From IMG/VR virus record IMGVR_UViG_3300012232_000015, positions 1 through 53,527 of that record: a DNA stretch of 53,527 nt; one strand, written 5' to 3'. The position numbers and the translations under genes were made by a program. The notes below the pieces were generated by a model. That model was not told the origin of the DNA, ran no database searches, and saw only the letters and a list, made by a program, of their open reading frames with translations. Numbering within the stretch: position 1 is the first letter of the stretch; every line of letters starts with the position of its first letter. The DNA is from a virus. Taxonomy: Duplodnaviria > Caudoviricetes. This document shows positions 1-53,527 of the stretch, piece by piece.

Positions 1-2
1 CC

Positions 3-104
3 GACGACTTCGCCGAGCTGCTCGCCGCGCAGCGTGAGGAGATCGAGCGGCTTCACACCACGCACGAGGCGGCGGAGATGATCCTAACGGAGGGTCTGAG
101 GTGA
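3..104 (+). CDS. 3' end of a hypothetical protein (truncated by window edge)
   Basis: Open frame DDFAELLAAQREEIERLHTTHEAAEMILTEGLR* ending at TGA 102-104. Confidence 0.55.
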   Translation, partial: DDFAELLAAQREEIERLHTTHEAAEMILTEGLR

Positions 105-375
105 AGAGCGTATTGATCTGGGGCTGTGTGGGTGCTCTCGTCGGCGGCGGCGTTCGTGCTGAGCTGCGTCGCCGACGAGAAGGCGGCGTCAAGTCGATGG
201 CCGGGCGACTCGCACGAGCGACCACCTAGGTATCACAGCGGTCGTGACGAAGCACCAGGTCGACTCCCTGCGCAACGCCATAGACATCGTCTCCGGAACG
301 GACACTGAATAGGAGGCCGTTCCGGCATTCAAGAAGATCGAGGAGCCCCTGAAACCCTTTTTGGAGTATCTGACC

Positions 376-972
376 ATGAATCGCTCTCTCGTCTTGTCGG
401 GCCTGGCGCTCGTCGCCATGGCCCTCCCGGCGCTGCCGCAAGGTGGCGGTCCCGGAACCCTCCCCTTCTACGGCTCGCTTGCTGACGGCATCCCGGACTC
501 TGTGATCGACGCGCCCAGGCAGGGAGTCGACCTGCCCTGGGGGACGTACTACGCCGCGTCGGCGGCGATCGACCCCAACGCCCCGGTGATGTCGACGAGC
601 TGGGAGACGTCGATGGGCACGGTGACGGTCACGACTCCGAAGCTGGTCAACGAGTCGACCGGCAATCAAGCCTGGGCCCACCGGGCGGCAGTCAACGCGC
701 TGCTCAACGACCCCGGGATGAACTCACTCGGCGGCGCTTCGATGGCCGGCCAGTACGAGTCGGAGGCCGGCGGGTCGACGATGACGACAAGCTGGAACTC
801 GAGCCCTCCACCTCTGACCCACAGCGTCAGCACTCCGCCGATCGAGGGGGAGTCGCTGACAGAGCAGGCCGACCGGCACCTGCTGGCGGTGAACGCGCTC
901 GGGCGGGTCTTCCCGCCGCTGACCGGAGAGAAGACTGGGGCCAAGACCTCAGGCGGGGCGACGGCTCAGTGA
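376..972 (+). CDS. Secreted hypothetical protein with two ~40-aa internal repeats
   Basis: ATG 376 follows GGAG. N-terminus MNRSLVLSGLALVAMALPALP resembles a Sec signal peptide. Two copies of TSW...V.TP....ES...QA..H..AVNAL. Confidence 0.75.
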   Translation: MNRSLVLSGLALVAMALPALPQGGGPGTLPFYGSLADGIPDSVIDAPRQGVDLPWGTYYAASAAIDPNAPVMSTSWETSMGTVTVTTPKLVNESTGNQAWAHRAAVNALLNDPGMNSLGGASMAGQYESEAGGSTMTTSWNSSPPPLTHSVSTPPIEGESLTEQADRHLLAVNALGRVFPPLTGEKTGAKTSGGATAQ

Positions 973-1029
973 AGCCGATCATCTACACCGAGACGCCCGG
1001 CACTCCTGGCAAGGGGACGATGCCCGGCT

Positions 1030-1092
1030 AGGCGGCTCGAGCCGCCTGTTCGGCGCGCGCAAGTGCCTGCGACAAAAGGACTTGCGCGCGCC
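1030..1092. terminator. Two adjacent hairpins (candidate terminator/regulatory site)
   Basis: 18-bp palindrome AGGCGGCTCGAGCCGCCT (1030-1047), then 13-bp inverted repeat GGCGCGCGCAAGT (1052-1064) / ACTTGCGCGCGCC (1080-1092) followed by ATCTTT. Confidence 0.5.
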
Positions 1093-1129
1093 ATCTTTCC
1101 CGGATTCTCCTGGCTTCGATCCGGGAGCG

Positions 1130-1138
1130 TGGTATAGT
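1130..1138 (+). promoter_or_regulatory. Candidate extended -10 sigma70-type promoter of the early/replication operon
   Basis: TG-G-TATAGT upstream of an A-rich leader and RBS (AGGAAAGGA) before ATG 1192. An 8-bp inverted repeat TCCCGGAT/ATCCGGGA lies just upstream. Confidence 0.5.
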
Positions 1139-1191
1139 TGGGTGTCCGCAGAAACTAACTTTCAGCTTCAGCTCACAGGAAAGGAACAGCA

Positions 1192-1314
1192 ATGAGCGCA
1201 GCCCAGAGTCACCCGATCGTCAGAGAGATGTGGCGCCGCCTCGAAGTGTGGTGCCGCGAGGCCGAAGTGGCCCGCATGTCCGAGACGCGCTTCCGGCCGG
1301 AGTCGGCACGGTGA
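1192..1314 (+). CDS. Small hypothetical protein (40 aa, not in ORF track)
   Basis: Strong RBS. MSAAQSHPIVREMWRRLEVWCREAEVARMSETRFRPESAR*. Stop overlaps the next GTG start (GTGA). Confidence 0.7.
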   Translation: MSAAQSHPIVREMWRRLEVWCREAEVARMSETRFRPESAR

Positions 1315-1619
1315 GCGCTTCAACCGATCTCACGAAGCTCCCCGCGATCGGAGCGCGCGTGCGCCTCCGCGTCGCGGCAGATCGCTTCCCGCACTTTCTG
1401 GCGCCGGCCGGCTTGGTCGGCACGGTCGTCGCCGCGCACGTCGAGCACGGGCACCGCTTCATCTCCGTCCGCCTTGACGAGCCGCTCGACGGCGCCGAGG
1501 AGTGGGACAACTGCGTGCAGTGGCACGACTCCTCCGACGACTTCTGCGTCGCGACGGGCGATGAGCAAGGCGACTGGGAGCCGGCCGAGTGGGAGCGCTT
1601 CCTCGAGGTGATCGCGTGA
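1311..1619 (+). CDS. Hypothetical protein
   Basis: GTGA-coupled at both ends. MSASTDLTKLPAIGARVRLR... Confidence 0.7.
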   Translation: MSASTDLTKLPAIGARVRLRVAADRFPHFLAPAGLVGTVVAAHVEHGHRFISVRLDEPLDGAEEWDNCVQWHDSSDDFCVATGDEQGDWEPAEWERFLEVIA

Positions 1620-1831
1620 GCTGCGAGGCGTCGCTGGACGCGCAAGTAGCGCGCATTCGAGCGGAGGGCGGAGACGTCTTCACTCTGCGCGGCGACGAGC
1701 CCGGATCCCAAGCGTGGATGGTGTCGATCGACGGCGTCGTTCACCCGGCTGAGTGGCTTGACCGGGGCGCCGCCGTTGCCGGCTACCGCGTGGAGAAGCG
1801 GCGCATCGCTGTCCGTCGAGGTCTATCGTGA
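1616..1831 (+). CDS. Hypothetical protein
   Basis: GTGA-coupled, preceded by GAGG. MSCEASLDAQVARIRAEGG... Confidence 0.65.
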   Translation: MSCEASLDAQVARIRAEGGDVFTLRGDEPGSQAWMVSIDGVVHPAEWLDRGAAVAGYRVEKRRIAVRRGLS

Positions 1832-1923
1832 GTCGCTTTCAGCAGTTCGTCTTCACCTGCCTCGGCCTCGTTGCGGGTGAGATCGCCTTCCTCGTCGGAC
1901 TCTACTTCGGGTGGGTGTCGTGA
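1828..1923 (+). CDS. Small membrane protein (31 aa, not in ORF track)
   Basis: MSRFQQFVFTCLGLVAGEIAFLVGLYFGWVS*. One hydrophobic helix, GTGA-coupled on both sides. Confidence 0.6.
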   Translation: MSRFQQFVFTCLGLVAGEIAFLVGLYFGWVS

Positions 1924-2153
1924 GCGGGCTCGACGAGCGCTTGCACGCTGCCGCTCTCAATGAGGCGCTGCACACAGTGCGGGCCGCGGTGGACGGCTTC
2001 ACCGACGCGTTCCACGACGAGCTGCACGGCGGCCAGAGGAACGCGACTCTTCACTGGTTGGATCGCGTGAATCAGGCCACGATCGAGGCGAAGCGCCAGC
2101 TCTACGTTCACCGGGCTCGCTGGCGACGTGAGGCGAAGGAGGCGCGCAAGTGA
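1920..2153 (+). CDS. Hypothetical protein
   Basis: GTGA-coupled. MSGLDERLHAAALNEALHTV... Confidence 0.65.
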   Translation: MSGLDERLHAAALNEALHTVRAAVDGFTDAFHDELHGGQRNATLHWLDRVNQATIEAKRQLYVHRARWRREAKEARK

Positions 2154-4207
2154 GCGACCTCAAGAGCCTCGTCCTCAAGCCGCTAAGCGACTCGACGCGC
2201 ACCGCGTTCGCGCCGCCGGAGCTGGGGCCGAACGACCACCTCATCATCAGTCTGGACAAGGAGGGGACGCGCTTCGTGTGCGACCTCCGAGCGATGGCGC
2301 GCAACGAAGCCGGCGAGCTGGTCGAGCAGCGGTGGCCGGGCCCGTCATTCGCGGCCGGCTCGTTCTTCGAGCGCGTGCCGGAACGCGTGTGGCACGGCAC
2401 CAAGGGGCGCAGCGAGGAGGCGCAGAATCGGTGGACGTGCGCCGGCACCGACTTCACAGCGCTCCTCATCCACCACTGCTGGCCCTTTGATCGCATCCAC
2501 TTCAAGGGAAACGAGCACTGGAAGGCGCAGGACGGGGTGAACCTCTATGAGTTCCTCCTGAAGCGATTCTGTCTGCAAAACGCGCGAGCCGAGATGGTGG
2601 CGGCGTTCAAGTTGACTGGCGTCGCGCCCGAGCCGCCGGCCGGTTGGGTGGACCACCCGGAGCGACCGCTCGCCGACTACCAGCGCGTCGGGGTGCAGGC
2701 CGGCCTCAACCAGGAGGCGCTCGGCCTGCTGATGGACCGAGGCACCGGTAAGACGGCGGTGGGGATCGCTCGCGCGTGCCTCGAGGCGACGCAGCGAGCC
2801 GCCGACCCAGTCCACAAGGGCGGGATGTACCGCGCTCTCGTGGTGTGCCCTCCGCAGGTGCGCGCCAACTGGCAGCGTGAGGTGCACCGCTTCGCGACGG
2901 TGCCCGGCAAAGTGGTCGTGGTGCGCGGCAGCGCCGTCGATCGCGTCAAGAGCCTCATCGAGGGCGTGGAGTCCGAAGACGACTGCGCCTTCAGCTTCGT
3001 CATCGTGGGCTACGACTCCCTCGTGCCGTCCATCGAGGCGTTCGAGAAGGTGCGGTGGGACATCATCATCGCCGACGAGAGCCACAAATTCAAGTGGCAC
3101 GGGACGAAGCGGTGGGAGGCGATGATGCGGCTTCAGGGCCGGCAGCGCCTGATCCTCACCGGCACGCCTATCGGGAACTCGCCGATGGACCTGTGGTCGC
3201 AGCTGGAGTTCCTCGGGAAGGGGATGAGCGGCTTCATGTCGTTCAAGCACTTCCGAGAGTTTCACGGCGTCTGGGAGGACCAAGGCGGCCAGCACTCGGG
3301 AGTGAGCAAGCTGCTCGCCGTCAAGAACGTGCCGCTGCTCCAGGAGCGGCTGGCGCGCCTGACCTACGCGGTGACCAAGGATGAGGCGGGGCTGAAGCTG
3401 CCGGACAAGGTGTTCGACGTCAGCGAGGTCGAGATGACGCCCGCGCAGGCTGACACGTACGCGCGGGTGGCGAACCAGCTGTCCATCGAGCTCGAGGACG
3501 CGATGTCGGGGAGCGTCGACCGGATGACGGTCGAGCACATTCTCACCAAGCTGCTCCGCCTGTCGCAGGTCACGAGCAACATCATGACCTGGGACCCGGT
3601 CTGCGACCCGGACTCCGGCGAGCAGCTTCGCGCTCGGCGAGTCGAGCCCATCTCGCAGCTCAGCCCTAAGATCGAGGCGTTCATCGATGACGTCGAAGAG
3701 CTGGACCCGGACGAGAAGGCCATCGCGTGGTGCGTGCACGTGCCGGAGATCAAGGCGCTGTCGGCTCGGCTGACGGCGCGCGGAGTCCAGCACGTGACGT
3801 ACTACGGCGGGACGAAGCAGAAGGACCGCGACCCGTCGGAGCAGGCGTTCAACGGCGACCCCGCGGTGCGAGTCTTCGTCGGGAACCCGATGACGGCAGC
3901 AGAGGGGCTGAACCTCATCGGCTACGACTGGTGGGAGGCAGAGCCGAAGCAGGTCACAAGCGTGACGCTGATGGGCTTCCTCTCGCAGAATTGGAGCTCC
4001 ATCCTCCGCGAGCAGGCCGTCGACCGAGCGCACCGTCGAGGGACGCGCCGGCCTCTCACCGTTCGCGACTACATCATCGTGGGCACCATCGACGAGGACA
4101 TCCGGGACCGCGTCCAGAAGAAGATCACGATGGCGCAGCTGGTCACCAACGTGCGCGAGATCCTCGCCAGCGTCCTCGGGCAGAGAGGCGGGTCGAGAGT
4201 CGCGTGA
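2150..4207 (+). CDS. SNF2-family (SF2) helicase
   Basis: Walker A MDRGTGKT, motif Ia LVVCP, Walker B IIADESH, motif III LTGTP, motif VI QAVDRAHRRG. Confidence 0.93.
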   Translation: MSDLKSLVLKPLSDSTRTAFAPPELGPNDHLIISLDKEGTRFVCDLRAMARNEAGELVEQRWPGPSFAAGSFFERVPERVWHGTKGRSEEAQNRWTCAGTDFTALLIHHCWPFDRIHFKGNEHWKAQDGVNLYEFLLKRFCLQNARAEMVAAFKLTGVAPEPPAGWVDHPERPLADYQRVGVQAGLNQEALGLLMDRGTGKTAVGIARACLEATQRAADPVHKGGMYRALVVCPPQVRANWQREVHRFATVPGKVVVVRGSAVDRVKSLIEGVESEDDCAFSFVIVGYDSLVPSIEAFEKVRWDIIIADESHKFKWHGTKRWEAMMRLQGRQRLILTGTPIGNSPMDLWSQLEFLGKGMSGFMSFKHFREFHGVWEDQGGQHSGVSKLLAVKNVPLLQERLARLTYAVTKDEAGLKLPDKVFDVSEVEMTPAQADTYARVANQLSIELEDAMSGSVDRMTVEHILTKLLRLSQVTSNIMTWDPVCDPDSGEQLRARRVEPISQLSPKIEAFIDDVEELDPDEKAIAWCVHVPEIKALSARLTARGVQHVTYYGGTKQKDRDPSEQAFNGDPAVRVFVGNPMTAAEGLNLIGYDWWEAEPKQVTSVTLMGFLSQNWSSILREQAVDRAHRRGTRRPLTVRDYIIVGTIDEDIRDRVQKKITMAQLVTNVREILASVLGQRGGSRVA

Positions 4208-4527
4208 GCAGAGTGTTCGCACCCACCTCGCGCCACGCGCGATTCGACCTGGCGGACGTGCGCCGCTTCGGCGACGTTGTGTACGCCGCGGAGGACGCGC
4301 CGTCGGCGTTCGCGACGGACGAGCTGATGGCGCACTTCGCCGACGAGCTCGCCGGCTTCGACCCTGAGTCGGATCACATCGCGATGACCGGCAAAGCCAT
4401 CGACGTCGCGCTCTTCGTCGCCGTCGCGCTGCAGCTGTTCTCGGAGGTGCGCGCGCTGCTGTACGACGCGCGGTCAGGCTACCAGGAGCGAGTGCTGCGC
4501 CGCGTCGGCGCGAGGAGCGAGGCGTGA
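4204..4527 (+). CDS. Conserved-type phage hypothetical protein next to helicase
   Basis: GTGA-coupled. MSRVFAPTSRHARFDL...FDPESDHIAMTG...LLYDARSGY resembles small proteins I recall from SNF2/PolA phage modules. Confidence 0.7.
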   Translation: MSRVFAPTSRHARFDLADVRRFGDVVYAAEDAPSAFATDELMAHFADELAGFDPESDHIAMTGKAIDVALFVAVALQLFSEVRALLYDARSGYQERVLRRVGARSEA

Positions 4528-5117
4528 TAGAAGGCTACGTGTGCAGCAGCTGCGAGGCCGTTCGACGACGGATCACCGAGAGTTGTCCGCTGACGAATGG
4601 CGGCTATGACGGCCGCCACCTCGCGCAGATGGACCTAGTGAGATTGGTCTTGGACGCGAATCGAGGGTTCCAGACCGGTGGGCTAGTGGGACCCCAGGGA
4701 CCCTGTCCTCAGCCCGACCGAGGCACCCAGTCACTCTCAGCTGTCGACGGTCAGGAAGTGCCCCTGGCAGGGCCCTCAGCAGGGTCCCCCCAGGAGGGGC
4801 CTGATCAGGAGGCCAGACCGGGAGAGCCGGCCCTGACCCGAGTCGCCGCGTGCGCGCAGGCCGCGGCTCGCGACCTCTTCCTGCAGGCGCTGGCGCACCT
4901 CATCGACACTCGCGACGACTGGGTGGAGTACGCCGTCGCGGCTCCGGCCAGATTCCCGACGCGCGCGCTCGCTGCCCTCATCGAGGAGCAACTGGCGCGA
5001 CTGCACCGCGCTCACTGGCCGCAGCGCGAAGTCGCGCCGCACAGAGTGGAGTTCGTCGGCGACCGACCTATCATCGTCATCAAGACCGCCGAGAGGGCAG
5101 AGAGAGTCGCGACGTGA
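4524..5117 (+). CDS. Hypothetical protein
   Basis: GTGA-coupled. N-terminal CxxC and a P/G/Q-rich central linker. Confidence 0.65.
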   Translation: MIEGYVCSSCEAVRRRITESCPLTNGGYDGRHLAQMDLVRLVLDANRGFQTGGLVGPQGPCPQPDRGTQSLSAVDGQEVPLAGPSAGSPQEGPDQEARPGEPALTRVAACAQAAARDLFLQALAHLIDTRDDWVEYAVAAPARFPTRALAALIEEQLARLHRAHWPQREVAPHRVEFVGDRPIIVIKTAERAERVAT

Positions 5118-5677
5118 CGGAGCAAGTCAAGCAGCACGCACTCGTAGACGAGGCGGCGACGCTCCTCGAGCGAGCGCAGGGGATGCACGAAGCGTTCGTC
5201 TCGTGGGCGTACCGGCTCAAGGGCGCGATGGAGCTGTCGCAGCTCAGCGACCCGGAGCTCGCCGACGTGGGCTACCTGTGTCGCGAGATCGCGCAGCTCA
5301 CCGGTGAGGACTTTCGCAAGGAAGCCAAGGCGAGAGCGGAGCTCATCGGCAGCGTGCTGTGCGCCAAAGCCGCGCGCCGCGCCGCGGCCGGCAGCTCGGA
5401 TGTCGCGATCAAGGGGCGACTGTGCACCGCGACGCCTGACGTCGGGGTGCGCTACCTGCCGCCGACGCGCGGCACCGATGAGCATGCGAAGCTGATGGCC
5501 TGGCTCGGGGTGAGCGAGACGTTCGCCAGGGCCGGCGCCGTCGAAGTGAACTACAACCGCATGAACGAGCTGCTCACGGAGATGGCCGCCGAAGGGAAGG
5601 CGGCTCCGCGAGACGTCCTGCAGACTGTGCCAACCAACAAAGTCACTTACCGGAAAAAGAGAGAACCCAAGAGATGA
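5114..5677 (+). CDS. Hypothetical replication-module protein
   Basis: GTGA-coupled start (MTEQVKQHALVDE...). Helical, directly upstream of the SSB-like gene. Confidence 0.7.
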   Translation: MTEQVKQHALVDEAATLLERAQGMHEAFVSWAYRLKGAMELSQLSDPELADVGYLCREIAQLTGEDFRKEAKARAELIGSVLCAKAARRAAAGSSDVAIKGRLCTATPDVGVRYLPPTRGTDEHAKLMAWLGVSETFARAGAVEVNYNRMNELLTEMAAEGKAAPRDVLQTVPTNKVTYRKKREPKR

Positions 5678-6528
5678 CCCCCAACAAAGCAGCGAGTCCG
5701 CGAACGGAGACCGCCGTGCAGCGAGTGGCGGCGCCGACGTTCCTCACGCCGTACCTCGACGGCGACACGTCGACCGAGAAGCTGATTCAGCACCGCATCC
5801 TGCCGAGGCTGCACCCGCTGGACGACGGTGAGGAAGTGCTCAAGGACGCGCTGCGGGCGCACGGCGTCGCGAGCGTCATCATGGTGCCCAGCAACATCCT
5901 AGTGGCGAAGGCCGAAGAGCGGTTCAAGTTCGTGCCGTTCTTCTTCTTCCCCGAATATTTGTCGTGGCGCGATCGCAAAGACAAGGGCGGCGGCCGTCGA
6001 GTCACCGAGCGCACCTACGACGAAAACAGCGACCTCGCTCGCAAAGCGAAGGATGAGCGGCGGCGAGTCGAGGCGTACGGGCCCGCCGACCCGCAGACCG
6101 GTCAGCCGTCGTTCAAGATGAGCCACGTCGAGTACCTGCGCTTCGCGGGAATCCTCTACGATCACCCCGAACTGCACGGCGAACCGTGCGTCGTCTCGTT
6201 CGCCAAAGGCAACCACTTCCAGGGCGCGTCTCTCATCTCGGCGATGGCCACTCGGAAGGTGCCCAACAGCGAGGGCGAGCGCGTCATCGCCCCGTGCTGG
6301 TCCACTGTGTGGGAGCTGTGGGGCGAGGAGACTGCCAACGCGGAGGGATCGTGGTCGCGCTTCGGCTTCTCCGCACCGACGGACGGCTCCTCTCCGTGGA
6401 TCCGCGAAGAGGAGTCGGAGAAGTTCCGAGCCGAGCACCAGCTACTGCGCAAGCAGTACGCTGAGAAGATCCTCACCACCGCCGACGAGGGCGAAGGCGA
6501 GGACGGCGAAGTAAAGACGGACTTCTAG
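5674..6528 (+). CDS. Putative single-stranded DNA-binding/annealing protein
   Basis: Lies between helicase and primase-helicase. Aromatic-rich beta core and an acidic tail ending in Phe (DEGEGEDGEVKTDF), typical of SSB tails. Confidence 0.6.
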   Translation: MTPNKAASPRTETAVQRVAAPTFLTPYLDGDTSTEKLIQHRILPRLHPLDDGEEVLKDALRAHGVASVIMVPSNILVAKAEERFKFVPFFFFPEYLSWRDRKDKGGGRRVTERTYDENSDLARKAKDERRRVEAYGPADPQTGQPSFKMSHVEYLRFAGILYDHPELHGEPCVVSFAKGNHFQGASLISAMATRKVPNSEGERVIAPCWSTVWELWGEETANAEGSWSRFGFSAPTDGSSPWIREEESEKFRAEHQLLRKQYAEKILTTADEGEGEDGEVKTDF

Positions 6529-6581
6529 TCGTGGGCGCCACAACTAGCACTAATAAGCTAAGAGACTGCCCCGTCATAGCA

Positions 6582-6857
6582 ATGACGCACCGAGGCAGCG
6601 GACACACGATTCTCATCCGCCCCACAAGGGGCGGGTGGGCGGACGCAGGTGCGCTGATTCGAACGGAGCGCAAGAGCCGCGGCTGGTCGCAGCAGAAGCT
6701 GTCGGACTCGACGGTGACGCGGCTGTTCCCCAGACCCGTATCCCTGCCGAGCATCGTCAAGATTGAAGCCGGCGACTACGCCTACTCACCGATGGCGGCC
6801 ACTCTGATTCGCGTGCTGAACGCGATCGGGTGGGATCTGAAAGGCGAGAAGCGCTAG
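6582..6857 (+). CDS. XRE-family helix-turn-helix protein
   Basis: LIRTERKSRGWSQQKLSD...SLPSIVKIEAG matches the HTH_3 pattern. Start uncertain (GTG 6531 or ATG 6582). Confidence 0.75.
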   Translation: MTHRGSGHTILIRPTRGGWADAGALIRTERKSRGWSQQKLSDSTVTRLFPRPVSLPSIVKIEAGDYAYSPMAATLIRVLNAIGWDLKGEKR

Positions 6858-6965
6858 CAGAAGCCTCGATCCGAAAGCCGGGGTAGCGAAGTCGCAATCG
6901 TCCTCTTCTCAATGTTGAGGGGTGGGGGTCGAAGGGCGCAGGCTTCGAAAGATCCAGGCTTGGCG

Positions 6966-6988
6966 GCTCGGAGAGACGAGCACTTTTT
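6966..6988 (+). terminator. Intrinsic terminator-like hairpin upstream of primase-helicase
   Basis: GCTCG-GAGAGA-CGAGC stem-loop followed by ACTTTTT. Confidence 0.5.
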
Positions 6989-7029
6989 GACTTACCCGAT
7001 TCGACGGCGAGCGATGAAGGAGGCCCGGG

Positions 7030-9876
7030 TTGCCCCGAGCCAGGACCGACTTGGAGGCGGTGAGCGCCATCGCCGAGCTGGAGAGGCTCGGGGTGAAGTT
7101 CGAGCCGTCTGGCGAGAATGAGATCCGACTAAGGTGTCCGGCACACGAAGATGCGCAGCCCAGCTGCTCTCTGAACGTCGCCAAGAACGTGTGGACCTGC
7201 CACGCGTGCAAGGCGAAGGGAGACGTCGTGACGCTGCTCGCGCTCTTCGCGGGCGTGGAGCGAGCCACGATGCTGGCCGAGCTGTCGAAGCGCTACTCAC
7301 TGGAGGGCGTCCGGCAGATCAATCCCGACCGCATCGAGAAGCTGCACGCAGCGGTCTGGGACGCGGGACCGCTTCTCACTGCGCTGCGCGAGCGCGGCGT
7401 GACGGACGAGATGATCCGGCACGCTCGACTAGGGTACGCCGAGGGGCGCATCTGCATCCCGGTGTACGACCTGCAAGGCCGGTGCGTCAACGTCAGGCGC
7501 TACTTGCCGGGCGCGCCGACCGCCGACAAGATGCGGAACTCCCGCGGCTACGGCGACATCAGGCTGTACCGGCCGGAGGACCTGCGCGACCGCGAGATGG
7601 TTTGGGTGTGCGGCGGCGAGATGAAGTCGCTGGTGGTCGGCTCGCTGCTGAGGCAGCACGGAGTCGGCGCGGTGTGCGCGACGGCGGGGGAGGGGCGGTG
7701 GGACCCGACCTGGAACAGAATGTTCGCCGGCAAGCGCGTCTGGGTCTGCATGGACGTGGACGCCGCCGGTCGAGCCGCGGCTGCGACGGTGGCCAGGCAC
7801 TTGGCTTCTCACGCCGCCGAGGTGAAGCTGGTCGAGCTGCCGCTGGACCGCGAGCGCTACCCCAAGGGCGACGTCAACGACTACGTCGGCTCCGAAGGTG
7901 CGGACGCCGGCGACTTGCTCCGACTGATGGAGTCGGCGAAGCCGTGGCGACCGCCCTCGAGAGAGGCGCCGGACGACCGCGGGGTGCGGCGAGTGACGCT
8001 GGCCTCCGCGACGCGACCGCAGAATGTGGGGTGGCGGCTCGCGTTCGAGACCACGGTGACGGCGATGGACACCACGCCGTACCTCGTGCCGAAGACCGTC
8101 AAGGTGGCGTGCACGCGCGACCAGCCGCTGTGTCACGAGTGCGCCGTGCCGGCGCTGGACCAGGACGAGGGAGGGTTCGTCACGATGCACGTGGCTAGCA
8201 CCTCAGTCGGAATCCTCGAGATGGTGAACGCCGCCAACGAGCACCAGCGCCACGCACTTCGTGAGGCGCTCGGCATTCCAGTCTGCAAGGTCGTCGAGTT
8301 CGACGTGATGGCGCACCACGAGGTGGTCGACGTCAGGCTGGCTCCGCAGCTCGAGGTGGGCACCGGAGTCGGCACGCACAATGTGCTGCAGCCTGCGTTC
8401 GTCGTCGGAGCGCGCGTGGATCTCAACGTGCCGTACGCGGCGGAAGGGCGACTGCACCCGCACCCGAAGACGCAGCAAGCTACCCTGATTGTGGACGCCG
8501 TCGGCGAGACTGCGGACAACCTAGAGTCGTTCGCCCCCACCGACGCCGAGCTGGCGTCGCTCGAGATCTTCAAGCCGGAGGAGTGGACCGTCGAGGGCGT
8601 CAGGGAGAAGCTGCGGCAGCTGTATCGCGACTTCGCCGCCAACGTCACAGGCATCGTGCGACGGCCGGAGATGCACCTCGCGATGGACCTGGCGTGGCAC
8701 TCGCCGCTGATGTTCAGACTAGAAGGCCGGCGGTGCAACGGCTGGCTCAACGTGCTGGTCATCGGCGACTCGTCGCAGGGGAAGAGCGAGACGTTCCTCC
8801 GGCTGCAGGAGCACTACGGGCTTGGCGAGCGAGTCGACTGCAAGAACGCGACGGTGGCCGGCCTGCTCGGCGGTCTGCAGCAGATCGGGACGAGGTGGTT
8901 CGTGTCGTGGGGCCTCATCCCCACGCACGACCGGCGGCTCGTGGGCCTCGAGGAAGTCAAGGGTGCCAGCGTCGAGGTGCTGGCCAAGCTCACCGACATG
9001 CGCAGCTCCGGCATCGCAGAGATCCCGAAGATAGAGAGGCGGCGAGCGCACGCTCGCACGCGCCTCATCTGGATCTCAAATCCACGAAGCAGTCGGCCCA
9101 TCGGCGCGCACTCGTTCGGCGTCGAGGCGATCCTCGAGCTGATCGGCGGCCTCGAGGATGTGAGGCGCTTCGACCTAGCGATCATCGTCGGCTCAGGCCA
9201 GGTGACGGTCGAGGAGATGGGTGAGACCGCTCAGGCGGCGCACCGACACACAGCTGAGCTTTGTCGGCGGTTGGTGCTGTGGGCTTGGACGCGCAAGGAA
9301 GACCAGGTGATCTTCGGCGACGACGCGACGGCGACTCTGAGGCGCGAAGCGTCGGCGCTGTGCGACGACTTCTCTGAGGCTCTGCCCTTGATAGACCGCG
9401 GAACGACGAAGGTGAAGCTGGCTCGCTTGTCCGCGGCACTCGCAGCGCGGACGTTTTCCCGCGACGGCGACTCAATCGCGGTGCTGTCGTGCCACGCAGA
9501 GTACGCCGCCGGCTTCGTGCGCAGAGTGTACTCCGACCCGACATTCGGCTACCTCGACTTCTCCGCGTCGCAGCGGAAGGTTGAGAGCATCGACGACCCT
9601 GACGCGGTGCGGCGCCAGATCCTCACCTTGCGGTGGCCGCGAGCCTTCACACAGATGCTGCTCTATCGCGACGAGCTCACGCACCAAGACTTCATTGACT
9701 CCTGTGAAGTGGACCCGGACACAGCGAGGGCGCTAGTGGCGTTCTTCGTCAGGCAGCACACGATGGTGAGGCGCCGCACAGCGGGATACCAGAAGACACC
9801 TGAGTTCATCCGACTCTTGAAGGAGATGGAGGTCAAGGGCGTGCCGGCTACTGGACAGAGTGTGGGAGAATTCTGA
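7030..9876 (+). CDS. CHC2 zinc finger-TOPRIM primase-like / MCM-family AAA+ helicase fusion
   Basis: RBS AAGGAGG and TTG start. CPAHED..PSCSLN..W.CHAC zinc ribbon. TOPRIM DxD (MDVDAAG) and KGDVNDY. Walker A IGDSSQGKS, Walker B VGLEE, sensor ISNP and arginine finger RRFDL, as in MCM. Confidence 0.85.
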   Translation: MPRARTDLEAVSAIAELERLGVKFEPSGENEIRLRCPAHEDAQPSCSLNVAKNVWTCHACKAKGDVVTLLALFAGVERATMLAELSKRYSLEGVRQINPDRIEKLHAAVWDAGPLLTALRERGVTDEMIRHARLGYAEGRICIPVYDLQGRCVNVRRYLPGAPTADKMRNSRGYGDIRLYRPEDLRDREMVWVCGGEMKSLVVGSLLRQHGVGAVCATAGEGRWDPTWNRMFAGKRVWVCMDVDAAGRAAAATVARHLASHAAEVKLVELPLDRERYPKGDVNDYVGSEGADAGDLLRLMESAKPWRPPSREAPDDRGVRRVTLASATRPQNVGWRLAFETTVTAMDTTPYLVPKTVKVACTRDQPLCHECAVPALDQDEGGFVTMHVASTSVGILEMVNAANEHQRHALREALGIPVCKVVEFDVMAHHEVVDVRLAPQLEVGTGVGTHNVLQPAFVVGARVDLNVPYAAEGRLHPHPKTQQATLIVDAVGETADNLESFAPTDAELASLEIFKPEEWTVEGVREKLRQLYRDFAANVTGIVRRPEMHLAMDLAWHSPLMFRLEGRRCNGWLNVLVIGDSSQGKSETFLRLQEHYGLGERVDCKNATVAGLLGGLQQIGTRWFVSWGLIPTHDRRLVGLEEVKGASVEVLAKLTDMRSSGIAEIPKIERRRAHARTRLIWISNPRSSRPIGAHSFGVEAILELIGGLEDVRRFDLAIIVGSGQVTVEEMGETAQAAHRHTAELCRRLVLWAWTRKEDQVIFGDDATATLRREASALCDDFSEALPLIDRGTTKVKLARLSAALAARTFSRDGDSIAVLSCHAEYAAGFVRRVYSDPTFGYLDFSASQRKVESIDDPDAVRRQILTLRWPRAFTQMLLYRDELTHQDFIDSCEVDPDTARALVAFFVRQHTMVRRRTAGYQKTPEFIRLLKEMEVKGVPATGQSVGEF

Positions 9877-9877
9877 G

Positions 9878-10429
9878 ATGACGACCGACAACGACGACTT
9901 GCTGCAGCTAATGCGCCCCAAATACGGAGATGCGGAGCGGCGACCTGACGAGCGCGCCTCGATGACCGGCATGGTGCGCGCCTTCCACGAGAAGCACGGC
10001 TTCGCCGTCGGTCGAGAGCTGCACACCGGAGCGACGCCGAGCGACCGGAGCGATGTGGTGACCAGCGTCGCCGCCAGGCTGCGCGCCGCGATCCCTAGAG
10101 TCGGCATCGACGACCTCCGCGTGGCCAGGCTGAACCTCATCGTCGAGGAGTGCGCCGAGCTGGCGGAAGCGCTGCTGGCGCGCGACAAAGCTCTAGTACT
10201 CGACGCGCTGGCGGACCTGGCCTACGTTGTGGTCGGCACGGCGGTGGCGTACGGCCTGCCGCTCGAGGCCGCGTTCGACGAGGTGCACCGCAGCAACATG
10301 ACAAAGGAGGCTGACGGGACCCACAAGCCGGCTAAGGGCCCGGACTATCAGCCGCCGCAGCTGACGCGACTGGTGCAGGCGCTGCGGGCGATCGACCTGG
10401 CGACGGGCGACCAGAGGGGGACGCAGTGA
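9878..10429 (+). CDS. MazG-like / all-alpha NTP pyrophosphohydrolase (dUTPase/dCTPase-like)
   Basis: EECAELAEA...DALADLAYV...AFDEVHRSNMTK...KGPDYQPP motifs of the PRA-PH/DR2231-like family. Confidence 0.88.
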   Translation: MTTDNDDLLQLMRPKYGDAERRPDERASMTGMVRAFHEKHGFAVGRELHTGATPSDRSDVVTSVAARLRAAIPRVGIDDLRVARLNLIVEECAELAEALLARDKALVLDALADLAYVVVGTAVAYGLPLEAAFDEVHRSNMTKEADGTHKPAKGPDYQPPQLTRLVQALRAIDLATGDQRGTQ

Positions 10430-11412
10430 GCCACGCTCCCAGGTACGGGTCGCTCGACGAGATGTGGTCGCACGCCGTACTGCAACTGCTGTTCGTCAGT
10501 CCGGCAGTGGAGAGCCGCGCGGGCGGGACGCTCGAGCAGCTCGGCTTCGTCGGGCGCTTGACGAACGTGCGCAGGAACGTGCTGTGGAATGAGGTGCGAC
10601 TCGCGTCTCCGATCTACGCCGCGGCTGAGCTGCTGTGGTACTTGAGCGGCAGCGCTGACGGGGCGATGATCCGCGCCTACGCCCCGCAGTATGAAGGGTT
10701 CCTCGACGACAAGGGCGTCGCCTACGGGGCGTACGGTCGGCGGTGGGCGGAGCACGCGCAGCTTGAGCACGTCATCGGGGTGCTCAGAGAGAAGCGCGCG
10801 TCGAGGCAGGCGGTCGTCGTCTCCTGGGAGGCGCGGGACCTGGCCGCCGCCAGACAGGGAGGGTGCAGGGACGTGCCGTGCACTCTCGCCCTCCAGTTCC
10901 TGCTCCGGGACGGCGAGCTGAACCTCGTCGCCACGATGCGCTCGAACGACGTCTGGCTCGGGATGCCGTACGACGTCTTCTGCTTCACGGTGATCCAGCA
11001 GCTCATCGCGGCCGCGGTCGGCGCGGAGCCTGGCTGGTACCAGCACCAGGCTGGGTCGCTGCACCTCTACGACCAGCACCGCGCTCGAGCGAGCGAGGCG
11101 GTGAATGACATCAACAGGCGCGACGCCAACCTCCCGTCTCTGGAGTTCGCGCTGCCTCCGCCTCCGTGGAGCGACTGGGGTTGGGAGAGCATTCGCTGCG
11201 ACGTGCTGTCCTTCGTGATCGCCGAGGCGACGCAGCGCAACCGGCGAGAGCGGTGCGACGGGACTCTGCGAAACCGGTCGGACTGGCTGGCGCACTGCGT
11301 CGCGCTCACCGGCATGGAGCACGACATTGAGCCGGTCGGGCCGCTCGATCAGCTGCTCATCGAGCGCGCCGAGCTCGTCCTAGAGAGACGAAAGGAGAGA
11401 GTCAAGTCGTGA
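10426..11412 (+). CDS. Thymidylate synthase-fold enzyme, probable dCMP hydroxymethylase/methylase
   Basis: SRQAV, catalytic DVPCT, MRSNDVWLGMPYDVFCF, AGSLHLY. Asp at the position of ThyA Asn177. Confidence 0.85.
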   Translation: MSHAPRYGSLDEMWSHAVLQLLFVSPAVESRAGGTLEQLGFVGRLTNVRRNVLWNEVRLASPIYAAAELLWYLSGSADGAMIRAYAPQYEGFLDDKGVAYGAYGRRWAEHAQLEHVIGVLREKRASRQAVVVSWEARDLAAARQGGCRDVPCTLALQFLLRDGELNLVATMRSNDVWLGMPYDVFCFTVIQQLIAAAVGAEPGWYQHQAGSLHLYDQHRARASEAVNDINRRDANLPSLEFALPPPPWSDWGWESIRCDVLSFVIAEATQRNRRERCDGTLRNRSDWLAHCVALTGMEHDIEPVGPLDQLLIERAELVLERRKERVKS

Positions 11413-11945
11413 TCATCATCGAGGGCGCCGACAATGTCGGGAAGACCACGCTAGCGCAGAAGCTGGCAGAATTGATGGCACGACACTTCGGGAAGCAGGA
11501 GTGGCGCGCCCACTATCGGCACATGACGAGACCGCCGCCAGACTTCGACCACGTCAGCGGGTACTTCGAGGGCGTGGGATCCGTTGTGCAGGACCGCTAT
11601 CACCTCGGCGCGATCGTCTACGGGATGATGCTGGGGCGAGGCGGCTATCCGGACGCGCAGGGGATGCGGCACGTGCAGCGGTACCTCGCGTGGCGCGGCG
11701 CTCTGGTGGTGGTGATGACGAGCAACCGCGACTCGCTCCGGGAGCGGCTCAGGAAGTCGACGAAACAGGAGATGTACGAGCAGGGCGTCATCCTCGCGGC
11801 GAACGACTGCTTCAGGGCGCTGTCGACCCAGCACAATCAAGGTGCGCCGTACTGCGATCGAGTGATCGACGTCACCGACGGGTGGCCAGGTCAGGCGGAG
11901 GAAGAGCTGCTCATGGCAGAGTGGAGGTCGCGGTGGACCAGCTGA
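11409..11945 (+). CDS. dNMP kinase (thymidylate-kinase-like P-loop)
   Basis: IIIEGADNVGKTT Walker A and QDRYH motif. Confidence 0.85.
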   Translation: MIIIEGADNVGKTTLAQKLAELMARHFGKQEWRAHYRHMTRPPPDFDHVSGYFEGVGSVVQDRYHLGAIVYGMMLGRGGYPDAQGMRHVQRYLAWRGALVVVMTSNRDSLRERLRKSTKQEMYEQGVILAANDCFRALSTQHNQGAPYCDRVIDVTDGWPGQAEEELLMAEWRSRWTS

Positions 11946-12379
11946 CCTTGACCGCCATGCGCGACAAGATCGTCTCCGCCACCCTCGCCGCGGAGCGATC
12001 GACACGGTGCAAGCGCAAGGGCGCGGCGGCCCTCGCCACCGACGCGGAGATGCAGGCGGTCATCGTGGCGCACAACGGCCCGACGCACATCTCGTGCACC
12101 GCGGAGCTGGGCAACTGCGGGTGCCAGCACGCTGAGGCGAGGCTGGTGATGCAGCTGATGAGGCTGACCACCCTAGACCAGAGCTGGCGCCCCGACATCC
12201 TGCTCACCACGCTCGCGCCGTGCGTGGCGTGCGCCTACCTGATCGCGGAGTCGGGGCGCTTCCGCACCGTGCTGCACCTCCGAGAATACCACGACGCGCG
12301 AGGAGCGGAGATTCTCCGCCGCGCCGGCCTCGAAGTTTTGAGCCTAGAAGGTAGAGGAGCCGCCAGTGCGCAGCGTTAG
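11933..12379 (+). CDS. dCMP deaminase-like zinc-dependent deaminase
   Basis: GGAGG RBS and GTG 11933. HNG...CQHAE...TTLAPCVACA motifs. Confidence 0.88.
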   Translation: MDQLTLTAMRDKIVSATLAAERSTRCKRKGAAALATDAEMQAVIVAHNGPTHISCTAELGNCGCQHAEARLVMQLMRLTTLDQSWRPDILLTTLAPCVACAYLIAESGRFRTVLHLREYHDARGAEILRRAGLEVLSLEGRGAASAQR

Positions 12380-12578
12380 CTTGAAGCTGAAGATAGCTCA
12401 CCACCCGGGGCGACAGCACGCGTCGGTGAAGTTCTACTCCGGACCGGATGCGATGCACCGCGCGGCGTGCGGCTCCATCATGATGACGATCGCGGAGGCA
12501 GACGCGCTCGAGCTGCTGCTCCGCCTGGGCATCGAGGCGAAGCCGGACGGCGTCGAGCTCGAGGTGGAGAAAGACTGA
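12366..12578 (+). CDS. Hypothetical protein
   Basis: AGGAG RBS, TGATG-coupled to the next gene. Confidence 0.6.
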   Translation: MRSVSLKLKIAHHPGRQHASVKFYSGPDAMHRAACGSIMMTIAEADALELLLRLGIEAKPDGVELEVEKD

Positions 12579-12772
12579 TGGCGAAGTACCGCGTCAAGCT
12601 AGCGTTCACATTCGACGCGCAAGACGGCGAAGAGATCGAGGTGCTGGCGAACGAAGGCGAGTCGCTACAAGAGGCGCTCGATCGCCTCTACGAAGACGGC
12701 GCGTACTTGGGCGAACCACTAGAGCCGAGCATCAGCGACTTCCGCATCATAGAGCAAAAGGAAGTTCAGTAG
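12578..12772 (+). CDS. Hypothetical protein
   Basis: MAKYRVKLAFTFDAQDGEE..., coupled start. Confidence 0.65.
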   Translation: MAKYRVKLAFTFDAQDGEEIEVLANEGESLQEALDRLYEDGAYLGEPLEPSISDFRIIEQKEVQ

Positions 12773-12773
12773 C

Positions 12774-14774
12774 GTGGCCGTCCGAGTGGAGAGTGGGCTG
12801 ATCGCGGAGAGCGCTGGCGAGCTGCCGTCGCTCGCCGGGGTCCGCACTCTGTACCTCGACCTCGAGACTACGTCGGGCGACGACAAGGAAGACGGCGTGA
12901 GCTTCTGGCGCGGCGACACGCAAGTGTGCGGCGTCGCCGTCACGGCCGACGACTGGGAGGACGCCTGGTACGCGCCGGTGAGGCACCACGGGCCGGGCGC
13001 CGAGCGGTGGAACCTCGATCCGGAGCCGGTGATGCGCTGGGCCGGCGAAGGCGTCAAGCGATGCGTCGAGTGGGTCAACGCCAACGTGAAGTTCGACGCG
13101 CACGGCATGGCGAAGGAGGGCCACATCTTCGACTGCAGGCTCGTCGACCTGGTGAACCTGGCTAAGACGATCAACTCCGATCGCTACGAATTCGGCCTCA
13201 AGTCGCTGTGTCGCGAGTGGGTGGGGGTCCCGATGCGCGCTGAGGACCGCATCAAGAGCCACCTCAAAGGGCTGAAGTCGAAGGACTACGGCCGCGTGCC
13301 GGCTGACCTGCTCGGCGACTATGCGTGCGAAGACGTCCGCGGCGCCAGGGCGCTGCACAAGTGGCTGGTCGCGCACCGCCCGACAGAGATGGCCGATCTG
13401 TGGGAGACGGAGACGCTGCTCACGCCGGTGCTGTGGGACGTCGAGCAGGAGGGCGCGCGCATCGACGAGACGCGCACGAAGATCGAGCAGGTGCTGACGA
13501 TGCGCCGCATCCTCGCGCTGGGCGATGAGATCCGCGAGCTGACCGGCGTCGAGCTGGTCAAGTCGCCGCAGGCGATGCACGATCTGTTCTGTGTGCAGCT
13601 CGGTCTGCCGGTCGTCGGGTGGACGGATGAGGGCAACCCCTCCTTCGACAAGGAGGCGATGCGGCTCTACGAGGGTCTCCCTCAAGTGGTCACCGACCCG
13701 ATCGCGTCTCGAGTGGTGCAGGCTGTGCGCGACTGGAGCGTCGAGAACACTTACCTGTCGCTCTTTCTCCGGCCGTTCCTCGCGAAGCGCGACGCGGGCG
13801 GCAAGCTACACAGCACGTACAACCAGACGATCAAGACCGGCCGCACGTCGAGCAGCGACCCCAACTCGCAGCAGTTCAACTCGAGAGCGAAGGCGCTGGT
13901 GATCCCCGACCCCGGCAGGTCGCTGCTGAGCGTCGACGCGTCGCAGGTCGAGTTCCGCTTGCTGGTCCACCTGTGCAAGGACCGCGCCGCGATCGCCGCC
14001 TACCAAGCTGACCCGCGCACCGACTTTCACCAGTGGGTGGCGGAGCTGTGCGGCATCTCGCGGCGCGCCGCCAAGAACGTCAACTTCGCCATGGCGTACG
14101 GAGCCGGCAAGGCCAAGGTGACTGCGATGCTCGCCGGCGACCGGCGCATCATGGAGGACATCGGCGCGACGGTCGAAGCTGAGATCCAGGCCGGCGTCAC
14201 CTTGCCCAGCGCTCGACCGTGGCGCTACCGCACACTGTGCGAGGAGCGAGCGGCGCAGATCTACGCGACCTACCACGAGAGGCTCAGCAGCATCCGGCGG
14301 ACGAGCTTCACGGCGAGCGACGCGTGCCGCCTCAACGGCTACGTGCGGAATCCGTACAAGCGGAGGCGGCACCTCCCGCAGCACCTGGCGCACCGCGCGT
14401 TCAACAGCGCAGTGCAAGGCGGAGCGATGGACCTCATCAAGGAGCGCATCGTGGCTCTCGCGCCGCGGTACAATAGCTGGTCCAGGTCGATCGACTTGAG
14501 GATCCACGCCAGCGTGCACGACGAGCTCGTGCCGTCGCTGCCCAGTGAGGCGCTCAAGTGCGCAGAAGGTCAAGAGCCTGAAGTCGTTGCGGAGATCGAG
14601 CGAATCCTGAGCGCGCCGAGCGTTCCGATGCGTGTGCCGTTCGTGTGGGACAGCGGCTGGAGCGACGAGAGCTGGGCAGCCGCGGCGCATCACGCGGACG
14701 AGCGCAAGAAAGCCCGCCAAATTTTTGGCGGGCTCGGTGTGCCAGGCGCGCAGCGAGCGAAGGTGGCGCAGTGA
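12774..14774 (+). CDS. polA: DNA polymerase, family A, with 3'-5' exonuclease
   Basis: ExoI LDLETT, ExoII NVKFD, ExoIII YACED. TGRTSSSDPN, motif A DASQVEFR, motif B KNVNFAMAYG (Phe at the 762-equivalent), motif C VHDE. Confidence 0.95.
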   Translation: MAVRVESGLIAESAGELPSLAGVRTLYLDLETTSGDDKEDGVSFWRGDTQVCGVAVTADDWEDAWYAPVRHHGPGAERWNLDPEPVMRWAGEGVKRCVEWVNANVKFDAHGMAKEGHIFDCRLVDLVNLAKTINSDRYEFGLKSLCREWVGVPMRAEDRIKSHLKGLKSKDYGRVPADLLGDYACEDVRGARALHKWLVAHRPTEMADLWETETLLTPVLWDVEQEGARIDETRTKIEQVLTMRRILALGDEIRELTGVELVKSPQAMHDLFCVQLGLPVVGWTDEGNPSFDKEAMRLYEGLPQVVTDPIASRVVQAVRDWSVENTYLSLFLRPFLAKRDAGGKLHSTYNQTIKTGRTSSSDPNSQQFNSRAKALVIPDPGRSLLSVDASQVEFRLLVHLCKDRAAIAAYQADPRTDFHQWVAELCGISRRAAKNVNFAMAYGAGKAKVTAMLAGDRRIMEDIGATVEAEIQAGVTLPSARPWRYRTLCEERAAQIYATYHERLSSIRRTSFTASDACRLNGYVRNPYKRRRHLPQHLAHRAFNSAVQGGAMDLIKERIVALAPRYNSWSRSIDLRIHASVHDELVPSLPSEALKCAEGQEPEVVAEIERILSAPSVPMRVPFVWDSGWSDESWAAAAHHADERKKARQIFGGLGVPGAQRAKVAQ

Positions 14775-15100
14775 GAGTGAGCGACGACTTCGACGACGCG
14801 ATCAAGCTGGCGTGCGGCTGCGAGACCGGCAGCTGGCCCACATTCGCAGAAGTCCTGTGTTGTCGCGCCTGGCCAGGCACGGAGGCGGGCAGGTTCGTCT
14901 TGACTTCGCACGCGCGGCAGCTGACGTACTGGCGAGATGAGCGGGGCGACCACGTGTTCAGCACAGCCGCCGAGTGTCCCAAGCTCATGATCCGCGCGTC
15001 GCAGACGGTGCGCATGTCGCAGTCGCAGCTGTGGGTCGTCCGGCACAGTCTGTGGGGGTGGGCCGCGCGTGCGAAGCTGGAGGCGCCGCATGTCAACTGA
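14771..15100 (+). CDS. Hypothetical protein
   Basis: GTGA-coupled to the polymerase. Cys/Trp-rich, lies between polymerase and MTase-like gene. Confidence 0.55.
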   Translation: MRVSDDFDDAIKLACGCETGSWPTFAEVLCCRAWPGTEAGRFVLTSHARQLTYWRDERGDHVFSTAAECPKLMIRASQTVRMSQSQLWVVRHSLWGWAARAKLEAPHVN

Positions 15101-16256
15101 CGGCAAGCTGAGCGGCATCCGCGCCGCCGGCGTGCACACTTACTTCGGCGGCTTTCACCGGTCGCTCGAGGCGGACACCGAGTGGCTGGGCAGCGCCGAG
15201 TCGTGGAGCCCCGCGATCCGAGCGCGGCGACTGGCCGGGCTGCCGACGCTCAATCACCCTGGTCTCACACCGCACGCCGAGCTGGTGGTCAGCAATCCGC
15301 CGTGCAGCCGGTTCTCGGCTATGAGCACCGGCACGTATAGTGAAGATCACAAGACGAAGCTCGGCTCGTTCTGCGAGCTAGAGGACGCCGTGCTGTTCGC
15401 CGAGCGCGTCCGGTGCAGAGCTTTCTGGTGGGAGACCGGCCCGCTGCTGTGGACTAAAGGGAGGGAGCTCGTGCGCGCCGTGCACCGCCACTGGGCAGAG
15501 CGGTGGGGAGGGTGCACGACGGTAGCAGTGAAGCTGGACGTCCGCTGGACGGGAGTGCCGCAGCGGCGGCCGCGCTGCCACGTCGTGCACGTCGCGGGAG
15601 ACCGGGAGGTGCCCTGCGTAGCCCCCTCCGCCTGGCCCCTAGGACAGCCTGCCTTGCTCTGGGCCCGGGACAGGGTAGCCAGTCAGGGTTGGGGGTCGGA
15701 CCCGGCCGGGTGGGATCAGGTAAAGCCCGTGGGGGCGTACCGGAAGATGACCGCCCTGGCCTACTACGAGATGTGCATGCTGATCTCGGAGTTCATCGCC
15801 ACCAGGCCGCAGCTTGTGGGGCTGCAGGACCACTTCACCAACGCGGTGCTGAGCGGCCGGCCGATGATCTGCGATGAGGAGGACCGGTTCGTCTCGTGGC
15901 AGGAGTACGCGGCGCTGATGTGCCTGCCGCTGGAGATGGTGCGACCGGTCGCCGAAGAGCAGGGCGGCTGGCAGGCGCTGATGATGATGAGCAAGGGCGT
16001 CTGCCCCGCCGCGTCGCGGTGGGTGGCCGATTGCGTAGTGGCGCCGCTGATGGGCCTCGCGCCTTACGAAGACGACCTCGAGCTCGTCGCGCGCGGAGCG
16101 CCGAAGCGCGTCGAGGTCGGCGGGCCTGGAGGCGACGTCGGCTGGCTAGAGGCCGTCGCGCCGGACTGGCCGCGAAGGCGGAGTGCGTACGGCGAGGATC
16201 ACAGGAAGGCGATCCCGCTGAAGGACCAAAGTTGCCCGAAGAGGACGTGGGAGTGA
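15090..16256 (+). CDS. Atypical C5-cytosine DNA methyltransferase homologue
   Basis: Motif IV SNPPCSRFS, motif VIII PQRRPR, degenerate motif I HTYFGGF, motif VI WWETG, motif IX RFVSWQEYAALM, motif X MSKGVCP. Confidence 0.8.
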   Translation: MSTDGKLSGIRAAGVHTYFGGFHRSLEADTEWLGSAESWSPAIRARRLAGLPTLNHPGLTPHAELVVSNPPCSRFSAMSTGTYSEDHKTKLGSFCELEDAVLFAERVRCRAFWWETGPLLWTKGRELVRAVHRHWAERWGGCTTVAVKLDVRWTGVPQRRPRCHVVHVAGDREVPCVAPSAWPLGQPALLWARDRVASQGWGSDPAGWDQVKPVGAYRKMTALAYYEMCMLISEFIATRPQLVGLQDHFTNAVLSGRPMICDEEDRFVSWQEYAALMCLPLEMVRPVAEEQGGWQALMMMSKGVCPAASRWVADCVVAPLMGLAPYEDDLELVARGAPKRVEVGGPGGDVGWLEAVAPDWPRRRSAYGEDHRKAIPLKDQSCPKRTWE

Positions 16257-16711
16257 TGACGAGCGAAGACCCCGACCCCGAGATTGAGGACGCACTGAAA
16301 TTGGCCAGCTCCATCGGGCTGGCAGTTACCGGCCGCGATGGCTACGTGTACCTGGCGCTCCCCGGCACGCTGAAGATGACGCCAGACGACGCGCGCCTCA
16401 TCGCGAAGCTGCTGCGCAAGCACGCCCTCCTCGCGGAGCCGCAAGCGACGCCCGGAGAAGTCGCGCACCTCAGACAAGCTGAGCGCGCTGCGCAGGTTAT
16501 GGCGTCGGAGGTCGAGTCGCTCACTCCGAGAGGGTGGCGCTTCGTCATCGTGCTGGCATCAGAGGGCGAAGGCGGGTTCGCCACCTGGGTGGGGAACTGC
16601 GGCCGCGAGACGACCGCCGAGCTGCTGCGCGAGCTGCTCGCGAAGTTCGACGCGCGCACGGAAGACGACCTCGAGTACCAGAAGCGACAAGCTAACAGGA
16701 GACCGAAGTGA
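16256..16711 (+). CDS. Hypothetical protein
   Basis: TGATG-coupled. MTSEDPDPEIEDALKLA... Confidence 0.65.
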   Translation: MTSEDPDPEIEDALKLASSIGLAVTGRDGYVYLALPGTLKMTPDDARLIAKLLRKHALLAEPQATPGEVAHLRQAERAAQVMASEVESLTPRGWRFVIVLASEGEGGFATWVGNCGRETTAELLRELLAKFDARTEDDLEYQKRQANRRPK

Positions 16712-16920
16712 GTCACCGAACCGACACCATCGACCGACAGCCGGAGCCGAAGACGTACCTCGGCGACGGAGCCTATGCGCGCATCGAGCTGGCCTACGGC
16801 TCGAAGAATCTGGTGATCACCGCCGAGAACGGCCTGCACGTCACCGACTGCGTCGTGCTGGGCCCCGGCGAGCTGAAGGAGCTGCTGAGGTTCTGTCGAG
16901 AGAACGGAGCGATCCAGTGA
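16708..16920 (+). CDS. Hypothetical phage protein
   Basis: AGGAG RBS, GTGA-coupled, YLGDGAYA motif. Confidence 0.7.
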   Translation: MSHRTDTIDRQPEPKTYLGDGAYARIELAYGSKNLVITAENGLHVTDCVVLGPGELKELLRFCRENGAIQ

Positions 16921-17147
16921 ATCCCAAATATGCGCCCAAGAGCGACCTCGACACGTTCGGCTACCTCGTCGAGGAGTGCGGTGAGGTGCTGCAGGCCGTC
17001 GGCAAGGCGCTGCGGTGGGGCCTCGAGAGTGCGAACCCTGAGCTGCCTGAGGAGCAGCGGGAGACGAACCGCGACTGGATCCTCCGCGAGCTGCAGGACG
17101 TGGAGCGCGCCGTCTTCCTGATGCGCGCCAGACTGGAGGCCAGGTGA
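16917..17147 (+). CDS. Small MazG-like nucleotide pyrophosphohydrolase domain protein
   Basis: LVEECGEVLQAVGK...RELQDV (EExxE...ExxD pattern). Confidence 0.7.
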   Translation: MNPKYAPKSDLDTFGYLVEECGEVLQAVGKALRWGLESANPELPEEQRETNRDWILRELQDVERAVFLMRARLEAR

Positions 17148-18148
17148 CTGCCGAGATCCCGCAAGGTCGGTGGCGGCCCGGAGTGTGGGCCACGCCCGAA
17201 GAATTAGCGGAGCTGCCGACGCGCGGGCCGGCGTGGGAGGGGCTCGCGAAGACGGCCGGCAAGCCGATCGGGGAGCCGGACTTGGCGGACCAGGACTCTG
17301 ACGGCGACTCGATCGCGATGGCGAAGGGTTTAGTATTTGCGCGCACCGGCGGCGAGGAGCTGCGGCGAGAGGTGTCCGACGCGTGCGCCAAGATCATCGG
17401 GACCGAGAAGAAGGGCGACGCGCTGGCGCTGGGGCGCAACCTGATCGGCTACGTCATCGCGGCGGACCTAGTGGGCTTGCCGTCGATGGACCCGGACGGG
17501 CTGCGTCGCGTGTTTCGCAGGTGGCTTCGCAAGGTCGTCGTCGAGCGCCTGACTGACGAGAGGACGCTGGTCAGCACGCACGAGGAGCGGCCGAACAACT
17601 GGGGCACGCACGCCGGGGCCAGCAGGGTCGCCGTTGCCGCGTACCTCAAGGACCCTCAAGCGGTGCGGCGGTGTGCGCAGGTCTTCAAAGGGTGGCTGGG
17701 CGACCGACAGGCGCACGCCGGGTTCGAGTTCGGCGACGACTTGAGCTGGCAGGCTGACCCGAAGAAGCCGGTCGGCGTCAACCCCAAAGGCGCCACTCTC
17801 AAAGGGCACTCGATCGACGGCGCGCTGCCCGACGACCAGCGGCGCGCGGGGCCCTTCACTTGGCCCCCGCCGAAGGAGAACTACGTGTGGGAGGCTCTGC
17901 AAGGGGCGCTCGCGCAGGCGGAGATTCTCTTCAGGTGCGGGTACGACGCCTGGGAGTGGGAGGACAGGGCGCTGTTCCGAGCGGCGACTTGGCTGCACGC
18001 TCAGTGCGAGTACCCTGCGACCGGCGACGACGAGTGGCAGCCGCACCTGCTGAACTTCAGATACCGCGCCAAGTTCCCGACGAAGTCGCCGGCGCGACAC
18101 GGGAAGAGCGTCGGCTTCACCGACTTGACGCACGCAAGGAACTGGTAG
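17144..18148 (+). CDS. Alginate-lyase-like (alpha/alpha toroid) polysaccharide lyase
   Basis: HEERPNNWGTHAGAS resembles the NN(H/W) active-site segment of alginate-lyase-family proteins. Helical, Trp/Tyr-rich, no signal peptide. Confidence 0.6.
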   Translation: MTAEIPQGRWRPGVWATPEELAELPTRGPAWEGLAKTAGKPIGEPDLADQDSDGDSIAMAKGLVFARTGGEELRREVSDACAKIIGTEKKGDALALGRNLIGYVIAADLVGLPSMDPDGLRRVFRRWLRKVVVERLTDERTLVSTHEERPNNWGTHAGASRVAVAAYLKDPQAVRRCAQVFKGWLGDRQAHAGFEFGDDLSWQADPKKPVGVNPKGATLKGHSIDGALPDDQRRAGPFTWPPPKENYVWEALQGALAQAEILFRCGYDAWEWEDRALFRAATWLHAQCEYPATGDDEWQPHLLNFRYRAKFPTKSPARHGKSVGFTDLTHARNW

Positions 18149-18156
18149 AGGCACAA

Positions 18157-18393
18157 GTGAACGTAGACAAGCCGCACGACATCGTCGACGAAGCCGCGCT
18201 GCGTCGGATGAATCTTCGCGCACGCGTCAGGTACCGCCCTGTCCCGGTCGCTGAGGCGGCGCGGCTCCACTCCATGACGGAGGGCGAGCGGGCTGCGTGG
18301 CTGGCGGCGCACCCGCTGCCAGAGGCCGATCTGGCGAGGATCCACAAGGCCATCGAGAGGCGCAGGAGAAGGGAAGAGAGGAGGCAGAAGTGA
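18157..18393 (+). CDS. Hypothetical basic protein
   Basis: GAGG RBS and GTG. Arg-rich C-terminus, coupled to the next gene. Confidence 0.6.
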   Translation: MNVDKPHDIVDEAALRRMNLRARVRYRPVPVAEAARLHSMTEGERAAWLAAHPLPEADLARIHKAIERRRRREERRQK

Positions 18394-18680
18394 GCGACTT
18401 GTACGAGAGGTGGGAGCGACTGGCCGAGCGCGACTTCGGCGACGACGTCCACGACGGGAGGCCTGTGCTGCGCGTCGGGTCGGGCAGCGGGTTCGACGTC
18501 ATCGCGTGCACCGGGTGCGGAGGTCCGGCGAGCGACGCCAGTCCGTGCTCCGCGTGCGCCGACGACGAGCCCGGGTGCAGGGCTTGCGACGAGCCGCTCT
18601 ACGGCGAGCTGGAGAAGTCTAGCGGGCTGTGTGAGCCGTGCGAGGCGGCAGAGGCGCGGGCGCAAGAGGGCGGTGAGTAG
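18390..18680 (+). CDS. Zinc-finger protein
   Basis: GGAGG RBS. Four CxxC pairs (CTGC, CSAC, CRAC, CEPC). Confidence 0.7.
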   Translation: MSDLYERWERLAERDFGDDVHDGRPVLRVGSGSGFDVIACTGCGGPASDASPCSACADDEPGCRACDEPLYGELEKSSGLCEPCEAAEARAQEGGE

Positions 18681-18811
18681 TGGGGCAGCGGTGCGATAAG
18701 ACCCACGAGCACGCGATTCCCGGGTGCCCGTACTGCGCAGTGGACGAGCTCATGGAGAGGTCGAAAGCGCAGCTGGCGAGCATAGATGAGGTAGACGGTG
18801 CGCGAGACTAA
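18680..18811 (+). CDS. Small Cys/His protein (43 aa, not in ORF track)
   Basis: MGQRCDKTHEHAIPGCPYCAVDELMERSK... fills the gap between coupled genes. Confidence 0.5.
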   Translation: MGQRCDKTHEHAIPGCPYCAVDELMERSKAQLASIDEVDGARD

Positions 18812-19592
18812 GCCGAGGGTGTTCCTGGTCGCTGAGACGAAGCTGTATAGGGCGCCGACCAGCGGGACCGATGTGCCGGATATGCGCGACTACTTGGGGC
18901 ACGTAGGCGCGCCCGATTGGGAGACGGATTCTCGCACTGACGCCGAGCTGCTGATCGAGGCGGCGGGCCGGCTGTGCTACAAGAGCTGGAAGCCCGGGCT
19001 CAACCCGAACGTGACTAGGGTGCGGGAGGGGAACAGGGAGTACGTCGGCAACCTGATCGCGCAGCGGCACGGCAGCGTGCTCGAGCACGCGCAGGTCACG
19101 TTTGTCTTCGCCGACGTGAGCCGCGTCTTCACGCACGAGCTGGTCCGGCACAGGGCGGGGTGCGCTTACAGCCAGGAGTCACTGCGCTATGTGCGTCTTG
19201 ATGACCTGGGGTTCAGGATTCCTGGGTGCTTGGAGCCGCTGCGCGAGCACGTCAACGACCTGATGCTGCGGATGGAGAACTTCCAGAAGCATGCAGCCGT
19301 GACGCTGGAGGTGTCCGAGCTGCCGTTCTCGGTGAAGAAGGTCATCACCAGCGCGATGCGCCGGCTAGCGCCGCTTGGGTTGAGCACGCATATCATGTGG
19401 AGTGTCAACTTGAGGGCCCTGCGGCACGTCATCGCGCAGAGGACGGCCGAGGGCGCAGAGGAGGAGATGCGCACGGTGTTCGACGAGGTGGCCAGGATCG
19501 CTAAGCGGCGGTGGCCGGCGGTGTTCCAAGACTTCGAGAGGCAAGAGCCTGAAGGCTCGTGGCGCTCGACGGCGGGCGGGGAGAAGGTGTGA
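18798..19592 (+). CDS. thyX: FAD-dependent thymidylate synthase ThyX
   Basis: AGRLCY, HGSVLEH, SRVFTHELVRHR...SQESLRY signature, NLRALRH. Confidence 0.97.
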   Translation: MRETKPRVFLVAETKLYRAPTSGTDVPDMRDYLGHVGAPDWETDSRTDAELLIEAAGRLCYKSWKPGLNPNVTRVREGNREYVGNLIAQRHGSVLEHAQVTFVFADVSRVFTHELVRHRAGCAYSQESLRYVRLDDLGFRIPGCLEPLREHVNDLMLRMENFQKHAAVTLEVSELPFSVKKVITSAMRRLAPLGLSTHIMWSVNLRALRHVIAQRTAEGAEEEMRTVFDEVARIAKRRWPAVFQDFERQEPEGSWRSTAGGEKV

Positions 19593-19861
19593 TGCACCGA
19601 ACAATGGAAGGCCCTTACGCGATCGGCGACTGGCTAGAGGTCCAAGAGCTGCCGCCGATCAAGGGGCGCAAGACGAAGCGCTGGTCATTGCGCACGAGGG
19701 AGGGCGCGGAGCTGGGGCTGATCTTGTGGCACTCTGGCTGGAGGCGCTACGTGCTCCAAGCTCCCACGACGGGCGACGGCGCGATGGTCGTCTTGGAGGC
19801 CGGCTGCCTGGAGGCGGTGGCTAAGTTTCTGCGCGAGGTGCACGAGGAGAGGGTGCGATGA
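19592..19861 (+). CDS. Hypothetical protein
   Basis: TGATG-coupled. MHRTMEGPYAIGDWLEV... Confidence 0.65.
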   Translation: MHRTMEGPYAIGDWLEVQELPPIKGRKTKRWSLRTREGAELGLILWHSGWRRYVLQAPTTGDGAMVVLEAGCLEAVAKFLREVHEERVR

Positions 19862-20136
19862 AGGTCCTCCACGTCACGGAGCTCTACTTCCTGCTCCCGG
19901 ACGACTTCGCCGGCACGCGGGCCGACGCGCTGCGGCTGCTCGCGGAGCACCACGCCAGCGAAGGCACGTTGGCGGAGGAGCCTCCCGACCTTGGAGGGGC
20001 GGCGTCGAGGTGGCAGCGGTTCCTGCTGCTGGTCGACAGGGGCTACAGGACGCTGGGAGGCGCGGTCGTCGAGTGCGACGACGGCGGCGAGTGGAGGCAC
20101 GTCACGGACCCGGTCACCGGGGAGGCGATCAGATGA
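19858..20136 (+). CDS. Hypothetical protein
   Basis: ATGA-coupled at both ends. Confidence 0.65.
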   Translation: MKVLHVTELYFLLPDDFAGTRADALRLLAEHHASEGTLAEEPPDLGGAASRWQRFLLLVDRGYRTLGGAVVECDDGGEWRHVTDPVTGEAIR

Positions 20137-20564
20137 GGTTCGACATGAGGCTGCCGGAGTGCGACATCTGCGGGGCGCAGTGCGTCAACCTCTGCACCAC
20201 GAATGAGTCCAGCTGGCTGCAGCAAGTGGTGCAGTTTGCGTGTGGGGCCAAGTGGCATAGGTCGACGAAGGCACGTTACGGTGATCGCGAGATGAAATTT
20301 CCGGATGGCGAGTTCGCCGTGTATGCCCCGTGGCCCGACCAATGGAAGATCGAGGCGGACGAGTGCAAGAACGCTGCGGAGATGGTCAGGCGGATGCGGG
20401 AGCAGGCAGAGGTGACGGAGAGGAGCACGAGCGCGGCGCTGGAGAGCGGGATCGCGAGCGCTGATGAGCTGATCCGCGCAGAGGCGCGCCGCCGGGTGCG
20501 AGGCGTCCCCGAGGGCGATGACGACGACCGCGCATGGCCCGGAGACCCGGGGAGGGGCACATGA
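20133..20564 (+). CDS. Hypothetical Cys-containing protein
   Basis: GGAGG RBS. MRFDMRLPECDICGAQC... Confidence 0.6.
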   Translation: MRFDMRLPECDICGAQCVNLCTTNESSWLQQVVQFACGAKWHRSTKARYGDREMKFPDGEFAVYAPWPDQWKIEADECKNAAEMVRRMREQAEVTERSTSAALESGIASADELIRAEARRRVRGVPEGDDDDRAWPGDPGRGT

Positions 20565-20779
20565 ACGAGGAAGCTCCGCACGTGTGGACTGACGACGAGA
20601 TCGTCGCGCACGCCATCGGCCTGCATCCTGACTGCTCCCACGGCGTCGTGCGCAATGGCTGCACCATCTTCCTGCAACTGACGCGCGTCGTCGAGCTGTG
20701 GCGCAACAGGGAGTGCTATGAGGCTGGCGACCCGCCGAGGCATGTCGTGGAGGGGTACCCGATGGAGGAGTCGAGGTGA
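20561..20779 (+). CDS. Hypothetical protein
   Basis: GGAGG RBS and ATG 20561. MNEEAPHVWTDDE... Confidence 0.65.
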   Translation: MNEEAPHVWTDDEIVAHAIGLHPDCSHGVVRNGCTIFLQLTRVVELWRNRECYEAGDPPRHVVEGYPMEESR

Positions 20780-21246
20780 CCAGGGGGTGGACCGAGTCGA
20801 GCTACTGGGCGCTGGTGCGCGCCAGCTTGCAGGCGTGCGGGGCCGAGGCGTTCAAGCTGCACGGCCACCTGATGCAGCGGCCCGGCTGGCCGGACTGCCG
20901 GTGGGAGCACAGGATCTGGAGCGGGTGGGTGGAGCTGAAGGTCGGAGCGGCGCTGAGCGAGCAGCAGGAGGGCGTCATCCGGAGGCTGCAGCGGGCGCGA
21001 TCGCCGGTGCTGATCCTGCGCGGCGCGAAGACGGGGCGAGGGCGGGCTGACGTGCTTCACGAGTTCCAGCGAACGGACGGCACGACGCTCGAGGAGTTGC
21101 GGAGCGAGGGCGGGACTTGGCCTGCCGCGGCAGGCGACGAGGGCGACAACGCGCTGGGGCGGGCCCTGCTTCACGCGGCGGCGCGCGCCTGGGGACGGCA
21201 GCTCGCTGAGCTCGAGGCTGCCGAAGTGCGGCGCGAGGGTCGCTGA
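20776..21246 (+). CDS. VRR-NUC / PD-(D/E)XK nuclease (resolvase-like)
   Basis: E...GWPD...WVELK...LSEQQ pattern. Confidence 0.8.
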   Translation: MTRGWTESSYWALVRASLQACGAEAFKLHGHLMQRPGWPDCRWEHRIWSGWVELKVGAALSEQQEGVIRRLQRARSPVLILRGAKTGRGRADVLHEFQRTDGTTLEELRSEGGTWPAAAGDEGDNALGRALLHAAARAWGRQLAELEAAEVRREGR

Positions 21247-21303
21247 GCGGCAAGTGAGCGATTCTGGGTAGTTGTTTTCTGCGACAGGCCTGCGCTGTTA
21301 TAC

Positions 21304-21523
21304 GAGACTGGAGCCTTTCCCTCTTATGCAGGGTAGCCTGTGACCCCCTAAGCCCGATGCATATGCATCGGGACCCAGCAATTTATTATACATATTCTTT
21401 ACAAAAGTCCTAAAAATCACTATCTCTATACGCGTAGTAGGGGTAGGCCGGAATCCAGATTTGCATGCACTACCCTTGGGGGAGTCATAGCTCCTCCTCG
21501 TTAGCGGGAAAGGCTCCAGTCTC
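21304..21523. repeat. Nested inverted-repeat element with AT-rich core (candidate origin or packaging site)
   Basis: Perfect 18-bp inverted repeat GAGACTGGAGCCTTTCCC (21304-21321 / 21506-21523). Perfect 20-bp palindrome CCCGATGCATATGCATCGGG (21353-21372). AT-rich segment ~21380-21430. Confidence 0.85.
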
Positions 21524-21541
21524 AGATAATAGGAGACACTC

Positions 21542-22240
21542 TTGAACGATGACCCCGACGATCCGCTCAGTCCGCGCTCGTCAGCGCACTTCGTACCACT
21601 GCCTCGCAAGAAGAGGCGTCGCAGGACGCCAGACGAGATGCCGAAGCCGCTCTTCCCGCCGGCGCCACCGCTCTTCCCCGCGCTTCCTCCGCACCCGCTC
21701 AAGCGCAGTCGGTGCGGCTCCAACATCTTCAAGGAGCTGCGCGTCGCCCTCGCCGGACTCGAGTGGGCGGAGCGAGACCACCAGAGGCGCACGCAGCGCA
21801 AGTGCGACTTGCCGTGGGAGTGGCGCGAGCGCAAGCGCGATCTCAAGCGCCGTCGCAGGAACTCCCTCTTGCCGAAGAGCCGGCGCTGCGGCAGGTGCGG
21901 TGAGGCGAAGCTTGAGTCGAGGCGGTGGGTTGTGCCGGAGGGTCGAGAGGCCGTATGTCTCTCGTGCAGTCGCGTCGGAGAGCCAGGTGAGGATCCGGGC
22001 ACGTCGCTGTTGGACCGCGCACCTGACGGCGAGGGCTTCGTCGTCAGCGGGCCGGCGATGCGCCACGCAAGGCTAATCCTCGGCGTCTCAGCGGGGGCGC
22101 TCGCTCGGCAGTGCGGGTGGAGCCAGCCCAGGTGGAGTCAACTGGAGGGGAGGGCCCAGTCTAGGGTCACCCGCAGGGTCGGGAAGCTGATTCTGCGGGC
22201 TTTGGTGGACATAAGCGGCCTGCAGACCAGGGGGTTGTGA
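21542..22240 (+). CDS. Zinc-finger plus XRE-type HTH DNA-binding protein
   Basis: AGGAG RBS and TTG. Arg/Pro-rich N-terminus, CGRC...CLSC, C-terminal MRHARLILGVSAGALARQCGWSQPRWSQLE. Confidence 0.7.
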   Translation: MNDDPDDPLSPRSSAHFVPLPRKKRRRRTPDEMPKPLFPPAPPLFPALPPHPLKRSRCGSNIFKELRVALAGLEWAERDHQRRTQRKCDLPWEWRERKRDLKRRRRNSLLPKSRRCGRCGEAKLESRRWVVPEGREAVCLSCSRVGEPGEDPGTSLLDRAPDGEGFVVSGPAMRHARLILGVSAGALARQCGWSQPRWSQLEGRAQSRVTRRVGKLILRALVDISGLQTRGL

Positions 22241-22269
22241 CAGGTCGCTCAGATTCCCACAATGGGTGC

Positions 22270-22297
22270 TGGACACTGATAGCAGGCTACCTATAGT
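22270..22297 (+). promoter_or_regulatory. Candidate sigma70-type promoter of the packaging/structural operon
   Basis: TGGACA-16 bp-TATAGT, the same -10 hexamer as at 1133. Confidence 0.4.
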
Positions 22298-22506
22298 GCT
22301 GTCCGTGGGAAGGAAGGCGAAGGCAGGAGGTCTGAGAGGGCCCGGGGGCGCGAAGAAGAAGCGCGGCAAGGCGAGCGCTCCCGCTCGCGCCTCCGTTCTC
22401 AAGGGCGGCGAGCGCGTAGAGGTCGAGGGCGTCGAGGTGAGCGCTTCGCTCTCGACGTCCCACTGCTCAGCTCCGCGCTCCCACCACGCAAAAACTGCGG
22501 AATCGA

Positions 22507-23235
22507 ATGACCGGCTCCAGCAACGGTAGGGCGCATGGAAGTCAGCGACCTCCGAACTTCCCGATCATCCCCGGGCTCAAGAGGCCGGGCGGATTTGGCG
22601 GTGGCGGTCTCCCTCCATCTGGTCACCCGCGCCGGTGTCAGGGCCGACACTTCACGAAGCCGGGTGAGCAGTGTCCGCAGTGGGCGCTCATCGGCCGCGA
22701 CCGGTGCAAGGTGCACGGAGGCCGTCGCACCCTAGCAATGGTGCGCGGAGGAATGGGCTACATCTCCAAGTACGCGGGTCCCAAGCTCCGCGAGGCGCTC
22801 GAGGCCGCGAAGGAAGGCGGACCCGACGCGATGCTCTGCCTGGAAGAGGAGCTCGCGATGGCCAAAGTGTCGTCGCACCAGGCCGTGCGCCTCTACGAGG
22901 CAGCGTGGTTCCCCAAAGAAGACGGCAAGGAGGCGAGCCTCGACCTCAAGGCGCAGGCGGCCGCCGGCCTGCGAAGCGCGCTCGAGTTCGTGAGCGAGAT
23001 CGCCACTCGCTCGGCGCGTGTGCGGGCGATGCACGACGGCACCAAAGACGCCCAGACCATCAAGTACGTGCTGGACCAAGTGGCCGTCATCTTCGCAGAA
23101 GAGGCGCGCCGCGAGTTCGGCACCGAGTCCCCGAAGTGCGAGAGCATGGTCGCGGCGGTGGCGAAGCGCCTCGAGGACGTCAATCTGCTGCCGGACACCA
23201 AGCGCTCTCGCGCCGCAGTAGTGGTGGTGGCTTGA
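22507..23235 (+). CDS. Probable terminase small subunit
   Basis: RRCQGR...QCPQWA...RCKVHGG (HGGxSTG-like zinc motif), directly upstream of and coupled to TerL. Confidence 0.65.
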   Translation: MTGSSNGRAHGSQRPPNFPIIPGLKRPGGFGGGGLPPSGHPRRCQGRHFTKPGEQCPQWALIGRDRCKVHGGRRTLAMVRGGMGYISKYAGPKLREALEAAKEGGPDAMLCLEEELAMAKVSSHQAVRLYEAAWFPKEDGKEASLDLKAQAAAGLRSALEFVSEIATRSARVRAMHDGTKDAQTIKYVLDQVAVIFAEEARREFGTESPKCESMVAAVAKRLEDVNLLPDTKRSRAAVVVVA

Positions 23236-25478
23236 TGCTCACAGCCGCCGCAGCTCCGCCCGAAATCCGTCTGCCGCGCATTTGGGCGCCGGTGTTGAGC
23301 CCTCAGGGGGCGGTCGTGATCCACGCGGCGCTCGACTGTCGCGCCCCCGACGCGTGCCTCGCCGCGGCGCTGGCTCGCGAGGGCGACGTGGCGCTGCGAG
23401 CACCGCCCGCGGCAATGTGCCGCATCGAGCTCTTGCTAGGCGAGTGGGCTCCGGACGCGCGAGTGCGCCGCATCGGCGGAGCGCGGGTGACGCTCGTCGG
23501 CGGCACGCGGCTGTGGCTCATCGGCGACGACGCGGCACTCAGCGACGCGCCGGCTCCGACGCTGGCCGCGCTCGTGGCGTGCGACTGCCACCTGATGAGT
23601 GAGGACCCGAGGGCCGTCATCGGCAAGCGCCTGGTCGGGCCGTCGATTCTCACTGCGCAGTTCCCGCCGCGAGGGCACTGGCTGCGCTCTCTCCTCGGTC
23701 CTGGGACGACTGCGACGGAAGTCAGGGCTGACGCAGTGACATCGGCGTTCCCCGATCAGGCGCCCTTCCTAATAGGAGAGGGCCAGCCGGGGTACGACGA
23801 GCTGATGCAGCTCCGCGACGCGCCGAGCCAGAGCTCGAGCGGCGGGGCGCTCTTCGCGACGTGCCGGCGCCGCCTCAGGGTGCGCACCGACAAGCCGCCT
23901 GCGTCCTTGAGTGAGGAGCAGCGGCACGAGGCTGACGAGCAGCTGGGTCGCGAGTGGGGCGCCACGGCGGGCACCGCGCCGGTGGTATCGCTCGACCCGA
24001 TGCCGCTCCAGCGCCGCTACCTCGCGATGAAGGAGGTGGGGCGCCGCCGAGGGTTCAAAAAGTTCCTCACCATCAAGTACCGGCGGGGCGGCATTACCAC
24101 CATCGAGCAGGCCATCTCGTACCTCGGGTGCGATGTGCCCAATTCCTATGTGGCCGCTATCGGCGACACGGACTCCAAGTCTCGCCGCATCTTCCACATG
24201 GTGTCGATGTTCCACGAGCGCGACCCGCAGGCGGTGCCGATGGCTGGACGCCCGTCGGAGACGCGCTTGAGCCTCGTGAACGGCTCGTACTTCTTCGTCG
24301 GCACCGCTGGCGGCAAGGGCGTCAACCGCGGCGACTCGCTCCAGCGCGTGCACGGGTTTGAGGTGCCGTACTGGTGCGAGGGCCCGAAGCAGCTTGAGGA
24401 CGTCGAGGCTCTCATGGCCGGCATCGGCGAAGCGTGCAGCCGCGGCGAGGTGTCGTTGGAGGGAACGCCCAACGGGCGCGAGTGGGCCTACCACACGTAC
24501 TCCGACGCCAAGAAGCGCCTCAACGACTTCTGGCCCATCTTCCTGCGGTGGTTCGATGACCCGCTCAACGTCGCGCAGCCCGGCACGTACGACGAGGCTG
24601 AGACGCTCGAGACCTTGACCGACGACGAGAAGGCACTAGTCGCGCGTCACCCGCGCCAGTTCCGCCCTCGCTCCGTCGCCGCCATGGTGGCGTTTCGCAG
24701 ACAGAAGCAGTTGTCGCTGCGCAGACTCTTTTTGCAAGAGTACCCTGAGGACGACGAGGCGTGCTTCTTGACGAGCGGCCACTGCTTCTTCGACGCTCAG
24801 CTTCTGCTGCAGATCCTCGAGCTCACCCCCGAGTACCCTCGCAGCCACGTGCCGGGCGGCTACGAGGTCGAGTGGGAGGCGCCGCAAGCCAACGTCGAGT
24901 ATGTGTTAGGCTGCGACACCAGCGAAGGAATCCCGGGTTGCGACCCAAACGGCGTGGGCGTGGCTCGCAAGGATACGGGGGCGCAAGTCGCGGCGGTGCA
25001 CGGTCTGTTCAAGCCCGACGTCCTGGCCGGTCACGTCGCCCGCCTCTCAAAGAGGTACAACGATGCCCTGTCAGGTGTGGAGCGCGAGAACCACGGGCAC
25101 GCGGTGCTGCAGAAGTGCGCTGAGCTGGGCATGCGCCCCCACTCCTCTGGTGGGTCACTGTACCACTTCAAGGCGAGGGGCGGCTCGCCGAGCGAGGACC
25201 GCGCCGAGCGGCTCGGCCGCGCCGGCTGGAGTACGAATGCGGTGACGCGCCCGCTGATGCTCGACGAGCTGTCAGACCTCATCGAGTCGGGGCTCGAGGT
25301 GAGAGACCGCGACCTGCTCGCCGAGTGCCTCACCTTCCGCCTGCAGAGTAACGGAAAGTTCGCCGCCGATCCTGGAGCCCACGACGACGCGGTGATGAAG
25401 TGGGCGGTGTGCTATCAGATGCGACAGCACCGCCGGCGCAAGCCCGGCATCTCGATCCTAGAAGGGACGATCGCGTAA
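23235..25478 (+). CDS. terL: Terminase large subunit with N-terminal extension
   Basis: Walker A-like KYRRGGITT, Walker B VHGFEVPYW, EGTPNG, FLQEYP, nuclease YVLGCDTSEG, VERENHG, GAHDDAVM. Confidence 0.9.
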   Translation: MLTAAAAPPEIRLPRIWAPVLSPQGAVVIHAALDCRAPDACLAAALAREGDVALRAPPAAMCRIELLLGEWAPDARVRRIGGARVTLVGGTRLWLIGDDAALSDAPAPTLAALVACDCHLMSEDPRAVIGKRLVGPSILTAQFPPRGHWLRSLLGPGTTATEVRADAVTSAFPDQAPFLIGEGQPGYDELMQLRDAPSQSSSGGALFATCRRRLRVRTDKPPASLSEEQRHEADEQLGREWGATAGTAPVVSLDPMPLQRRYLAMKEVGRRRGFKKFLTIKYRRGGITTIEQAISYLGCDVPNSYVAAIGDTDSKSRRIFHMVSMFHERDPQAVPMAGRPSETRLSLVNGSYFFVGTAGGKGVNRGDSLQRVHGFEVPYWCEGPKQLEDVEALMAGIGEACSRGEVSLEGTPNGREWAYHTYSDAKKRLNDFWPIFLRWFDDPLNVAQPGTYDEAETLETLTDDEKALVARHPRQFRPRSVAAMVAFRRQKQLSLRRLFLQEYPEDDEACFLTSGHCFFDAQLLLQILELTPEYPRSHVPGGYEVEWEAPQANVEYVLGCDTSEGIPGCDPNGVGVARKDTGAQVAAVHGLFKPDVLAGHVARLSKRYNDALSGVERENHGHAVLQKCAELGMRPHSSGGSLYHFKARGGSPSEDRAERLGRAGWSTNAVTRPLMLDELSDLIESGLEVRDRDLLAECLTFRLQSNGKFAADPGAHDDAVMKWAVCYQMRQHRRRKPGISILEGTIA

Positions 25479-26854
25479 TGGGAACGATGGCAACCAACGC
25501 GTGGTGGGAGCGGGACGGCAAGCGCACTACCATGACCAACGGTCGCGATGGGATCGCGGACTGCATCGAGAAGTCGCCGGCCACGCAGCTCACCGCACCA
25601 GAAGACATCAACTGGCGCGGCAAGATCCAGGGCATGGGGTCTCGATTCACCGTGTGCGCTGGCAGTGTCGGCGGCAAGTGGGCGGTCAATCGCGACAAAG
25701 GCAAAGCCGTCAACGTCAACCTCATCGGCGAAGGCAAGGGCAACGCGCTCTCCGTCCTGAGCGACATGCAGACTGGCGAGAAGTGGAAAGATGGCAGCGT
25801 GACGCGCGATGATCCCGCCATCCGCAGACTCGTCACGTCTGACTGCCTCATCGACGTTCGCGGCAAGGGCGCATACCCCATCATCTTCGGAGAGAAATGC
25901 GTCGCCGGCACCCTCGGGGTGCGCCGATACGTAGGCAAAAGCGACGGCCCCGGCGGCGGAGGCAAGACGATGGTCCGCTGTGAGACAGCGGCCAACCGCT
26001 TCATCAATGAAGACGGCGAGGCGCTGGACGGCATGGCGGAGTACATGACGTACTGGGACTGGGGTGGCGCGCTGTTCGATCCGTTCACCGGGAAGATGGT
26101 TGACCCGAGCGCGGTAGTGCGCAACCTCAAAGGTGCCAACTTCGGGCGCGGCATCGCCCAAGAGGTGAAGCGGTTCTCGAATGTGTCTCCACTGCCAGGC
26201 CACGAAACTGGCGTGAGCCTCATCGAGAACATCTGGTGCGACCAGCTGCGCGACAACGCCATTATCTCGATCACCGGCGCTGGTCACCGCATCGATTTGC
26301 GCAACATCGGAGGCGCGTCCGACTATAACTCTGCTCTGCTTTCACTGCGACACGACGTCAAACAGACGCAGTACAGCGGCACCGGCAGTGGCGGGTCCGG
26401 CGGTAGTTTCACTTGCCTAGGCCCGGGTCTAATGCAGCCGGCGCCGGAAGGCAGTGAGGAGTGGGAGCGCCACTCGCACTCGCTGCTCATAGTCGACCTG
26501 CGCGGGTCGAAGTTCCGCAGCGGCCGCAAGATTCCAGGCCAGACATTCAAGTCGCAGCGCGAGGCGCTGATGATGGACAGCTGCGAGGACGTGCTGGTCA
26601 TATCAGATGGTGAGACGGTCGTGCAGGCGGGAGCTGAGAAGCAGGCGGATGGCTCATACAAGTCGATGGCCAATGCCGTCCACTTCGAGAGCAACGGCGC
26701 CGGCCAAGTGCGAACTAACAAAGGCGTGCCGATCGGTACCCGGCGCATCGACAACATCGACGTCTCTGCCGACTCAGACTTCTCAGGGTGGGATGGAAAG
26801 TGGTTGCGCGCCGGAGTCGTCGTCCACCCCGACCAATACCGCACGCTTCGGTAG
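25478..26854 (+). CDS. Hypothetical protein (458 aa), possibly beta-helix
   Basis: TAATG-coupled to TerL. Gly/Asn/Asp-rich with short beta-strand-like segments and less GC-biased codons. Confidence 0.75.
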   Translation: MGTMATNAWWERDGKRTTMTNGRDGIADCIEKSPATQLTAPEDINWRGKIQGMGSRFTVCAGSVGGKWAVNRDKGKAVNVNLIGEGKGNALSVLSDMQTGEKWKDGSVTRDDPAIRRLVTSDCLIDVRGKGAYPIIFGEKCVAGTLGVRRYVGKSDGPGGGGKTMVRCETAANRFINEDGEALDGMAEYMTYWDWGGALFDPFTGKMVDPSAVVRNLKGANFGRGIAQEVKRFSNVSPLPGHETGVSLIENIWCDQLRDNAIISITGAGHRIDLRNIGGASDYNSALLSLRHDVKQTQYSGTGSGGSGGSFTCLGPGLMQPAPEGSEEWERHSHSLLIVDLRGSKFRSGRKIPGQTFKSQREALMMDSCEDVLVISDGETVVQAGAEKQADGSYKSMANAVHFESNGAGQVRTNKGVPIGTRRIDNIDVSADSDFSGWDGKWLRAGVVVHPDQYRTLR

Positions 26855-26930
26855 CCGTGCGACCGGTCTAAGGGATCACGTTCAAAGGTCACGAGTCTAA
26901 GTGTCTTCTATGGAAGCAGGAGCGAGTCAC

Positions 26931-27917
26931 ATGGGGCGATACCACGAAGTCGGAGAGCCGCAGAAGTCGAAGTCGAACGCGGGCCAGTGGGCCGAGGTCG
27001 GCGGGAAGTGGAGCAAGCGCACTCCCGGCGAGAGCGCCGAAGACTGGGCGCGCAGGGGCGTGGAGGACAAGACGGCCGAGGACGCGCAGCGGCTCGGCTC
27101 CACCGTGCCGCGCCGCAAGGGCGAGTCGGACGAGGACCATCGCAAGCGCACCGAAGAGGCCGCCAGGCTCATGGACGAGGCAGACGCTCGGCGCGGCGCC
27201 GCAGGTGCGCGAAGCGAGTCCCCTCAGGACGAGGCCCGGCGCCGTCAAGCAGAGGCGCAGGAGGACGCCAAGCGCGCCGACGAAGACGATGCGGAGCACA
27301 AGAAGCGCGTCGCAAGCAATGTGGGGCGCCGCGCCGAGGAGGTGAAGCGCCGCGCCGAGGAGGCGGCCCAAGCCGCCAAGCGCCGCGAGACCGCGCCGCG
27401 GGGAGCTGAGCGCGCGACGGCGGACGCTCGCCGCCGAGGCGATGAGCTGACGGCTGCCACGCCGCGCGACATGCCGAACCAGCGCGAGCACGAGACGCCG
27501 TGGACGCACGGCGAGCAGCCGGCGCGAGTCATCACGGTGCGAGGCACGCAGCCGACGGTGGAGTCAGAGGTCGCCTGCAAGGCGCGCCACGACGAAGCCG
27601 TCGATGCCTGGAAGAAACGCTACCCTGAGGACCAGGACGAGCCGCCGCAGGAGGTCGACCCCGACACCGGCCTCGTACTGCCTCCCGGCGCTCAGCCGAA
27701 GAGCAAGACGCCGGTCCCGAAAGGCGCGTCGGCTCCGCACCTCATCGACCCGCACGGCCACACGCCGCGCGGAGCAGGCTCGAGCCCGCAGTCGGGCCCG
27801 AAAACCCCCGTCACCACCACCCACGAAGGAGCGAGCGTGCCCAGCAAGCCGACACCCAAGCCGACCCCGACCAATCAGCCGAAGCCGAACCCGACGCCGA
27901 AGCCCCCGCCGAAGTAG
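26931..27917 (+). CDS. Highly charged repeat protein with Pro/Lys tail
   Basis: AGGAG RBS and ATG 26931. Repeated (G)ES.E...R units and a C-terminal PKPT repeat. Confidence 0.75.
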   Translation: MGRYHEVGEPQKSKSNAGQWAEVGGKWSKRTPGESAEDWARRGVEDKTAEDAQRLGSTVPRRKGESDEDHRKRTEEAARLMDEADARRGAAGARSESPQDEARRRQAEAQEDAKRADEDDAEHKKRVASNVGRRAEEVKRRAEEAAQAAKRRETAPRGAERATADARRRGDELTAATPRDMPNQREHETPWTHGEQPARVITVRGTQPTVESEVACKARHDEAVDAWKKRYPEDQDEPPQEVDPDTGLVLPPGAQPKSKTPVPKGASAPHLIDPHGHTPRGAGSSPQSGPKTPVTTTHEGASVPSKPTPKPTPTNQPKPNPTPKPPPK

Positions 27918-27923
27918 CCCGGC

Positions 27924-27996
27924 TCAGCACAGTCTGCTGACGCGGAGCGGGCGATTCTTGGCGCTCGCTCCGCACCTCCCGCTCCGCACCTCCCGC
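27924..27996. repeat. Two hairpins and a 14-bp tandem repeat
   Basis: TCAGCA/TGCTGA (27924-27940), GCGGAGCGGGCG/CGCTCGCTCCGC (27942-27973), CGCTCCGCACCTCC x2 (27966-27993). Confidence 0.6.
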
Positions 27997-28018
27997 CCCA
28001 CACCCCCGCCCTTCGCAA

Positions 28019-28219
28019 GTGAAGCCCCCGCCCAATCAGCCTCTCACCGCCTTCGAGCACCGCCAGGCCATGCGCCTGATCGACTGGGAGTTCAAGCGGC
28101 TGAACCAGAGGCTGGACGTCATCACCCGCAAGCTGAAGAGACTACAACCCAAGCCACAGCCGGGCCGCGAAGCCGCTCGGCTGATTGTGCGCGCGTACCC
28201 GCCAACCAGCGAGACCTAA
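28019..28219 (+). CDS. Small hypothetical coiled-coil protein
   Basis: EFKRLNQRLDVITRKLKRL. Start uncertain. Confidence 0.5.
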   Translation: MKPPPNQPLTAFEHRQAMRLIDWEFKRLNQRLDVITRKLKRLQPKPQPGREAARLIVRAYPPTSET

Positions 28220-28241
28220 ACCTAAACTAGGAAGATCGACC

Positions 28242-28592
28242 ATGAGCAACCCCGTCAGTATGACCAGCGCCCAGAAGATGACCATCGGCGGCACGATCCT
28301 CGATAAGGGCGGCGAGGAGTTCGCCACCCTCGCCGACTGGCAAGCCGAGGACCCGGGCGCGCAGGTGACGTTCGAGTCGAGCGAGCCGACCGTGGTCGGG
28401 ATCGTCGTTCGCGAGGACGGCCTGAACGCCGACCTGTCCTCGGACGACGTCGGCGAGTCGACGATCACGACCACCGCGACCAGGGGCGACGGTACGCACC
28501 TGAGCGGCAGCCCGGACACGATGGTCGTCACCGTCAAGAACGCGCAGGCCGAGTCCTTGAACATGACCGTCGGCGCGCCCGAGGACGAGTAG
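28242..28592 (+). CDS. Ig-like (Big_2-type) domain protein
   Basis: VTFESSEPTVVGIV...GESTITTTA...VVTV pattern, acidic. Confidence 0.6.
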   Translation: MSNPVSMTSAQKMTIGGTILDKGGEEFATLADWQAEDPGAQVTFESSEPTVVGIVVREDGLNADLSSDDVGESTITTTATRGDGTHLSGSPDTMVVTVKNAQAESLNMTVGAPEDE

Positions 28593-28664
28593 CGCCTGGC
28601 CAGTTCAGGCGTTCTGCGGAACGTGTCCGCCCCGCGCCACACTATAAAGGAGCGAATCGTCACT

Positions 28665-29048
28665 TTGGAGCCGCTAAGTATCACTTTGCCCCAAGTTTTG
28701 CTGACGTTGGGGCTCGCGCTAATCGCGGCCATCGCGCCGACGATCATGGCCCTGTCCGCGCTCAAGCAGGTCAAGACCAGCACAGAGAAGACTTTGGGCG
28801 CCGTAAATGCTTCGGTCGCCAAGACTACTGCGATCGATGAGAAGACCGACGTGCTTGTGCAAAAGGTAGAGGAGGTGCACCTCGTGACCAACTCCAACCT
28901 TGCCAGGGTTCGGACCGCTTTGGAGGCGTCCCTTGAGAGAGTGCAGTCGCTTGAGACGCTGGTGACGAAGCTCGCCTCACCGGCCAGTGACGCCGCGAAG
29001 GCCGGCGCGGAGGCAACTGCGATCGCAGTGAAGAAGGAGACCTCGTGA
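28665..29048 (+). CDS. Membrane protein with coiled coil, holin/antiholin candidate
   Basis: AAGGAG RBS. One TM helix (VLLTLGLALIAAIAPTIMAL) then coiled coil with VHLVTNS. Start uncertain (28623 or 28665). Confidence 0.6.
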   Translation: MEPLSITLPQVLLTLGLALIAAIAPTIMALSALKQVKTSTEKTLGAVNASVAKTTAIDEKTDVLVQKVEEVHLVTNSNLARVRTALEASLERVQSLETLVTKLASPASDAAKAGAEATAIAVKKETS

Positions 29049-29203
29049 GCCCCACAACGATCGTCCTCATCATTCTCGTGCTGCTCCTCCTCGGTGCATT
29101 CCCGAGCTGGCCGCACTCTCGTCGTTGGGGCTACGCGCCCAGCAGCGCCATCGGCTTCTTCGTAGTCGTGCTTTTGATACTGATCCTCCTCGGAAAGATC
29201 TAA
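29045..29203 (+). CDS. DUF3309-family small membrane protein (52 aa, not in ORF track)
   Basis: MSPTTIVLIILVLLLLGAFPSWPHSRRWGYAPSSAIGFFVVVLLILILLGKI* matches the LLGALP.WP.SR.WGY.PS pattern. AAGGAG RBS. Confidence 0.85.
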   Translation: MSPTTIVLIILVLLLLGAFPSWPHSRRWGYAPSSAIGFFVVVLLILILLGKI

Positions 29204-29620
29204 ATGAAGATCACAGCAATCCGCATCGCTCTGGTGCTCGCGCTCTGCGTGGTCGCGGCGCTCCCCGCTTGCGTCGCCGACAAGGTGGACCCGCTCGCAC
29301 TATTCGGGTCGGCCAATGCGACGTGGCCGGCAGTCGAGCAGGATTACGAGCTGGGCCTTGAAGACGGCCTCGCCGACGGTGCCATCACGCTCGAGATGAC
29401 GACGAAGTGGCGCGCCTTCGGCGATGACATGGAGGCGGCACTGGCCGAGAGGGACCGCACGGCACTCCTGTCCGTGCCGTGGGACTTGATGGAGCCGTGG
29501 GCCGGCCGGGGCATCCAGTCCGAGCTCGAGAAGCAGCGCATCGGCCCGACGGTGGCCGAATCGCTGCGTGAGCAGCTCAGCAACTTCACCAAAGTCATCA
29601 ACCGCCTCAAGGGGCAGTAG
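29204..29620 (+). CDS. Lipoprotein
   Basis: Signal peptide ending in a lipobox-like LPAC. Confidence 0.7.
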   Translation: MKITAIRIALVLALCVVAALPACVADKVDPLALFGSANATWPAVEQDYELGLEDGLADGAITLEMTTKWRAFGDDMEAALAERDRTALLSVPWDLMEPWAGRGIQSELEKQRIGPTVAESLREQLSNFTKVINRLKGQ

Positions 29621-29627
29621 GTCTGGC

Positions 29628-29945
29628 GTGGACATCAAAGAAGTCACTCGAATCTTCGAGGCTGAGCTCAAGGCCGAGCTGAGTGAGGCCGGGGTCGAGC
29701 TCAAGGCGTCAGCCTCGGAGCTGGCAGCGTACGTCGAGGCGCGGGCCAGCGTCCTCGCCAAGGAGTCGGCAGACAATGAGGTCGGCCTGAAGCGCGGCAT
29801 TCGTGCAGAGAAGAACAACGTCGCGATGCGCGCCGGCCTGCAGTTGAGCGACAGCGGCCGGGCGCTCGACCAACGCATCTTCGGCATGGTCGGAGTGGCG
29901 CTGCGCGTCGCCGTCACAGTCCTCACCAGAGTGGTGATTCCGTGA
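29628..29945 (+). CDS. Hypothetical protein
   Basis: MDIKEVTRIFEAELK..., amphipathic/hydrophobic C-terminus, GTGA-coupled. Confidence 0.65.
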   Translation: MDIKEVTRIFEAELKAELSEAGVELKASASELAAYVEARASVLAKESADNEVGLKRGIRAEKNNVAMRAGLQLSDSGRALDQRIFGMVGVALRVAVTVLTRVVIP

Positions 29946-30250
29946 ATCAAGCCGACATCCGCAGACTGCTGGACCGCCTGGACCCGCACGACCCGAACCA
30001 CTGGATAGACGACGGGCTCCCGCGCATGGACGTCATCCACCAGCTTCAAGGCGGCGCCGACCACCTGCTCACGCGCGACGAAGTCGACCGCGCGGCTCCG
30101 GACTTCAGGCGGCCGAAGCTGCCGACTGCCTTCGAGTCGAGCAGCGCAGAAGGGGCGGCCGTCGTGGCCGCAGTGGTGGCAGTGGTGGTCAGCATCGCGA
30201 CGAATCTAGTCATCTATTTGACGATGGCTGGCTCAAGCGGGGGCGGCTAG
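29942..30250 (+). CDS. Hypothetical protein with C-terminal TM helix
   Basis: LDPHDPNHWIDDGLPRMD...LTRDEVD..APDFRR resembles a small helical domain I recall from phage head-gene regions. Confidence 0.6.
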   Translation: MNQADIRRLLDRLDPHDPNHWIDDGLPRMDVIHQLQGGADHLLTRDEVDRAAPDFRRPKLPTAFESSSAEGAAVVAAVVAVVVSIATNLVIYLTMAGSSGGG

Positions 30251-30450
30251 TGGCGACCGTCGATCGAGTCGCGCTGGCGGCGGCAGTAGCCCGAGTCAAA
30301 ACCCGCGCTGCCGCGAAGGCTGGATTCAAAGAGGCGCCTCCCGCGCCCGCGACGCCTTCCGCACTCCTCGCCATCCTCTGCCTCGACCCGGACGACGAGC
30401 TCGGCGACGGTCCGCTCTTCGTCGTGGTCACGAATCGAGACCCGGTCTAG
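30250..30450 (+). CDS. Hypothetical protein
   Basis: TAGTG-coupled, fills the gap before the portal gene. Confidence 0.5.
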   Translation: MATVDRVALAAAVARVKTRAAAKAGFKEAPPAPATPSALLAILCLDPDDELGDGPLFVVVTNRDPV

Positions 30451-30459
30451 CCTACGCCT

Positions 30460-32943
30460 TTGGTCACACAGTCCCACATCCTCGACCAGCACGGAGAGCC
30501 GTTCCAGCTGAACGGCCACGACCTTTCAGCGTCCGCTTCGCCAGCCCCGCTCGCCGCCCCCAGCGTCGGCGGCCGCGGCAGGCGGGCGGAGGTCAAGGCC
30601 GCAGAGTTCTGGGGCTCGGCGCTCACAGACTACGTCGGCGCGCTGGCCGGGTCGCGCGCTCCGGCGCGGTGGCGCGCGCAGGACCCGTTCGGGAACCACG
30701 TGTGGGTGTTCGCCGCGGCGATGACCGCAGCGACCGTCGCGGCGCAGGCTCCGATGCAGATCGTCCGCGAGACACAGGCGTTCCTCGACTTCAGGCGCGT
30801 GCGGGCGGAGCGCCTAGGGCGAGCGTTCAAGCGAGGGGTCGGTAAGAACCGGCGGGCCATTCAGCGTCACGTGCTGGTCCCCACAGACCGGCGGCTGCGC
30901 AGCAAGGCGCTCGAGCCGGACCCCGAGCACCCGCTGATGGCCGTACTGCTGAAGCCGAACCCGCTGCAGCACGGAAACCAGCTGATGCAGCTGACGCACC
31001 TGTGGCTGCAAGTGCGCGGCGAAGTGTTCTGGGTCCTCACCGACGAGGAAGGTGGGCCGGTTGAGGTCGGCCAGATTCCGGACCGGATCTGGCCGCTGGC
31101 TCCGGACCTCTTCCAGCCGCTTTTCGAGACGGCGGTCGGCGGCGAGCTGCTTGGGTGGCGCATCCAGCTGCCGCAGTGGATGCCGCAGCGGTCGCGAGGG
31201 CGCCAGCTGGACGTCAGCACGGACGACGTCATCCAGTTCAAGCTGCCGAACCCGCGCGACCCGACGCGCGGGCTCTCGCGCCTCGCGGCGGCGGCGATGG
31301 GCATCGAGACGGATTTGGTGGCGCGCACCACCAACCGGTCGCTGCTCGAGAACCAGGCCGTGCCGCGAGGCATCTTGACGCACACCGACGTCCTCACTGA
31401 GCCCGAGGAGGCGGAGCTGCGGCGCAAGTGGAACGAGCGGCACGGCGGGGAGGCCTCGGCAGGGCGCACTGCGATCCTGAGCGGCGGGCTCACGTACCAG
31501 CCCACGCAGCTGTCGCCGGTCGAGATCCAGCTGCTGGAGCAGCTGAAGTGGGGCCGAGACGAGATCCTGGCGGCGCTCAACATGCCGAAGTCGGTGCTGG
31601 GCGTCACCGACGCGCTGAACTACGCCACGCAGCTCGGGCAGGACTTCAATCTGTGGGACAAGAACCTCCTGCCGATGCTGCGCCTCGAGGAGACGACCAT
31701 CGACGAGTCGCCGATGATGTCGGCGGAGGGCGACGACGTCGTCGCGCTGCACGATCTCACTATGGTCGAGGCGCTTCGCGCCGGCGTGAGCGACAAGGTC
31801 ACCATCGCGGCGCAGATGTGCGGGGGCCCGCTGCACGCCCCGCCGAAGACCGCTTACGAGGTCGTCGGGCTCGAGATCGACGACTACCCCGGCATCGACG
31901 TCGCCTTCGTGAGCGCCATAGCCTCGACGCCGGTGGAGCAGGTGCTGGCCGCAGCTGAGCAGGATTCCCTCGTGCCCGGCTCGCCGGGAAGCGCCGCTCC
32001 GCCGGTGTCGTTCCTCCCCGGCGGCGCACCGGCCGCCGACGGCGGGGTCTCGTTCCTTCCTGCTACCGGAGCGGGCGAGCCGGCGGCCGCCCCTAGCAAC
32101 GGCGCGGTCTCGTTCTTGCCGACGGCCGCAGCGCTGTTGCGCACGCACAAGACAATCCGCAAGCAGGGCGATCGCCGCTGGCGAGACTTCGTGAAGCTGC
32201 AGGCGCCGATCGAGGGCAAGTACAAGCGCGCCTACCGCAACTGGATTACCACCCAGAAGCGCGAGACCGTCGAGCGCTTCGACGCGGCCGCCGGCGGAGA
32301 GAAGCGCCTCACAGCGAGGGTAAAGCAGGTGGACGCGGGAGCCATCTTGCCGTCGCTGGCCAAGGCGCAGTCGGCGCTCAAGGACCGCGTATTGCCCATC
32401 GCCACCGGGGCGCTGGAGGCCATCTACGACTTCACACTGGAGGACCTCGGCGGCGTCGCCACCTTCCAGATCGACGACCCCGCGATCCAGGCGTACTTCG
32501 ACAAGCGCGTGAAGGTCTTGGTCAACTCCGCACCGGAGACGCTGCTCAAGAACCTGAGCCGCGCGCTGCAGGAGGGCATCCAGGCTGGAGAGACGGTGCA
32601 GCAGCTCCGACTGCGCGTTGCCGGCGTCTTCGACATCGCGGCGAGCTCGGCGAAGGCCTTGACCATCGCCCGCACCGAGTCAGCCGCTCTCATGGACGGC
32701 ACGCGAGACCAGATCTTCGCGCTCGCAGGGGTCACCGAGGAGGAGTGGGTGAGCGCCGGCGACGAGGTCGTGCGCGTCACCCACGTGACGTACGGTGGAG
32801 CCGGCCCGCAGGACCGCGAGTTCAATTACCTGGAGCTGACCGACCGCACCTCTGGCGGCGTGCTGGCCCACCCCCACGACCTGCGGTGCACGCTGCTCGA
32901 CGAGCTGGTGAACTGCCGCTGCATCAAGATCCCGATCGCCTGA
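30460..32943 (+). CDS. Portal protein fused to head morphogenesis (Mu gpF / SPP1 gp7-like) domain
   Basis: HPLMAVLLKPNP, GLSRL, W..RHGG..SAGRTAILSGGL.Y portal motifs. C-terminal IARTE, WVSAGD..VR.TH and NCRC gpF motifs. Confidence 0.9.
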   Translation: MVTQSHILDQHGEPFQLNGHDLSASASPAPLAAPSVGGRGRRAEVKAAEFWGSALTDYVGALAGSRAPARWRAQDPFGNHVWVFAAAMTAATVAAQAPMQIVRETQAFLDFRRVRAERLGRAFKRGVGKNRRAIQRHVLVPTDRRLRSKALEPDPEHPLMAVLLKPNPLQHGNQLMQLTHLWLQVRGEVFWVLTDEEGGPVEVGQIPDRIWPLAPDLFQPLFETAVGGELLGWRIQLPQWMPQRSRGRQLDVSTDDVIQFKLPNPRDPTRGLSRLAAAAMGIETDLVARTTNRSLLENQAVPRGILTHTDVLTEPEEAELRRKWNERHGGEASAGRTAILSGGLTYQPTQLSPVEIQLLEQLKWGRDEILAALNMPKSVLGVTDALNYATQLGQDFNLWDKNLLPMLRLEETTIDESPMMSAEGDDVVALHDLTMVEALRAGVSDKVTIAAQMCGGPLHAPPKTAYEVVGLEIDDYPGIDVAFVSAIASTPVEQVLAAAEQDSLVPGSPGSAAPPVSFLPGGAPAADGGVSFLPATGAGEPAAAPSNGAVSFLPTAAALLRTHKTIRKQGDRRWRDFVKLQAPIEGKYKRAYRNWITTQKRETVERFDAAAGGEKRLTARVKQVDAGAILPSLAKAQSALKDRVLPIATGALEAIYDFTLEDLGGVATFQIDDPAIQAYFDKRVKVLVNSAPETLLKNLSRALQEGIQAGETVQQLRLRVAGVFDIAASSAKALTIARTESAALMDGTRDQIFALAGVTEEEWVSAGDEVVRVTHVTYGGAGPQDREFNYLELTDRTSGGVLAHPHDLRCTLLDELVNCRCIKIPIA

Positions 32944-32954
32944 GGAGCAAAGCC

Positions 32955-34220
32955 ATGGACCTCACCAAGCTCAAGTCAGTCGTCGTCCTCGAGGACGAGG
33001 GCCTCATTGTCGATCGCCTTCAGAAGGGCGCGAGCAAGCCGAAGGGCCAGCTTCCGCACACCACGTGGGAGACGGGCGAGGGCGGGAGGCTGCAGCTTCG
33101 CAAGAACACCGCGGCGGCGTACGGGAAGGAGCTGCAGGTGCCGGGAAAGTCGGAGCTCGAGGCGCTGGCCAAGGCGCGTGGCCTGCCTTGGGAGCCATCG
33201 CTGGCGGAGCGCGTCATCCCGTGGTGGGCGAGCGATGAGCGCGTCGACGGGCACGGCGAGATCGTGCTCCAGAACTGGCACTTCGAGGAGTTCGCGGACA
33301 ACCCCGTCGTGCCGTTCTCTCACGAGTGGTGGGCCCCGCCGGTCGGCAACGTCCTGAACTGGGAGGTGGTCGCGCGCCAGCACAAGGACTTCACCGGCCA
33401 GGCGCTGAAGCTTCTCACCGTCTTCGCTACGAAAGAGACGTGGGAGTGGGCGGACACCATCTTCCGGCTGCTGAAGACGCGCTTCCTCCGAGGCGGTAGC
33501 GTAGGCTTCTGGAGCGCCAAGGTCATCGACGTCACGGACCCGGAAGAGCGCGCGCAGCTCGGGCTCGGCCCGTGGGGTTTCATCCTCGACGAGAACCACC
33601 TGCTGGAGTTCAGCCCCACGACGATCGGTGCGAACCCGGGGGCGTTCACGATCCTCAGCGGCGCGAAGGCGCGCGGCGACCTCCAGGCTCGAGACATGCT
33701 GATGGTGCGCGAGCTGATGCGCCAGCAGGCGCTGCGCACCGACCAGACGAAAGACGCCTGGGCCGAGACGTGCGGGCGCGTCCTTTCAATGAGCCGCGCC
33801 CTCTTTCCGAAGTTCGACTTCAAGGCTGACGCGACGGACGTCGGCGAGCCGCTCATCGACGCGCCGCCGGAGGACCGCGAGCTGACCGGCGCGGTGGTCG
33901 TCGAGCAGTTCGACGAGGAGCCCGGCAATGTGCCGGCTGAGCCGACGATGGGCCAGCTCATCTCAGCCCTCGACGAGGGGTTCGCCGCGCTCTTCCAGAT
34001 GATCGCCGACATCCGCGACAGGGTGGAGGCCATCGCCGGCCCAGGCGACGACGACGAGGATCCGGAAGAGGATCTGGACGAGAGGGAAGATGAGGACGAG
34101 GACGACGACGAGGACGTCGCCCCGCCTCGACCGAAGCTGCTCAACGGTCAGCTCGACCGCATGAGCAAGGCGGTGACGGACCTGCGTGTGCGACTGGCTC
34201 CGGCCGGCAGCAGCGACTAA
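32955..34220 (+). CDS. HK97-family prohead protease with acidic C-terminal extension
   Basis: ASDERVDGHGEIV, NPVVPFSH, GGSVGF, LLEFSPTTIGANPGA. Confidence 0.88.
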   Translation: MDLTKLKSVVVLEDEGLIVDRLQKGASKPKGQLPHTTWETGEGGRLQLRKNTAAAYGKELQVPGKSELEALAKARGLPWEPSLAERVIPWWASDERVDGHGEIVLQNWHFEEFADNPVVPFSHEWWAPPVGNVLNWEVVARQHKDFTGQALKLLTVFATKETWEWADTIFRLLKTRFLRGGSVGFWSAKVIDVTDPEERAQLGLGPWGFILDENHLLEFSPTTIGANPGAFTILSGAKARGDLQARDMLMVRELMRQQALRTDQTKDAWAETCGRVLSMSRALFPKFDFKADATDVGEPLIDAPPEDRELTGAVVVEQFDEEPGNVPAEPTMGQLISALDEGFAALFQMIADIRDRVEAIAGPGDDDEDPEEDLDEREDEDEDDDEDVAPPRPKLLNGQLDRMSKAVTDLRVRLAPAGSSD

Positions 34221-34271
34221 CTCTGTAGGACACAGGCTCAAACAAGGAAATGGTCGGAAGGAGACGATAAA

Positions 34272-35684
34272 ATGGTCGTGAAGCCGAAGGTGAAGGACAA
34301 GCCGGAGCAGCTCGAAGAGCGCTTCGCTCAGCTGCTCACGCAGATGGAGACGCTGGTCGGAGACGACGGCGAGTTCGCCTCATTCAAGGATCTGGTCACC
34401 GCGATCCAGACGGATGTGGCGGCGCTCAAGAAGACGGACCCTGCAAAGGTCCTCGAAGAGCTGGACCGCATGAAGAGCGGCCAAGCGACCCTCGCTCGCC
34501 AGATCCGGAACAGCCGCCGCGGGCTGTACGTCTCCGGCATCGAGGACGAAGACTTCTCTCTGCTGAAGGCCATGTGCGCCGTGAAGAGCGGCGACTGGAG
34601 CCTGGCCGGCAAGGAGAAGGAGATGATGGACCAGTGGCGCTCGAAGGCGTCGGCCCAGGCGATCGGCGACGACGCCAGGGGCGGCTACTTCGTGGCCGAC
34701 CAGGTGATCGCGGACGTCATCGCCGCCATCTACACCAAGTCAGTGTTCATCAACCTCGCGGGTGAGGGCACGACGCGCGTGTCCGTCCTCGAGGGCCTCA
34801 GCGGCGCGAACGTGAAGATCCCGAAGTTCCTCGGAGGCCTGATCGCCTACTGGATCGGGGAGGAAGACAACTACATCGACAGCATGACGACGGTCGGCGA
34901 CGTCAACCTGAATCCCAAGAAGCTGGGCGTTCTGGTGCGCATCACCGACTCCATGCGGAAGTTCCAGAGCTTCGGCTTCGAGAACCTGCTCCGCAACGAC
35001 ATGCAACGGGCCGCCGCGAAGAAGCTCGACTGGACCATCATGTACGGCACCGGCGGGGACAACACCCCGCGCGGCATCACCCACGCCAACGGCATCAAGA
35101 TCTACTCCGCGCAGTCCGGCGGGGTGGGGACGCTCGGGACCACGCCGCTCAACGCGGCGCCGTTCCAGGCCGACTGGCAGGGCGGTGAGATGGACTTCGA
35201 CGACCTCGACAACATGATCCTCGCCCTCGAGGAGGACGAGATCGACCTGGACGCGTCGGCGGCCATCATCTCCAGCCCGCGCTTCATCAAGCGCCTGAAG
35301 CAGCTGAAGATCCTCAACTTCTCCGGCCAGACCACCGGCCAGCCGTACCTCCTGGGGGCGCCGACGCTGAGCGACGCGAAGCTGCGCGACGCGCTCGGGA
35401 TGGACATCGACTCGACGACGCAGATCTTCTCCAACAACATGCCGGGCGAGAGCATCAACGCCCCGACCACGTCGACGGAGGAGGAGTTCACCGACGTCTT
35501 CTCCGGCAACCTTGCGGAGATCATCCTGGCGCGGTGGTTCGGCATCGAGATCGAGGACGACGCCGGCAAGGGCAAGGGCTTCGTCTCCGACCACATCTAC
35601 ATGAAGCTTCGCATGTACGCCGACATCGGCTACCGGCAGGAGCGCGCCCTCATCATGAGCCCCGACGTCAGAGCGCGGACCTAG
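34272..35684 (+). CDS. Major capsid protein (HK97 fold)
   Basis: N-terminal coiled-coil delta domain, GGYFV, AYWIGEE, LNPKKLG, GTGGDNTPRGI. Confidence 0.95.
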   Translation: MVVKPKVKDKPEQLEERFAQLLTQMETLVGDDGEFASFKDLVTAIQTDVAALKKTDPAKVLEELDRMKSGQATLARQIRNSRRGLYVSGIEDEDFSLLKAMCAVKSGDWSLAGKEKEMMDQWRSKASAQAIGDDARGGYFVADQVIADVIAAIYTKSVFINLAGEGTTRVSVLEGLSGANVKIPKFLGGLIAYWIGEEDNYIDSMTTVGDVNLNPKKLGVLVRITDSMRKFQSFGFENLLRNDMQRAAAKKLDWTIMYGTGGDNTPRGITHANGIKIYSAQSGGVGTLGTTPLNAAPFQADWQGGEMDFDDLDNMILALEEDEIDLDASAAIISSPRFIKRLKQLKILNFSGQTTGQPYLLGAPTLSDAKLRDALGMDIDSTTQIFSNNMPGESINAPTTSTEEEFTDVFSGNLAEIILARWFGIEIEDDAGKGKGFVSDHIYMKLRMYADIGYRQERALIMSPDVRART

Positions 35685-35749
35685 GCGAGCTGACTCAGAA
35701 CCAGAACAGATCGACTAGAACGCAAGAAGACGAAGGAGAAACGAACGCA

Positions 35750-36253
35750 ATGTCACTGCACGGACGCAACTTCTTCCACGCTCACCTGGTCCAGCTCGCC
35801 GTCGCGCCGCAGAGCATCGCCTCCGCGGCCACGGTGAACGGGCAGACGGTGGTCGAGCCGTGGAACTGGGGTCGCCAGCTCAGCATCATCCTCCTCGGCG
35901 GCGCCTTCGGCGCGACCACGTCCCTGGCCGTCACGGTCCAGGGGCTGAAGCGCTCCGACGGCACCACCTGGGAGGCTCTGAAGGAGAGCGACGACGTCAC
36001 CAACCTGGCCTTCACTCCGACCCTCCTCGACGACGCCACGATCATCGAGAACGGGTACCTGATGGGGACCATCGACCTCGGGGACGTCGACAGCGAAGTC
36101 TACGAGGCCATACGCATCTCCGTCACGGAGAACGGGGGCGGCGCCAATGCCGTTCTCTTCGCGGCCGTCTACGTCATCGCCGACCTCTACGCTCGCCCCG
36201 GCGGCGAAGTGGACGACCTGTTCTACAAGGCGCACGCCGCTCCGCCGGCGTAG
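35750..36253 (+). CDS. Putative capsid decoration/cement protein
   Basis: Strong AAGGAG RBS, directly after MCP, beta-rich. Confidence 0.6.
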   Translation: MSLHGRNFFHAHLVQLAVAPQSIASAATVNGQTVVEPWNWGRQLSIILLGGAFGATTSLAVTVQGLKRSDGTTWEALKESDDVTNLAFTPTLLDDATIIENGYLMGTIDLGDVDSEVYEAIRISVTENGGGANAVLFAAVYVIADLYARPGGEVDDLFYKAHAAPPA

Positions 36254-36274
36254 CCTAGTCGCGACGCGCCGAAG

Positions 36275-36418
36275 ATGCCCGGCATCAGAGGTGGCAAGGA
36301 CGACGGCGACGGCCTCCCGGAGCCGAAGCCGAAGACTCCTCCGGCGGAGAAGCCGAGAGTCCGCGCCGTCGTCCGTCGACCGCAAGTCAGAGCTAGGGTG
36401 ACTGACAGGATCTCGTGA
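36275..36418 (+). CDS. Small Pro/Arg-rich protein (47 aa, not in ORF track)
   Basis: MPGIRGGKDDGDGLPEPKPKTPPAEKPRVRAVVRRPQVRARVTDRIS*, GTGA-coupled to the next gene. Confidence 0.5.
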   Translation: MPGIRGGKDDGDGLPEPKPKTPPAEKPRVRAVVRRPQVRARVTDRIS

Positions 36419-36780
36419 CCGCATTCGCAGAATTGCCTCCGGCGCTCGAGCTGCTGCTCGGGTCGGCCGGCGACTTCGACGTCTGGCTCTTCGACCAAAA
36501 CGACGCGCCGGAGGACCTGTCAGACGTCGACGACGCGGTGTTCACCGTCAGGGACGGCCCGTCGGCGCTCGAGCCGCTACTGGAACTGGGCGACCCAGAC
36601 GTCGTTGTGGTGGTGGCAGACAGCAAGCTAGTCTGCACCGTGAGCCAAGCTGTCGCTGACCAGCTGGTCGCGGGGCTGTTCGTCGGCGACGCCGCGCTGC
36701 ACTTCGCCTCCGACGACGTCTGGAAGCACACCGACCCCGTCGCCGTTCGCATTAGAGCCACATACTCGACCCACCCGTGA
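36415..36780 (+). CDS. Hypothetical virion protein
   Basis: Beta-rich, acidic, coupled within the head-tail region. Confidence 0.65.
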   Translation: MTAFAELPPALELLLGSAGDFDVWLFDQNDAPEDLSDVDDAVFTVRDGPSALEPLLELGDPDVVVVVADSKLVCTVSQAVADQLVAGLFVGDAALHFASDDVWKHTDPVAVRIRATYSTHP

Positions 36781-37337
36781 TCTCCCTCAGCCAGATCCGC
36801 CAGGCTGCGAAGACGAAGCCCGAGGACGAGGACGTCGTCGAGCTGCTCCAGCACGCGGTCATCGAGCTGTGGGAGAGCGCCACCGGGCTTTTGTGGGACA
36901 AGCGTCTCGCGCACGTCGAAGAATTCTTCGTCGACCCAGGGCAGCGCACCCTGCGGCTCTCGCTCAGACCCGTGCTGCAGATCGTGCAGGTGCGCGAGCG
37001 AGGGTCGCCGGCTAGCTCGTGGGAGCCGCTGGCCGTCGCAGAGTGGCAGTTCGCGGGGTCTGGCGAGCTGCGACGCCTCGGAGTCTCAGCGGGCGGGCTG
37101 TGGAGCTGGGAGTCGAGCGTCCAGGTGACCTACGATGGCGGCTACGACGAGTTCACCTGCCCGCGCGACGTCCAGCTGGCTCTCATCACCCAGGCGCGCT
37201 TCATGACCGAGCGCAACAGCGACGGCAAGCTCATCGTCAAGAACCAGGCGTTCGAGGGCGGGAGCGGGTCGCTGCACGAGGCCGATTTGCACCCGCTCTT
37301 CCAGGCCACGGCGAATCGGAGGCGGAAGAAGTTCTAG
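36777..37337 (+). CDS. Head-tail connector/adaptor protein
   Basis: Position, plus L.LRPV..I..V and VQVTYDGGY...PRDVQLA motifs. Confidence 0.8.
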   Translation: MISLSQIRQAAKTKPEDEDVVELLQHAVIELWESATGLLWDKRLAHVEEFFVDPGQRTLRLSLRPVLQIVQVRERGSPASSWEPLAVAEWQFAGSGELRRLGVSAGGLWSWESSVQVTYDGGYDEFTCPRDVQLALITQARFMTERNSDGKLIVKNQAFEGGSGSLHEADLHPLFQATANRRRKKF

Positions 37338-37345
37338 TCGGTCAC

Positions 37346-38047
37346 ATGGTCGCTCCGCAGTTCATCAAAGTCGAGCTAGACAAGCGCTCGCTCGCCTACA
37401 TTCAAGCCCTCGAGAAGTCTCTGGGCAAGGAGGCGCTGTACGCTCAGCTCGACCGGTTCTTCGCCAAGCAGTCGCTCATCGCTGCCGGCCACATCTCGCG
37501 CAACATGCTGAGCGGCCAGCGGCTGGCGCGGCGCACCGGACAGCTGGCGCGAAGCATCGCAGGGGCCGCGCTCCGCGTCGACGGCGTGCCGGCTATGCGC
37601 GTCGGCGTCTTTCGCGGCCCGGCGCTCAAGTACGCCGGGGTGCAGGAGTTCGGCACGAAGGGCAAGAACCCCGACTCGCCGTACCCCACCATCCGGCCGC
37701 GAAGTGCGAGGGCGCTGGCCATCCCGCAGGCTCCGGAGGCCGTGACGCCGGCCGGAGTGGATCGCTTCGGCGGGCCGCGAGGGTTTCCCGGTGAGCTGCA
37801 CTTCGTCCCGTTCAGGGACAGCGGGGTCAGCCAGGGTGCCATCGGCGGGCTCTACTCCGACCGTGAGTACGACATCGGCATCGAGTTCGGCTTCGACCGC
37901 GCCAAGGTCGCGTACCTGCTGGTGGCGAAGGTGGACCTCGAGCCGAAGTACTATCTCCGCGACGGGTTCCGGTCGTATCTGCCGATGCTCTCGAAGGAGC
38001 TGGCCGAGCTGCTCGCTGACCTGGTGCGGGGAGGGCAGGCGGCGTGA
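37346..38047 (+). CDS. Tail completion / neck protein
   Basis: RRTGQLARSI, KYAGVQEFG, TIRPRSARALAIP motifs. Confidence 0.7.
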   Translation: MVAPQFIKVELDKRSLAYIQALEKSLGKEALYAQLDRFFAKQSLIAAGHISRNMLSGQRLARRTGQLARSIAGAALRVDGVPAMRVGVFRGPALKYAGVQEFGTKGKNPDSPYPTIRPRSARALAIPQAPEAVTPAGVDRFGGPRGFPGELHFVPFRDSGVSQGAIGGLYSDREYDIGIEFGFDRAKVAYLLVAKVDLEPKYYLRDGFRSYLPMLSKELAELLADLVRGGQAA

Positions 38048-38475
38048 GCTCTCGAGCTGTCTTTCTTCAGAAGCTGAAGGCTGAGTGCGAGGCCGCGCGC
38101 AACGGCCGATACTTTGTCAAGCGCGGCGTCATCAACTGGTCGACGTTCCCCTTCGACACGCACCCCTTCGCCATCGCGCTGGTGGTGGACGACTTCTCCT
38201 TTGCGGACGACAACGGGTTCCAGGAGATGCGCGTGTCGCTCGAGGTTGCGGCGCGGATGCCCGACGACCTGGAGCAGCCGGAGATTGATGACGGCTTGCT
38301 GGACGAGCTGACCGAGGACGCGGAGCGCGCGCTCCAGCTGGTCATCAAGGCGCTCGACGCCAACCAAGATGCCGTGGTGCTGAGGTTTGACGCTAGGACC
38401 TCTCGCGGCGTGGAGTTTCACGACACGGCCCTTCGCGTGCAGGGGGTCGTGATCACGTTCTTCGTAGTGGTCTAG
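38044..38475 (+). CDS. Putative tail terminator
   Basis: Size and position directly upstream of the tail tube gene. Confidence 0.55.
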   Translation: MSSRAVFLQKLKAECEAARNGRYFVKRGVINWSTFPFDTHPFAIALVVDDFSFADDNGFQEMRVSLEVAARMPDDLEQPEIDDGLLDELTEDAERALQLVIKALDANQDAVVLRFDARTSRGVEFHDTALRVQGVVITFFVVV

Positions 38476-38491
38476 GACAAGGAGCGAATAC

Positions 38492-39574
38492 ATGTCAGTC
38501 GTCGGTTTCCAGGACTTCTGGGTGGTGGGGTCCCGACTTCACTTCCAAAAAGAGACGCCGACTGGCGGCGTGGTGCAGCCTCTCGTGGACCTCGGCGTCA
38601 TCGAGACGGCCAATCCGGCGTTCGAGATCGAGAAGCTCGAGCTCGAGGACGGCGACGGCGGCGTCAAAACCGTCGTCGACGAGTCGGTCGTCTCCATCAA
38701 TGAGGCGTACGACATCACGTGCAACAACATCAGCATGACGAACCTGGCGCTCCTCTTCCAGGCAGAGGAGGCGACCGCCTACACCCAGACGGCCGCTGAG
38801 GAGATCGTCACCACCTACTCCCACGCGGGGAGGCTGGTGAAGATGGTCGACAACGACGCCCTCGCGACGCCGCTGTTCATGCTCAGCACGATTGCCGGTG
38901 TCCTCTCCGCGCCAGTGTCGGCTGGTGTGCTGACCACCAGCACCATCACGGCCATCAACGCCACCACCAAGGTGATCACCGCGACGGGCGACTTGACGAC
39001 GCACCTGGCAGTGGGCGAGGCCTTCGTCGTCAACGCCCTCGGCCTGGCGAACATCCTCAACTCGCGCACCTACACGGTGGTGTCGGTCGTCTTCACGTCC
39101 TCGAGTGCGATCACCGTGAACGAGACGCCGGCCGCGTCGGAGGTGGCCATCACCGGGTCCATCACATACAAGAACGCGACGGACACCGGGACGGTGTACA
39201 AGCAGGACGTCGACTGGGACGTGTACTCGCTCGACCGCGGCGTGGTGCGCCTCATCGAGGGCGGGGCGATCGTGGCCGACGGGAACCTGACGTACGTCTT
39301 CTCGAAGGCGGCTATCACCGGTGACCGGTTGCTGCAGCCGCAGACGTTGGGCGGCACCATCAAGGGCACGGCGTGGATCTACTGGGGGCGCGGAAACAAC
39401 GCCAACCAGACGGTCCGGGAAGCGCAGGTGTCGATCACGCCCAGCGCGTCCAACTTCAGCATCGACGACTTCAGCAACATGGTGCTGACCGTCACCATCA
39501 TCGGCGACGTCACGGCGCTGGTCCCGGCCGGTCGCCTGATCGCGATCAAGGGCGCGCTGCCGACCAGCTCCTAG
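38492..39574 (+). CDS. Major tail (tube) protein with inserted beta domain
   Basis: AAGGAG RBS. GSRLHF...VDLG, CNNISMTNLALLF, Thr/Val-rich. Precedes chaperone and tape measure. Confidence 0.8.
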   Translation: MSVVGFQDFWVVGSRLHFQKETPTGGVVQPLVDLGVIETANPAFEIEKLELEDGDGGVKTVVDESVVSINEAYDITCNNISMTNLALLFQAEEATAYTQTAAEEIVTTYSHAGRLVKMVDNDALATPLFMLSTIAGVLSAPVSAGVLTTSTITAINATTKVITATGDLTTHLAVGEAFVVNALGLANILNSRTYTVVSVVFTSSSAITVNETPAASEVAITGSITYKNATDTGTVYKQDVDWDVYSLDRGVVRLIEGGAIVADGNLTYVFSKAAITGDRLLQPQTLGGTIKGTAWIYWGRGNNANQTVREAQVSITPSASNFSIDDFSNMVLTVTIIGDVTALVPAGRLIAIKGALPTSS

Positions 39575-39602
39575 CGGTCGGCTGAGCACACTTCTCCCTA
39601 GG

Positions 39603-39635
39603 GGCCCGCCGATCCGGAGTGTCCGGCGGCGGGCC
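39603..39635 (+). terminator. Strong hairpin after tail tube gene
   Basis: GGCCCGCCG/CGGCGGGCC outer stem with inner CCGGA-GTG-TCCGG. No U-tract. Confidence 0.45.
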
Positions 39636-39666
39636 TCGCTGGACCTGAGCAGAGAAAGGACCGAGG

Positions 39667-40170
39667 ATGCCGGACAAGGACAACGGCGAAGACGTGATGG
39701 CCGGACTGTTTCCGGGGCAGAGCGTTGAGCTCGGCGACACCGGGATGCGCGCCGTCGTGCACGCCATCGGGATCGCGCACCTAAAGCGGTTCAATGCGAA
39801 GCTGCAGCGGATGGTGCTGCTGGCGCTGAGCGTCCCGAGGCGAGACGGCTCGTCGAACGAGCAGTACGGAGCGGAGGTGGCGAAGGTCATCGCTCCCGTG
39901 GCCGTGGCGGAGTTCATCGACCTCATTGAGGCGTGCACAGTGCTGCCGGCCGGCGTCGAGTTCGACAGGCTTCCGCACTGGTGCCTGCCGCCAATCGCGG
40001 ATGCGTGGATCAAGCAATCTTTCGAGGGGGCAGAGAAGATCCGCCCTTGGGCGGAGGCGGTGAAGAGCGCGCTGGAGAGGTTCCGGAACCTAGACGCGGA
40101 ATCGTCCTCGATGTTGGCGACATTGTCCAAGCGTGCATCGCCTCGGGTCACAGTCGCCGAGACATCCTAG
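39667..40170 (+). CDS. Tail assembly chaperone (gpG-like)
   Basis: Lies between tail tube and tape measure, with an overlapping -1 frame ORF downstream. Confidence 0.7.
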   Translation: MPDKDNGEDVMAGLFPGQSVELGDTGMRAVVHAIGIAHLKRFNAKLQRMVLLALSVPRRDGSSNEQYGAEVAKVIAPVAVAEFIDLIEACTVLPAGVEFDRLPHWCLPPIADAWIKQSFEGAEKIRPWAEAVKSALERFRNLDAESSSMLATLSKRASPRVTVAETS

Positions 40171-40460
40171 AGAGGAGGCAGCCGGGGTTCCCGTACGATG
40201 GGTGGAGCGTCGCTCAGCTGAGGTTCTGGGGCGAGCGGTGCGCGAGGCGGTGGGACGCCGCTACCGCGCAGCTCATCGAAGTGATGCAGCTGGCGATCGG
40301 GTCGGCATTCTCGAAGAAGGTGGCCAAGGGCGCGGAGCGCGCGACTGAGAAGCTGAGGAGACGTGGCAGACCAGCAAGTGACGATCCTGGCGCAGCTCAT
40401 CGATCAGGTGAGTGGGCCGGGGAGGGCAGTGACGCGCTTCCTCGGGGGGATGCGCAGTGA
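40080..40460 (+). CDS. Tail assembly chaperone gpT-like extension (-1 frame)
   Basis: DIVQACIASGHSRRDIL...WSVAQLRFW resembles gpT segments. No clear start of its own; start coordinate approximate. Confidence 0.5.
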   Translation, partial: VPEPRRGIVLDVGDIVQACIASGHSRRDILERRQPGFPYDGWSVAQLRFWGERCARRWDAATAQLIEVMQLAIGSAFSKKVAKGAERATEKLRRRGRPASDDPGAAHRSGEWAGEGSDALPRGDAQ

Positions 40461-43293
40461 CGTAGCCAACCTCTCGAAGGCGCTGGGGCCGCTCACTTCT
40501 CAGGTCGGGGCGTTCGTCGCCGGATTCGCTTCAGTCCAAGGCGCCAAGAAGGCTCTGCAGGCGGCGGAGGAGGCCGTCAATGCGGAGCGGCTGCTGCTGC
40601 AGGCGGTCAAGGGTCGGCGCGAGGAGTTGGAGCGGATCCTCGGGCTTGCCGGGCAGCTGCAGTCTCGCACCACCATCGACGACGAGCAGTTCGTCAAGAC
40701 GGCGACGCTGCTCGTCAACATGGGCGTGAGCGTCGACAAACTCGACGACGCGCTCCTCGCCGTGGTCGACACCTCCGCCGCGCTGGACGTCGGCTTCGAG
40801 GAGGTGGCGAAGACCGTCGCCGGGTTCGATTCCAATCTGGCAGGCCGGCTCGCGCAGCGCGTTCCGGAGCTGCGGCAGCTTGAAGAGGAGGGTCGCTTGG
40901 CCGCTGACGGCCTCGAGCTCCTGCGTCAGAAGTTTGCCGGCAACGCTGAGGCGCTGGCCGAGAACGACTTCGGCCGCGCCGCGCAGGAGCTCAATGAGAT
41001 CGGCGACTCGCTGGAGGTCATCGGTCTCGTGCTGGCCCCGATCAGGGCCGCGTTTCTCGAGGGGCTGAGTCAGGGCATCCGCGACTTCATCGCCGGCGCC
41101 GACTCAGAGGAGGCGCGCGGGTTCGCCAGGGCGCTGGAGCAGCTCGCGGAGGTGCTGGGCCGCCTTGTGCCTACAATCGCGGCTGTCGGCGCCGGCCTCG
41201 CTGCGCTGAAGGTGGCCGCCATCGTCATTCCGGTGACGATCATCGCTGCTAAGGTGGGGATCATCCTCGGCTTCTTGCGCGCCATCGCGGACGAGATTCC
41301 TGAGACGCAAGCGGCGATCGATGATGCGAGGACTGGCATTGGCGGCGTCGCGGACGACGTGGCCGAGGTGTTCCGAGCCATCCAGGACGGGTCGCTCGAG
41401 GTTGAGGACGTCATCGACTCGATCGTCACCGCGATCAAGAAGATCGCGATCATCGCCGACGTCGCGGCCATCAACCCGATCGTGCAGGGCGTCAAGGCTC
41501 TCGGCAAGACGGTCCTCGGCGCCATCCAGGTGCCCATCGCGTCGCTCGCCTTGCTGGCGGCGACGCAGATCGACTTCGTGGTAGATCTGTTTTTGAAAGC
41601 CATCCGGTTCGTCGCCGGGAAGTTCGACGCGCTCACGAGCAGCATCGCCGACGGGCTGGCGAAGCTGCCGGGGATCAGCGAAGAGGCCGCGAACGCCATC
41701 CGTACGAACCTCGCGTCCTTCGTGCCGGCTGACTTCACCCTGCTTGACGAGGGGCTTGAGAACCTGCCGGGCCTGGTGGACGAGGGGCTGGACCTGGTCA
41801 CCAACTCCTTCTCTGACGCCGCTGCGGACATCCAGGAGAAGTGGGCGGACGGCTTCAATCGCATCGATGAGCTCGACGCCGAGTTCACCGCGCGCGTCAT
41901 CCAGCGCAGTCAGGCCAGGCTCGAGCAGTTCGACGAAGAAGCCGACAAGGGCGCAGCCGCGGAGCGTGAGCGACTGAGCAAGATCGCGGACGACATCGAG
42001 GCGCTCGAGGCGCAACTCGTCGCGGTGCAGTCCGGGGCCGGGGCGCAGGCGGTCCAGCAGGCGCGGCAGAGCAGGCTTGTGGAGCTGCAGATCCTGCTCG
42101 ACGCCGAGCTGATCGCGGTCACCGACTTCGTGCGCGAGCGCGAGGCCATCGAGCTGGAGAGCCTGCAGAAGTCTCTGGCCGACAGGCAGGCCGAGATTGT
42201 CGTCACCGAGCAGCAGATTCAGACGCTCAGAGACCAGGGTGGCGCCCAGGCCGACGTGCGCGCTGAGCTGGAGAAGCTGCTCGAGCTGCGCCTCCAGGAG
42301 CAAGTCATCCTCGCCGAGATCGGTGCCGTCACCGACGAGCAGCTGCAGGCGCGGGTGGCGCTGGCGCAGGATGAGGTGCGAAGAATCGCCGAGCTTCGGG
42401 CCAAGCTGCAGGAGCTGCAGAGCGACGGTGAGAAGATCCTGACGCCGGAGGCGGCCGGGGAGTTCAACGCCGAGCTGTTCGCGGCCGGAGTCACGCTTGA
42501 CGAGCTGCTGGGAAAGTTCCCCGAGCTTCTCGGCGTCGTCGAGAAGCTGAAGCTGGAGCTCGGTGAGCCGCTGATGCCGTCCCTAGAGGAGGGCGTCTTC
42601 AGTGTGCAGCGCTTCACCGACGCCTTCGCCGCCGGCGCGTCGGACGTGCTGGCCCAGATGGGCGATCTCGACGCGAGCGCCGCGCAGCTGGGCGCGACAC
42701 TGGTGGGCGGTCTCGGTGATGGCATCGTGACCGCGTTCCTGGAGGGCGGAGACGCGCTTCGCGCCTTCGCCGCCGACTTCCTGAAGCAGATCGCGCAGAT
42801 GATCGCCCGCATGGTGGTCTTCAACGCCCTAGCCGGCGCGTTCGGAGTCCCGACCGGCGGGGGCGGCTTCGGCGGAGGCGGCGGCTTCGGGTTCGACGAG
42901 GGCGGCCGCGTGCGCGGCCCCGAGGGGAGAGACGTCATCCCGGCGAAGCTGACGCGCGGCGAGTACGTCGTGCGCCGGCAGTCCACCGACTACTACGGCG
43001 ACCGAATCATGCGGGCCATCAACCAGCGCATGATCCCGCGAGAGCTGCTGATGTCGCTGCTGAAGAACTTCGGCGGAGCCTCCGGCGTCAACGTGTCCGG
43101 CGCGTTCCAGCAGGGCGGAGCCGCTCGCATCGGCGTCGACGACCGGTCGGGCGGAGTCGGCATGAGCGTCATCCTGAGCGGCGAGCGAGACGCCGACAAG
43201 TTCTTCGCCGGCGGGGACCAGGCCTTCGTGCGAGCGTTCGAGCGCAACAGCGACGCCATCGACGCCATCAAGGATAGGCGGGTGCGCCGGTGA
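40363..43293 (+). CDS. Tape measure protein
   Basis: 976 aa, Ala/Leu-rich helical. N-terminal ILAQLIDQVSGP, C-terminal GGRVRGPEGRDVIPAKLTRGEYVV. Confidence 0.93.
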   Translation: MADQQVTILAQLIDQVSGPGRAVTRFLGGMRSDVANLSKALGPLTSQVGAFVAGFASVQGAKKALQAAEEAVNAERLLLQAVKGRREELERILGLAGQLQSRTTIDDEQFVKTATLLVNMGVSVDKLDDALLAVVDTSAALDVGFEEVAKTVAGFDSNLAGRLAQRVPELRQLEEEGRLAADGLELLRQKFAGNAEALAENDFGRAAQELNEIGDSLEVIGLVLAPIRAAFLEGLSQGIRDFIAGADSEEARGFARALEQLAEVLGRLVPTIAAVGAGLAALKVAAIVIPVTIIAAKVGIILGFLRAIADEIPETQAAIDDARTGIGGVADDVAEVFRAIQDGSLEVEDVIDSIVTAIKKIAIIADVAAINPIVQGVKALGKTVLGAIQVPIASLALLAATQIDFVVDLFLKAIRFVAGKFDALTSSIADGLAKLPGISEEAANAIRTNLASFVPADFTLLDEGLENLPGLVDEGLDLVTNSFSDAAADIQEKWADGFNRIDELDAEFTARVIQRSQARLEQFDEEADKGAAAERERLSKIADDIEALEAQLVAVQSGAGAQAVQQARQSRLVELQILLDAELIAVTDFVREREAIELESLQKSLADRQAEIVVTEQQIQTLRDQGGAQADVRAELEKLLELRLQEQVILAEIGAVTDEQLQARVALAQDEVRRIAELRAKLQELQSDGEKILTPEAAGEFNAELFAAGVTLDELLGKFPELLGVVEKLKLELGEPLMPSLEEGVFSVQRFTDAFAAGASDVLAQMGDLDASAAQLGATLVGGLGDGIVTAFLEGGDALRAFAADFLKQIAQMIARMVVFNALAGAFGVPTGGGGFGGGGGFGFDEGGRVRGPEGRDVIPAKLTRGEYVVRRQSTDYYGDRIMRAINQRMIPRELLMSLLKNFGGASGVNVSGAFQQGGAARIGVDDRSGGVGMSVILSGERDADKFFAGGDQAFVRAFERNSDAIDAIKDRRVRR

Positions 43294-44351
43294 TCCAGCA
43301 CTGCGAGAGCTGGGACTCGATCCGGACGACGACGGCGCTGGGGCAGGTGTACTCGAGCGTCGTCACCAGCGCCGCCACGTCGTGGGTCGCAGGCGACGTT
43401 CGCGGCTTCGCCATCAAGCACACGCAGTCCGAGACGGCGACGACGTGGACGGACCTGTTCGCCGAGCCGAATGCGAGTGACGAGTACTTCATTGGGTTCA
43501 GACTGAAGGCCGACGAGAACTCGAGCAACGCGACCCACATCCTGTGCCAGCTCTTTGACGGGGTCACCGAGCAGTTTCAGGTGCGGCTGCGGTCGAACGT
43601 CGGGGCCACCAGTCTGAACATCCAGCTGCTTCGCAACAGCGGGTCCGCCATCGGCGGGGCAGTCAGCTCCGACCTGCCGCCAAACGTGACTGTATACGTC
43701 GAGATCTACGTCAAGCTCAGCAACACGACGACGGGCGCGTGGGAGATCCGGCTGAACGGCGTCACTAACGTGTCGGCGACCGGAGTCTCCACATCTGCGA
43801 GCGGCAACAAGAAGGCGGACCGCGTCACCTGGACGCTCGACACCTCGGCGATCGCCGGAACGTACACGCAAATCAAGGACATTCTGGTGCTAGACGGTCT
43901 CGCCGGAGAGCGCACGGACTTCCAGGGCGATGTCATCCTCGAGGACCGAGTGCCGGACGCCGTCGGCTTCGAGGATGACTGGGTCCCGCTGGCCGGCCAG
44001 AATTATGAGAACATCGACGACGCACTCGTCGCCGACGAAGACTCGTCGTACAACTCCAGCGCCGTCGCGACTGACGTCGACCTGGTCGGGTACTCCGACC
44101 TGGCGTACGTCGCCGGACAGATCATCGGCGTCGTGCTGCGGGCCAGGGCGCGCAACGACGCGGCCGGCACGACGTCGCTAAGGCAGCTGTTCCGGGACCC
44201 AAACCTGCTGGCCAACGCGGCAGGAGCCACTGTCAGTCTGACTGCGCAGACGTACGCGCCGGTGCGACAGGTGTGGGAGAGGAACCCGGTCACCGGCGAC
44301 GACTGGCTTGTGTCAGACCGGGCGCAGTTCGGCTACGAGAGGGTGACGTAA
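43290..44351 (+). CDS. Minor tail protein (beta-sandwich)
   Basis: Follows tape measure. YVEIYVKLSNTTTGAWEIRLNG is lectin-like. Confidence 0.7.
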   Translation: MIQHCESWDSIRTTTALGQVYSSVVTSAATSWVAGDVRGFAIKHTQSETATTWTDLFAEPNASDEYFIGFRLKADENSSNATHILCQLFDGVTEQFQVRLRSNVGATSLNIQLLRNSGSAIGGAVSSDLPPNVTVYVEIYVKLSNTTTGAWEIRLNGVTNVSATGVSTSASGNKKADRVTWTLDTSAIAGTYTQIKDILVLDGLAGERTDFQGDVILEDRVPDAVGFEDDWVPLAGQNYENIDDALVADEDSSYNSSAVATDVDLVGYSDLAYVAGQIIGVVLRARARNDAAGTTSLRQLFRDPNLLANAAGATVSLTAQTYAPVRQVWERNPVTGDDWLVSDRAQFGYERVT

Positions 44352-44353
44352 GC

Positions 44354-46579
44354 GTGGCTCAGCGAGTCACCAGGCAGTTCGCGACGGTGGTCGCGCGAAA
44401 CCCCACCTCGCAAGTGGTCCCGCTGGCGCTCCCTGGAACCTTGCCGACGGTGTTCCGCCCCAACTGGGCAGACCGCATCACCATCGAGGGTGCGTGGACC
44501 ACCGATGTGGTGAAGGCTCGCCAGTCGTTGGCCGAGGAGAGGAGGGGCCACTGCGATCGGCCGCGCCGCATGATGGAGGTGACGCTCACCGGGATCCGCC
44601 ACAAGGAGAGCGCGACGATGTTCGTGCACCTCATCCGGGCGGCCGACGAGCGACTCCCCGTTCCGGTGTACTCGGACTCGACCAAGGTGACGACGACGTC
44701 GAGCGGCCTCAATGTGTTCTGCGATACGACGTACCGGCGCTTCCACGTCGGCGGGCGCATCCTTATCCACTCGTGGGACTCGGAGGGAATGCCGGCGACT
44801 TCGGAGTACGCGCTGATCGCGACGATTCTGCCAGGCCAGCTGACGCTGGCATCGGCGCTGACAGGCTCGTACCCGGTCAACTCCAGGGTGTACCCCACGA
44901 TGGACTCTGAGGTGCAAGTGAACGCCGAGGCGTCGTTCATCACCGACCAGCACGTCGTCATCCGCCTGCGGGCGATGGAGGTGGCCGGCAAGTCGGCGCT
45001 CCCCGCGTCGATCGGCGTGCACAACACTGAACAGTTTCAGCGCTTTCGCGGCCTGAACGTCTTCGATGTCAGGGTGGACTGGGCCGCTGAGCTGAAGACG
45101 TCGGTGGTTCGCAGCGCAGACAGGTCGACGGCCGGGCTGGCTGAGATCATCGCGCTTCGCGGCTCGCGTCCGCAACTGGTGCACACAATCAACATCCAGT
45201 CGATTGAGCGAGCCACCCACTGGCGAGCCCTCCAGTTCTTCGACCGACACAAGGGGCGAAAGGAGCCGTACTATCTGGTGGCTCACGAGGCGCTGTGGGA
45301 GCCGGTGGCGATCACCCAGAACGACGTCACGGTCACGGAGTTCGGGAACATCGCCGACGCGCAGGCGTTCTTCGACTACGTCGCCGTCGTCGAGCGCAGC
45401 GGCCTGGCCCACCTCGCGGAGATCCTGGCCATCACCGACCTCGGCGGCACGTGGCGGATTGACTTCGCGGAGCCGATCGCCGCGGTGGTGCTCGCCGACG
45501 TGCGCAAGGTGACGTCGGCGCACCTAGTGCGCAACTCATCCGACGCAGTGAAGGAGGAGTGGGAGACCACCGAGCACTCCACCATCTCGTGGCGGGCCGA
45601 GGACCTGCTATCGGAGGACGACGTCGAGATCGCGAACCTCGAGGTGCCTGCCGAGCCGATCGAGGGGCCGTGGTCGATCCCGGACCTCGAGCACTGGTTC
45701 GACGTCAGCTCGAACGCCTTCGACTTCCGAGAGGATCCGCTGCTGCCGCAGCCGCTCGACTCGCCGCACGAGCCCGGGCCGCGCTTCGACTACATGTGCT
45801 GCTACCTCTACGACGTGCGCGATCGGGACTTTGAGTTCATCAATGACCCGACGCTGCTCGGCGGGAAGGCGCACCTGCAGTGCCCAGGGCAGACGAACAT
45901 CTTCAACGTCTGCCAGCGCTACGACGACGCGGAGCGAAACAACGCTCGCCCCACCATCTACACGAACAGTGGCAGGGGCTCCGGCTTCCGCTTCTTCAAA
46001 CCAGCGCCGGCGACCATCTGGGATCCGACGCTCGGCTTCACGCTGTTCATCCACCGCCTGTCGCCGAAGGCCGGCTACAACCAGCCGCACGTCTTCGTTC
46101 AATTCGCGGCGTCTACTCCGGGCGGCGAGATGCTGGAGTGGAGCAACAGCGGCGGAGCTGCGTCGTTCAAGGTGGACATCTACCAGACGGCCGGCGTCGT
46201 GAGCGCGCCGCTCAACATCACCGGCATGGAGCTCAACGTGGGGAGGCCGAGCACGTGCGTGCTGCGCATCGAGCCGGGCGTGTCGTCGAAGGTGTGGGTG
46301 GACGGAGGCGCGGCGATCGGCACCGCGGCCTCCGCACCGGCGACGCTGCCTTCCAACACCATGGATCAGACCGGCTACGGGACGGTGTATGCGGCCGTCA
46401 ATAAGTGGCTGCAGGTGACGGCGCAGTTCGGGCTGGCTGAGCGGAATGACGCGTACCTCCACAACTCCGGCTACAACGCCGCCATAGTATTCCGCCGGGC
46501 ACTGACGCTGGCTGAGATGGACGTGGTCGGCGCGTACTTGACTGCCGTCTACGGCGGAGTCTGGAGCGCGCCGACGTGA
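44354..46579 (+). CDS. Minor tail protein with C-terminal LamG/concanavalin-like domain
   Basis: RPNW...W.TDV...EERR distal-tail-like start. C-terminal LEHWFD...AIVFRRALTLAEM..V.AYL. Confidence 0.7.
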   Translation: MAQRVTRQFATVVARNPTSQVVPLALPGTLPTVFRPNWADRITIEGAWTTDVVKARQSLAEERRGHCDRPRRMMEVTLTGIRHKESATMFVHLIRAADERLPVPVYSDSTKVTTTSSGLNVFCDTTYRRFHVGGRILIHSWDSEGMPATSEYALIATILPGQLTLASALTGSYPVNSRVYPTMDSEVQVNAEASFITDQHVVIRLRAMEVAGKSALPASIGVHNTEQFQRFRGLNVFDVRVDWAAELKTSVVRSADRSTAGLAEIIALRGSRPQLVHTINIQSIERATHWRALQFFDRHKGRKEPYYLVAHEALWEPVAITQNDVTVTEFGNIADAQAFFDYVAVVERSGLAHLAEILAITDLGGTWRIDFAEPIAAVVLADVRKVTSAHLVRNSSDAVKEEWETTEHSTISWRAEDLLSEDDVEIANLEVPAEPIEGPWSIPDLEHWFDVSSNAFDFREDPLLPQPLDSPHEPGPRFDYMCCYLYDVRDRDFEFINDPTLLGGKAHLQCPGQTNIFNVCQRYDDAERNNARPTIYTNSGRGSGFRFFKPAPATIWDPTLGFTLFIHRLSPKAGYNQPHVFVQFAASTPGGEMLEWSNSGGAASFKVDIYQTAGVVSAPLNITGMELNVGRPSTCVLRIEPGVSSKVWVDGGAAIGTAASAPATLPSNTMDQTGYGTVYAAVNKWLQVTAQFGLAERNDAYLHNSGYNAAIVFRRALTLAEMDVVGAYLTAVYGGVWSAPT

Positions 46580-47409
46580 CGCAGCTCCAGCGATCCCACA
46601 AGACGGCGGTCTACCTTCTCGAGTTCTCGTGGGGCGACCCCGCCGCGCCCGAGACGCCGGTCCGCCTCACCGACTGGACGGCCGACTTCCCGTTCCAGGG
46701 AGACTTGTTCCTGTCTGACCCGCGCATCGAGGTGAAGCTGCCCGTCAACAGCGGCGGGCTCGAGGAGAAGGCGCTCGAGATCCTCGTGCCGACTGACGTC
46801 GACCCGCTCTTCGCAGATCTGGCGAGAGAGGCGCACGCCGACGTCGAGGTGAGCGTGATCGAGCTGCTCGGCGCGGACGAGGTATCGCCGGAGCCGCGGA
46901 TCGTCTTTGTCGGCACGCTGACTGAAGTGGACGAAAACCACAAGGACGTCGATGGCCAGACGCTCGTCATCGCGCGGTCCGTCAAGTCTGAACTGCGCAC
47001 ATCGATGGGGATCGCGGCGAACTCGCAGTGCGGCTGGAACACTTTCGGCTTCGCGTGCGGCCTATTCGAGGCGGACTTCGAGGACACCGGAGGGACGGTG
47101 CTGTCCATCACGGGGAAGACTGTGGCCGTCACTGGCCTCGCCGTCGCGTCCACTGTGACGTACTACAATCAAGGGTGGCTCAAGAAAGACGGCCTGAGAA
47201 TCAAGATTCGCGACTGGGTCGATACTGCCCCGACTATCTTCCACCTGGTGCGCAGGCCGCCAACGGCGTGGCTGTCGGCGGCAGTGTCGGCAGTCGCGGG
47301 GGACGACAAGCTGCACACCACGTGCCTGACGGTATTCAACAACCTGGATCGCTTCATGGGTAACGGGGTCGGCATCCCCGCGTGGAGCCCGACATTCGAG
47401 GCGCCGTGA
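46576..47409 (+). CDS. Tail hub protein, DUF2163/BR0599-like
   Basis: C.WN.FG..CG, YYNQGWL, AGDDK...TC...FNNLDRF.G..IP. Confidence 0.8.
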   Translation: MTQLQRSHKTAVYLLEFSWGDPAAPETPVRLTDWTADFPFQGDLFLSDPRIEVKLPVNSGGLEEKALEILVPTDVDPLFADLAREAHADVEVSVIELLGADEVSPEPRIVFVGTLTEVDENHKDVDGQTLVIARSVKSELRTSMGIAANSQCGWNTFGFACGLFEADFEDTGGTVLSITGKTVAVTGLAVASTVTYYNQGWLKKDGLRIKIRDWVDTAPTIFHLVRRPPTAWLSAAVSAVAGDDKLHTTCLTVFNNLDRFMGNGVGIPAWSPTFEAP

Positions 47410-47413
47410 GCCC

Positions 47414-47950
47414 ATGAGTGTCGTAGCTTACAAAGCCCTGATCTGGGAGCCGTTTCACGAGCCCGGCCTCACAGCAGAAGAGCAGGCCCGCATCCTGGCC
47501 GCGCTCCGCGCGGTGCTGGAGTCGTGGGAGGGCACGCAGTACGCGGCCGGCCAGTGCGCGAAGCAGTCCGGCGTGGACTGCACCAGGTTCGTGGGCGCGA
47601 TCTGCGACGAGCTGCGGGGCGACGAGCGGACGTCGTACGACGCGCTTCCGCACGACGCCGCGATGCACGACCGGGTCGGGGCAGAGCGCACGATGCGTGA
47701 GCTGCTCCGGCTGTACGCGCCGCTCGTCAAAGTCGCCGGCGGGGTGTGCCAGCCCGGGGACTTCGTCATCACGGGCCCGGCTGGCGGAGGGCCGGGGCAC
47801 TCGATGATCGCCGGCTGGCGCCGCGGGGAGCTCTGGCAGACCAACAGCAGAGAGGTGACTCGGAGCGGCCTGGCGCTGAACAGTCAGCTGCAGGTGGTGC
47901 ACGGAGTGTATCGCGACCTGCGCAGAGGGGATTGGCGCCGGTGGGAGTAG
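47414..47950 (+). CDS. NlpC/P60-family tail peptidase
   Basis: WEGTQY...GVDCTRFV, QPGD, GH. Canonical position between DUF2163 and host-specificity genes. Confidence 0.85.
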   Translation: MSVVAYKALIWEPFHEPGLTAEEQARILAALRAVLESWEGTQYAAGQCAKQSGVDCTRFVGAICDELRGDERTSYDALPHDAAMHDRVGAERTMRELLRLYAPLVKVAGGVCQPGDFVITGPAGGGPGHSMIAGWRRGELWQTNSREVTRSGLALNSQLQVVHGVYRDLRRGDWRRWE

Positions 47951-50622
47951 AAGTCGCACTGATGGCGGCGAGCTTCGCGCTCAACTACCTGGCCAATCGC
48001 TTAGCCGGGCCGAAGGACGACACGACCGCGAGGGACGACAAGCCGACGACGGTCGCGACGCGCGGCACGTTCGTGCCGTACCTCATCGGCCGCCGCCGCG
48101 TCGGAGTCGTCTTCGGCTGGGCCGGGAATCGGTCGTCGGAGAAGGAGGCAGTCAGCGGTGGAGGGAAGGGGCTCGGCAGCAGCGCGGAGCAGACGGTGTG
48201 GTACGAGGCGGGCTGGCACCAGCTCGTCTGCACCCCGAGCACGCGGCTGCACAAGATCAGGAAGGACGGCAAGGAGATCTTCTCCGGGACGCTGACTCCG
48301 GACTCGTCGCCGAGCGGGACGAGCTTCGACCTGGGGCAGCCCGGCATCTTCTCCATGTACTGGGGCCACCCGGACCAGCCGGTCAACACGTTCCTCGGCG
48401 ACCCGTCGCGGCTCGGGGTGGGCAGCCGCTGGCCGTTCCTCAGCTACGTCGAGTGGAACAAGGCGCGGCTGGGGACCGTGCCTCGGTGGGCGCTGTACGA
48501 CTACGACATCGAGTGCAGGCCGATCTCCACCCTGACCGGGTCGCCGCCGTGGATCGAGGACACTAAGACGCTGAGCGGGAAGACGGACCCTGTGAAGACC
48601 GGCACGCCGGGGGAGATCGGGACGGCCAAGATAGTCGTGGACGGCGACCGGTCGAAGAGGTACAAGGCCGGTGAGTACCTCTTCCTGTCGGGAAACTCCG
48701 CCCCGGACGGGGACTACCTCATCTTCAACTCCGTGTACAACCCCGGCGGCTACCCGACCGTCATTGATGAGACGACCATCTTCCTAGGCCAGCCGGTGCC
48801 GGTGATGAACAACGCCGGCACGATCGAGAAGTACGACACGCTGCCGGATGGCGGCGCCAACCCGGCACACGCGCTGGCGCAGATTTTGCTGCAGCCGTAC
48901 CCGCTCGGGATCGGGTTAGGGGTGGGGACCAGCAACTCCCAGATCGAGCGAGTGGACGTGGACTCGCTGGAGCGGCTCGGCGAGCTGCTCCACGCCGAGG
49001 GCGCGCGCTGCCACGTGTTCGCAGAGAAGGGCGGGGAGGCGCTGGCCGCGATCGCCTCGATCCTCCAGGAGTTCAGCGTGCTGGCCCCGCTCATCGACGG
49101 GAAGCTGACGTTCTTGGGGCTGCGAGACGACGCCGTCGTCCCCGTCGTCCCGGCCGACGCCATCCTGCCGCCCAAGCCGCGGCGTCGCATGCGCCTCGGG
49201 CCGAGCGAGGTGACGCACACCGTCTGGAAGTTCAGCGACGCTGCCAGGGACTGGCGAGACAACACCATCACTCTCGACGATGACGGGAAGGTGGTGGAGA
49301 GCAACAACCCCAAGGCCAGGCCGGTGCGGATGGACACCATCACGCACTACGACACGGCCGCCGCCGCGGTGGAGCGCCGTGGGCAGGAGGACCTGGCCGG
49401 CGCCGGGACGGTGGAGGTCGTCGGCGCGCGGGAGGTGAGGCTCATTTACCCCGGGATGGCGTTCGAGGCCGACGACTTCGACGACAGGCTGCGCTGCCTC
49501 GAGTCCCAGACTGACGCCAAGACCGGCCGGGTGAAGCTGAAGGCCAGCATCGACTTCATCGGTGCCGCGGCGAGCGGCTCGCAGGCGACGGAGACCGGGA
49601 CCGGCACCGTTGCGCTGGAGGCCGTCGAGCCCGACCTCCTGTTCTGGCCGATCGAGGTGCCGGAGTTCGTCGGCGGGTCCGGTCAGGTTCAGCTCATCGT
49701 GCCTCGAATAAGGGCGCACTCTCAGATCGCCGGAGCCAACATCTGGATATCGGCGGACAACGTGTCGTATGTGAACGCAGGCCAGCACCTGGGGATCGTC
49801 ACTGGCGGCACTCTCATCGACCCGCTGTCCGCCACCGGCGACTACGTCGCGACCCAGGGGCCAACGTTCGCGGCGCTCGGCCCGGACATCAGCGAAGTGC
49901 TCGACCTGTCGGCCGATCCCGTGAACTGGCGGCTCGGGCGACAGCTCTGCGTATTCGTCAGCGCGGCCGGCGTTGTTGAGATCACGTTTCTGCAGAAGGT
50001 GACGGCGATCAGCGGCACGACGTACCGCCTCGACGGCGTCATCCGCCAGCGCTATGACACGCGGAGGGCGGCGTTCGCGGCCGGCGACAAAGTCTTCATC
50101 TTCGAGCAGTCGGACGTGCTGACCATCGCCGACCCGCTTCTGCAGCCGGCCGCCCCGCTCTACGTGAAGTCGCAGGCGTTCACCGGGGAGTCGCTGTCGC
50201 TGGCGTCCCTCTTCCCCGCGTTCGTCACGCTGCGCGGCAAGGGCGTCACGCCGATGCCGCTCGCTCAGCTCATCAACGCGGCGCAGGACTTCGGCTACCT
50301 GAACTTGACGCCGGGCACGATCACCTTCAAGTGGCAGTACCTGTCGAACTCGGTGCCGGGGACCGGGGCCGGGATGCAGAATGCGGGCGCGGCGACGGGC
50401 GTCGCTCCGGTCGTCGGCAACTTTACTGTGCGCATCAAGAACAGCGGAGGCACGACGATCCGCACCGTGGCTGGACTGACTGCCGACACGTTCGACTACA
50501 CGCAGGCTATGTTTCTGGTGGACTTTCCGGCCGGCGCGACGAGCTATAAGGTGTCAGTGGAGCAGCTCAGCGGCGGCTTGTCTAGTGGCCAGCTCGAGAT
50601 CACAATGACGAAGTACCCGTAG
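47941..50622 (+). CDS. Tail tip / host specificity protein (Phage-tail_3-like)
   Basis: RGTFVPYLIGRRRV, YWG..DQP, ANPAHAL, YRLDGVIR..YDT. Confidence 0.85.
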   Translation: MGVEVALMAASFALNYLANRLAGPKDDTTARDDKPTTVATRGTFVPYLIGRRRVGVVFGWAGNRSSEKEAVSGGGKGLGSSAEQTVWYEAGWHQLVCTPSTRLHKIRKDGKEIFSGTLTPDSSPSGTSFDLGQPGIFSMYWGHPDQPVNTFLGDPSRLGVGSRWPFLSYVEWNKARLGTVPRWALYDYDIECRPISTLTGSPPWIEDTKTLSGKTDPVKTGTPGEIGTAKIVVDGDRSKRYKAGEYLFLSGNSAPDGDYLIFNSVYNPGGYPTVIDETTIFLGQPVPVMNNAGTIEKYDTLPDGGANPAHALAQILLQPYPLGIGLGVGTSNSQIERVDVDSLERLGELLHAEGARCHVFAEKGGEALAAIASILQEFSVLAPLIDGKLTFLGLRDDAVVPVVPADAILPPKPRRRMRLGPSEVTHTVWKFSDAARDWRDNTITLDDDGKVVESNNPKARPVRMDTITHYDTAAAAVERRGQEDLAGAGTVEVVGAREVRLIYPGMAFEADDFDDRLRCLESQTDAKTGRVKLKASIDFIGAAASGSQATETGTGTVALEAVEPDLLFWPIEVPEFVGGSGQVQLIVPRIRAHSQIAGANIWISADNVSYVNAGQHLGIVTGGTLIDPLSATGDYVATQGPTFAALGPDISEVLDLSADPVNWRLGRQLCVFVSAAGVVEITFLQKVTAISGTTYRLDGVIRQRYDTRRAAFAAGDKVFIFEQSDVLTIADPLLQPAAPLYVKSQAFTGESLSLASLFPAFVTLRGKGVTPMPLAQLINAAQDFGYLNLTPGTITFKWQYLSNSVPGTGAGMQNAGAATGVAPVVGNFTVRIKNSGGTTIRTVAGLTADTFDYTQAMFLVDFPAGATSYKVSVEQLSGGLSSGQLEITMTKYP

Positions 50623-50634
50623 GCAAAGACGCCA

Positions 50635-51054
50635 ATGACGAAGAAGACGTACACAAGGATCGTGGCCGGGGCCCAGTCGTGGGACGCTGACATCAACGCG
50701 AACTACGATAAGGCGGAGCTGACTCCGATTCCGATTCCTGAGGTGCCTGGGGCCATCGCGACGCTAGCCGCCGCCAACCAGAACGACAGATCACTCTCGT
50801 TCGCCAACGAGGGCGGCAGCATCGGCTGGGTCCTCGCCTTCAGCAACGGCACGCTGTGGCAGATGATCCCGCGGCGAATCATCACGGCCGTGCCGGACCT
50901 CACCAACACCACCGGCGGGACGGCGAACGGGTCGGTGGTCGCCGTGAGCGGCTCCGGCGCCGACGCCACCATCAACGACAACTTCGCCGAACTGACGGTG
51001 AAGCTCAACGCACTCTTGGCTCAGATGCGCATCGCTGCGCAGCTTGTCCCGTAG
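50635..51054 (+). CDS. Hypothetical virion protein
   Basis: Tail region. INDNFAELTVKLNALLAQMR trimer-like helix. Confidence 0.7.
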   Translation: MTKKTYTRIVAGAQSWDADINANYDKAELTPIPIPEVPGAIATLAAANQNDRSLSFANEGGSIGWVLAFSNGTLWQMIPRRIITAVPDLTNTTGGTANGSVVAVSGSGADATINDNFAELTVKLNALLAQMRIAAQLVP

Positions 51055-51077
51055 CCCCACATGAAGAAAGAGAGACC

Positions 51078-51278
51078 ATGAACATCGAGCTTGAGAGACT
51101 GAAGGGAGAGTCGCCGCAGGAGCACTACCGACGACTGCTGGTGAGTCGCACGAAGCTCGACGTCGCTCTGCGCGACGCCAAGCGCGACGCGGCTGCGGCC
51201 GAGGCGGAGCGAGAGCTGGAGCGCAGGCGGGTGAGAGACCGAGCGAAGCTGGGGCTCAATGTGCAGGAGGAGCAGTAG
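51078..51278 (+). CDS. Small charged coiled-coil protein
   Basis: MNIELERLKGESPQEHYRRLL..., purine-rich RBS region. Confidence 0.6.
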   Translation: MNIELERLKGESPQEHYRRLLVSRTKLDVALRDAKRDAAAAEAERELERRRVRDRAKLGLNVQEEQ

Positions 51279-51280
51279 CC

Positions 51281-51706
51281 ATGGTGTCAGTTTCCAATCA
51301 GACCGCGATCATTATGTGCGACGCCGCGGCCGACTCGGCCGACCTGGGGTCCACCAACCCGAGCGCCACTCTGGTGTTCTACTCCGGCACGCCGCCGATC
51401 AACGTCGACGCGGCACTGTCCGGGAACACTGTGCTGGCGCAGCTCGTCATGAGCAACCCGGCGTACGGCGCCGCGGTCGACTCCAATCCCGGCGCGACGG
51501 CGACGGCAGCCGCGATCGCCGACGACCTGGCCGCAGATGCGACCGGGACGTGCACCTTCGCCAGGACGCTGGACCGAGGCAACGTGCCGCGGCACCAGCA
51601 CACGGTCGGGACGTCCGGCACGGAGATCATCGTCGCCACGACGTCGTTCGTGGCGAACGCGCTCATCGAGGTCCAGTCCCTCACCATCAAGATGCCGGAG
51701 TCCTGA
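51281..51706 (+). CDS. Hypothetical virion protein
   Basis: GGAG RBS. YSGTPP...TVLAQL...ADATGT.TFAR...VGTSG pattern seen in tail-region proteins. Confidence 0.75.
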   Translation: MVSVSNQTAIIMCDAAADSADLGSTNPSATLVFYSGTPPINVDAALSGNTVLAQLVMSNPAYGAAVDSNPGATATAAAIADDLAADATGTCTFARTLDRGNVPRHQHTVGTSGTEIIVATTSFVANALIEVQSLTIKMPES

Positions 51707-51707
51707 C

Positions 51708-53021
51708 ATGCTGCGAGAGATTACTCGGGCCGCGATCGTTCTGGCCCTGCTGACGCCGCTCGAGTGTGCGGACTCGGGGCAGGCTGCTGACCTGAGCTTC
51801 CTCGTCATCAGGGCCGATCAGCTGCGGGCCTCCGCCCTCGGCTGCTACGGCGACGCCGTGGCGCTAACTCCGAACATCGACGCGCTGGCGGCGGAGGGGG
51901 TGAGGTACGTGAAGGCGTACAGCATCCCTGTGTGCTCTGCTCACCGGACGTCGTTCGACGTGGGGAAGCTGACGCACGCGTGCCCGAATCTCAACAAGTT
52001 GCACCCCGTCGACCGCACCACGTACGACATGCTACACGATGCCGGGTGGCGCACGGCGGAGATCGGCAAGTGGCACAAGACGCCGGTAAGTTTGCAGCTC
52101 TCCAACAAGGAGGTGGTGCCGACCGCCATCCTCGGCGGACTGGACTACCAGGCCGGGCACGAGCAGAAGCACGAGCTCGTGCTAAGCCAGTACTACGCCA
52201 ACGGCAGCTCGTCGCCGCTCCCCGCAGGTCAGTGGAGGCCGCAGAAGTACGTCGACCTGGCGAAGGCGCAGCTCGACTACGCGGCGATCAGCGGGCAGCC
52301 GTTCTACCTGATGCTGAACCTCGAGCAGCCGCACACTCCGTACGCGGACGTCGAGGGGACGCAGTGGGACGTCTTCGACTCCGGCGACGTGCCGGTGCCG
52401 GGAAACGTCCCGGCGGGCGCGCAGACCCAGGCGTCGGCCGACCTCGCCAGCTACTACTCCATGGTGCACTCCCTCGACGACGCCGTCGGGCAAGTGCTCG
52501 ATCACCTCGAGTCGCTCGGCCTGGACGACGAGACGATCGTGATCTTCACATCGGACCACGGCGCTCACGTCGGGGCGCACGGGCTCCTCGCCGTCAACCA
52601 GCAGAAGCGGACGCCCTACGAAGAGGCGACTCGCGTGCCGCTGATCATTCGCGAGCCGGGCGCTGAGCCGGCCGTCAGCGACGCGCTGTTCGGCACGGTG
52701 GACTTCAAGGTGCTGATCCTCGACCGGGCCGGCATCGAGGCGCCGCCGTCGCTGCACGGCTTCAAGCACGTGCCGGGCTCCCTGTACGTCCAGCACTATC
52801 TCGCCGACGAGACGCTCGACGGGCCGTGGCGAATGGTGGTGCGGGACGACGGGGTGAAGTACGCGGTCTCGGAAGGCTCACCGAGCGGGTGGCTGATGTT
52901 CGACACGGAGGCCGACCCGCTGGAGCTGACGAACCTCATCGGCACGAGCGACCCGCGAGAGGCGGAGATGCTCGCGCTTCTCCAAGAGTCGGCCGCGCTG
53001 GTAGGGGACACTCTCCCCTAG
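51708..53021 (+). CDS. Sulfatase (formylglycine-dependent family, CxAxR variant)
   Basis: ADQLR..LGCYG...TPNIDALAAEG, CSAHR, GKWH, PHTPY, IFTSDHG, YEEATRVPLI, DPLELTNL. Possible N-terminal signal peptide. Confidence 0.92.
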   Translation: MLREITRAAIVLALLTPLECADSGQAADLSFLVIRADQLRASALGCYGDAVALTPNIDALAAEGVRYVKAYSIPVCSAHRTSFDVGKLTHACPNLNKLHPVDRTTYDMLHDAGWRTAEIGKWHKTPVSLQLSNKEVVPTAILGGLDYQAGHEQKHELVLSQYYANGSSSPLPAGQWRPQKYVDLAKAQLDYAAISGQPFYLMLNLEQPHTPYADVEGTQWDVFDSGDVPVPGNVPAGAQTQASADLASYYSMVHSLDDAVGQVLDHLESLGLDDETIVIFTSDHGAHVGAHGLLAVNQQKRTPYEEATRVPLIIREPGAEPAVSDALFGTVDFKVLILDRAGIEAPPSLHGFKHVPGSLYVQHYLADETLDGPWRMVVRDDGVKYAVSEGSPSGWLMFDTEADPLELTNLIGTSDPREAEMLALLQESAALVGDTLP

Positions 53022-53031
53022 AGGGCGGTCC

Positions 53032-53527
53032 GTGGCCATCGAGATCTACGGCCGAACGATCGACGGGGCGACACCCGCCGCCACCGGGAATCAGTCGTAC
53101 GCAGTCGCCGGATTTGGGACGCCGGTGGCGGCGGTATGCATTGCCAGCCACGGGCAAGTCGCCGGCACCAAAAACACCAACGGCGCCAGCGGGTCTTGGG
53201 GCATCACCGACGGGTCGCAGCACAGGTGCGGGCACACTTGGTCGCGGACCGGCGTGAGCACAACCGTCGCGAAGCACGGCGGGACGGACGCGGCTGTCAT
53301 CCGAGTGTACTCGGCGAGCACTGGCGTGGTCATCGCGGAGGCAGTCTTCTCTGCGTGGGTGACCGATGGCGTCCAGCTGAACTGGACGGTCGTGCCGGCC
53401 ACGGCAATCCTCTTCTCGATCCTCATCCTCAACGGGGACGGCGTGTCGGCAGCGGCGCTGCACTGCCAGAGCGCGACCGGCGCGCCGCTAGACGTCGTCA
53501 CCACCAGCCCGATCGACGGCACATTCC
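53032..53527 (+). CDS. 5' part of a putative tail fibre/virion protein (truncated)
   Basis: GTG 53032, open to the window end. MAIEIYGRTIDGATPAATGNQSYAVAGFGTPVAA..., Ala/Thr/Gly-rich. Confidence 0.7.
   Translation, partial: MAIEIYGRTIDGATPAATGNQSYAVAGFGTPVAAVCIASHGQVAGTKNTNGASGSWGITDGSQHRCGHTWSRTGVSTTVAKHGGTDAAVIRVYSASTGVVIAEAVFSAWVTDGVQLNWTVVPATAILFSILILNGDGVSAAALHCQSATGAPLDVVTTSPIDGTF

Follow-up and report, generated by a model that had tools for sequence, protein, structure and literature searches.

What does a phage do to its cytosines when one tightly packed gene run joins the enzyme classes of T4-type cytosine replacement to an aberrant protein with the fold of DNA cytosine-C5 methyltransferases (C5-MTases)? 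The window that raises this question (53,527 nt) is a whole IMG/VR phage record of 89% completeness, with an ORF cut by its 3′ end.

Layout of the module

The compact run described in the initial annotation, namely MazG, TS, kinase, deaminase, PolA, C5-MTase, second MazG and ThyX, proved real: the eight genes all run along the + strand between 9860 and 19592 at the positions first assigned to them, their GC3 is high, and stop and start codons overlap. It forms the module for nucleotide metabolism and replication of a siphovirus-like phage, comprising:

7030..9876, + strand: primase (CHC2 Zn-ribbon, Toprim; Pfam PF01807, PF13362) with a fused helicase-like C-terminus, the context gene heading the module; 51% identity to its homologue in Caudoviricetes sp. 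ctIqW946 (MW202657.1)
9860..10429 (alternative start 9878), + strand: MazG/PRA-PH-type NTP pyrophosphohydrolase (PF01503, 3.1e-14; phrog_671, 2.5e-24)
10426..11412, + strand: TS-fold pyrimidine hydroxymethylase, predicted dCMP type (PF00303, 3.7e-26)
11409..11945, + strand: P-loop nucleotide kinase-like protein (phrog_761 'thymidylate kinase', 1.3e-9)
11942..12379, + strand: dCMP deaminase (PF00383, 2.5e-8; phrog_174, 9.1e-15)
12774..14774, + strand: family A DNA polymerase (PolA) with 3'-5' exonuclease (PF00476, 2e-38; PF01612, 1.7e-6)
15090..16256 (alternative start 15069), + strand: C5-MTase-fold protein of the Lys-type family (predicted structure, alignments)
16917..17147, + strand: second, small MazG-like NTP pyrophosphohydrolase (phrog_4856, 1.9e-12)
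17144..18148, + strand: alginate-lyase-family protein (PF05426, 6.3e-10)
18798..19592, + strand: ThyX, flavin-dependent thymidylate synthase (PF02511, 1.2e-40; TIGR02170, 121 bits against a cut-off of 87.9)

A dCMP-hydroxymethylase signature and the predicted precursor pathway

The TS-fold enzyme scores far under the cut-offs of all ThyA equivalog models, and its best PDB match is the CMP hydroxymethylase MilA (1.9e-28). Its alignment keeps Cys146 and D169 and shows L143D and N177D, in agreement with its earlier labelling as an Asp-type TS; by the residue criteria laid out in passages of PMC13326640 and PMC8670742, the first of which presents the L143 rule as a correlation, this signature points to a dCMP-type hydroxymethylase. 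Cys146, D169 and Asp177 are common to the window enzyme and all eight other TS homologues neighboring MTase-like genes, with position 143 being D, E, Q, T or S, and never Leu.

The signature bears out the T4-type cytosine replacement module proposed from the initial annotation, and we propose that dC is most likely replaced by 5-hydroxymethyl-dC before replication, in the T4 manner. The first MazG protein, a putative dCTPase or dUTPase, would remove dCTP and/or dUTP; passages of PMC8670742 describe the co-occurrence of PF01503 with TS in modified-cytosine contigs. The TS-fold enzyme would convert dCMP to 5hm-dCMP, as suggested by the Cys146/L143D/D169/N177D signature together with the glucosyltransferase-like partners found in relatives. 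This product would be phosphorylated by the P-loop protein, a tentative candidate for a 5hm-dCMP kinase, whose Pfam and NCBIfam matches are sub-cut-off and limited to the P-loop, which matches no PDB sequence, and whose gene is kept adjacent to the TS gene in two further contigs (L001, L022); the phage PolA would then build it into DNA. The dCMP deaminase (HAE and PCxxC motifs in its translation) and ThyX, both identified by their domain models (PF00383; PF02511/TIGR02170), would supply dTMP without consuming reduced folate, ThyX standing in for ThyA and DHFR.

Neither ThyX nor the second MazG, both initially taken as module components, is a conserved part of the module, and the same holds for the alginate-lyase-like gene, whose membership in the pathway is doubtful; all three have no matches in the 20 other contigs.

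A C5-MTase-fold protein with an altered methyl-donor pocket

Models in Pfam, PHROG and NCBIfam all leave the C5-MTase-fold protein unmatched, as do PDB sequences; a homologue 38% identical to it passes PF00145, which the window protein itself fails. Its AlphaFold model (pLDDT 86.7) aligns with M.HhaI over 285 of 327 residues (Z 25.1, rmsd 3.3 Å, 14% identity) and with CmoX (PDB 8YF3), a DNA cytosine C5-carboxymethyltransferase, at Z 21.2. It belongs to a rare family, with 86 matches at E<=1e-3, 54 at E<=1e-10 and 45 at E<=1e-30 among 1,835,955,588 representatives, typified by the motifs NPPCSRxS, WWETGP, PQxRxRxH and SKG/SV. In the non-gap rows of 69 aligned members, NPPC and Arg74 are invariant (66/66), as is Glu115 (68/68), while Lys302 is found in 64/67 (the remainder being two Gln and one Arg) and His16 in 59/62. 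The machinery for attack on C6 and for recognition of a cytosine ring is retained (Cys72, Glu115, Arg160/162). The methyl-donor pocket is altered: His replaces the adenine-stacking Phe, Tyr the first Gly of motif I (now HxYxGG) and Lys the Asn of motif X, and the motif III Asp is missing, with no conserved acidic residue between W39 and D64 in the family alignment. The Lys, already named in the initial annotation, occupies the position of M.HhaI Asn304 and CmoX Arg350. Since Glu37 is conserved and its counterparts in homologues bind the SAM ribose, a SAM-like cofactor may still bind. The TRD-like region has a mean conservation of 0.27 against 0.5-0.7 in the core, the lowest of any part except the C-terminal tail, and in this resembles DNA MTases differing in specificity. 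With its altered motifs I, III and X, this protein is, as first noted, the sole DNA-base-directed candidate in the window.

The complete C5-MTase architecture with its catalytic residues, the methylase annotations of relatives and the passing of PF00145 by some of them would also suit a divergent but ordinary SAM-dependent C5 methyltransferase guarding particular sites, beside a separate hydroxymethylation pathway with partial 5hmC substitution. Canonical C5-MTases are common in phages, whereas the Lys-type family is very rare, its altered motifs I (HxYxGG), III (no Asp) and X (Lys for Asn) are conserved as such across the 69 members, and this reading leaves the linkage to Asp-type TS genes unexplained. 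Moreover, the reverse change in CmoX, R350N, left SAM use unrestored (passages of PMC12783734), and we regard an ordinary methyltransferase as quite unlikely.

Somewhat less unlikely is a Lys-type analogue of CmoX that would use carboxy-SAM from the host CmoA to place 5-carboxymethyl groups on unmodified C, giving two C5 marks by two routes. Lys302 aligns with CmoX Arg350, which, according to passages of PMC12783734, holds the carboxymethyl group, and the engineered M.MpeI N374K described there likewise uses Cx-SAM; the two proteins also have the xPPCS motif in common, and an invariant additional Arg74 adjoins the Cys. Against this, CmoA (TIGR00740) was not found in the window, in three relatives (G001, 96% complete; G002, 100%; MW202657.1, circular) or in G003; PMC12783734 counts 4257 CmoA genes accompanying 5615 CmoX candidates. 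In the alignment with SpCmoX (F25/H16, G27/Y18, E47/E37, D69/gap, S95PPC/N69PPC, R350/K302) neither F25 nor D69, which contact the adenine, is retained, the family profile matches M.HhaI (7e-4) and not 8YF3 at E<=1, the structure is no nearer to CmoX than to M.HhaI, and the linkage to dCMP-type TS genes is again unaccounted for.

This linkage emerges from the 13 contigs in which at least one flank of the MTase-like gene is visible for 2.5 kb or more: nine of them have a dCMP-type TS gene no further than about 6 kb from it, in three gene orders; the contigs being related, these are not independent events, though the TS neighbors span three very different phage genome layouts. PolA stands beside MTase-like or TS genes in nine contigs. 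Of the anticipated co-occurrence of TS, kinase, MTase and ThyX, the TS (9/13) and kinase (L001, L022) parts were recovered and ThyX was not (0/20 contigs). No TS gene was found in the remaining four contigs; in three (L005, L011, L012) the MTase-like gene lies within 1.1 kb of the contig end. The fourth, L029, is chromosomal, from candidate division WWE3 (neighbors MurG, FtsA, FtsZ and IleRS), and its whole MAG is without a PF00303 match; 5hmC is therefore a non-obligate partner of the family.

The neighbors of the MTase-like gene in L029 are genes for a deoxynucleoside kinase, DUF1599 ('nucleotide modification associated domain 1') and a thymidine kinase, among which it lies, and in L004, L006 and L014 it is followed by a P-loop kinase gene whose product has a fused C-terminal domain, tentatively UDG-like by its motifs. 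Such neighbors could indicate action on mononucleotides or unmodified host DNA (cofactor-free covalent attack, deamination or marking for degradation) and not on phage DNA. We hold this to be improbable given the entire TRD-bearing DNA-MTase architecture with its variable recognition region; moreover, we know of no C5-MTase-fold enzyme with free nucleotides as substrate.

A six-frame HMM search of the window (89% of the genome) left T4-Gluco-transf, Glycos_transf_1, Tet_JBP, Carbam_trans_C and CmoA all unmatched at E<=1, and none of the roughly 45 ORFs scanned against Pfam or PHROG was named a glycosyltransferase, upholding the reported lack of glycosyltransferase, TET/JBP and carbamoyltransferase. 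A T4 BGT-like gene is present in six relatives, adjoining the MTase-like gene in L004, L006, L014, L019 and L021 and lying elsewhere in MW202657.1; the model of its product (pLDDT 91.1) has T4 BGT (1QKJ) as top Foldseek match (E 1.3e-5, TM 0.61). As it occurs in G001, G002 and MW202657.1, all three of the relatives that are complete or nearly so, a glycosyltransferase in the missing 11% is quite possible. Plain T4-style glycosylation by such an enzyme, with the MTase-like protein as a minor or regulatory accessory, thus has a real though lesser chance of being correct. In MW202657.1 the BGT-like gene occupies the early region directly upstream of the shared module, the side on which the window is cut off; however, that phage and the window share nothing but the replication module, no BGT-like gene is seen in the available 12.6 kb of L016, 11.9 kb of L018 or 3.9 kb of L020, and this reading gives no reason why the MTase-like active site is so strictly conserved. 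Glycosylation can be compatible with our preferred explanation.

On balance, we favor with modest confidence a T4-like replacement of dC by 5hm-dC before replication followed by action of the C5-MTase-fold protein on the replicated DNA. In our preferred reading it would target DNA that already contains 5hmC (5hmC itself or residual C) with a co-substrate other than plain SAM, which is the least certain step; more broadly, its substrate may be 5hmC-DNA or its donor carboxy-SAM. In vitro, C5-MTases can use thiols to derivatize 5hmC and can add formaldehyde to C (passages of PMC7176277).

If every C were 5hmC, a C5 transferase would find no free C5, a point that goes against this reading.

Comparison with known systems

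The T4 5hm-dC pathway comprises the gp56 dCTPase, gp42 dCMP hydroxymethylase, gp1 dNMP kinase, cd dCMP deaminase and beta-glucosyltransferase. The window follows the same logic with the same classes (NTP pyrophosphatase, TS-fold enzyme, kinase, deaminase and the phage's own polymerase), its TS-fold enzyme has Asp177 and an acidic residue at 143, and its relatives carry a BGT-fold enzyme. Unlike T4, it has ThyX for ThyA and DHFR, a family A polymerase, an additional C5-MTase-fold gene and no glycosyltransferase, and comes from a small phage genome of 67% GC in a freshwater sediment metagenome.

A syntenic relative is MW202657.1 from Manatee Spring, whose replication module (38-51% identity) has SNF2, primase-helicase, MazG, TS ('pyrimidine hmase'), kinase, deaminase, PolA and MTase-like ('modification methylase HaeIII') genes in common with the window. 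It differs in having a BGT-like gene, a ligase and an FkbM methyltransferase, in lacking ThyX, the second MazG and the alginate-lyase-like gene, and in its unrelated structural genes. The Pfam core of TS(Asp177), PF01503 and PF00383 is also that of the MetaGPA modified-cytosine metavirome contigs, which, in passages of PMC8670742, combine TS, PRA-PH and dCMP deaminase, some with a 5hmC carbamoyltransferase that the window lacks; the main text of that study has no occurrence of 'DNA methylase' or 'PF00145', and these passages name no MTase-like partner.

Among canonical bacterial C5-MTases (PF00145), M.HhaI is the best structural match of the Lys-type protein, which keeps the Cys of the PC motif, the Glu of ENV and QxRxR, and differs in failing PF00145 and in its altered motifs I, III and X. 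Compared to CmoX of Synechococcus phage S-B43, it has Lys for Arg and NPPC for SPPC, does not retain the adenine-binding F25 and D69, and has dCMP-type TS and, in relatives, BGT-like genes instead of a CmoA or CmoY-type partner; both have the C5-MTase fold, the xPPCS catalytic loop and, in place of M.HhaI Asn304, a basic residue. The pre-replicative 5hm-dC pathway is of a known kind, whereas the Lys-type enzyme, rare and with a remodelled pocket, is an undescribed variant that could represent a new step in DNA modification.

The gene run and its predicted pre-replicative pathway

The window is one entire linear IMG/VR virus record of 53,527 bp (67% GC; CheckV completeness 89%), in which every convincing gene lies on the + strand, terminase, portal, major head, tape-measure and tail genes occupy 22-51 kb, and the 3' end truncates an open frame. 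Among public runs, only one freshwater sediment metagenome, which is probably the source sample, contains the region, and none of 50,697 phage records matched it by megablast. The tightly packed gene run described in the initial annotation is real and spans 9860-19592, with overlapping stops and starts:

Genes of the run, with family matches (E-values, unless given in bits)
9860-10429, + strand: MazG/PRA-PH protein (PF01503, 3.1e-14)
10426-11412, + strand: TS-fold enzyme (PF00303, 3.7e-26)
11409-11945, + strand: P-loop kinase (phrog_761 only, 1.3e-9; Pfam and NCBIfam detect just the P-loop, below cut-off)
11942-12379, + strand: dCMP deaminase (PF00383, 2.5e-8)
12774-14774, + strand: PolA, between the dCMP deaminase and MTase-like genes
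15090-16256, + strand: MTase-like protein (see below)
16917-17147, + strand: second, small MazG (phrog_4856, 1.9e-12)
17144-18148, + strand: alginate-lyase-family protein, between the small MazG and ThyX (PF05426, 6.3e-10)
18798-19592, + strand: ThyX (above the TIGR02170 equivalog threshold of 87.9 bits, at 121.4 bits)

The ThyX translation contains RHR and SQESLRY, which we take to be ThyX motifs, and the kinase drew chance matches only from PDB sequences (E >= 0.34). In the gap that separates the alginate-lyase-like gene from ThyX, positions 18297-18680 hold a small ORF that is rich in Cys, has several CxxC pairs and matches no family. Two unnamed proteins between terminase and portal (25400-27917) also lack family matches, one of 484 residues and Gly-rich, the other of 338 residues and highly charged, with a Pro/Thr/Lys-rich tail. 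After the tail genes, a 494-residue protein (51537-53021) matches phrog_19870 (unknown function; 4.5e-41) and has GKWH and TSDHG stretches, presumably signatures of a sulfatase; a role as a tail-associated depolymerase is possible.

Numbered as in E. coli ThyA, the TS-fold enzyme displays Cys146 (VPCT, aligned on the ThyA PCH motif), Asp143 (RDVPC), Asp169 (RSND) and Asp177 (PYDVF, aligned on the ThyA PFNIA motif), with Thr at 147; Asp occupies 177 in 10/10 aligned TS homologues. Its closest solved relative is MilA, a CMP 5-hydroxymethylase (1.9e-28). The relevant passages of one earlier study give N177D as a mark of dCMP use and D169N as a mark of 5-hydroxy-dCMP synthases, and correlate an acidic residue at 143 with a hydroxymethyl rather than a methyl product (PMC13326640). 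Passages of another single out Asp177 together with a changed residue 147 as marking modified-cytosine contigs, on which TS, PF01503 and dCMP deaminase co-occur (PMC8670742). The published criteria for a dCMP hydroxymethylase, viz., the Cys146 fold, Asp177 and a non-Leu residue at 143 (acidic or polar, with regard to water access), are all seen here, and from these residues and the MilA match we predict that the TS-fold enzyme is a dCMP hydroxymethylase. Its predicted product is 5hm-dCMP, with deoxyribose in place of the MilA-type ribose, on the basis of a context comprising the kinase, PolA and the relatives' BGT-like gene (discussed below). Three other assignments were rejected: a 5-hydroxy-dCMP synthase of the RB69 gp48 type, as Asp169 is kept and is not Asn; a true ThyA, as the protein scores 3-17x under every ThyA equivalog cut-off; and a dUMP hydroxymethylase, as it has Asp177. 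The pathway reading, which is of a known kind, is well supported.

A C5-MTase-fold family with Lys at motif X

The MTase-like protein gave zero named matches in Pfam, PHROGs and NCBIfam, none to PF00145 at E<=10 and nothing among PDB sequences at E<=10 (phmmer), while its C-terminal 81 residues alone recovered only a chance Lac repressor match from the latter. Its homologue in MW202657.1 (Caudoviricetes sp. ctIqW946) passes PF00145 (28.5 bits against a cut-off of 22). A model built from 33 relatives (pLDDT 86.7, pTM 0.88) superposes on M.HhaI (1FJX; Z 25.1, rmsd 3.3 A, 285 residues; Foldseek E 1.6e-13) and on CmoX, the DNA cytosine C5-carboxymethyltransferase of Synechococcus phage S-B43 (8YF3; Z 21.2), and thereby predicts a two-domain C5-MTase fold. 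Searched exhaustively with phmmer, 1.84 billion representatives contained 86 matches at E<=1e-3, of which 54 had E<=1e-10 and 45 had E<=1e-30; a word-indexed search gave 35. The weaker phmmer matches are other NPPC-type MTase-like groups.

Among 69 aligned members of this family, characterized by Lys at motif X (hereinafter Lys-type), NPPC with Arg74 is found in 66/66 non-gap rows, Glu115 in 68/68, Arg160 in 67 rows, Arg162 in 68 rows, Lys302 in 64/67 (the others being two Gln and one Arg) and His16 in 59/62. The stretches NPPC72, WWE115TGP and PQ158RR160PR162 are thus invariant or nearly so, and supply the catalytic PC Cys, the Glu of ENV and the QxRxR of C5-MTases. The SAM motifs, in contrast, are changed: HxYxGG stands for the FxGxG of motif I, in a register on which the HMMER family-profile alignment to M.HhaI and the SpCmoX alignment agree; SK(G/S)V stands for the GN of motif X; and the family has no conserved acidic residue (the motif III Asp) between Trp39 and Asp64. 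The kept Cys, Glu and Arg along with the altered SAM motifs indicate, at the level of sequence, a cytosine-activating half that is intact and a donor pocket that has been rebuilt. Apart from the C-terminal tail, conservation within the family is lowest in the TRD-like region (mean column conservation 0.27, versus 0.5-0.7 in the core), which suggests that members may act on DNA substrates of differing sequence context. The Lys-type family forms a distinct variant that is both conserved and rare; a search of the available literature found no paper describing it or its pairing.

On alignment with SpCmoX (sequence from MN018232.1), the pairs (family/SpCmoX) are Lys302/Arg350, Asn69-Pro-Pro-Cys72/S95PPC98, Glu37/Glu47 (which binds ribose in CmoX), His16/Phe25 (which stacks on adenine in CmoX) and Tyr18/Gly27, while CmoX Asp69 meets a gap. 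The CmoX study identifies Arg350, equivalent to M.HhaI Asn304, as the carboxymethyl-binding residue, and places CmoA, the source of carboxy-SAM (Cx-SAM), on the same contig as most candidates (PMC12783734). The Lys-type family differs from the SPPC plus Arg350 signature used in that search, having NPPC and Lys302, with Arg in only 1/67. In the records searched it further differs in its lack of a phage-encoded CmoA partner: CmoA (TIGR00740) is missing from the window and four related records, namely G001 (96% complete), G002 (100%, with terminal repeats), G003 and the circular MW202657.1. Cx-SAM could instead be supplied by a host CmoA.

A second MTase-like group (proteins P0071-P0101) shows NPPCAxWS, FAGGF and SRGVCP with Arg at the motif X position, and one of its members, P0097, matches CmoX 8YF3 at 1.7e-5; these may be CmoX-like enzymes beyond the published SPPC criterion.

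Gene neighborhoods and the glycosyltransferase question

The Lys-type family is found on 21 distinct contigs: the window, MW202657.1, three IMG/VR records, 15 further metagenome contigs and one genome contig (L013 duplicates L004). Thirteen offer usable context, i.e., >=2.5 kb visible on at least one side. A TS homologue lies within ~6 kb of the MTase-like gene in 9/13 (the window, L001 [MW202657.1], L004, L006, L014, L016, L018, L020 and L022), and these nine neighboring homologues all retain Cys146, Asp169 and Asp177, with Leu at 143 in none. The nine contigs fall into three gene orders, with ~30% identity between groups. TS was not seen in the other 4/13 (L005, L011, L012 and L029). For L005, L011 and L012, no more than 1.1 kb separates the MTase-like gene from the edge of the contig, and TS is also missing from the full 28.5 kb record from which L005 comes. 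The true exception is L029, a chromosome of candidate division WWE3 with MurG, FtsA, FtsZ, IleRS and FtsW neighbors, whose MAG yielded no TS-fold gene when searched; there (9020-13778) the MTase-like gene sits between genes for an HTH-deoxynucleoside kinase, DUF1599 ('nucleotide modification associated domain 1') and thymidine kinase, with cell-division genes around. The joint occurrence of TS, kinase, MTase and ThyX raised in the initial annotation holds for TS with the MTase-like gene and, inside the window's own group, for the kinase, but fails for ThyX; none of the other contigs has a counterpart of ThyX, of the second MazG or of the alginate-lyase-like gene.

A conserved ~300-residue protein adjoins the MTase-like gene in L004 (11022-11924), L006, L014, L016 and L018; it has an N-terminal P-loop kinase (phrog_761, 1.3e-8) and a C-terminal half with what we take to be uracil-DNA-glycosylase-like motifs. 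A homologue of the window kinase (49% identical) occurs at L001 14180-14716 (MW202657.1 33457-33993), unannotated in the GenBank record, which gives a 415-residue hypothetical CDS ending at the start of this homologue.

The window was said to have no recognizable glycosyltransferase, Tet/JBP or carbamoyltransferase, and within this 89%-complete record a six-frame HMM search agrees: T4 glucosyltransferase (PF09198), GT1 (PF00534), Tet/JBP, the carbamoyltransferase C-domain and CmoA gave nothing at E<=1, as did an HMM of the relatives' BGT-like family. The latter family (~340 residues) is encoded directly upstream of the MTase-like gene in L004, L006, L014, L019 and L021, and in MW202657.1 18 kb upstream of it, just upstream of the replication module. 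By ORF-level tblastn with a bit-score cut (whole-genome tblastx being dominated by high-GC noise), that module is all that MW202657.1 has in common with the window. The BGT-like sequence profile (A2) found zero glycosyltransferase matches among PDB sequences and Pfam. An Atlas feature search led to PF09198 clusters, and a model from nine sequences (pLDDT 91.1) has T4 beta-glucosyltransferase 1QKJ as its top match (E 1.3e-5, TM 0.61), the link to the T4 enzyme coming from this fold search and the Atlas lead only. The presence of such a putative glucosyltransferase in relatives supports 5hmC as the likely TS product in this lineage, and since the gene is present in 3/3 complete or near-complete relatives, the ~6 kb missing from the window could plausibly encode a glycosyltransferase.

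Candidate reactions and comparison with known systems

For the MTase-like enzyme we rank action on 5hmC-DNA with a non-SAM co-substrate first, a Cx-SAM transferase second and plain methylation last. Derivatization of 5hmC through a C6 adduct is, to our knowledge, to date only an in-vitro side reaction of C5-MTases. Passages of one study provide in-vitro precedent for C5-MTase chemistry on 5hmC (PMC7176277). In a more novel reading, which we advance as an improbable proposal, the Lys-type family would be a natural SAM-free enzyme processing 5hmC in DNA via Cys72, Lys302, Arg74 and His16. Cys72 would add to C6 of 5hmC; Lys302, at the position of the SAM methyl, would assist departure of the hydroxyl; and an anionic nucleophile, positioned by Arg74 and His16, would trap the exocyclic methylene, yielding a new C5-substituted base.

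The main value of the system lies in this MTase-fold family, whose rare, conserved active site joins the machinery for covalent attack on cytosine C6 to a donor pocket of non-canonical design, and which is found beside dCMP hydroxymethylase and BGT-like genes. It might prove to be a natural transferase of carboxymethyl or other non-methyl groups to C5, the second such class; a natural enzyme that derivatizes 5hmC via a C6 adduct, the first of its kind; or a dead end. In either of the first two cases, the set of bases with which phages counter restriction would grow by one, and the labeling of 5hmC or C would gain a tool. The pre-replicative part is a further case of a known strategy, with the TS-fold enzyme, MazG, kinase, deaminase and polymerase genes reproducing the T4 scheme. 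Unlike that scheme, the window has ThyX in place of ThyA and DHFR, a folate-sparing twist that makes biochemical sense, as folate is oxidized neither by ThyX nor by a hydroxymethylase.

Follow-up and report, generated by a model that had tools for sequence, protein, structure and literature searches.

The window, which is the whole 53,527-nucleotide stretch of viral DNA analyzed here, encodes on its plus strand a C5-methyltransferase-like protein of 388 aa plus a stop codon (P0001) at 15090..16256, as supported by its translation, its homologues and an AlphaFold2 model. The reading frame is nested in a longer, GTG-started ORF on the same strand (15069-16256). A Shine-Dalgarno-like GGAGG, read directly from the sequence, lies 6 nt 5' of the ATG at 15090 (15078..15082, plus strand), the stop codon of a small upstream ORF overlaps this ATG (ATGTCAACTGA), and P0002, the nearest homologue at 67% identity, has its start at the corresponding position. 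GC content by codon position in the P0001 frame was 0.67/0.54/0.86, a coding-type composition. The upstream neighbour is a family A DNA polymerase gene (12774..14774, plus strand; PF00476, PF01612).

Further upstream, also on the plus strand, are genes for a MazG/PRA-PH-type nucleotide pyrophosphohydrolase that is a candidate dCTPase (9860..10429; PF01503 at 3.1e-14, phrog_671 at 2.5e-24), a thymidylate-synthase homologue predicted to be a dCMP 5-hydroxymethylase (10426..11412; PF00303 at 3.7e-26), a P-loop nucleotide kinase (11409..11945; weak Thymidylate_kin and AAA_18 matches, phrog_761 at 1.3e-9) and a dCMP deaminase domain (11978..12379) located towards the C-terminus of ORF 11501-12379 (residues 160-257 of that ORF match PF00383 at 1.4e-7; phrog_174). 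The flavin-dependent thymidylate synthase ThyX is encoded at 18798..19592 (plus strand; PF02511 at 1.2e-40), and thus the ThyA-like gene at 10426..11412 is not needed for dTMP. The best PDB match of the ThyA-like product was the CMP hydroxymethylase MilA (2e-28, versus 4e-17 for thymidylate synthase). Cytosine-specific hydroxymethylases among ThyA homologues are marked by N177D, L143D/E and a retained Asp169 (PMC13326640); the window protein has Asp at the N177 position ('PYD'), Asp at the L143 position ('RDVPC') and Asp169 ('ND'), a combination that predicts cytosine specificity. Among the 57 window ORFs scanned, no class-I methyltransferase Pfam model was matched and neither were glycosyltransferase or carbamoyltransferase families, so that no known 5hmC-decorating enzyme was found there.

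P0001 is a very divergent relative of the DNA cytosine methyltransferases. Single-sequence searches of Pfam, NCBIfam and the PDB sequences gave no match; no Pfam family, PF00145 included, appeared even at E<=10, and the PF00145 gathering threshold was not reached. PF00145 was, in turn, matched by 10/16 close relatives of P0001 (best E 4.8e-8). The PHROGs search returned a single, marginal match (phrog_116, E 0.054), and the phage GenBank collection held a homologue in two near-identical records only (MW202657 and MW202864, 38% identity). A search of 1.84 billion representatives retrieved 86 relatives at E<=1e-3, of which 45 reached E<=1e-30, and a search of genome contigs with the A1 profile led to one locus; the GC contents of relatives range from 35 to 71%. 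These relatives were examined in a 57-sequence alignment of the P0001 family (A2), whose members are as divergent as 26% identity.

An uncharacterised sister family from uncultured phages, with the motifs NPPCAxWS, WESV and [RK]GVxPPVGEW, was aligned separately (A3). It is the more abundant of the two (187 viral stretches versus 6 for the P0001 family) and showed no close relative among cultured phages. The best PDB match of A3 was the phage enzyme CmoX (7e-33), slightly ahead of M.HaeIII (1.7e-30). Many sister-family loci are closely related and not independent; in many, the gene immediately downstream is a paralogue that lacks the catalytic Cys, and a NAD-synthase-like gene was seen in 19/79 of the sister-family loci.

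The AlphaFold2 model of P0001 had a pLDDT of 89 and a pTM of 0.90, and the best Foldseek match was M.HhaI (E 1e-12). Model residues 3-328 aligned with residues 5-327 of the M.HhaI chain across both domains (Z 25.4, rmsd 3.3 A, 287 residues), followed by M.HaeIII (Z 23.9), M.MpeI (Z 23.3) and CmoX (Z 20.9). In this model P0001 is predicted to fold as a two-domain C5-methyltransferase, with a catalytic Rossmann-like domain and a target-recognition domain.

The preliminary description had reported a C5-methyltransferase homologue with variant motifs at 15090-16256, and this observation is confirmed: HTYFGGF, NPPCSRFS, WWETGP, GVPQRRPRCH and MSKGVCP (residues 300-306) were all found in the P0001 translation. 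Thirteen residues were invariant in A2 (57/57), namely N69, P70, P71, C72, R74, S76, E115, G117, P118, Q158, R160, R162 and H164. Motif IV (NPPCSRFS, residues 69-76; 15294..15317, plus strand), which holds the predicted catalytic nucleophile Cys72, aligned to GFPCQAFS 78-85 of M.HhaI and, via A3, to SPPC 95-98 of CmoX (8YF3). Asn69 stands where GxPC has Gly and CmoX has Ser95, and the invariant Arg74 is specific to the P0001 family. In motif VI (WWETGP, residues 113-118; 15426..15443, plus strand), the Asn-Val of ENV has given way to Thr-Gly while Glu115 aligned with M.HhaI Glu119, and motif VIII (GVPQRRPRCH, residues 155-164; 15552..15581, plus strand) aligned to GIPQKRERIY of M.HhaI. The catalytic residues of the superfamily are therefore present, C72, E115, Q158, R160 and R162 aligning with C81, E119 and QKRER of M.HhaI.

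The AdoMet motifs are altered, as HTYFGGF, SKGV and ETG take the place of the canonical F-x-G-x-G-G, G-N-(A/S)-V and E-N-V. In motif I (residues 16-22; 15135..15155, plus strand), His16 stands in for the canonical Phe and Tyr18 for the first Gly; among the A2 sequences with a residue there, His occurred in 50/53 and Tyr in 48/53, and HMMER aligned the FGGF of P0001 to LGGF 21-24 of M.HhaI. Aligned to the family profile, M.HhaI shows its motif III segment with Asp60-Ile61 as an insertion, and because of this the AdoMet site of P0001 appears degraded on its adenine side. Compared by alignment alone with the adenosine contacts of CmoX, the Glu is kept (Glu37), the Phe25 position is His16 (ungapped) and no conserved Asp stands for Asp69. 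Glu37 (15198..15200, plus strand) aligned with the motif II ribose-binding Glu, M.HhaI Glu40 and CmoX Glu47, the latter having its ribose-binding role from PMC12783734. This column is Glu in 55/57 sequences of A2, a conservation that suggests retained binding of an adenosyl cofactor and counts against the 5hmC reading that we prefer below.

Lys302 (codon 15993..15995, plus strand) was placed at the motif X Asn position, that of CmoX Arg350, by hhalign and profile alignments. This position in A2 is Lys in 55/57 sequences, with one Arg and one Gln. The hhalign comparison of A2 with A3 (probability 100, E 1.7e-41, 301 columns) paired M300-S301-K302-G303-V304 with V-C-R-G-V. The corresponding Arg/Lys column of the sister family (13 Arg and 7 Lys of 20) aligned to Arg350 of CmoX 8YF3 ('GRMV', counted from printed coordinates), and its counterpart in M.HaeIII was the Asn of 'GNAV'. 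Around K302, the AlphaFold2 model has the expected arrangement of helix, K302, GVC loop and helix. A structural check proposed earlier bore out the overall fold, the model aligning end to end with M.HhaI and M.MpeI, and with CmoX too; the fold alignments were given as ranges with end offsets varying by 1 to 4 residues between targets, too loose for placing Lys302, and its placement comes from the sequence profiles and secondary structure. At alignment level the by-eye assignment of this Lys to the motif X Asn is right, and P0001, like CmoX, has a cationic residue aligned with Asn304 of M.HhaI, Lys rather than Arg. In CmoX, Arg350 contacts the carboxymethyl group of Cx-SAM that is destined for C5 (PMC12783734), so that Lys302, aligned with it, would face the C5 substituent.

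The thymidylate-synthase homologue is the constant genomic partner of the P0001 family in phages. It was found in 12/13 phage-type contigs of the P0001 family with usable flanks (the window, L001, L002, L003, the L004 record, L005, L007, L125, L128, L129, L131 and L133), and the one contig without it is a record that is 42% complete. Among the sister-family records it occurred in 47/49, including 17/17 of those at least 90% complete. Asp at ThyA N177 together with a retained Asp169 was seen in 6/6 aligned partners of the P0001 family and in 30/30 fetched from sister-family records. The homologue was absent from 30/30 canonical GGPPCQxFS methylase records, a provirus-rich set, and from 26/26 true CmoX records, which are fragments 6-88% complete. 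This co-occurrence may partly reflect vertical inheritance of a single replication and nucleotide module.

Other neighbours were variable. In L120, L125 and L007 a UDG-superfamily gene immediately follows the family member, an Amidoligase_2 gene lies near the member in L003, and FkbM methyltransferase genes lie near the members in L001 and L125. Conserved ORFs of ~345 aa upstream and ~300 aa downstream in L002-L007, weighed as a possible source of a new cofactor, were set aside, as neither has a homologue in the window; the ~300-aa ORF encodes a P-loop kinase whose C-terminus is weakly UDG-like. The gene directly upstream of the MW202657 homologue was likewise rejected as a possible CmoA and is an FkbM-family methyltransferase.

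The association found in phages did not extend to three cellular-type contigs. Three homologues with the signature HCYxGGF, NPPCSRFS, WWETGP and [SA]KSVAP occur in cellular contexts without a thymidylate-synthase homologue, where the substrate should be ordinary cytosine. One lies between ftsZ and ileS in a WWE3 MAG that has no PF00303 match and no CmoA above the family cut-off (best 25 bits, versus 193), and another adjoins a UDG gene and lon. Neighbours of the WWE3 homologue include the nucleotide-salvage genes dNK, DUF1599 and TK. A 5hmC reading of the family is weakened by these three homologues, which lack both partner genes.

The preliminary description had proposed that the Lys at motif X makes P0001 a possible natural DNA carboxymethyltransferase. 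The engineered precedent on which it drew is real, as M.MpeI N374K and M.MedI N377K accept carboxy-SAM (PMC12015181). With SAM, M.MpeI-N374K protects 28% of sites and M.MedI-N377K still methylates fully (>99% of sites protected; PMC12015181), so a Lys at motif X does not force the use of Cx-SAM. CmoX and CmoA, published in late 2025 as a natural Cx-SAM enzyme system (PMC12783734), mean that the idea of a natural carboxymethyltransferase is no longer new. The screen used by the CmoX authors combines an SPPC motif with Arg350 (PMC12783734), a signature absent from the P0001 family, which has NPPC in 57/57 and Lys in 55/57 sequences.

The distribution of the Cx-SAM synthase gene provided further information. 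As noted earlier, no CmoA is visible in the 53,527-base virus record, where TIGR00740 had no match at E<=0.01. Across the P0001 and sister families CmoA was found in 0/57 viral records (0/1 for the window's own, 0/7 for others of its family, 0/49 for the sister family), 20 of which are at least 90% complete by CheckV and one more of which is the complete circular GenBank genome MW202657. The same search recovered CmoA in 19/26 true CmoX viral records, most of them small fragments, and the CmoX paper counts 4257 CmoA genes for 5615 CmoX sequences (PMC12783734). The first interpretation is thus partly supported: the placing of the Lys and its precedent stood, and the genomic evidence speaks against the cofactor deduced from them (CmoA 0/57 versus 19/26). 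Since the constant partner is a hydroxymethylcytosine-making gene and a carboxymethyl-donor gene was never found, the P0001 family probably performs some cytosine modification other than carboxymethylation.

Altogether, these observations suggested a covalent C6/C5 enzyme derived from a DNA cytosine-C5 methyltransferase and coupled to the phage 5hmC pathway. Our preferred reading, to which we assign a probability of roughly 35%, is that P0001 and its sister family are natural C5-methyltransferase-type enzymes that act on DNA 5hmC and replace or extend its hydroxymethyl group, giving an undescribed hypermodification. The covalent-catalysis kit is kept, with Cys72 to attack C6 of a flipped cytosine-type base, Glu115 to act at N3 and Arg160 and Arg162 to hold O2, and the cofactor/C5 side of the pocket has been rebuilt by Lys302, Asn69, Arg74 beside the Cys, and His16/Tyr18, together with the loss of the motif III Asp loop. 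The phage gene belongs to a T4-like deoxycytidylate module comprising the MazG-type pyrophosphohydrolase, hydroxymethylase, kinase and dCMP deaminase, with ThyX here too, and from such a module the DNA that the enzyme meets may be expected to carry 5hmC in the virion and to be modified after replication. In the first step Cys72 would add to C6 of 5hmC. Lys302, lying where CmoX Arg350 touches the C5 side-chain oxygens, could then help the hydroxymethyl oxygen to leave, and a co-substrate in the former AdoMet pocket would be joined to the exocyclic methylene. The resulting hypermodified cytosine might hide 5hmC from host nucleases. To our knowledge, no natural enzyme acts covalently on 5hmC in this way. 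Laboratory chemistry provides the precedent: thiols can be attached to 5hmC by an engineered M.SssI, and M.HhaI hydroxymethylates GCGC sites in vitro by addition of formaldehyde to C (PMC7176277), while M.MpeI becomes covalently linked to 5hmC DNA and strips off the hydroxymethyl group (PMC11347137).

Amongst the alternatives, the one that survives best is a plain SAM-using, post-replicative DNA (cytosine-5) methyltransferase that makes m5C at a short site, Lys302 being a lineage-specific motif X variant. The fold and all catalytic residues are of the C5-methyltransferase type, PF00145 is reached by 10 of the 16 relatives, Glu37 is conserved, the two engineered Lys mutants retain SAM activity (PMC12015181), and SAM is the only obvious donor for cellular homologues lacking both CmoA and a thymidylate-synthase homologue. 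We nevertheless regard this reading as unlikely. It leaves unexplained a near-invariant Lys (and the Arg/Lys of the sister family) where Asn is the rule elsewhere, as well as a strict hydroxymethylase link that is missing from all 30 canonical-methylase records, and it does not account for the altered motifs I and III. Additionally, phage DNA would offer no free C5 if 5hmC replaces C, and the natural Arg350 enzyme, CmoX, rejects SAM (PMC12783734).

Production of 5-carboxymethylcytosine by a CmoX-like carboxymethyltransferase, with Lys302 forming a salt bridge to the carboxylate of Cx-SAM made by a host CmoA, is distinctly unlikely. The alignment of Lys302 with Arg350 of CmoX and with the residue changed in M.MpeI N374K, Asn69 at the place of CmoX Ser95, and an Arg/Lys interchange in the sister family that fits an anion-binding role are all consistent with it, as are the carboxylate-acting or methylating enzymes encoded nearby (Amidoligase_2, FkbM and, in the sister loci, the NAD-synthase-like protein). 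In E. coli, CmoX can draw its Cx-SAM from the CmoA of the host (PMC12783734), and a host supply is conceivable for P0001 as well, although it is no longer the favoured reading. With relatives spanning 35 to 71% GC, every one of many hosts would have to make Cx-SAM; E. coli alone among 14 control genomes passed the CmoA cut-off. The CmoA counts in viral records, the sub-threshold score in the WWE3 MAG and the missing SPPC plus Arg350 signature argue against it as well, and the obligatory hydroxymethylase partner would be left unexplained.

A slim chance falls to an AdoMet-independent, aldol-type C5 enzyme by which residual DNA cytosines that are still unmodified would gain an aldehyde, either formaldehyde or a carboxy-aldehyde (glyoxylate, for instance). 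Lys302 and Asn69 would stabilise an alkoxide or carboxylate, and the phage would use the enzyme to top up a hydroxymethyl-type modification where host dCTP slipped in. A positive charge next to C5 is well suited to stabilising an oxyanion, and the reaction would work in phages and also in cells that have neither CmoA nor a thymidylate-synthase homologue. Cofactor-free C5-methyltransferases tend to deaminate C to U, a tendency that the UDG-superfamily genes directly downstream in L120, L125 and L007 would fit. The in vitro precedent is the hydroxymethylation of GCGC by M.HhaI (PMC7176277), but there is no natural precedent or obvious aldehyde source, the conserved Glu37 suggests a nucleoside cofactor, and the strict association with a hydroxymethylase acting on nucleotides finds only a loose explanation.

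Slimmest of all is the prospect that P0001 does not modify bases and is a DNA binder, a protein that captures modified bases covalently, or an enzyme with a non-DNA substrate, for while the empty single-sequence searches, the Cys-less paralogues of the sister loci (non-catalytic members of the wider group do exist) and the nucleotide-salvage neighbours in the WWE3 MAG fit such a role, every catalytic residue is invariant over 57 sequences down to 26% identity, the target-recognition and motif IX features of DNA methyltransferases are kept (VLSGR ... R-x-x-S-x-x-E-Y-A-A-L), and the model matches M.HhaI over both domains.

A literature search found no published link between C5-methyltransferase-like genes and dCMP hydroxymethylase. 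The main text of the CmoX paper (PMC12783734) has no mention of 'thymidylate' or 'NPPC', and in the main text of the eLife MetaGPA paper 'methyltransferase' does not occur and 'methylase' is confined to the reference list. The NPPC plus Lys or Arg proteins form a separate, widespread phage C5-methyltransferase-like group beyond the SPPC plus Arg screen, having the diagnostic cationic residue in common with CmoX and the opposite partner, a dCMP hydroxymethylase instead of a Cx-SAM synthase. One outcome would be that a cationic motif X residue is an unreliable predictor of Cx-SAM use, which bears on annotation and on the mining of enzymes for sequencing chemistry. The other would be a new phage cytosine modification, with a bearing on phage counter-defence and the potential to yield DNA-labelling enzymes. 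If the preferred 5hmC reading is true, it would do for cytosine what the kinase/pyrophosphorylase route does for hypermodified thymidines, and would be the first natural case of an 'atypical' methyltransferase chemistry so far confined to the laboratory.

Amongst known systems that decorate 5hmC, the 5hmC carbamoyltransferase resembles the present case in having a thymidylate-synthase homologue, PRA-PH/MazG and dCMP deaminase on one contig (PMC8670742). Both this enzyme and the T4 glucosyltransferases differ from P0001 in their unrelated fold and chemistry, as they transfer to the hydroxyl without covalent C6 catalysis. The canonical C5-methyltransferases M.HhaI and M.HaeIII (PF00145) share with P0001 the two-domain architecture and motifs IV (PC), VI (Glu), VIII (QxRxR) and IX, and differ from it in motifs I, VI and X, where P0001 has HTYFGGF, ETG and SKGV. 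The sister family is alike in NPPC, the cationic motif X residue and the same genomic partners; unlike P0001 it has mostly Arg, a canonical motif IX and Val in motif VI, and it lacks Arg74 and WWETGP.

CmoX of Synechococcus phage S-B43 (PDB 8YF3) is likewise phage-encoded and of the C5-methyltransferase fold, with a cationic motif X residue, the Cys/Glu/Arg catalytic set and a polar residue where Gly usually precedes PPC. In sequence the two have very little in common, the A1 profile matching 8YF3 at E 2 only, and Arg350 with SPPC in CmoX contrasts with Lys302 and NPPC in P0001. CmoX keeps Phe25, Phe48 and Asp69 for the adenine (PMC12783734), whereas P0001 has an HxYxGG motif I and lacks the motif III Asp loop. 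The genomic partners are reversed, CmoX records having CmoA in 19/26 and the thymidylate-synthase homologue in 0/26. M.MpeI N374K and M.MedI N377K also have Lys at the motif X Asn, where it enables carboxy-SAM use, and are point mutants of canonical CpG methyltransferases with their other motifs intact and SAM still used (PMC12015181). In P0001, by comparison, the Lys is natural, nearly invariant and joined by further changes in the pocket.

The target gene, a 388-codon open reading frame (15090-16256, plus strand) with a GC content by codon position of 0.67/0.54/0.86, lies in a one-strand phage genome of 53.5 kb and 67% GC that makes up the entire virus record and is estimated by CheckV to be 89% complete. 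A GGAGG sequence stands ahead of the start codon (ATG at 15090), which shares bases with the stop codon of a small preceding ORF (ATGTCAACTGA), an arrangement suggestive of translational coupling between the two. This small ORF (14777-15100, plus strand) occupies the space between the polymerase and target genes and encodes a Cys-rich product of about 107 residues (CGCETGSW...LCCRAW). All motif strings quoted in the preliminary description are present in the translated product, P0001, within HTYFGGF, NPPCSRFS, WWETGP, GVPQRRPRCH and MSKGVCP.

As a single query, P0001 had no match in Pfam, NCBIfam or PDB sequences, and only a marginal one in PHROG. A word-indexed search, in which 8000 candidates were scored, returned 16 relatives at E<=1e-3, and 10 of these 16 close relatives reached PF00145; exhaustive phmmer returned 86 at that same threshold, 54 of them with E<=1e-10 and 45 with E<=1e-30. 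The family alignment (A2) takes in 57 relatives, after exclusion of two fragments (P0047 and P0056) and of all matches less significant than about 1e-27. Thirteen residues are invariant across all 57 sequences (N69, P70, P71, C72, R74, S76, E115, G117, P118, Q158, R160, R162 and H164), and the motif X column holds Lys in 55, Arg in one and Gln in one. The family profile aligned with M.HhaI via motifs I, II, IV, VI and VIII, pairing Glu37 with Glu40 (motif II), NPPC with GFPC (IV) and WWE with FME (VI). An AlphaFold2 model built from A2 (pLDDT 89, pTM 0.90) ranked M.HhaI first in Foldseek (E 1e-12). VIA-align matched model residues 3-328 to M.HhaI chain residues 5-327 (Z 25.4, rmsd 3.3 Å, 287 residues), with Z scores of 23.9 for M.HaeIII, 23.3 for M.MpeI and 20.9 for the carboxymethyltransferase CmoX (8YF3). 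P0001 is, as modelled, a full, two-domain C5-methyltransferase homologue.

The 32 weaker phmmer matches are not canonical methylases, and 20 of them were aligned as a sister family (A3) carrying NPPCAxWS, WESV, PQxRxR, a canonical motif IX and a motif X of the form [RK]GVxPPVGEW, with Arg in 13 sequences and Lys in seven. The best match of the A3 profile was CmoX (7e-33), followed by M.HaeIII (1.7e-30) and M.HhaI (about 3e-25), and in the printed alignments its Arg/Lys column coincides with 8YF3 Arg350 and with the Asn residue in the GNAV motif of M.HaeIII. In an hhalign comparison of A2 with A3 (probability 100, E 1.7e-41), Lys302 of P0001 paired with that same column, so that the placement of a lysine at the motif X Asn position, previously judged by eye, is confirmed at the level of profile alignment. 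Additionally, Asn69 aligned with M.HhaI Gly78 and CmoX Ser95.

Scanning 57 plus-strand ORFs of the window against Pfam and PHROG identified a SNF2 helicase and primase, followed by a nucleotide module on the same strand consisting of a 189-aa MazG-type pyrophosphohydrolase (9860-10429), a ThyA homologue (10426-11412), a P-loop kinase (11409-11945) and a dCMP deaminase domain ending at 12379. DNA polymerase A (12774-14774) precedes the target, and a second, small MazG-like gene (76 aa, 16917-17147) follows it, giving two separate MazG-type genes in one phage; ThyX is encoded at 18798-19592, with structural genes downstream. The ThyA homologue matched the CMP hydroxymethylase MilA (2e-28) ahead of any thymidylate synthase (4e-17). 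Its residues at the ThyA N177 and L143 positions are both Asp, Asp169 is retained, and the protein is therefore predicted, by the residue rules found in portions of PMC13326640, to be a cytosine-specific hydroxymethylase and not a 5-hydroxy-dCMP synthase. Together with ThyX, the module is, as predicted from its genes, a T4-like set for replacement of C by 5hmC. Class-I methyltransferase, asparagine-synthetase-like ligase, glycosyltransferase and carbamoyltransferase genes were all absent among the 57 ORFs. Two further plus-strand genes in the window are an alginate-lyase-like gene (17144-18148, 334 aa; Alginate_lyase 6.3e-10 over residues 119-184, no PHROG match), whose position between the target and ThyX, within the nucleotide-metabolism and replication block, is odd for a polysaccharide lyase, and a 494-aa sulfatase where the tail gene region ends (51537-53021; PF00884, 9.5e-38), which may act like a depolymerase on a sulfated polymer of the host surface.

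Natural 5-carboxymethylcytosine is described in sections of PMC12783734 (Nat Commun, December 2025), where it is made by phage CmoX from Cx-SAM supplied by phage CmoA and is often extended by the amide ligase CmoY. According to the same sections, Arg350 of CmoX replaces Asn304 of M.HhaI and contacts the carboxymethyl group of Cx-SAM, the R350N variant is dead, and the 5615 CmoX candidates, selected for having both SPPC and Arg350, are accompanied by 4257 CmoA genes on the same contigs. The suggestion in the preliminary description that P0001 might carboxymethylate DNA thus has a natural precedent.

Target-family members were found on six viral contigs, one GenBank phage and 16 metagenome contigs (one duplicating a viral contig, eight too short), with GC contents of 35 to 71%. 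A ThyA homologue was present on 12 of the 13 phage-type contigs with usable sequence, the sole miss being a 42%-complete record, and all six that were aligned carry the Asp signature. The absence of CmoA noted earlier for the window was borne out by a TIGR00740 search, which was also negative in the full set of seven viral records with target-family relatives. For the sister family, 49 viral records out of 79 fetched loci were searched, many of them close relatives and not independent events: CmoA was found in 0/49 and a ThyA homologue in 47/49, including 17/17 of those at least 90% complete, and 30/30 fetched homologues had the cytosine-type signature. As a first control, 32 of at least 118 loci with the canonical motif IV GGPPCQxFS were taken (contigs of 28-90 kb, giant-virus bins excluded), and the 30 searchable records, a set rich in proviruses, contained no ThyA homologue. 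As a second, the pattern DGSPPCSAF retrieved 80 CmoX-type viral loci with DNA, of which 66 had Arg in ERxGR[MA]V; the 26 of these on contigs of at least 10 kb, all fragments, yielded full-length CmoA matches in 19 (E 1e-15 to 1e-48) and no ThyA homologue. The search is therefore able to detect phage CmoA, and the CmoX and NPPC groups have opposite partner genes.

With a probability of roughly one in three (0.35), we tentatively favor an enzyme that acts coupled to phage 5hmC, since this would explain the hydroxymethylase partner gene, the predicted placement of the lysine next to the C5 substituent, the absence of another 5hmC-decorating enzyme from the window, and the erosion of the cofactor site on its adenine side. 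There are laboratory precedents: engineered M.SssI couples thiols to 5hmC and M.HhaI adds formaldehyde (passages of PMC7176277), and M.MpeI forms covalent complexes with 5hmC DNA (passages of PMC11347137). The coupling to 5hmC is weakened by the conserved Glu37 and by three full-signature family members in cellular surroundings, which count against a purely phage story. One lies between ftsA/ftsZ and ileS on the chromosome of a WWE3 candidate-phyla-radiation bacterium (L134:9074-13778), in a small island where the family enzyme is flanked by an HTH-deoxynucleoside kinase, a DUF1599 protein ("nucleotide modification associated domain 1") and a thymidine kinase; this MAG of about 700 kb contains neither a ThyA homologue nor a CmoA match that passes the cut-off. 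The second is followed by a family-typical UDG gene, with lon nearby, and the third adjoins an acyltransferase. In such organisms, ordinary cytosine and common metabolites are presumably what the enzyme encounters.

Plain SAM methylation would fit these cellular members, and lysine mutants still use SAM: in the relevant parts of PMC12015181, M.MpeI N374K and M.MedI N377K use carboxy-SAM, and M.MedI-N377K also gives full methylation with SAM, so lysine alone does not set the cofactor. Plain methylation accounts neither for the conserved cationic residue nor for the link to the hydroxymethylase, and the enzyme would lack a substrate in 5hmC DNA; we consider this reading unlikely. Use of carboxy-SAM, as by CmoX, agrees with where the Lys/Arg residue lies and with a polar residue preceding PPC, but we regard it as improbable given the complete absence of CmoA from target and sister records versus 19/26 CmoX records, the host diversity and the unaccounted hydroxymethylase link. 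The carboxy-SAM proposal was a reasonable one, realised in nature by a different family, but in the target family the genomic context speaks against a system of the CmoA/CmoX type. Cofactor-free aldehyde addition appears quite improbable and a non-modifying role very improbable. The genomic evidence points towards a function tied to hydroxymethylcytosine, and there is a fair chance that the target family represents a new DNA-modifying activity.

At many sister-family loci (e.g., L027:11406-12443 and L030:6560-7591), a second paralogue of about 345 aa without the PPC motif directly follows the NPPC enzyme; these form a cluster of 122 proteins in 76 loci and may be regulatory subunits paired with a catalytic one. 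Two phage contigs have an FkbM-family methyltransferase gene beside or close to the family gene (L001:11013-11723, L125:1648-2319), a third has an Amidoligase_2 gene about 3 kb 5' of it (L003:6272-7111), and the sister-family loci recurrently carry NAD-synthase-like (19/79), UDP-glucose dehydrogenase (21), epimerase (15) and Methyltransf_11 (10) genes, all of which may be further tailoring enzymes. The ORF directly 3' of the family gene (L002:11022-11921, L125:4450-5340, L007:10963-11916, L120:2095-2679) encodes, in phages, a phrog_761 P-loop kinase whose C-terminus weakly matches the UDG superfamily, and on one cellular contig it is a clear UDG (195 aa, 4.5e-20). This recurring pair of family enzyme and UDG is reminiscent of dcm-vsr.
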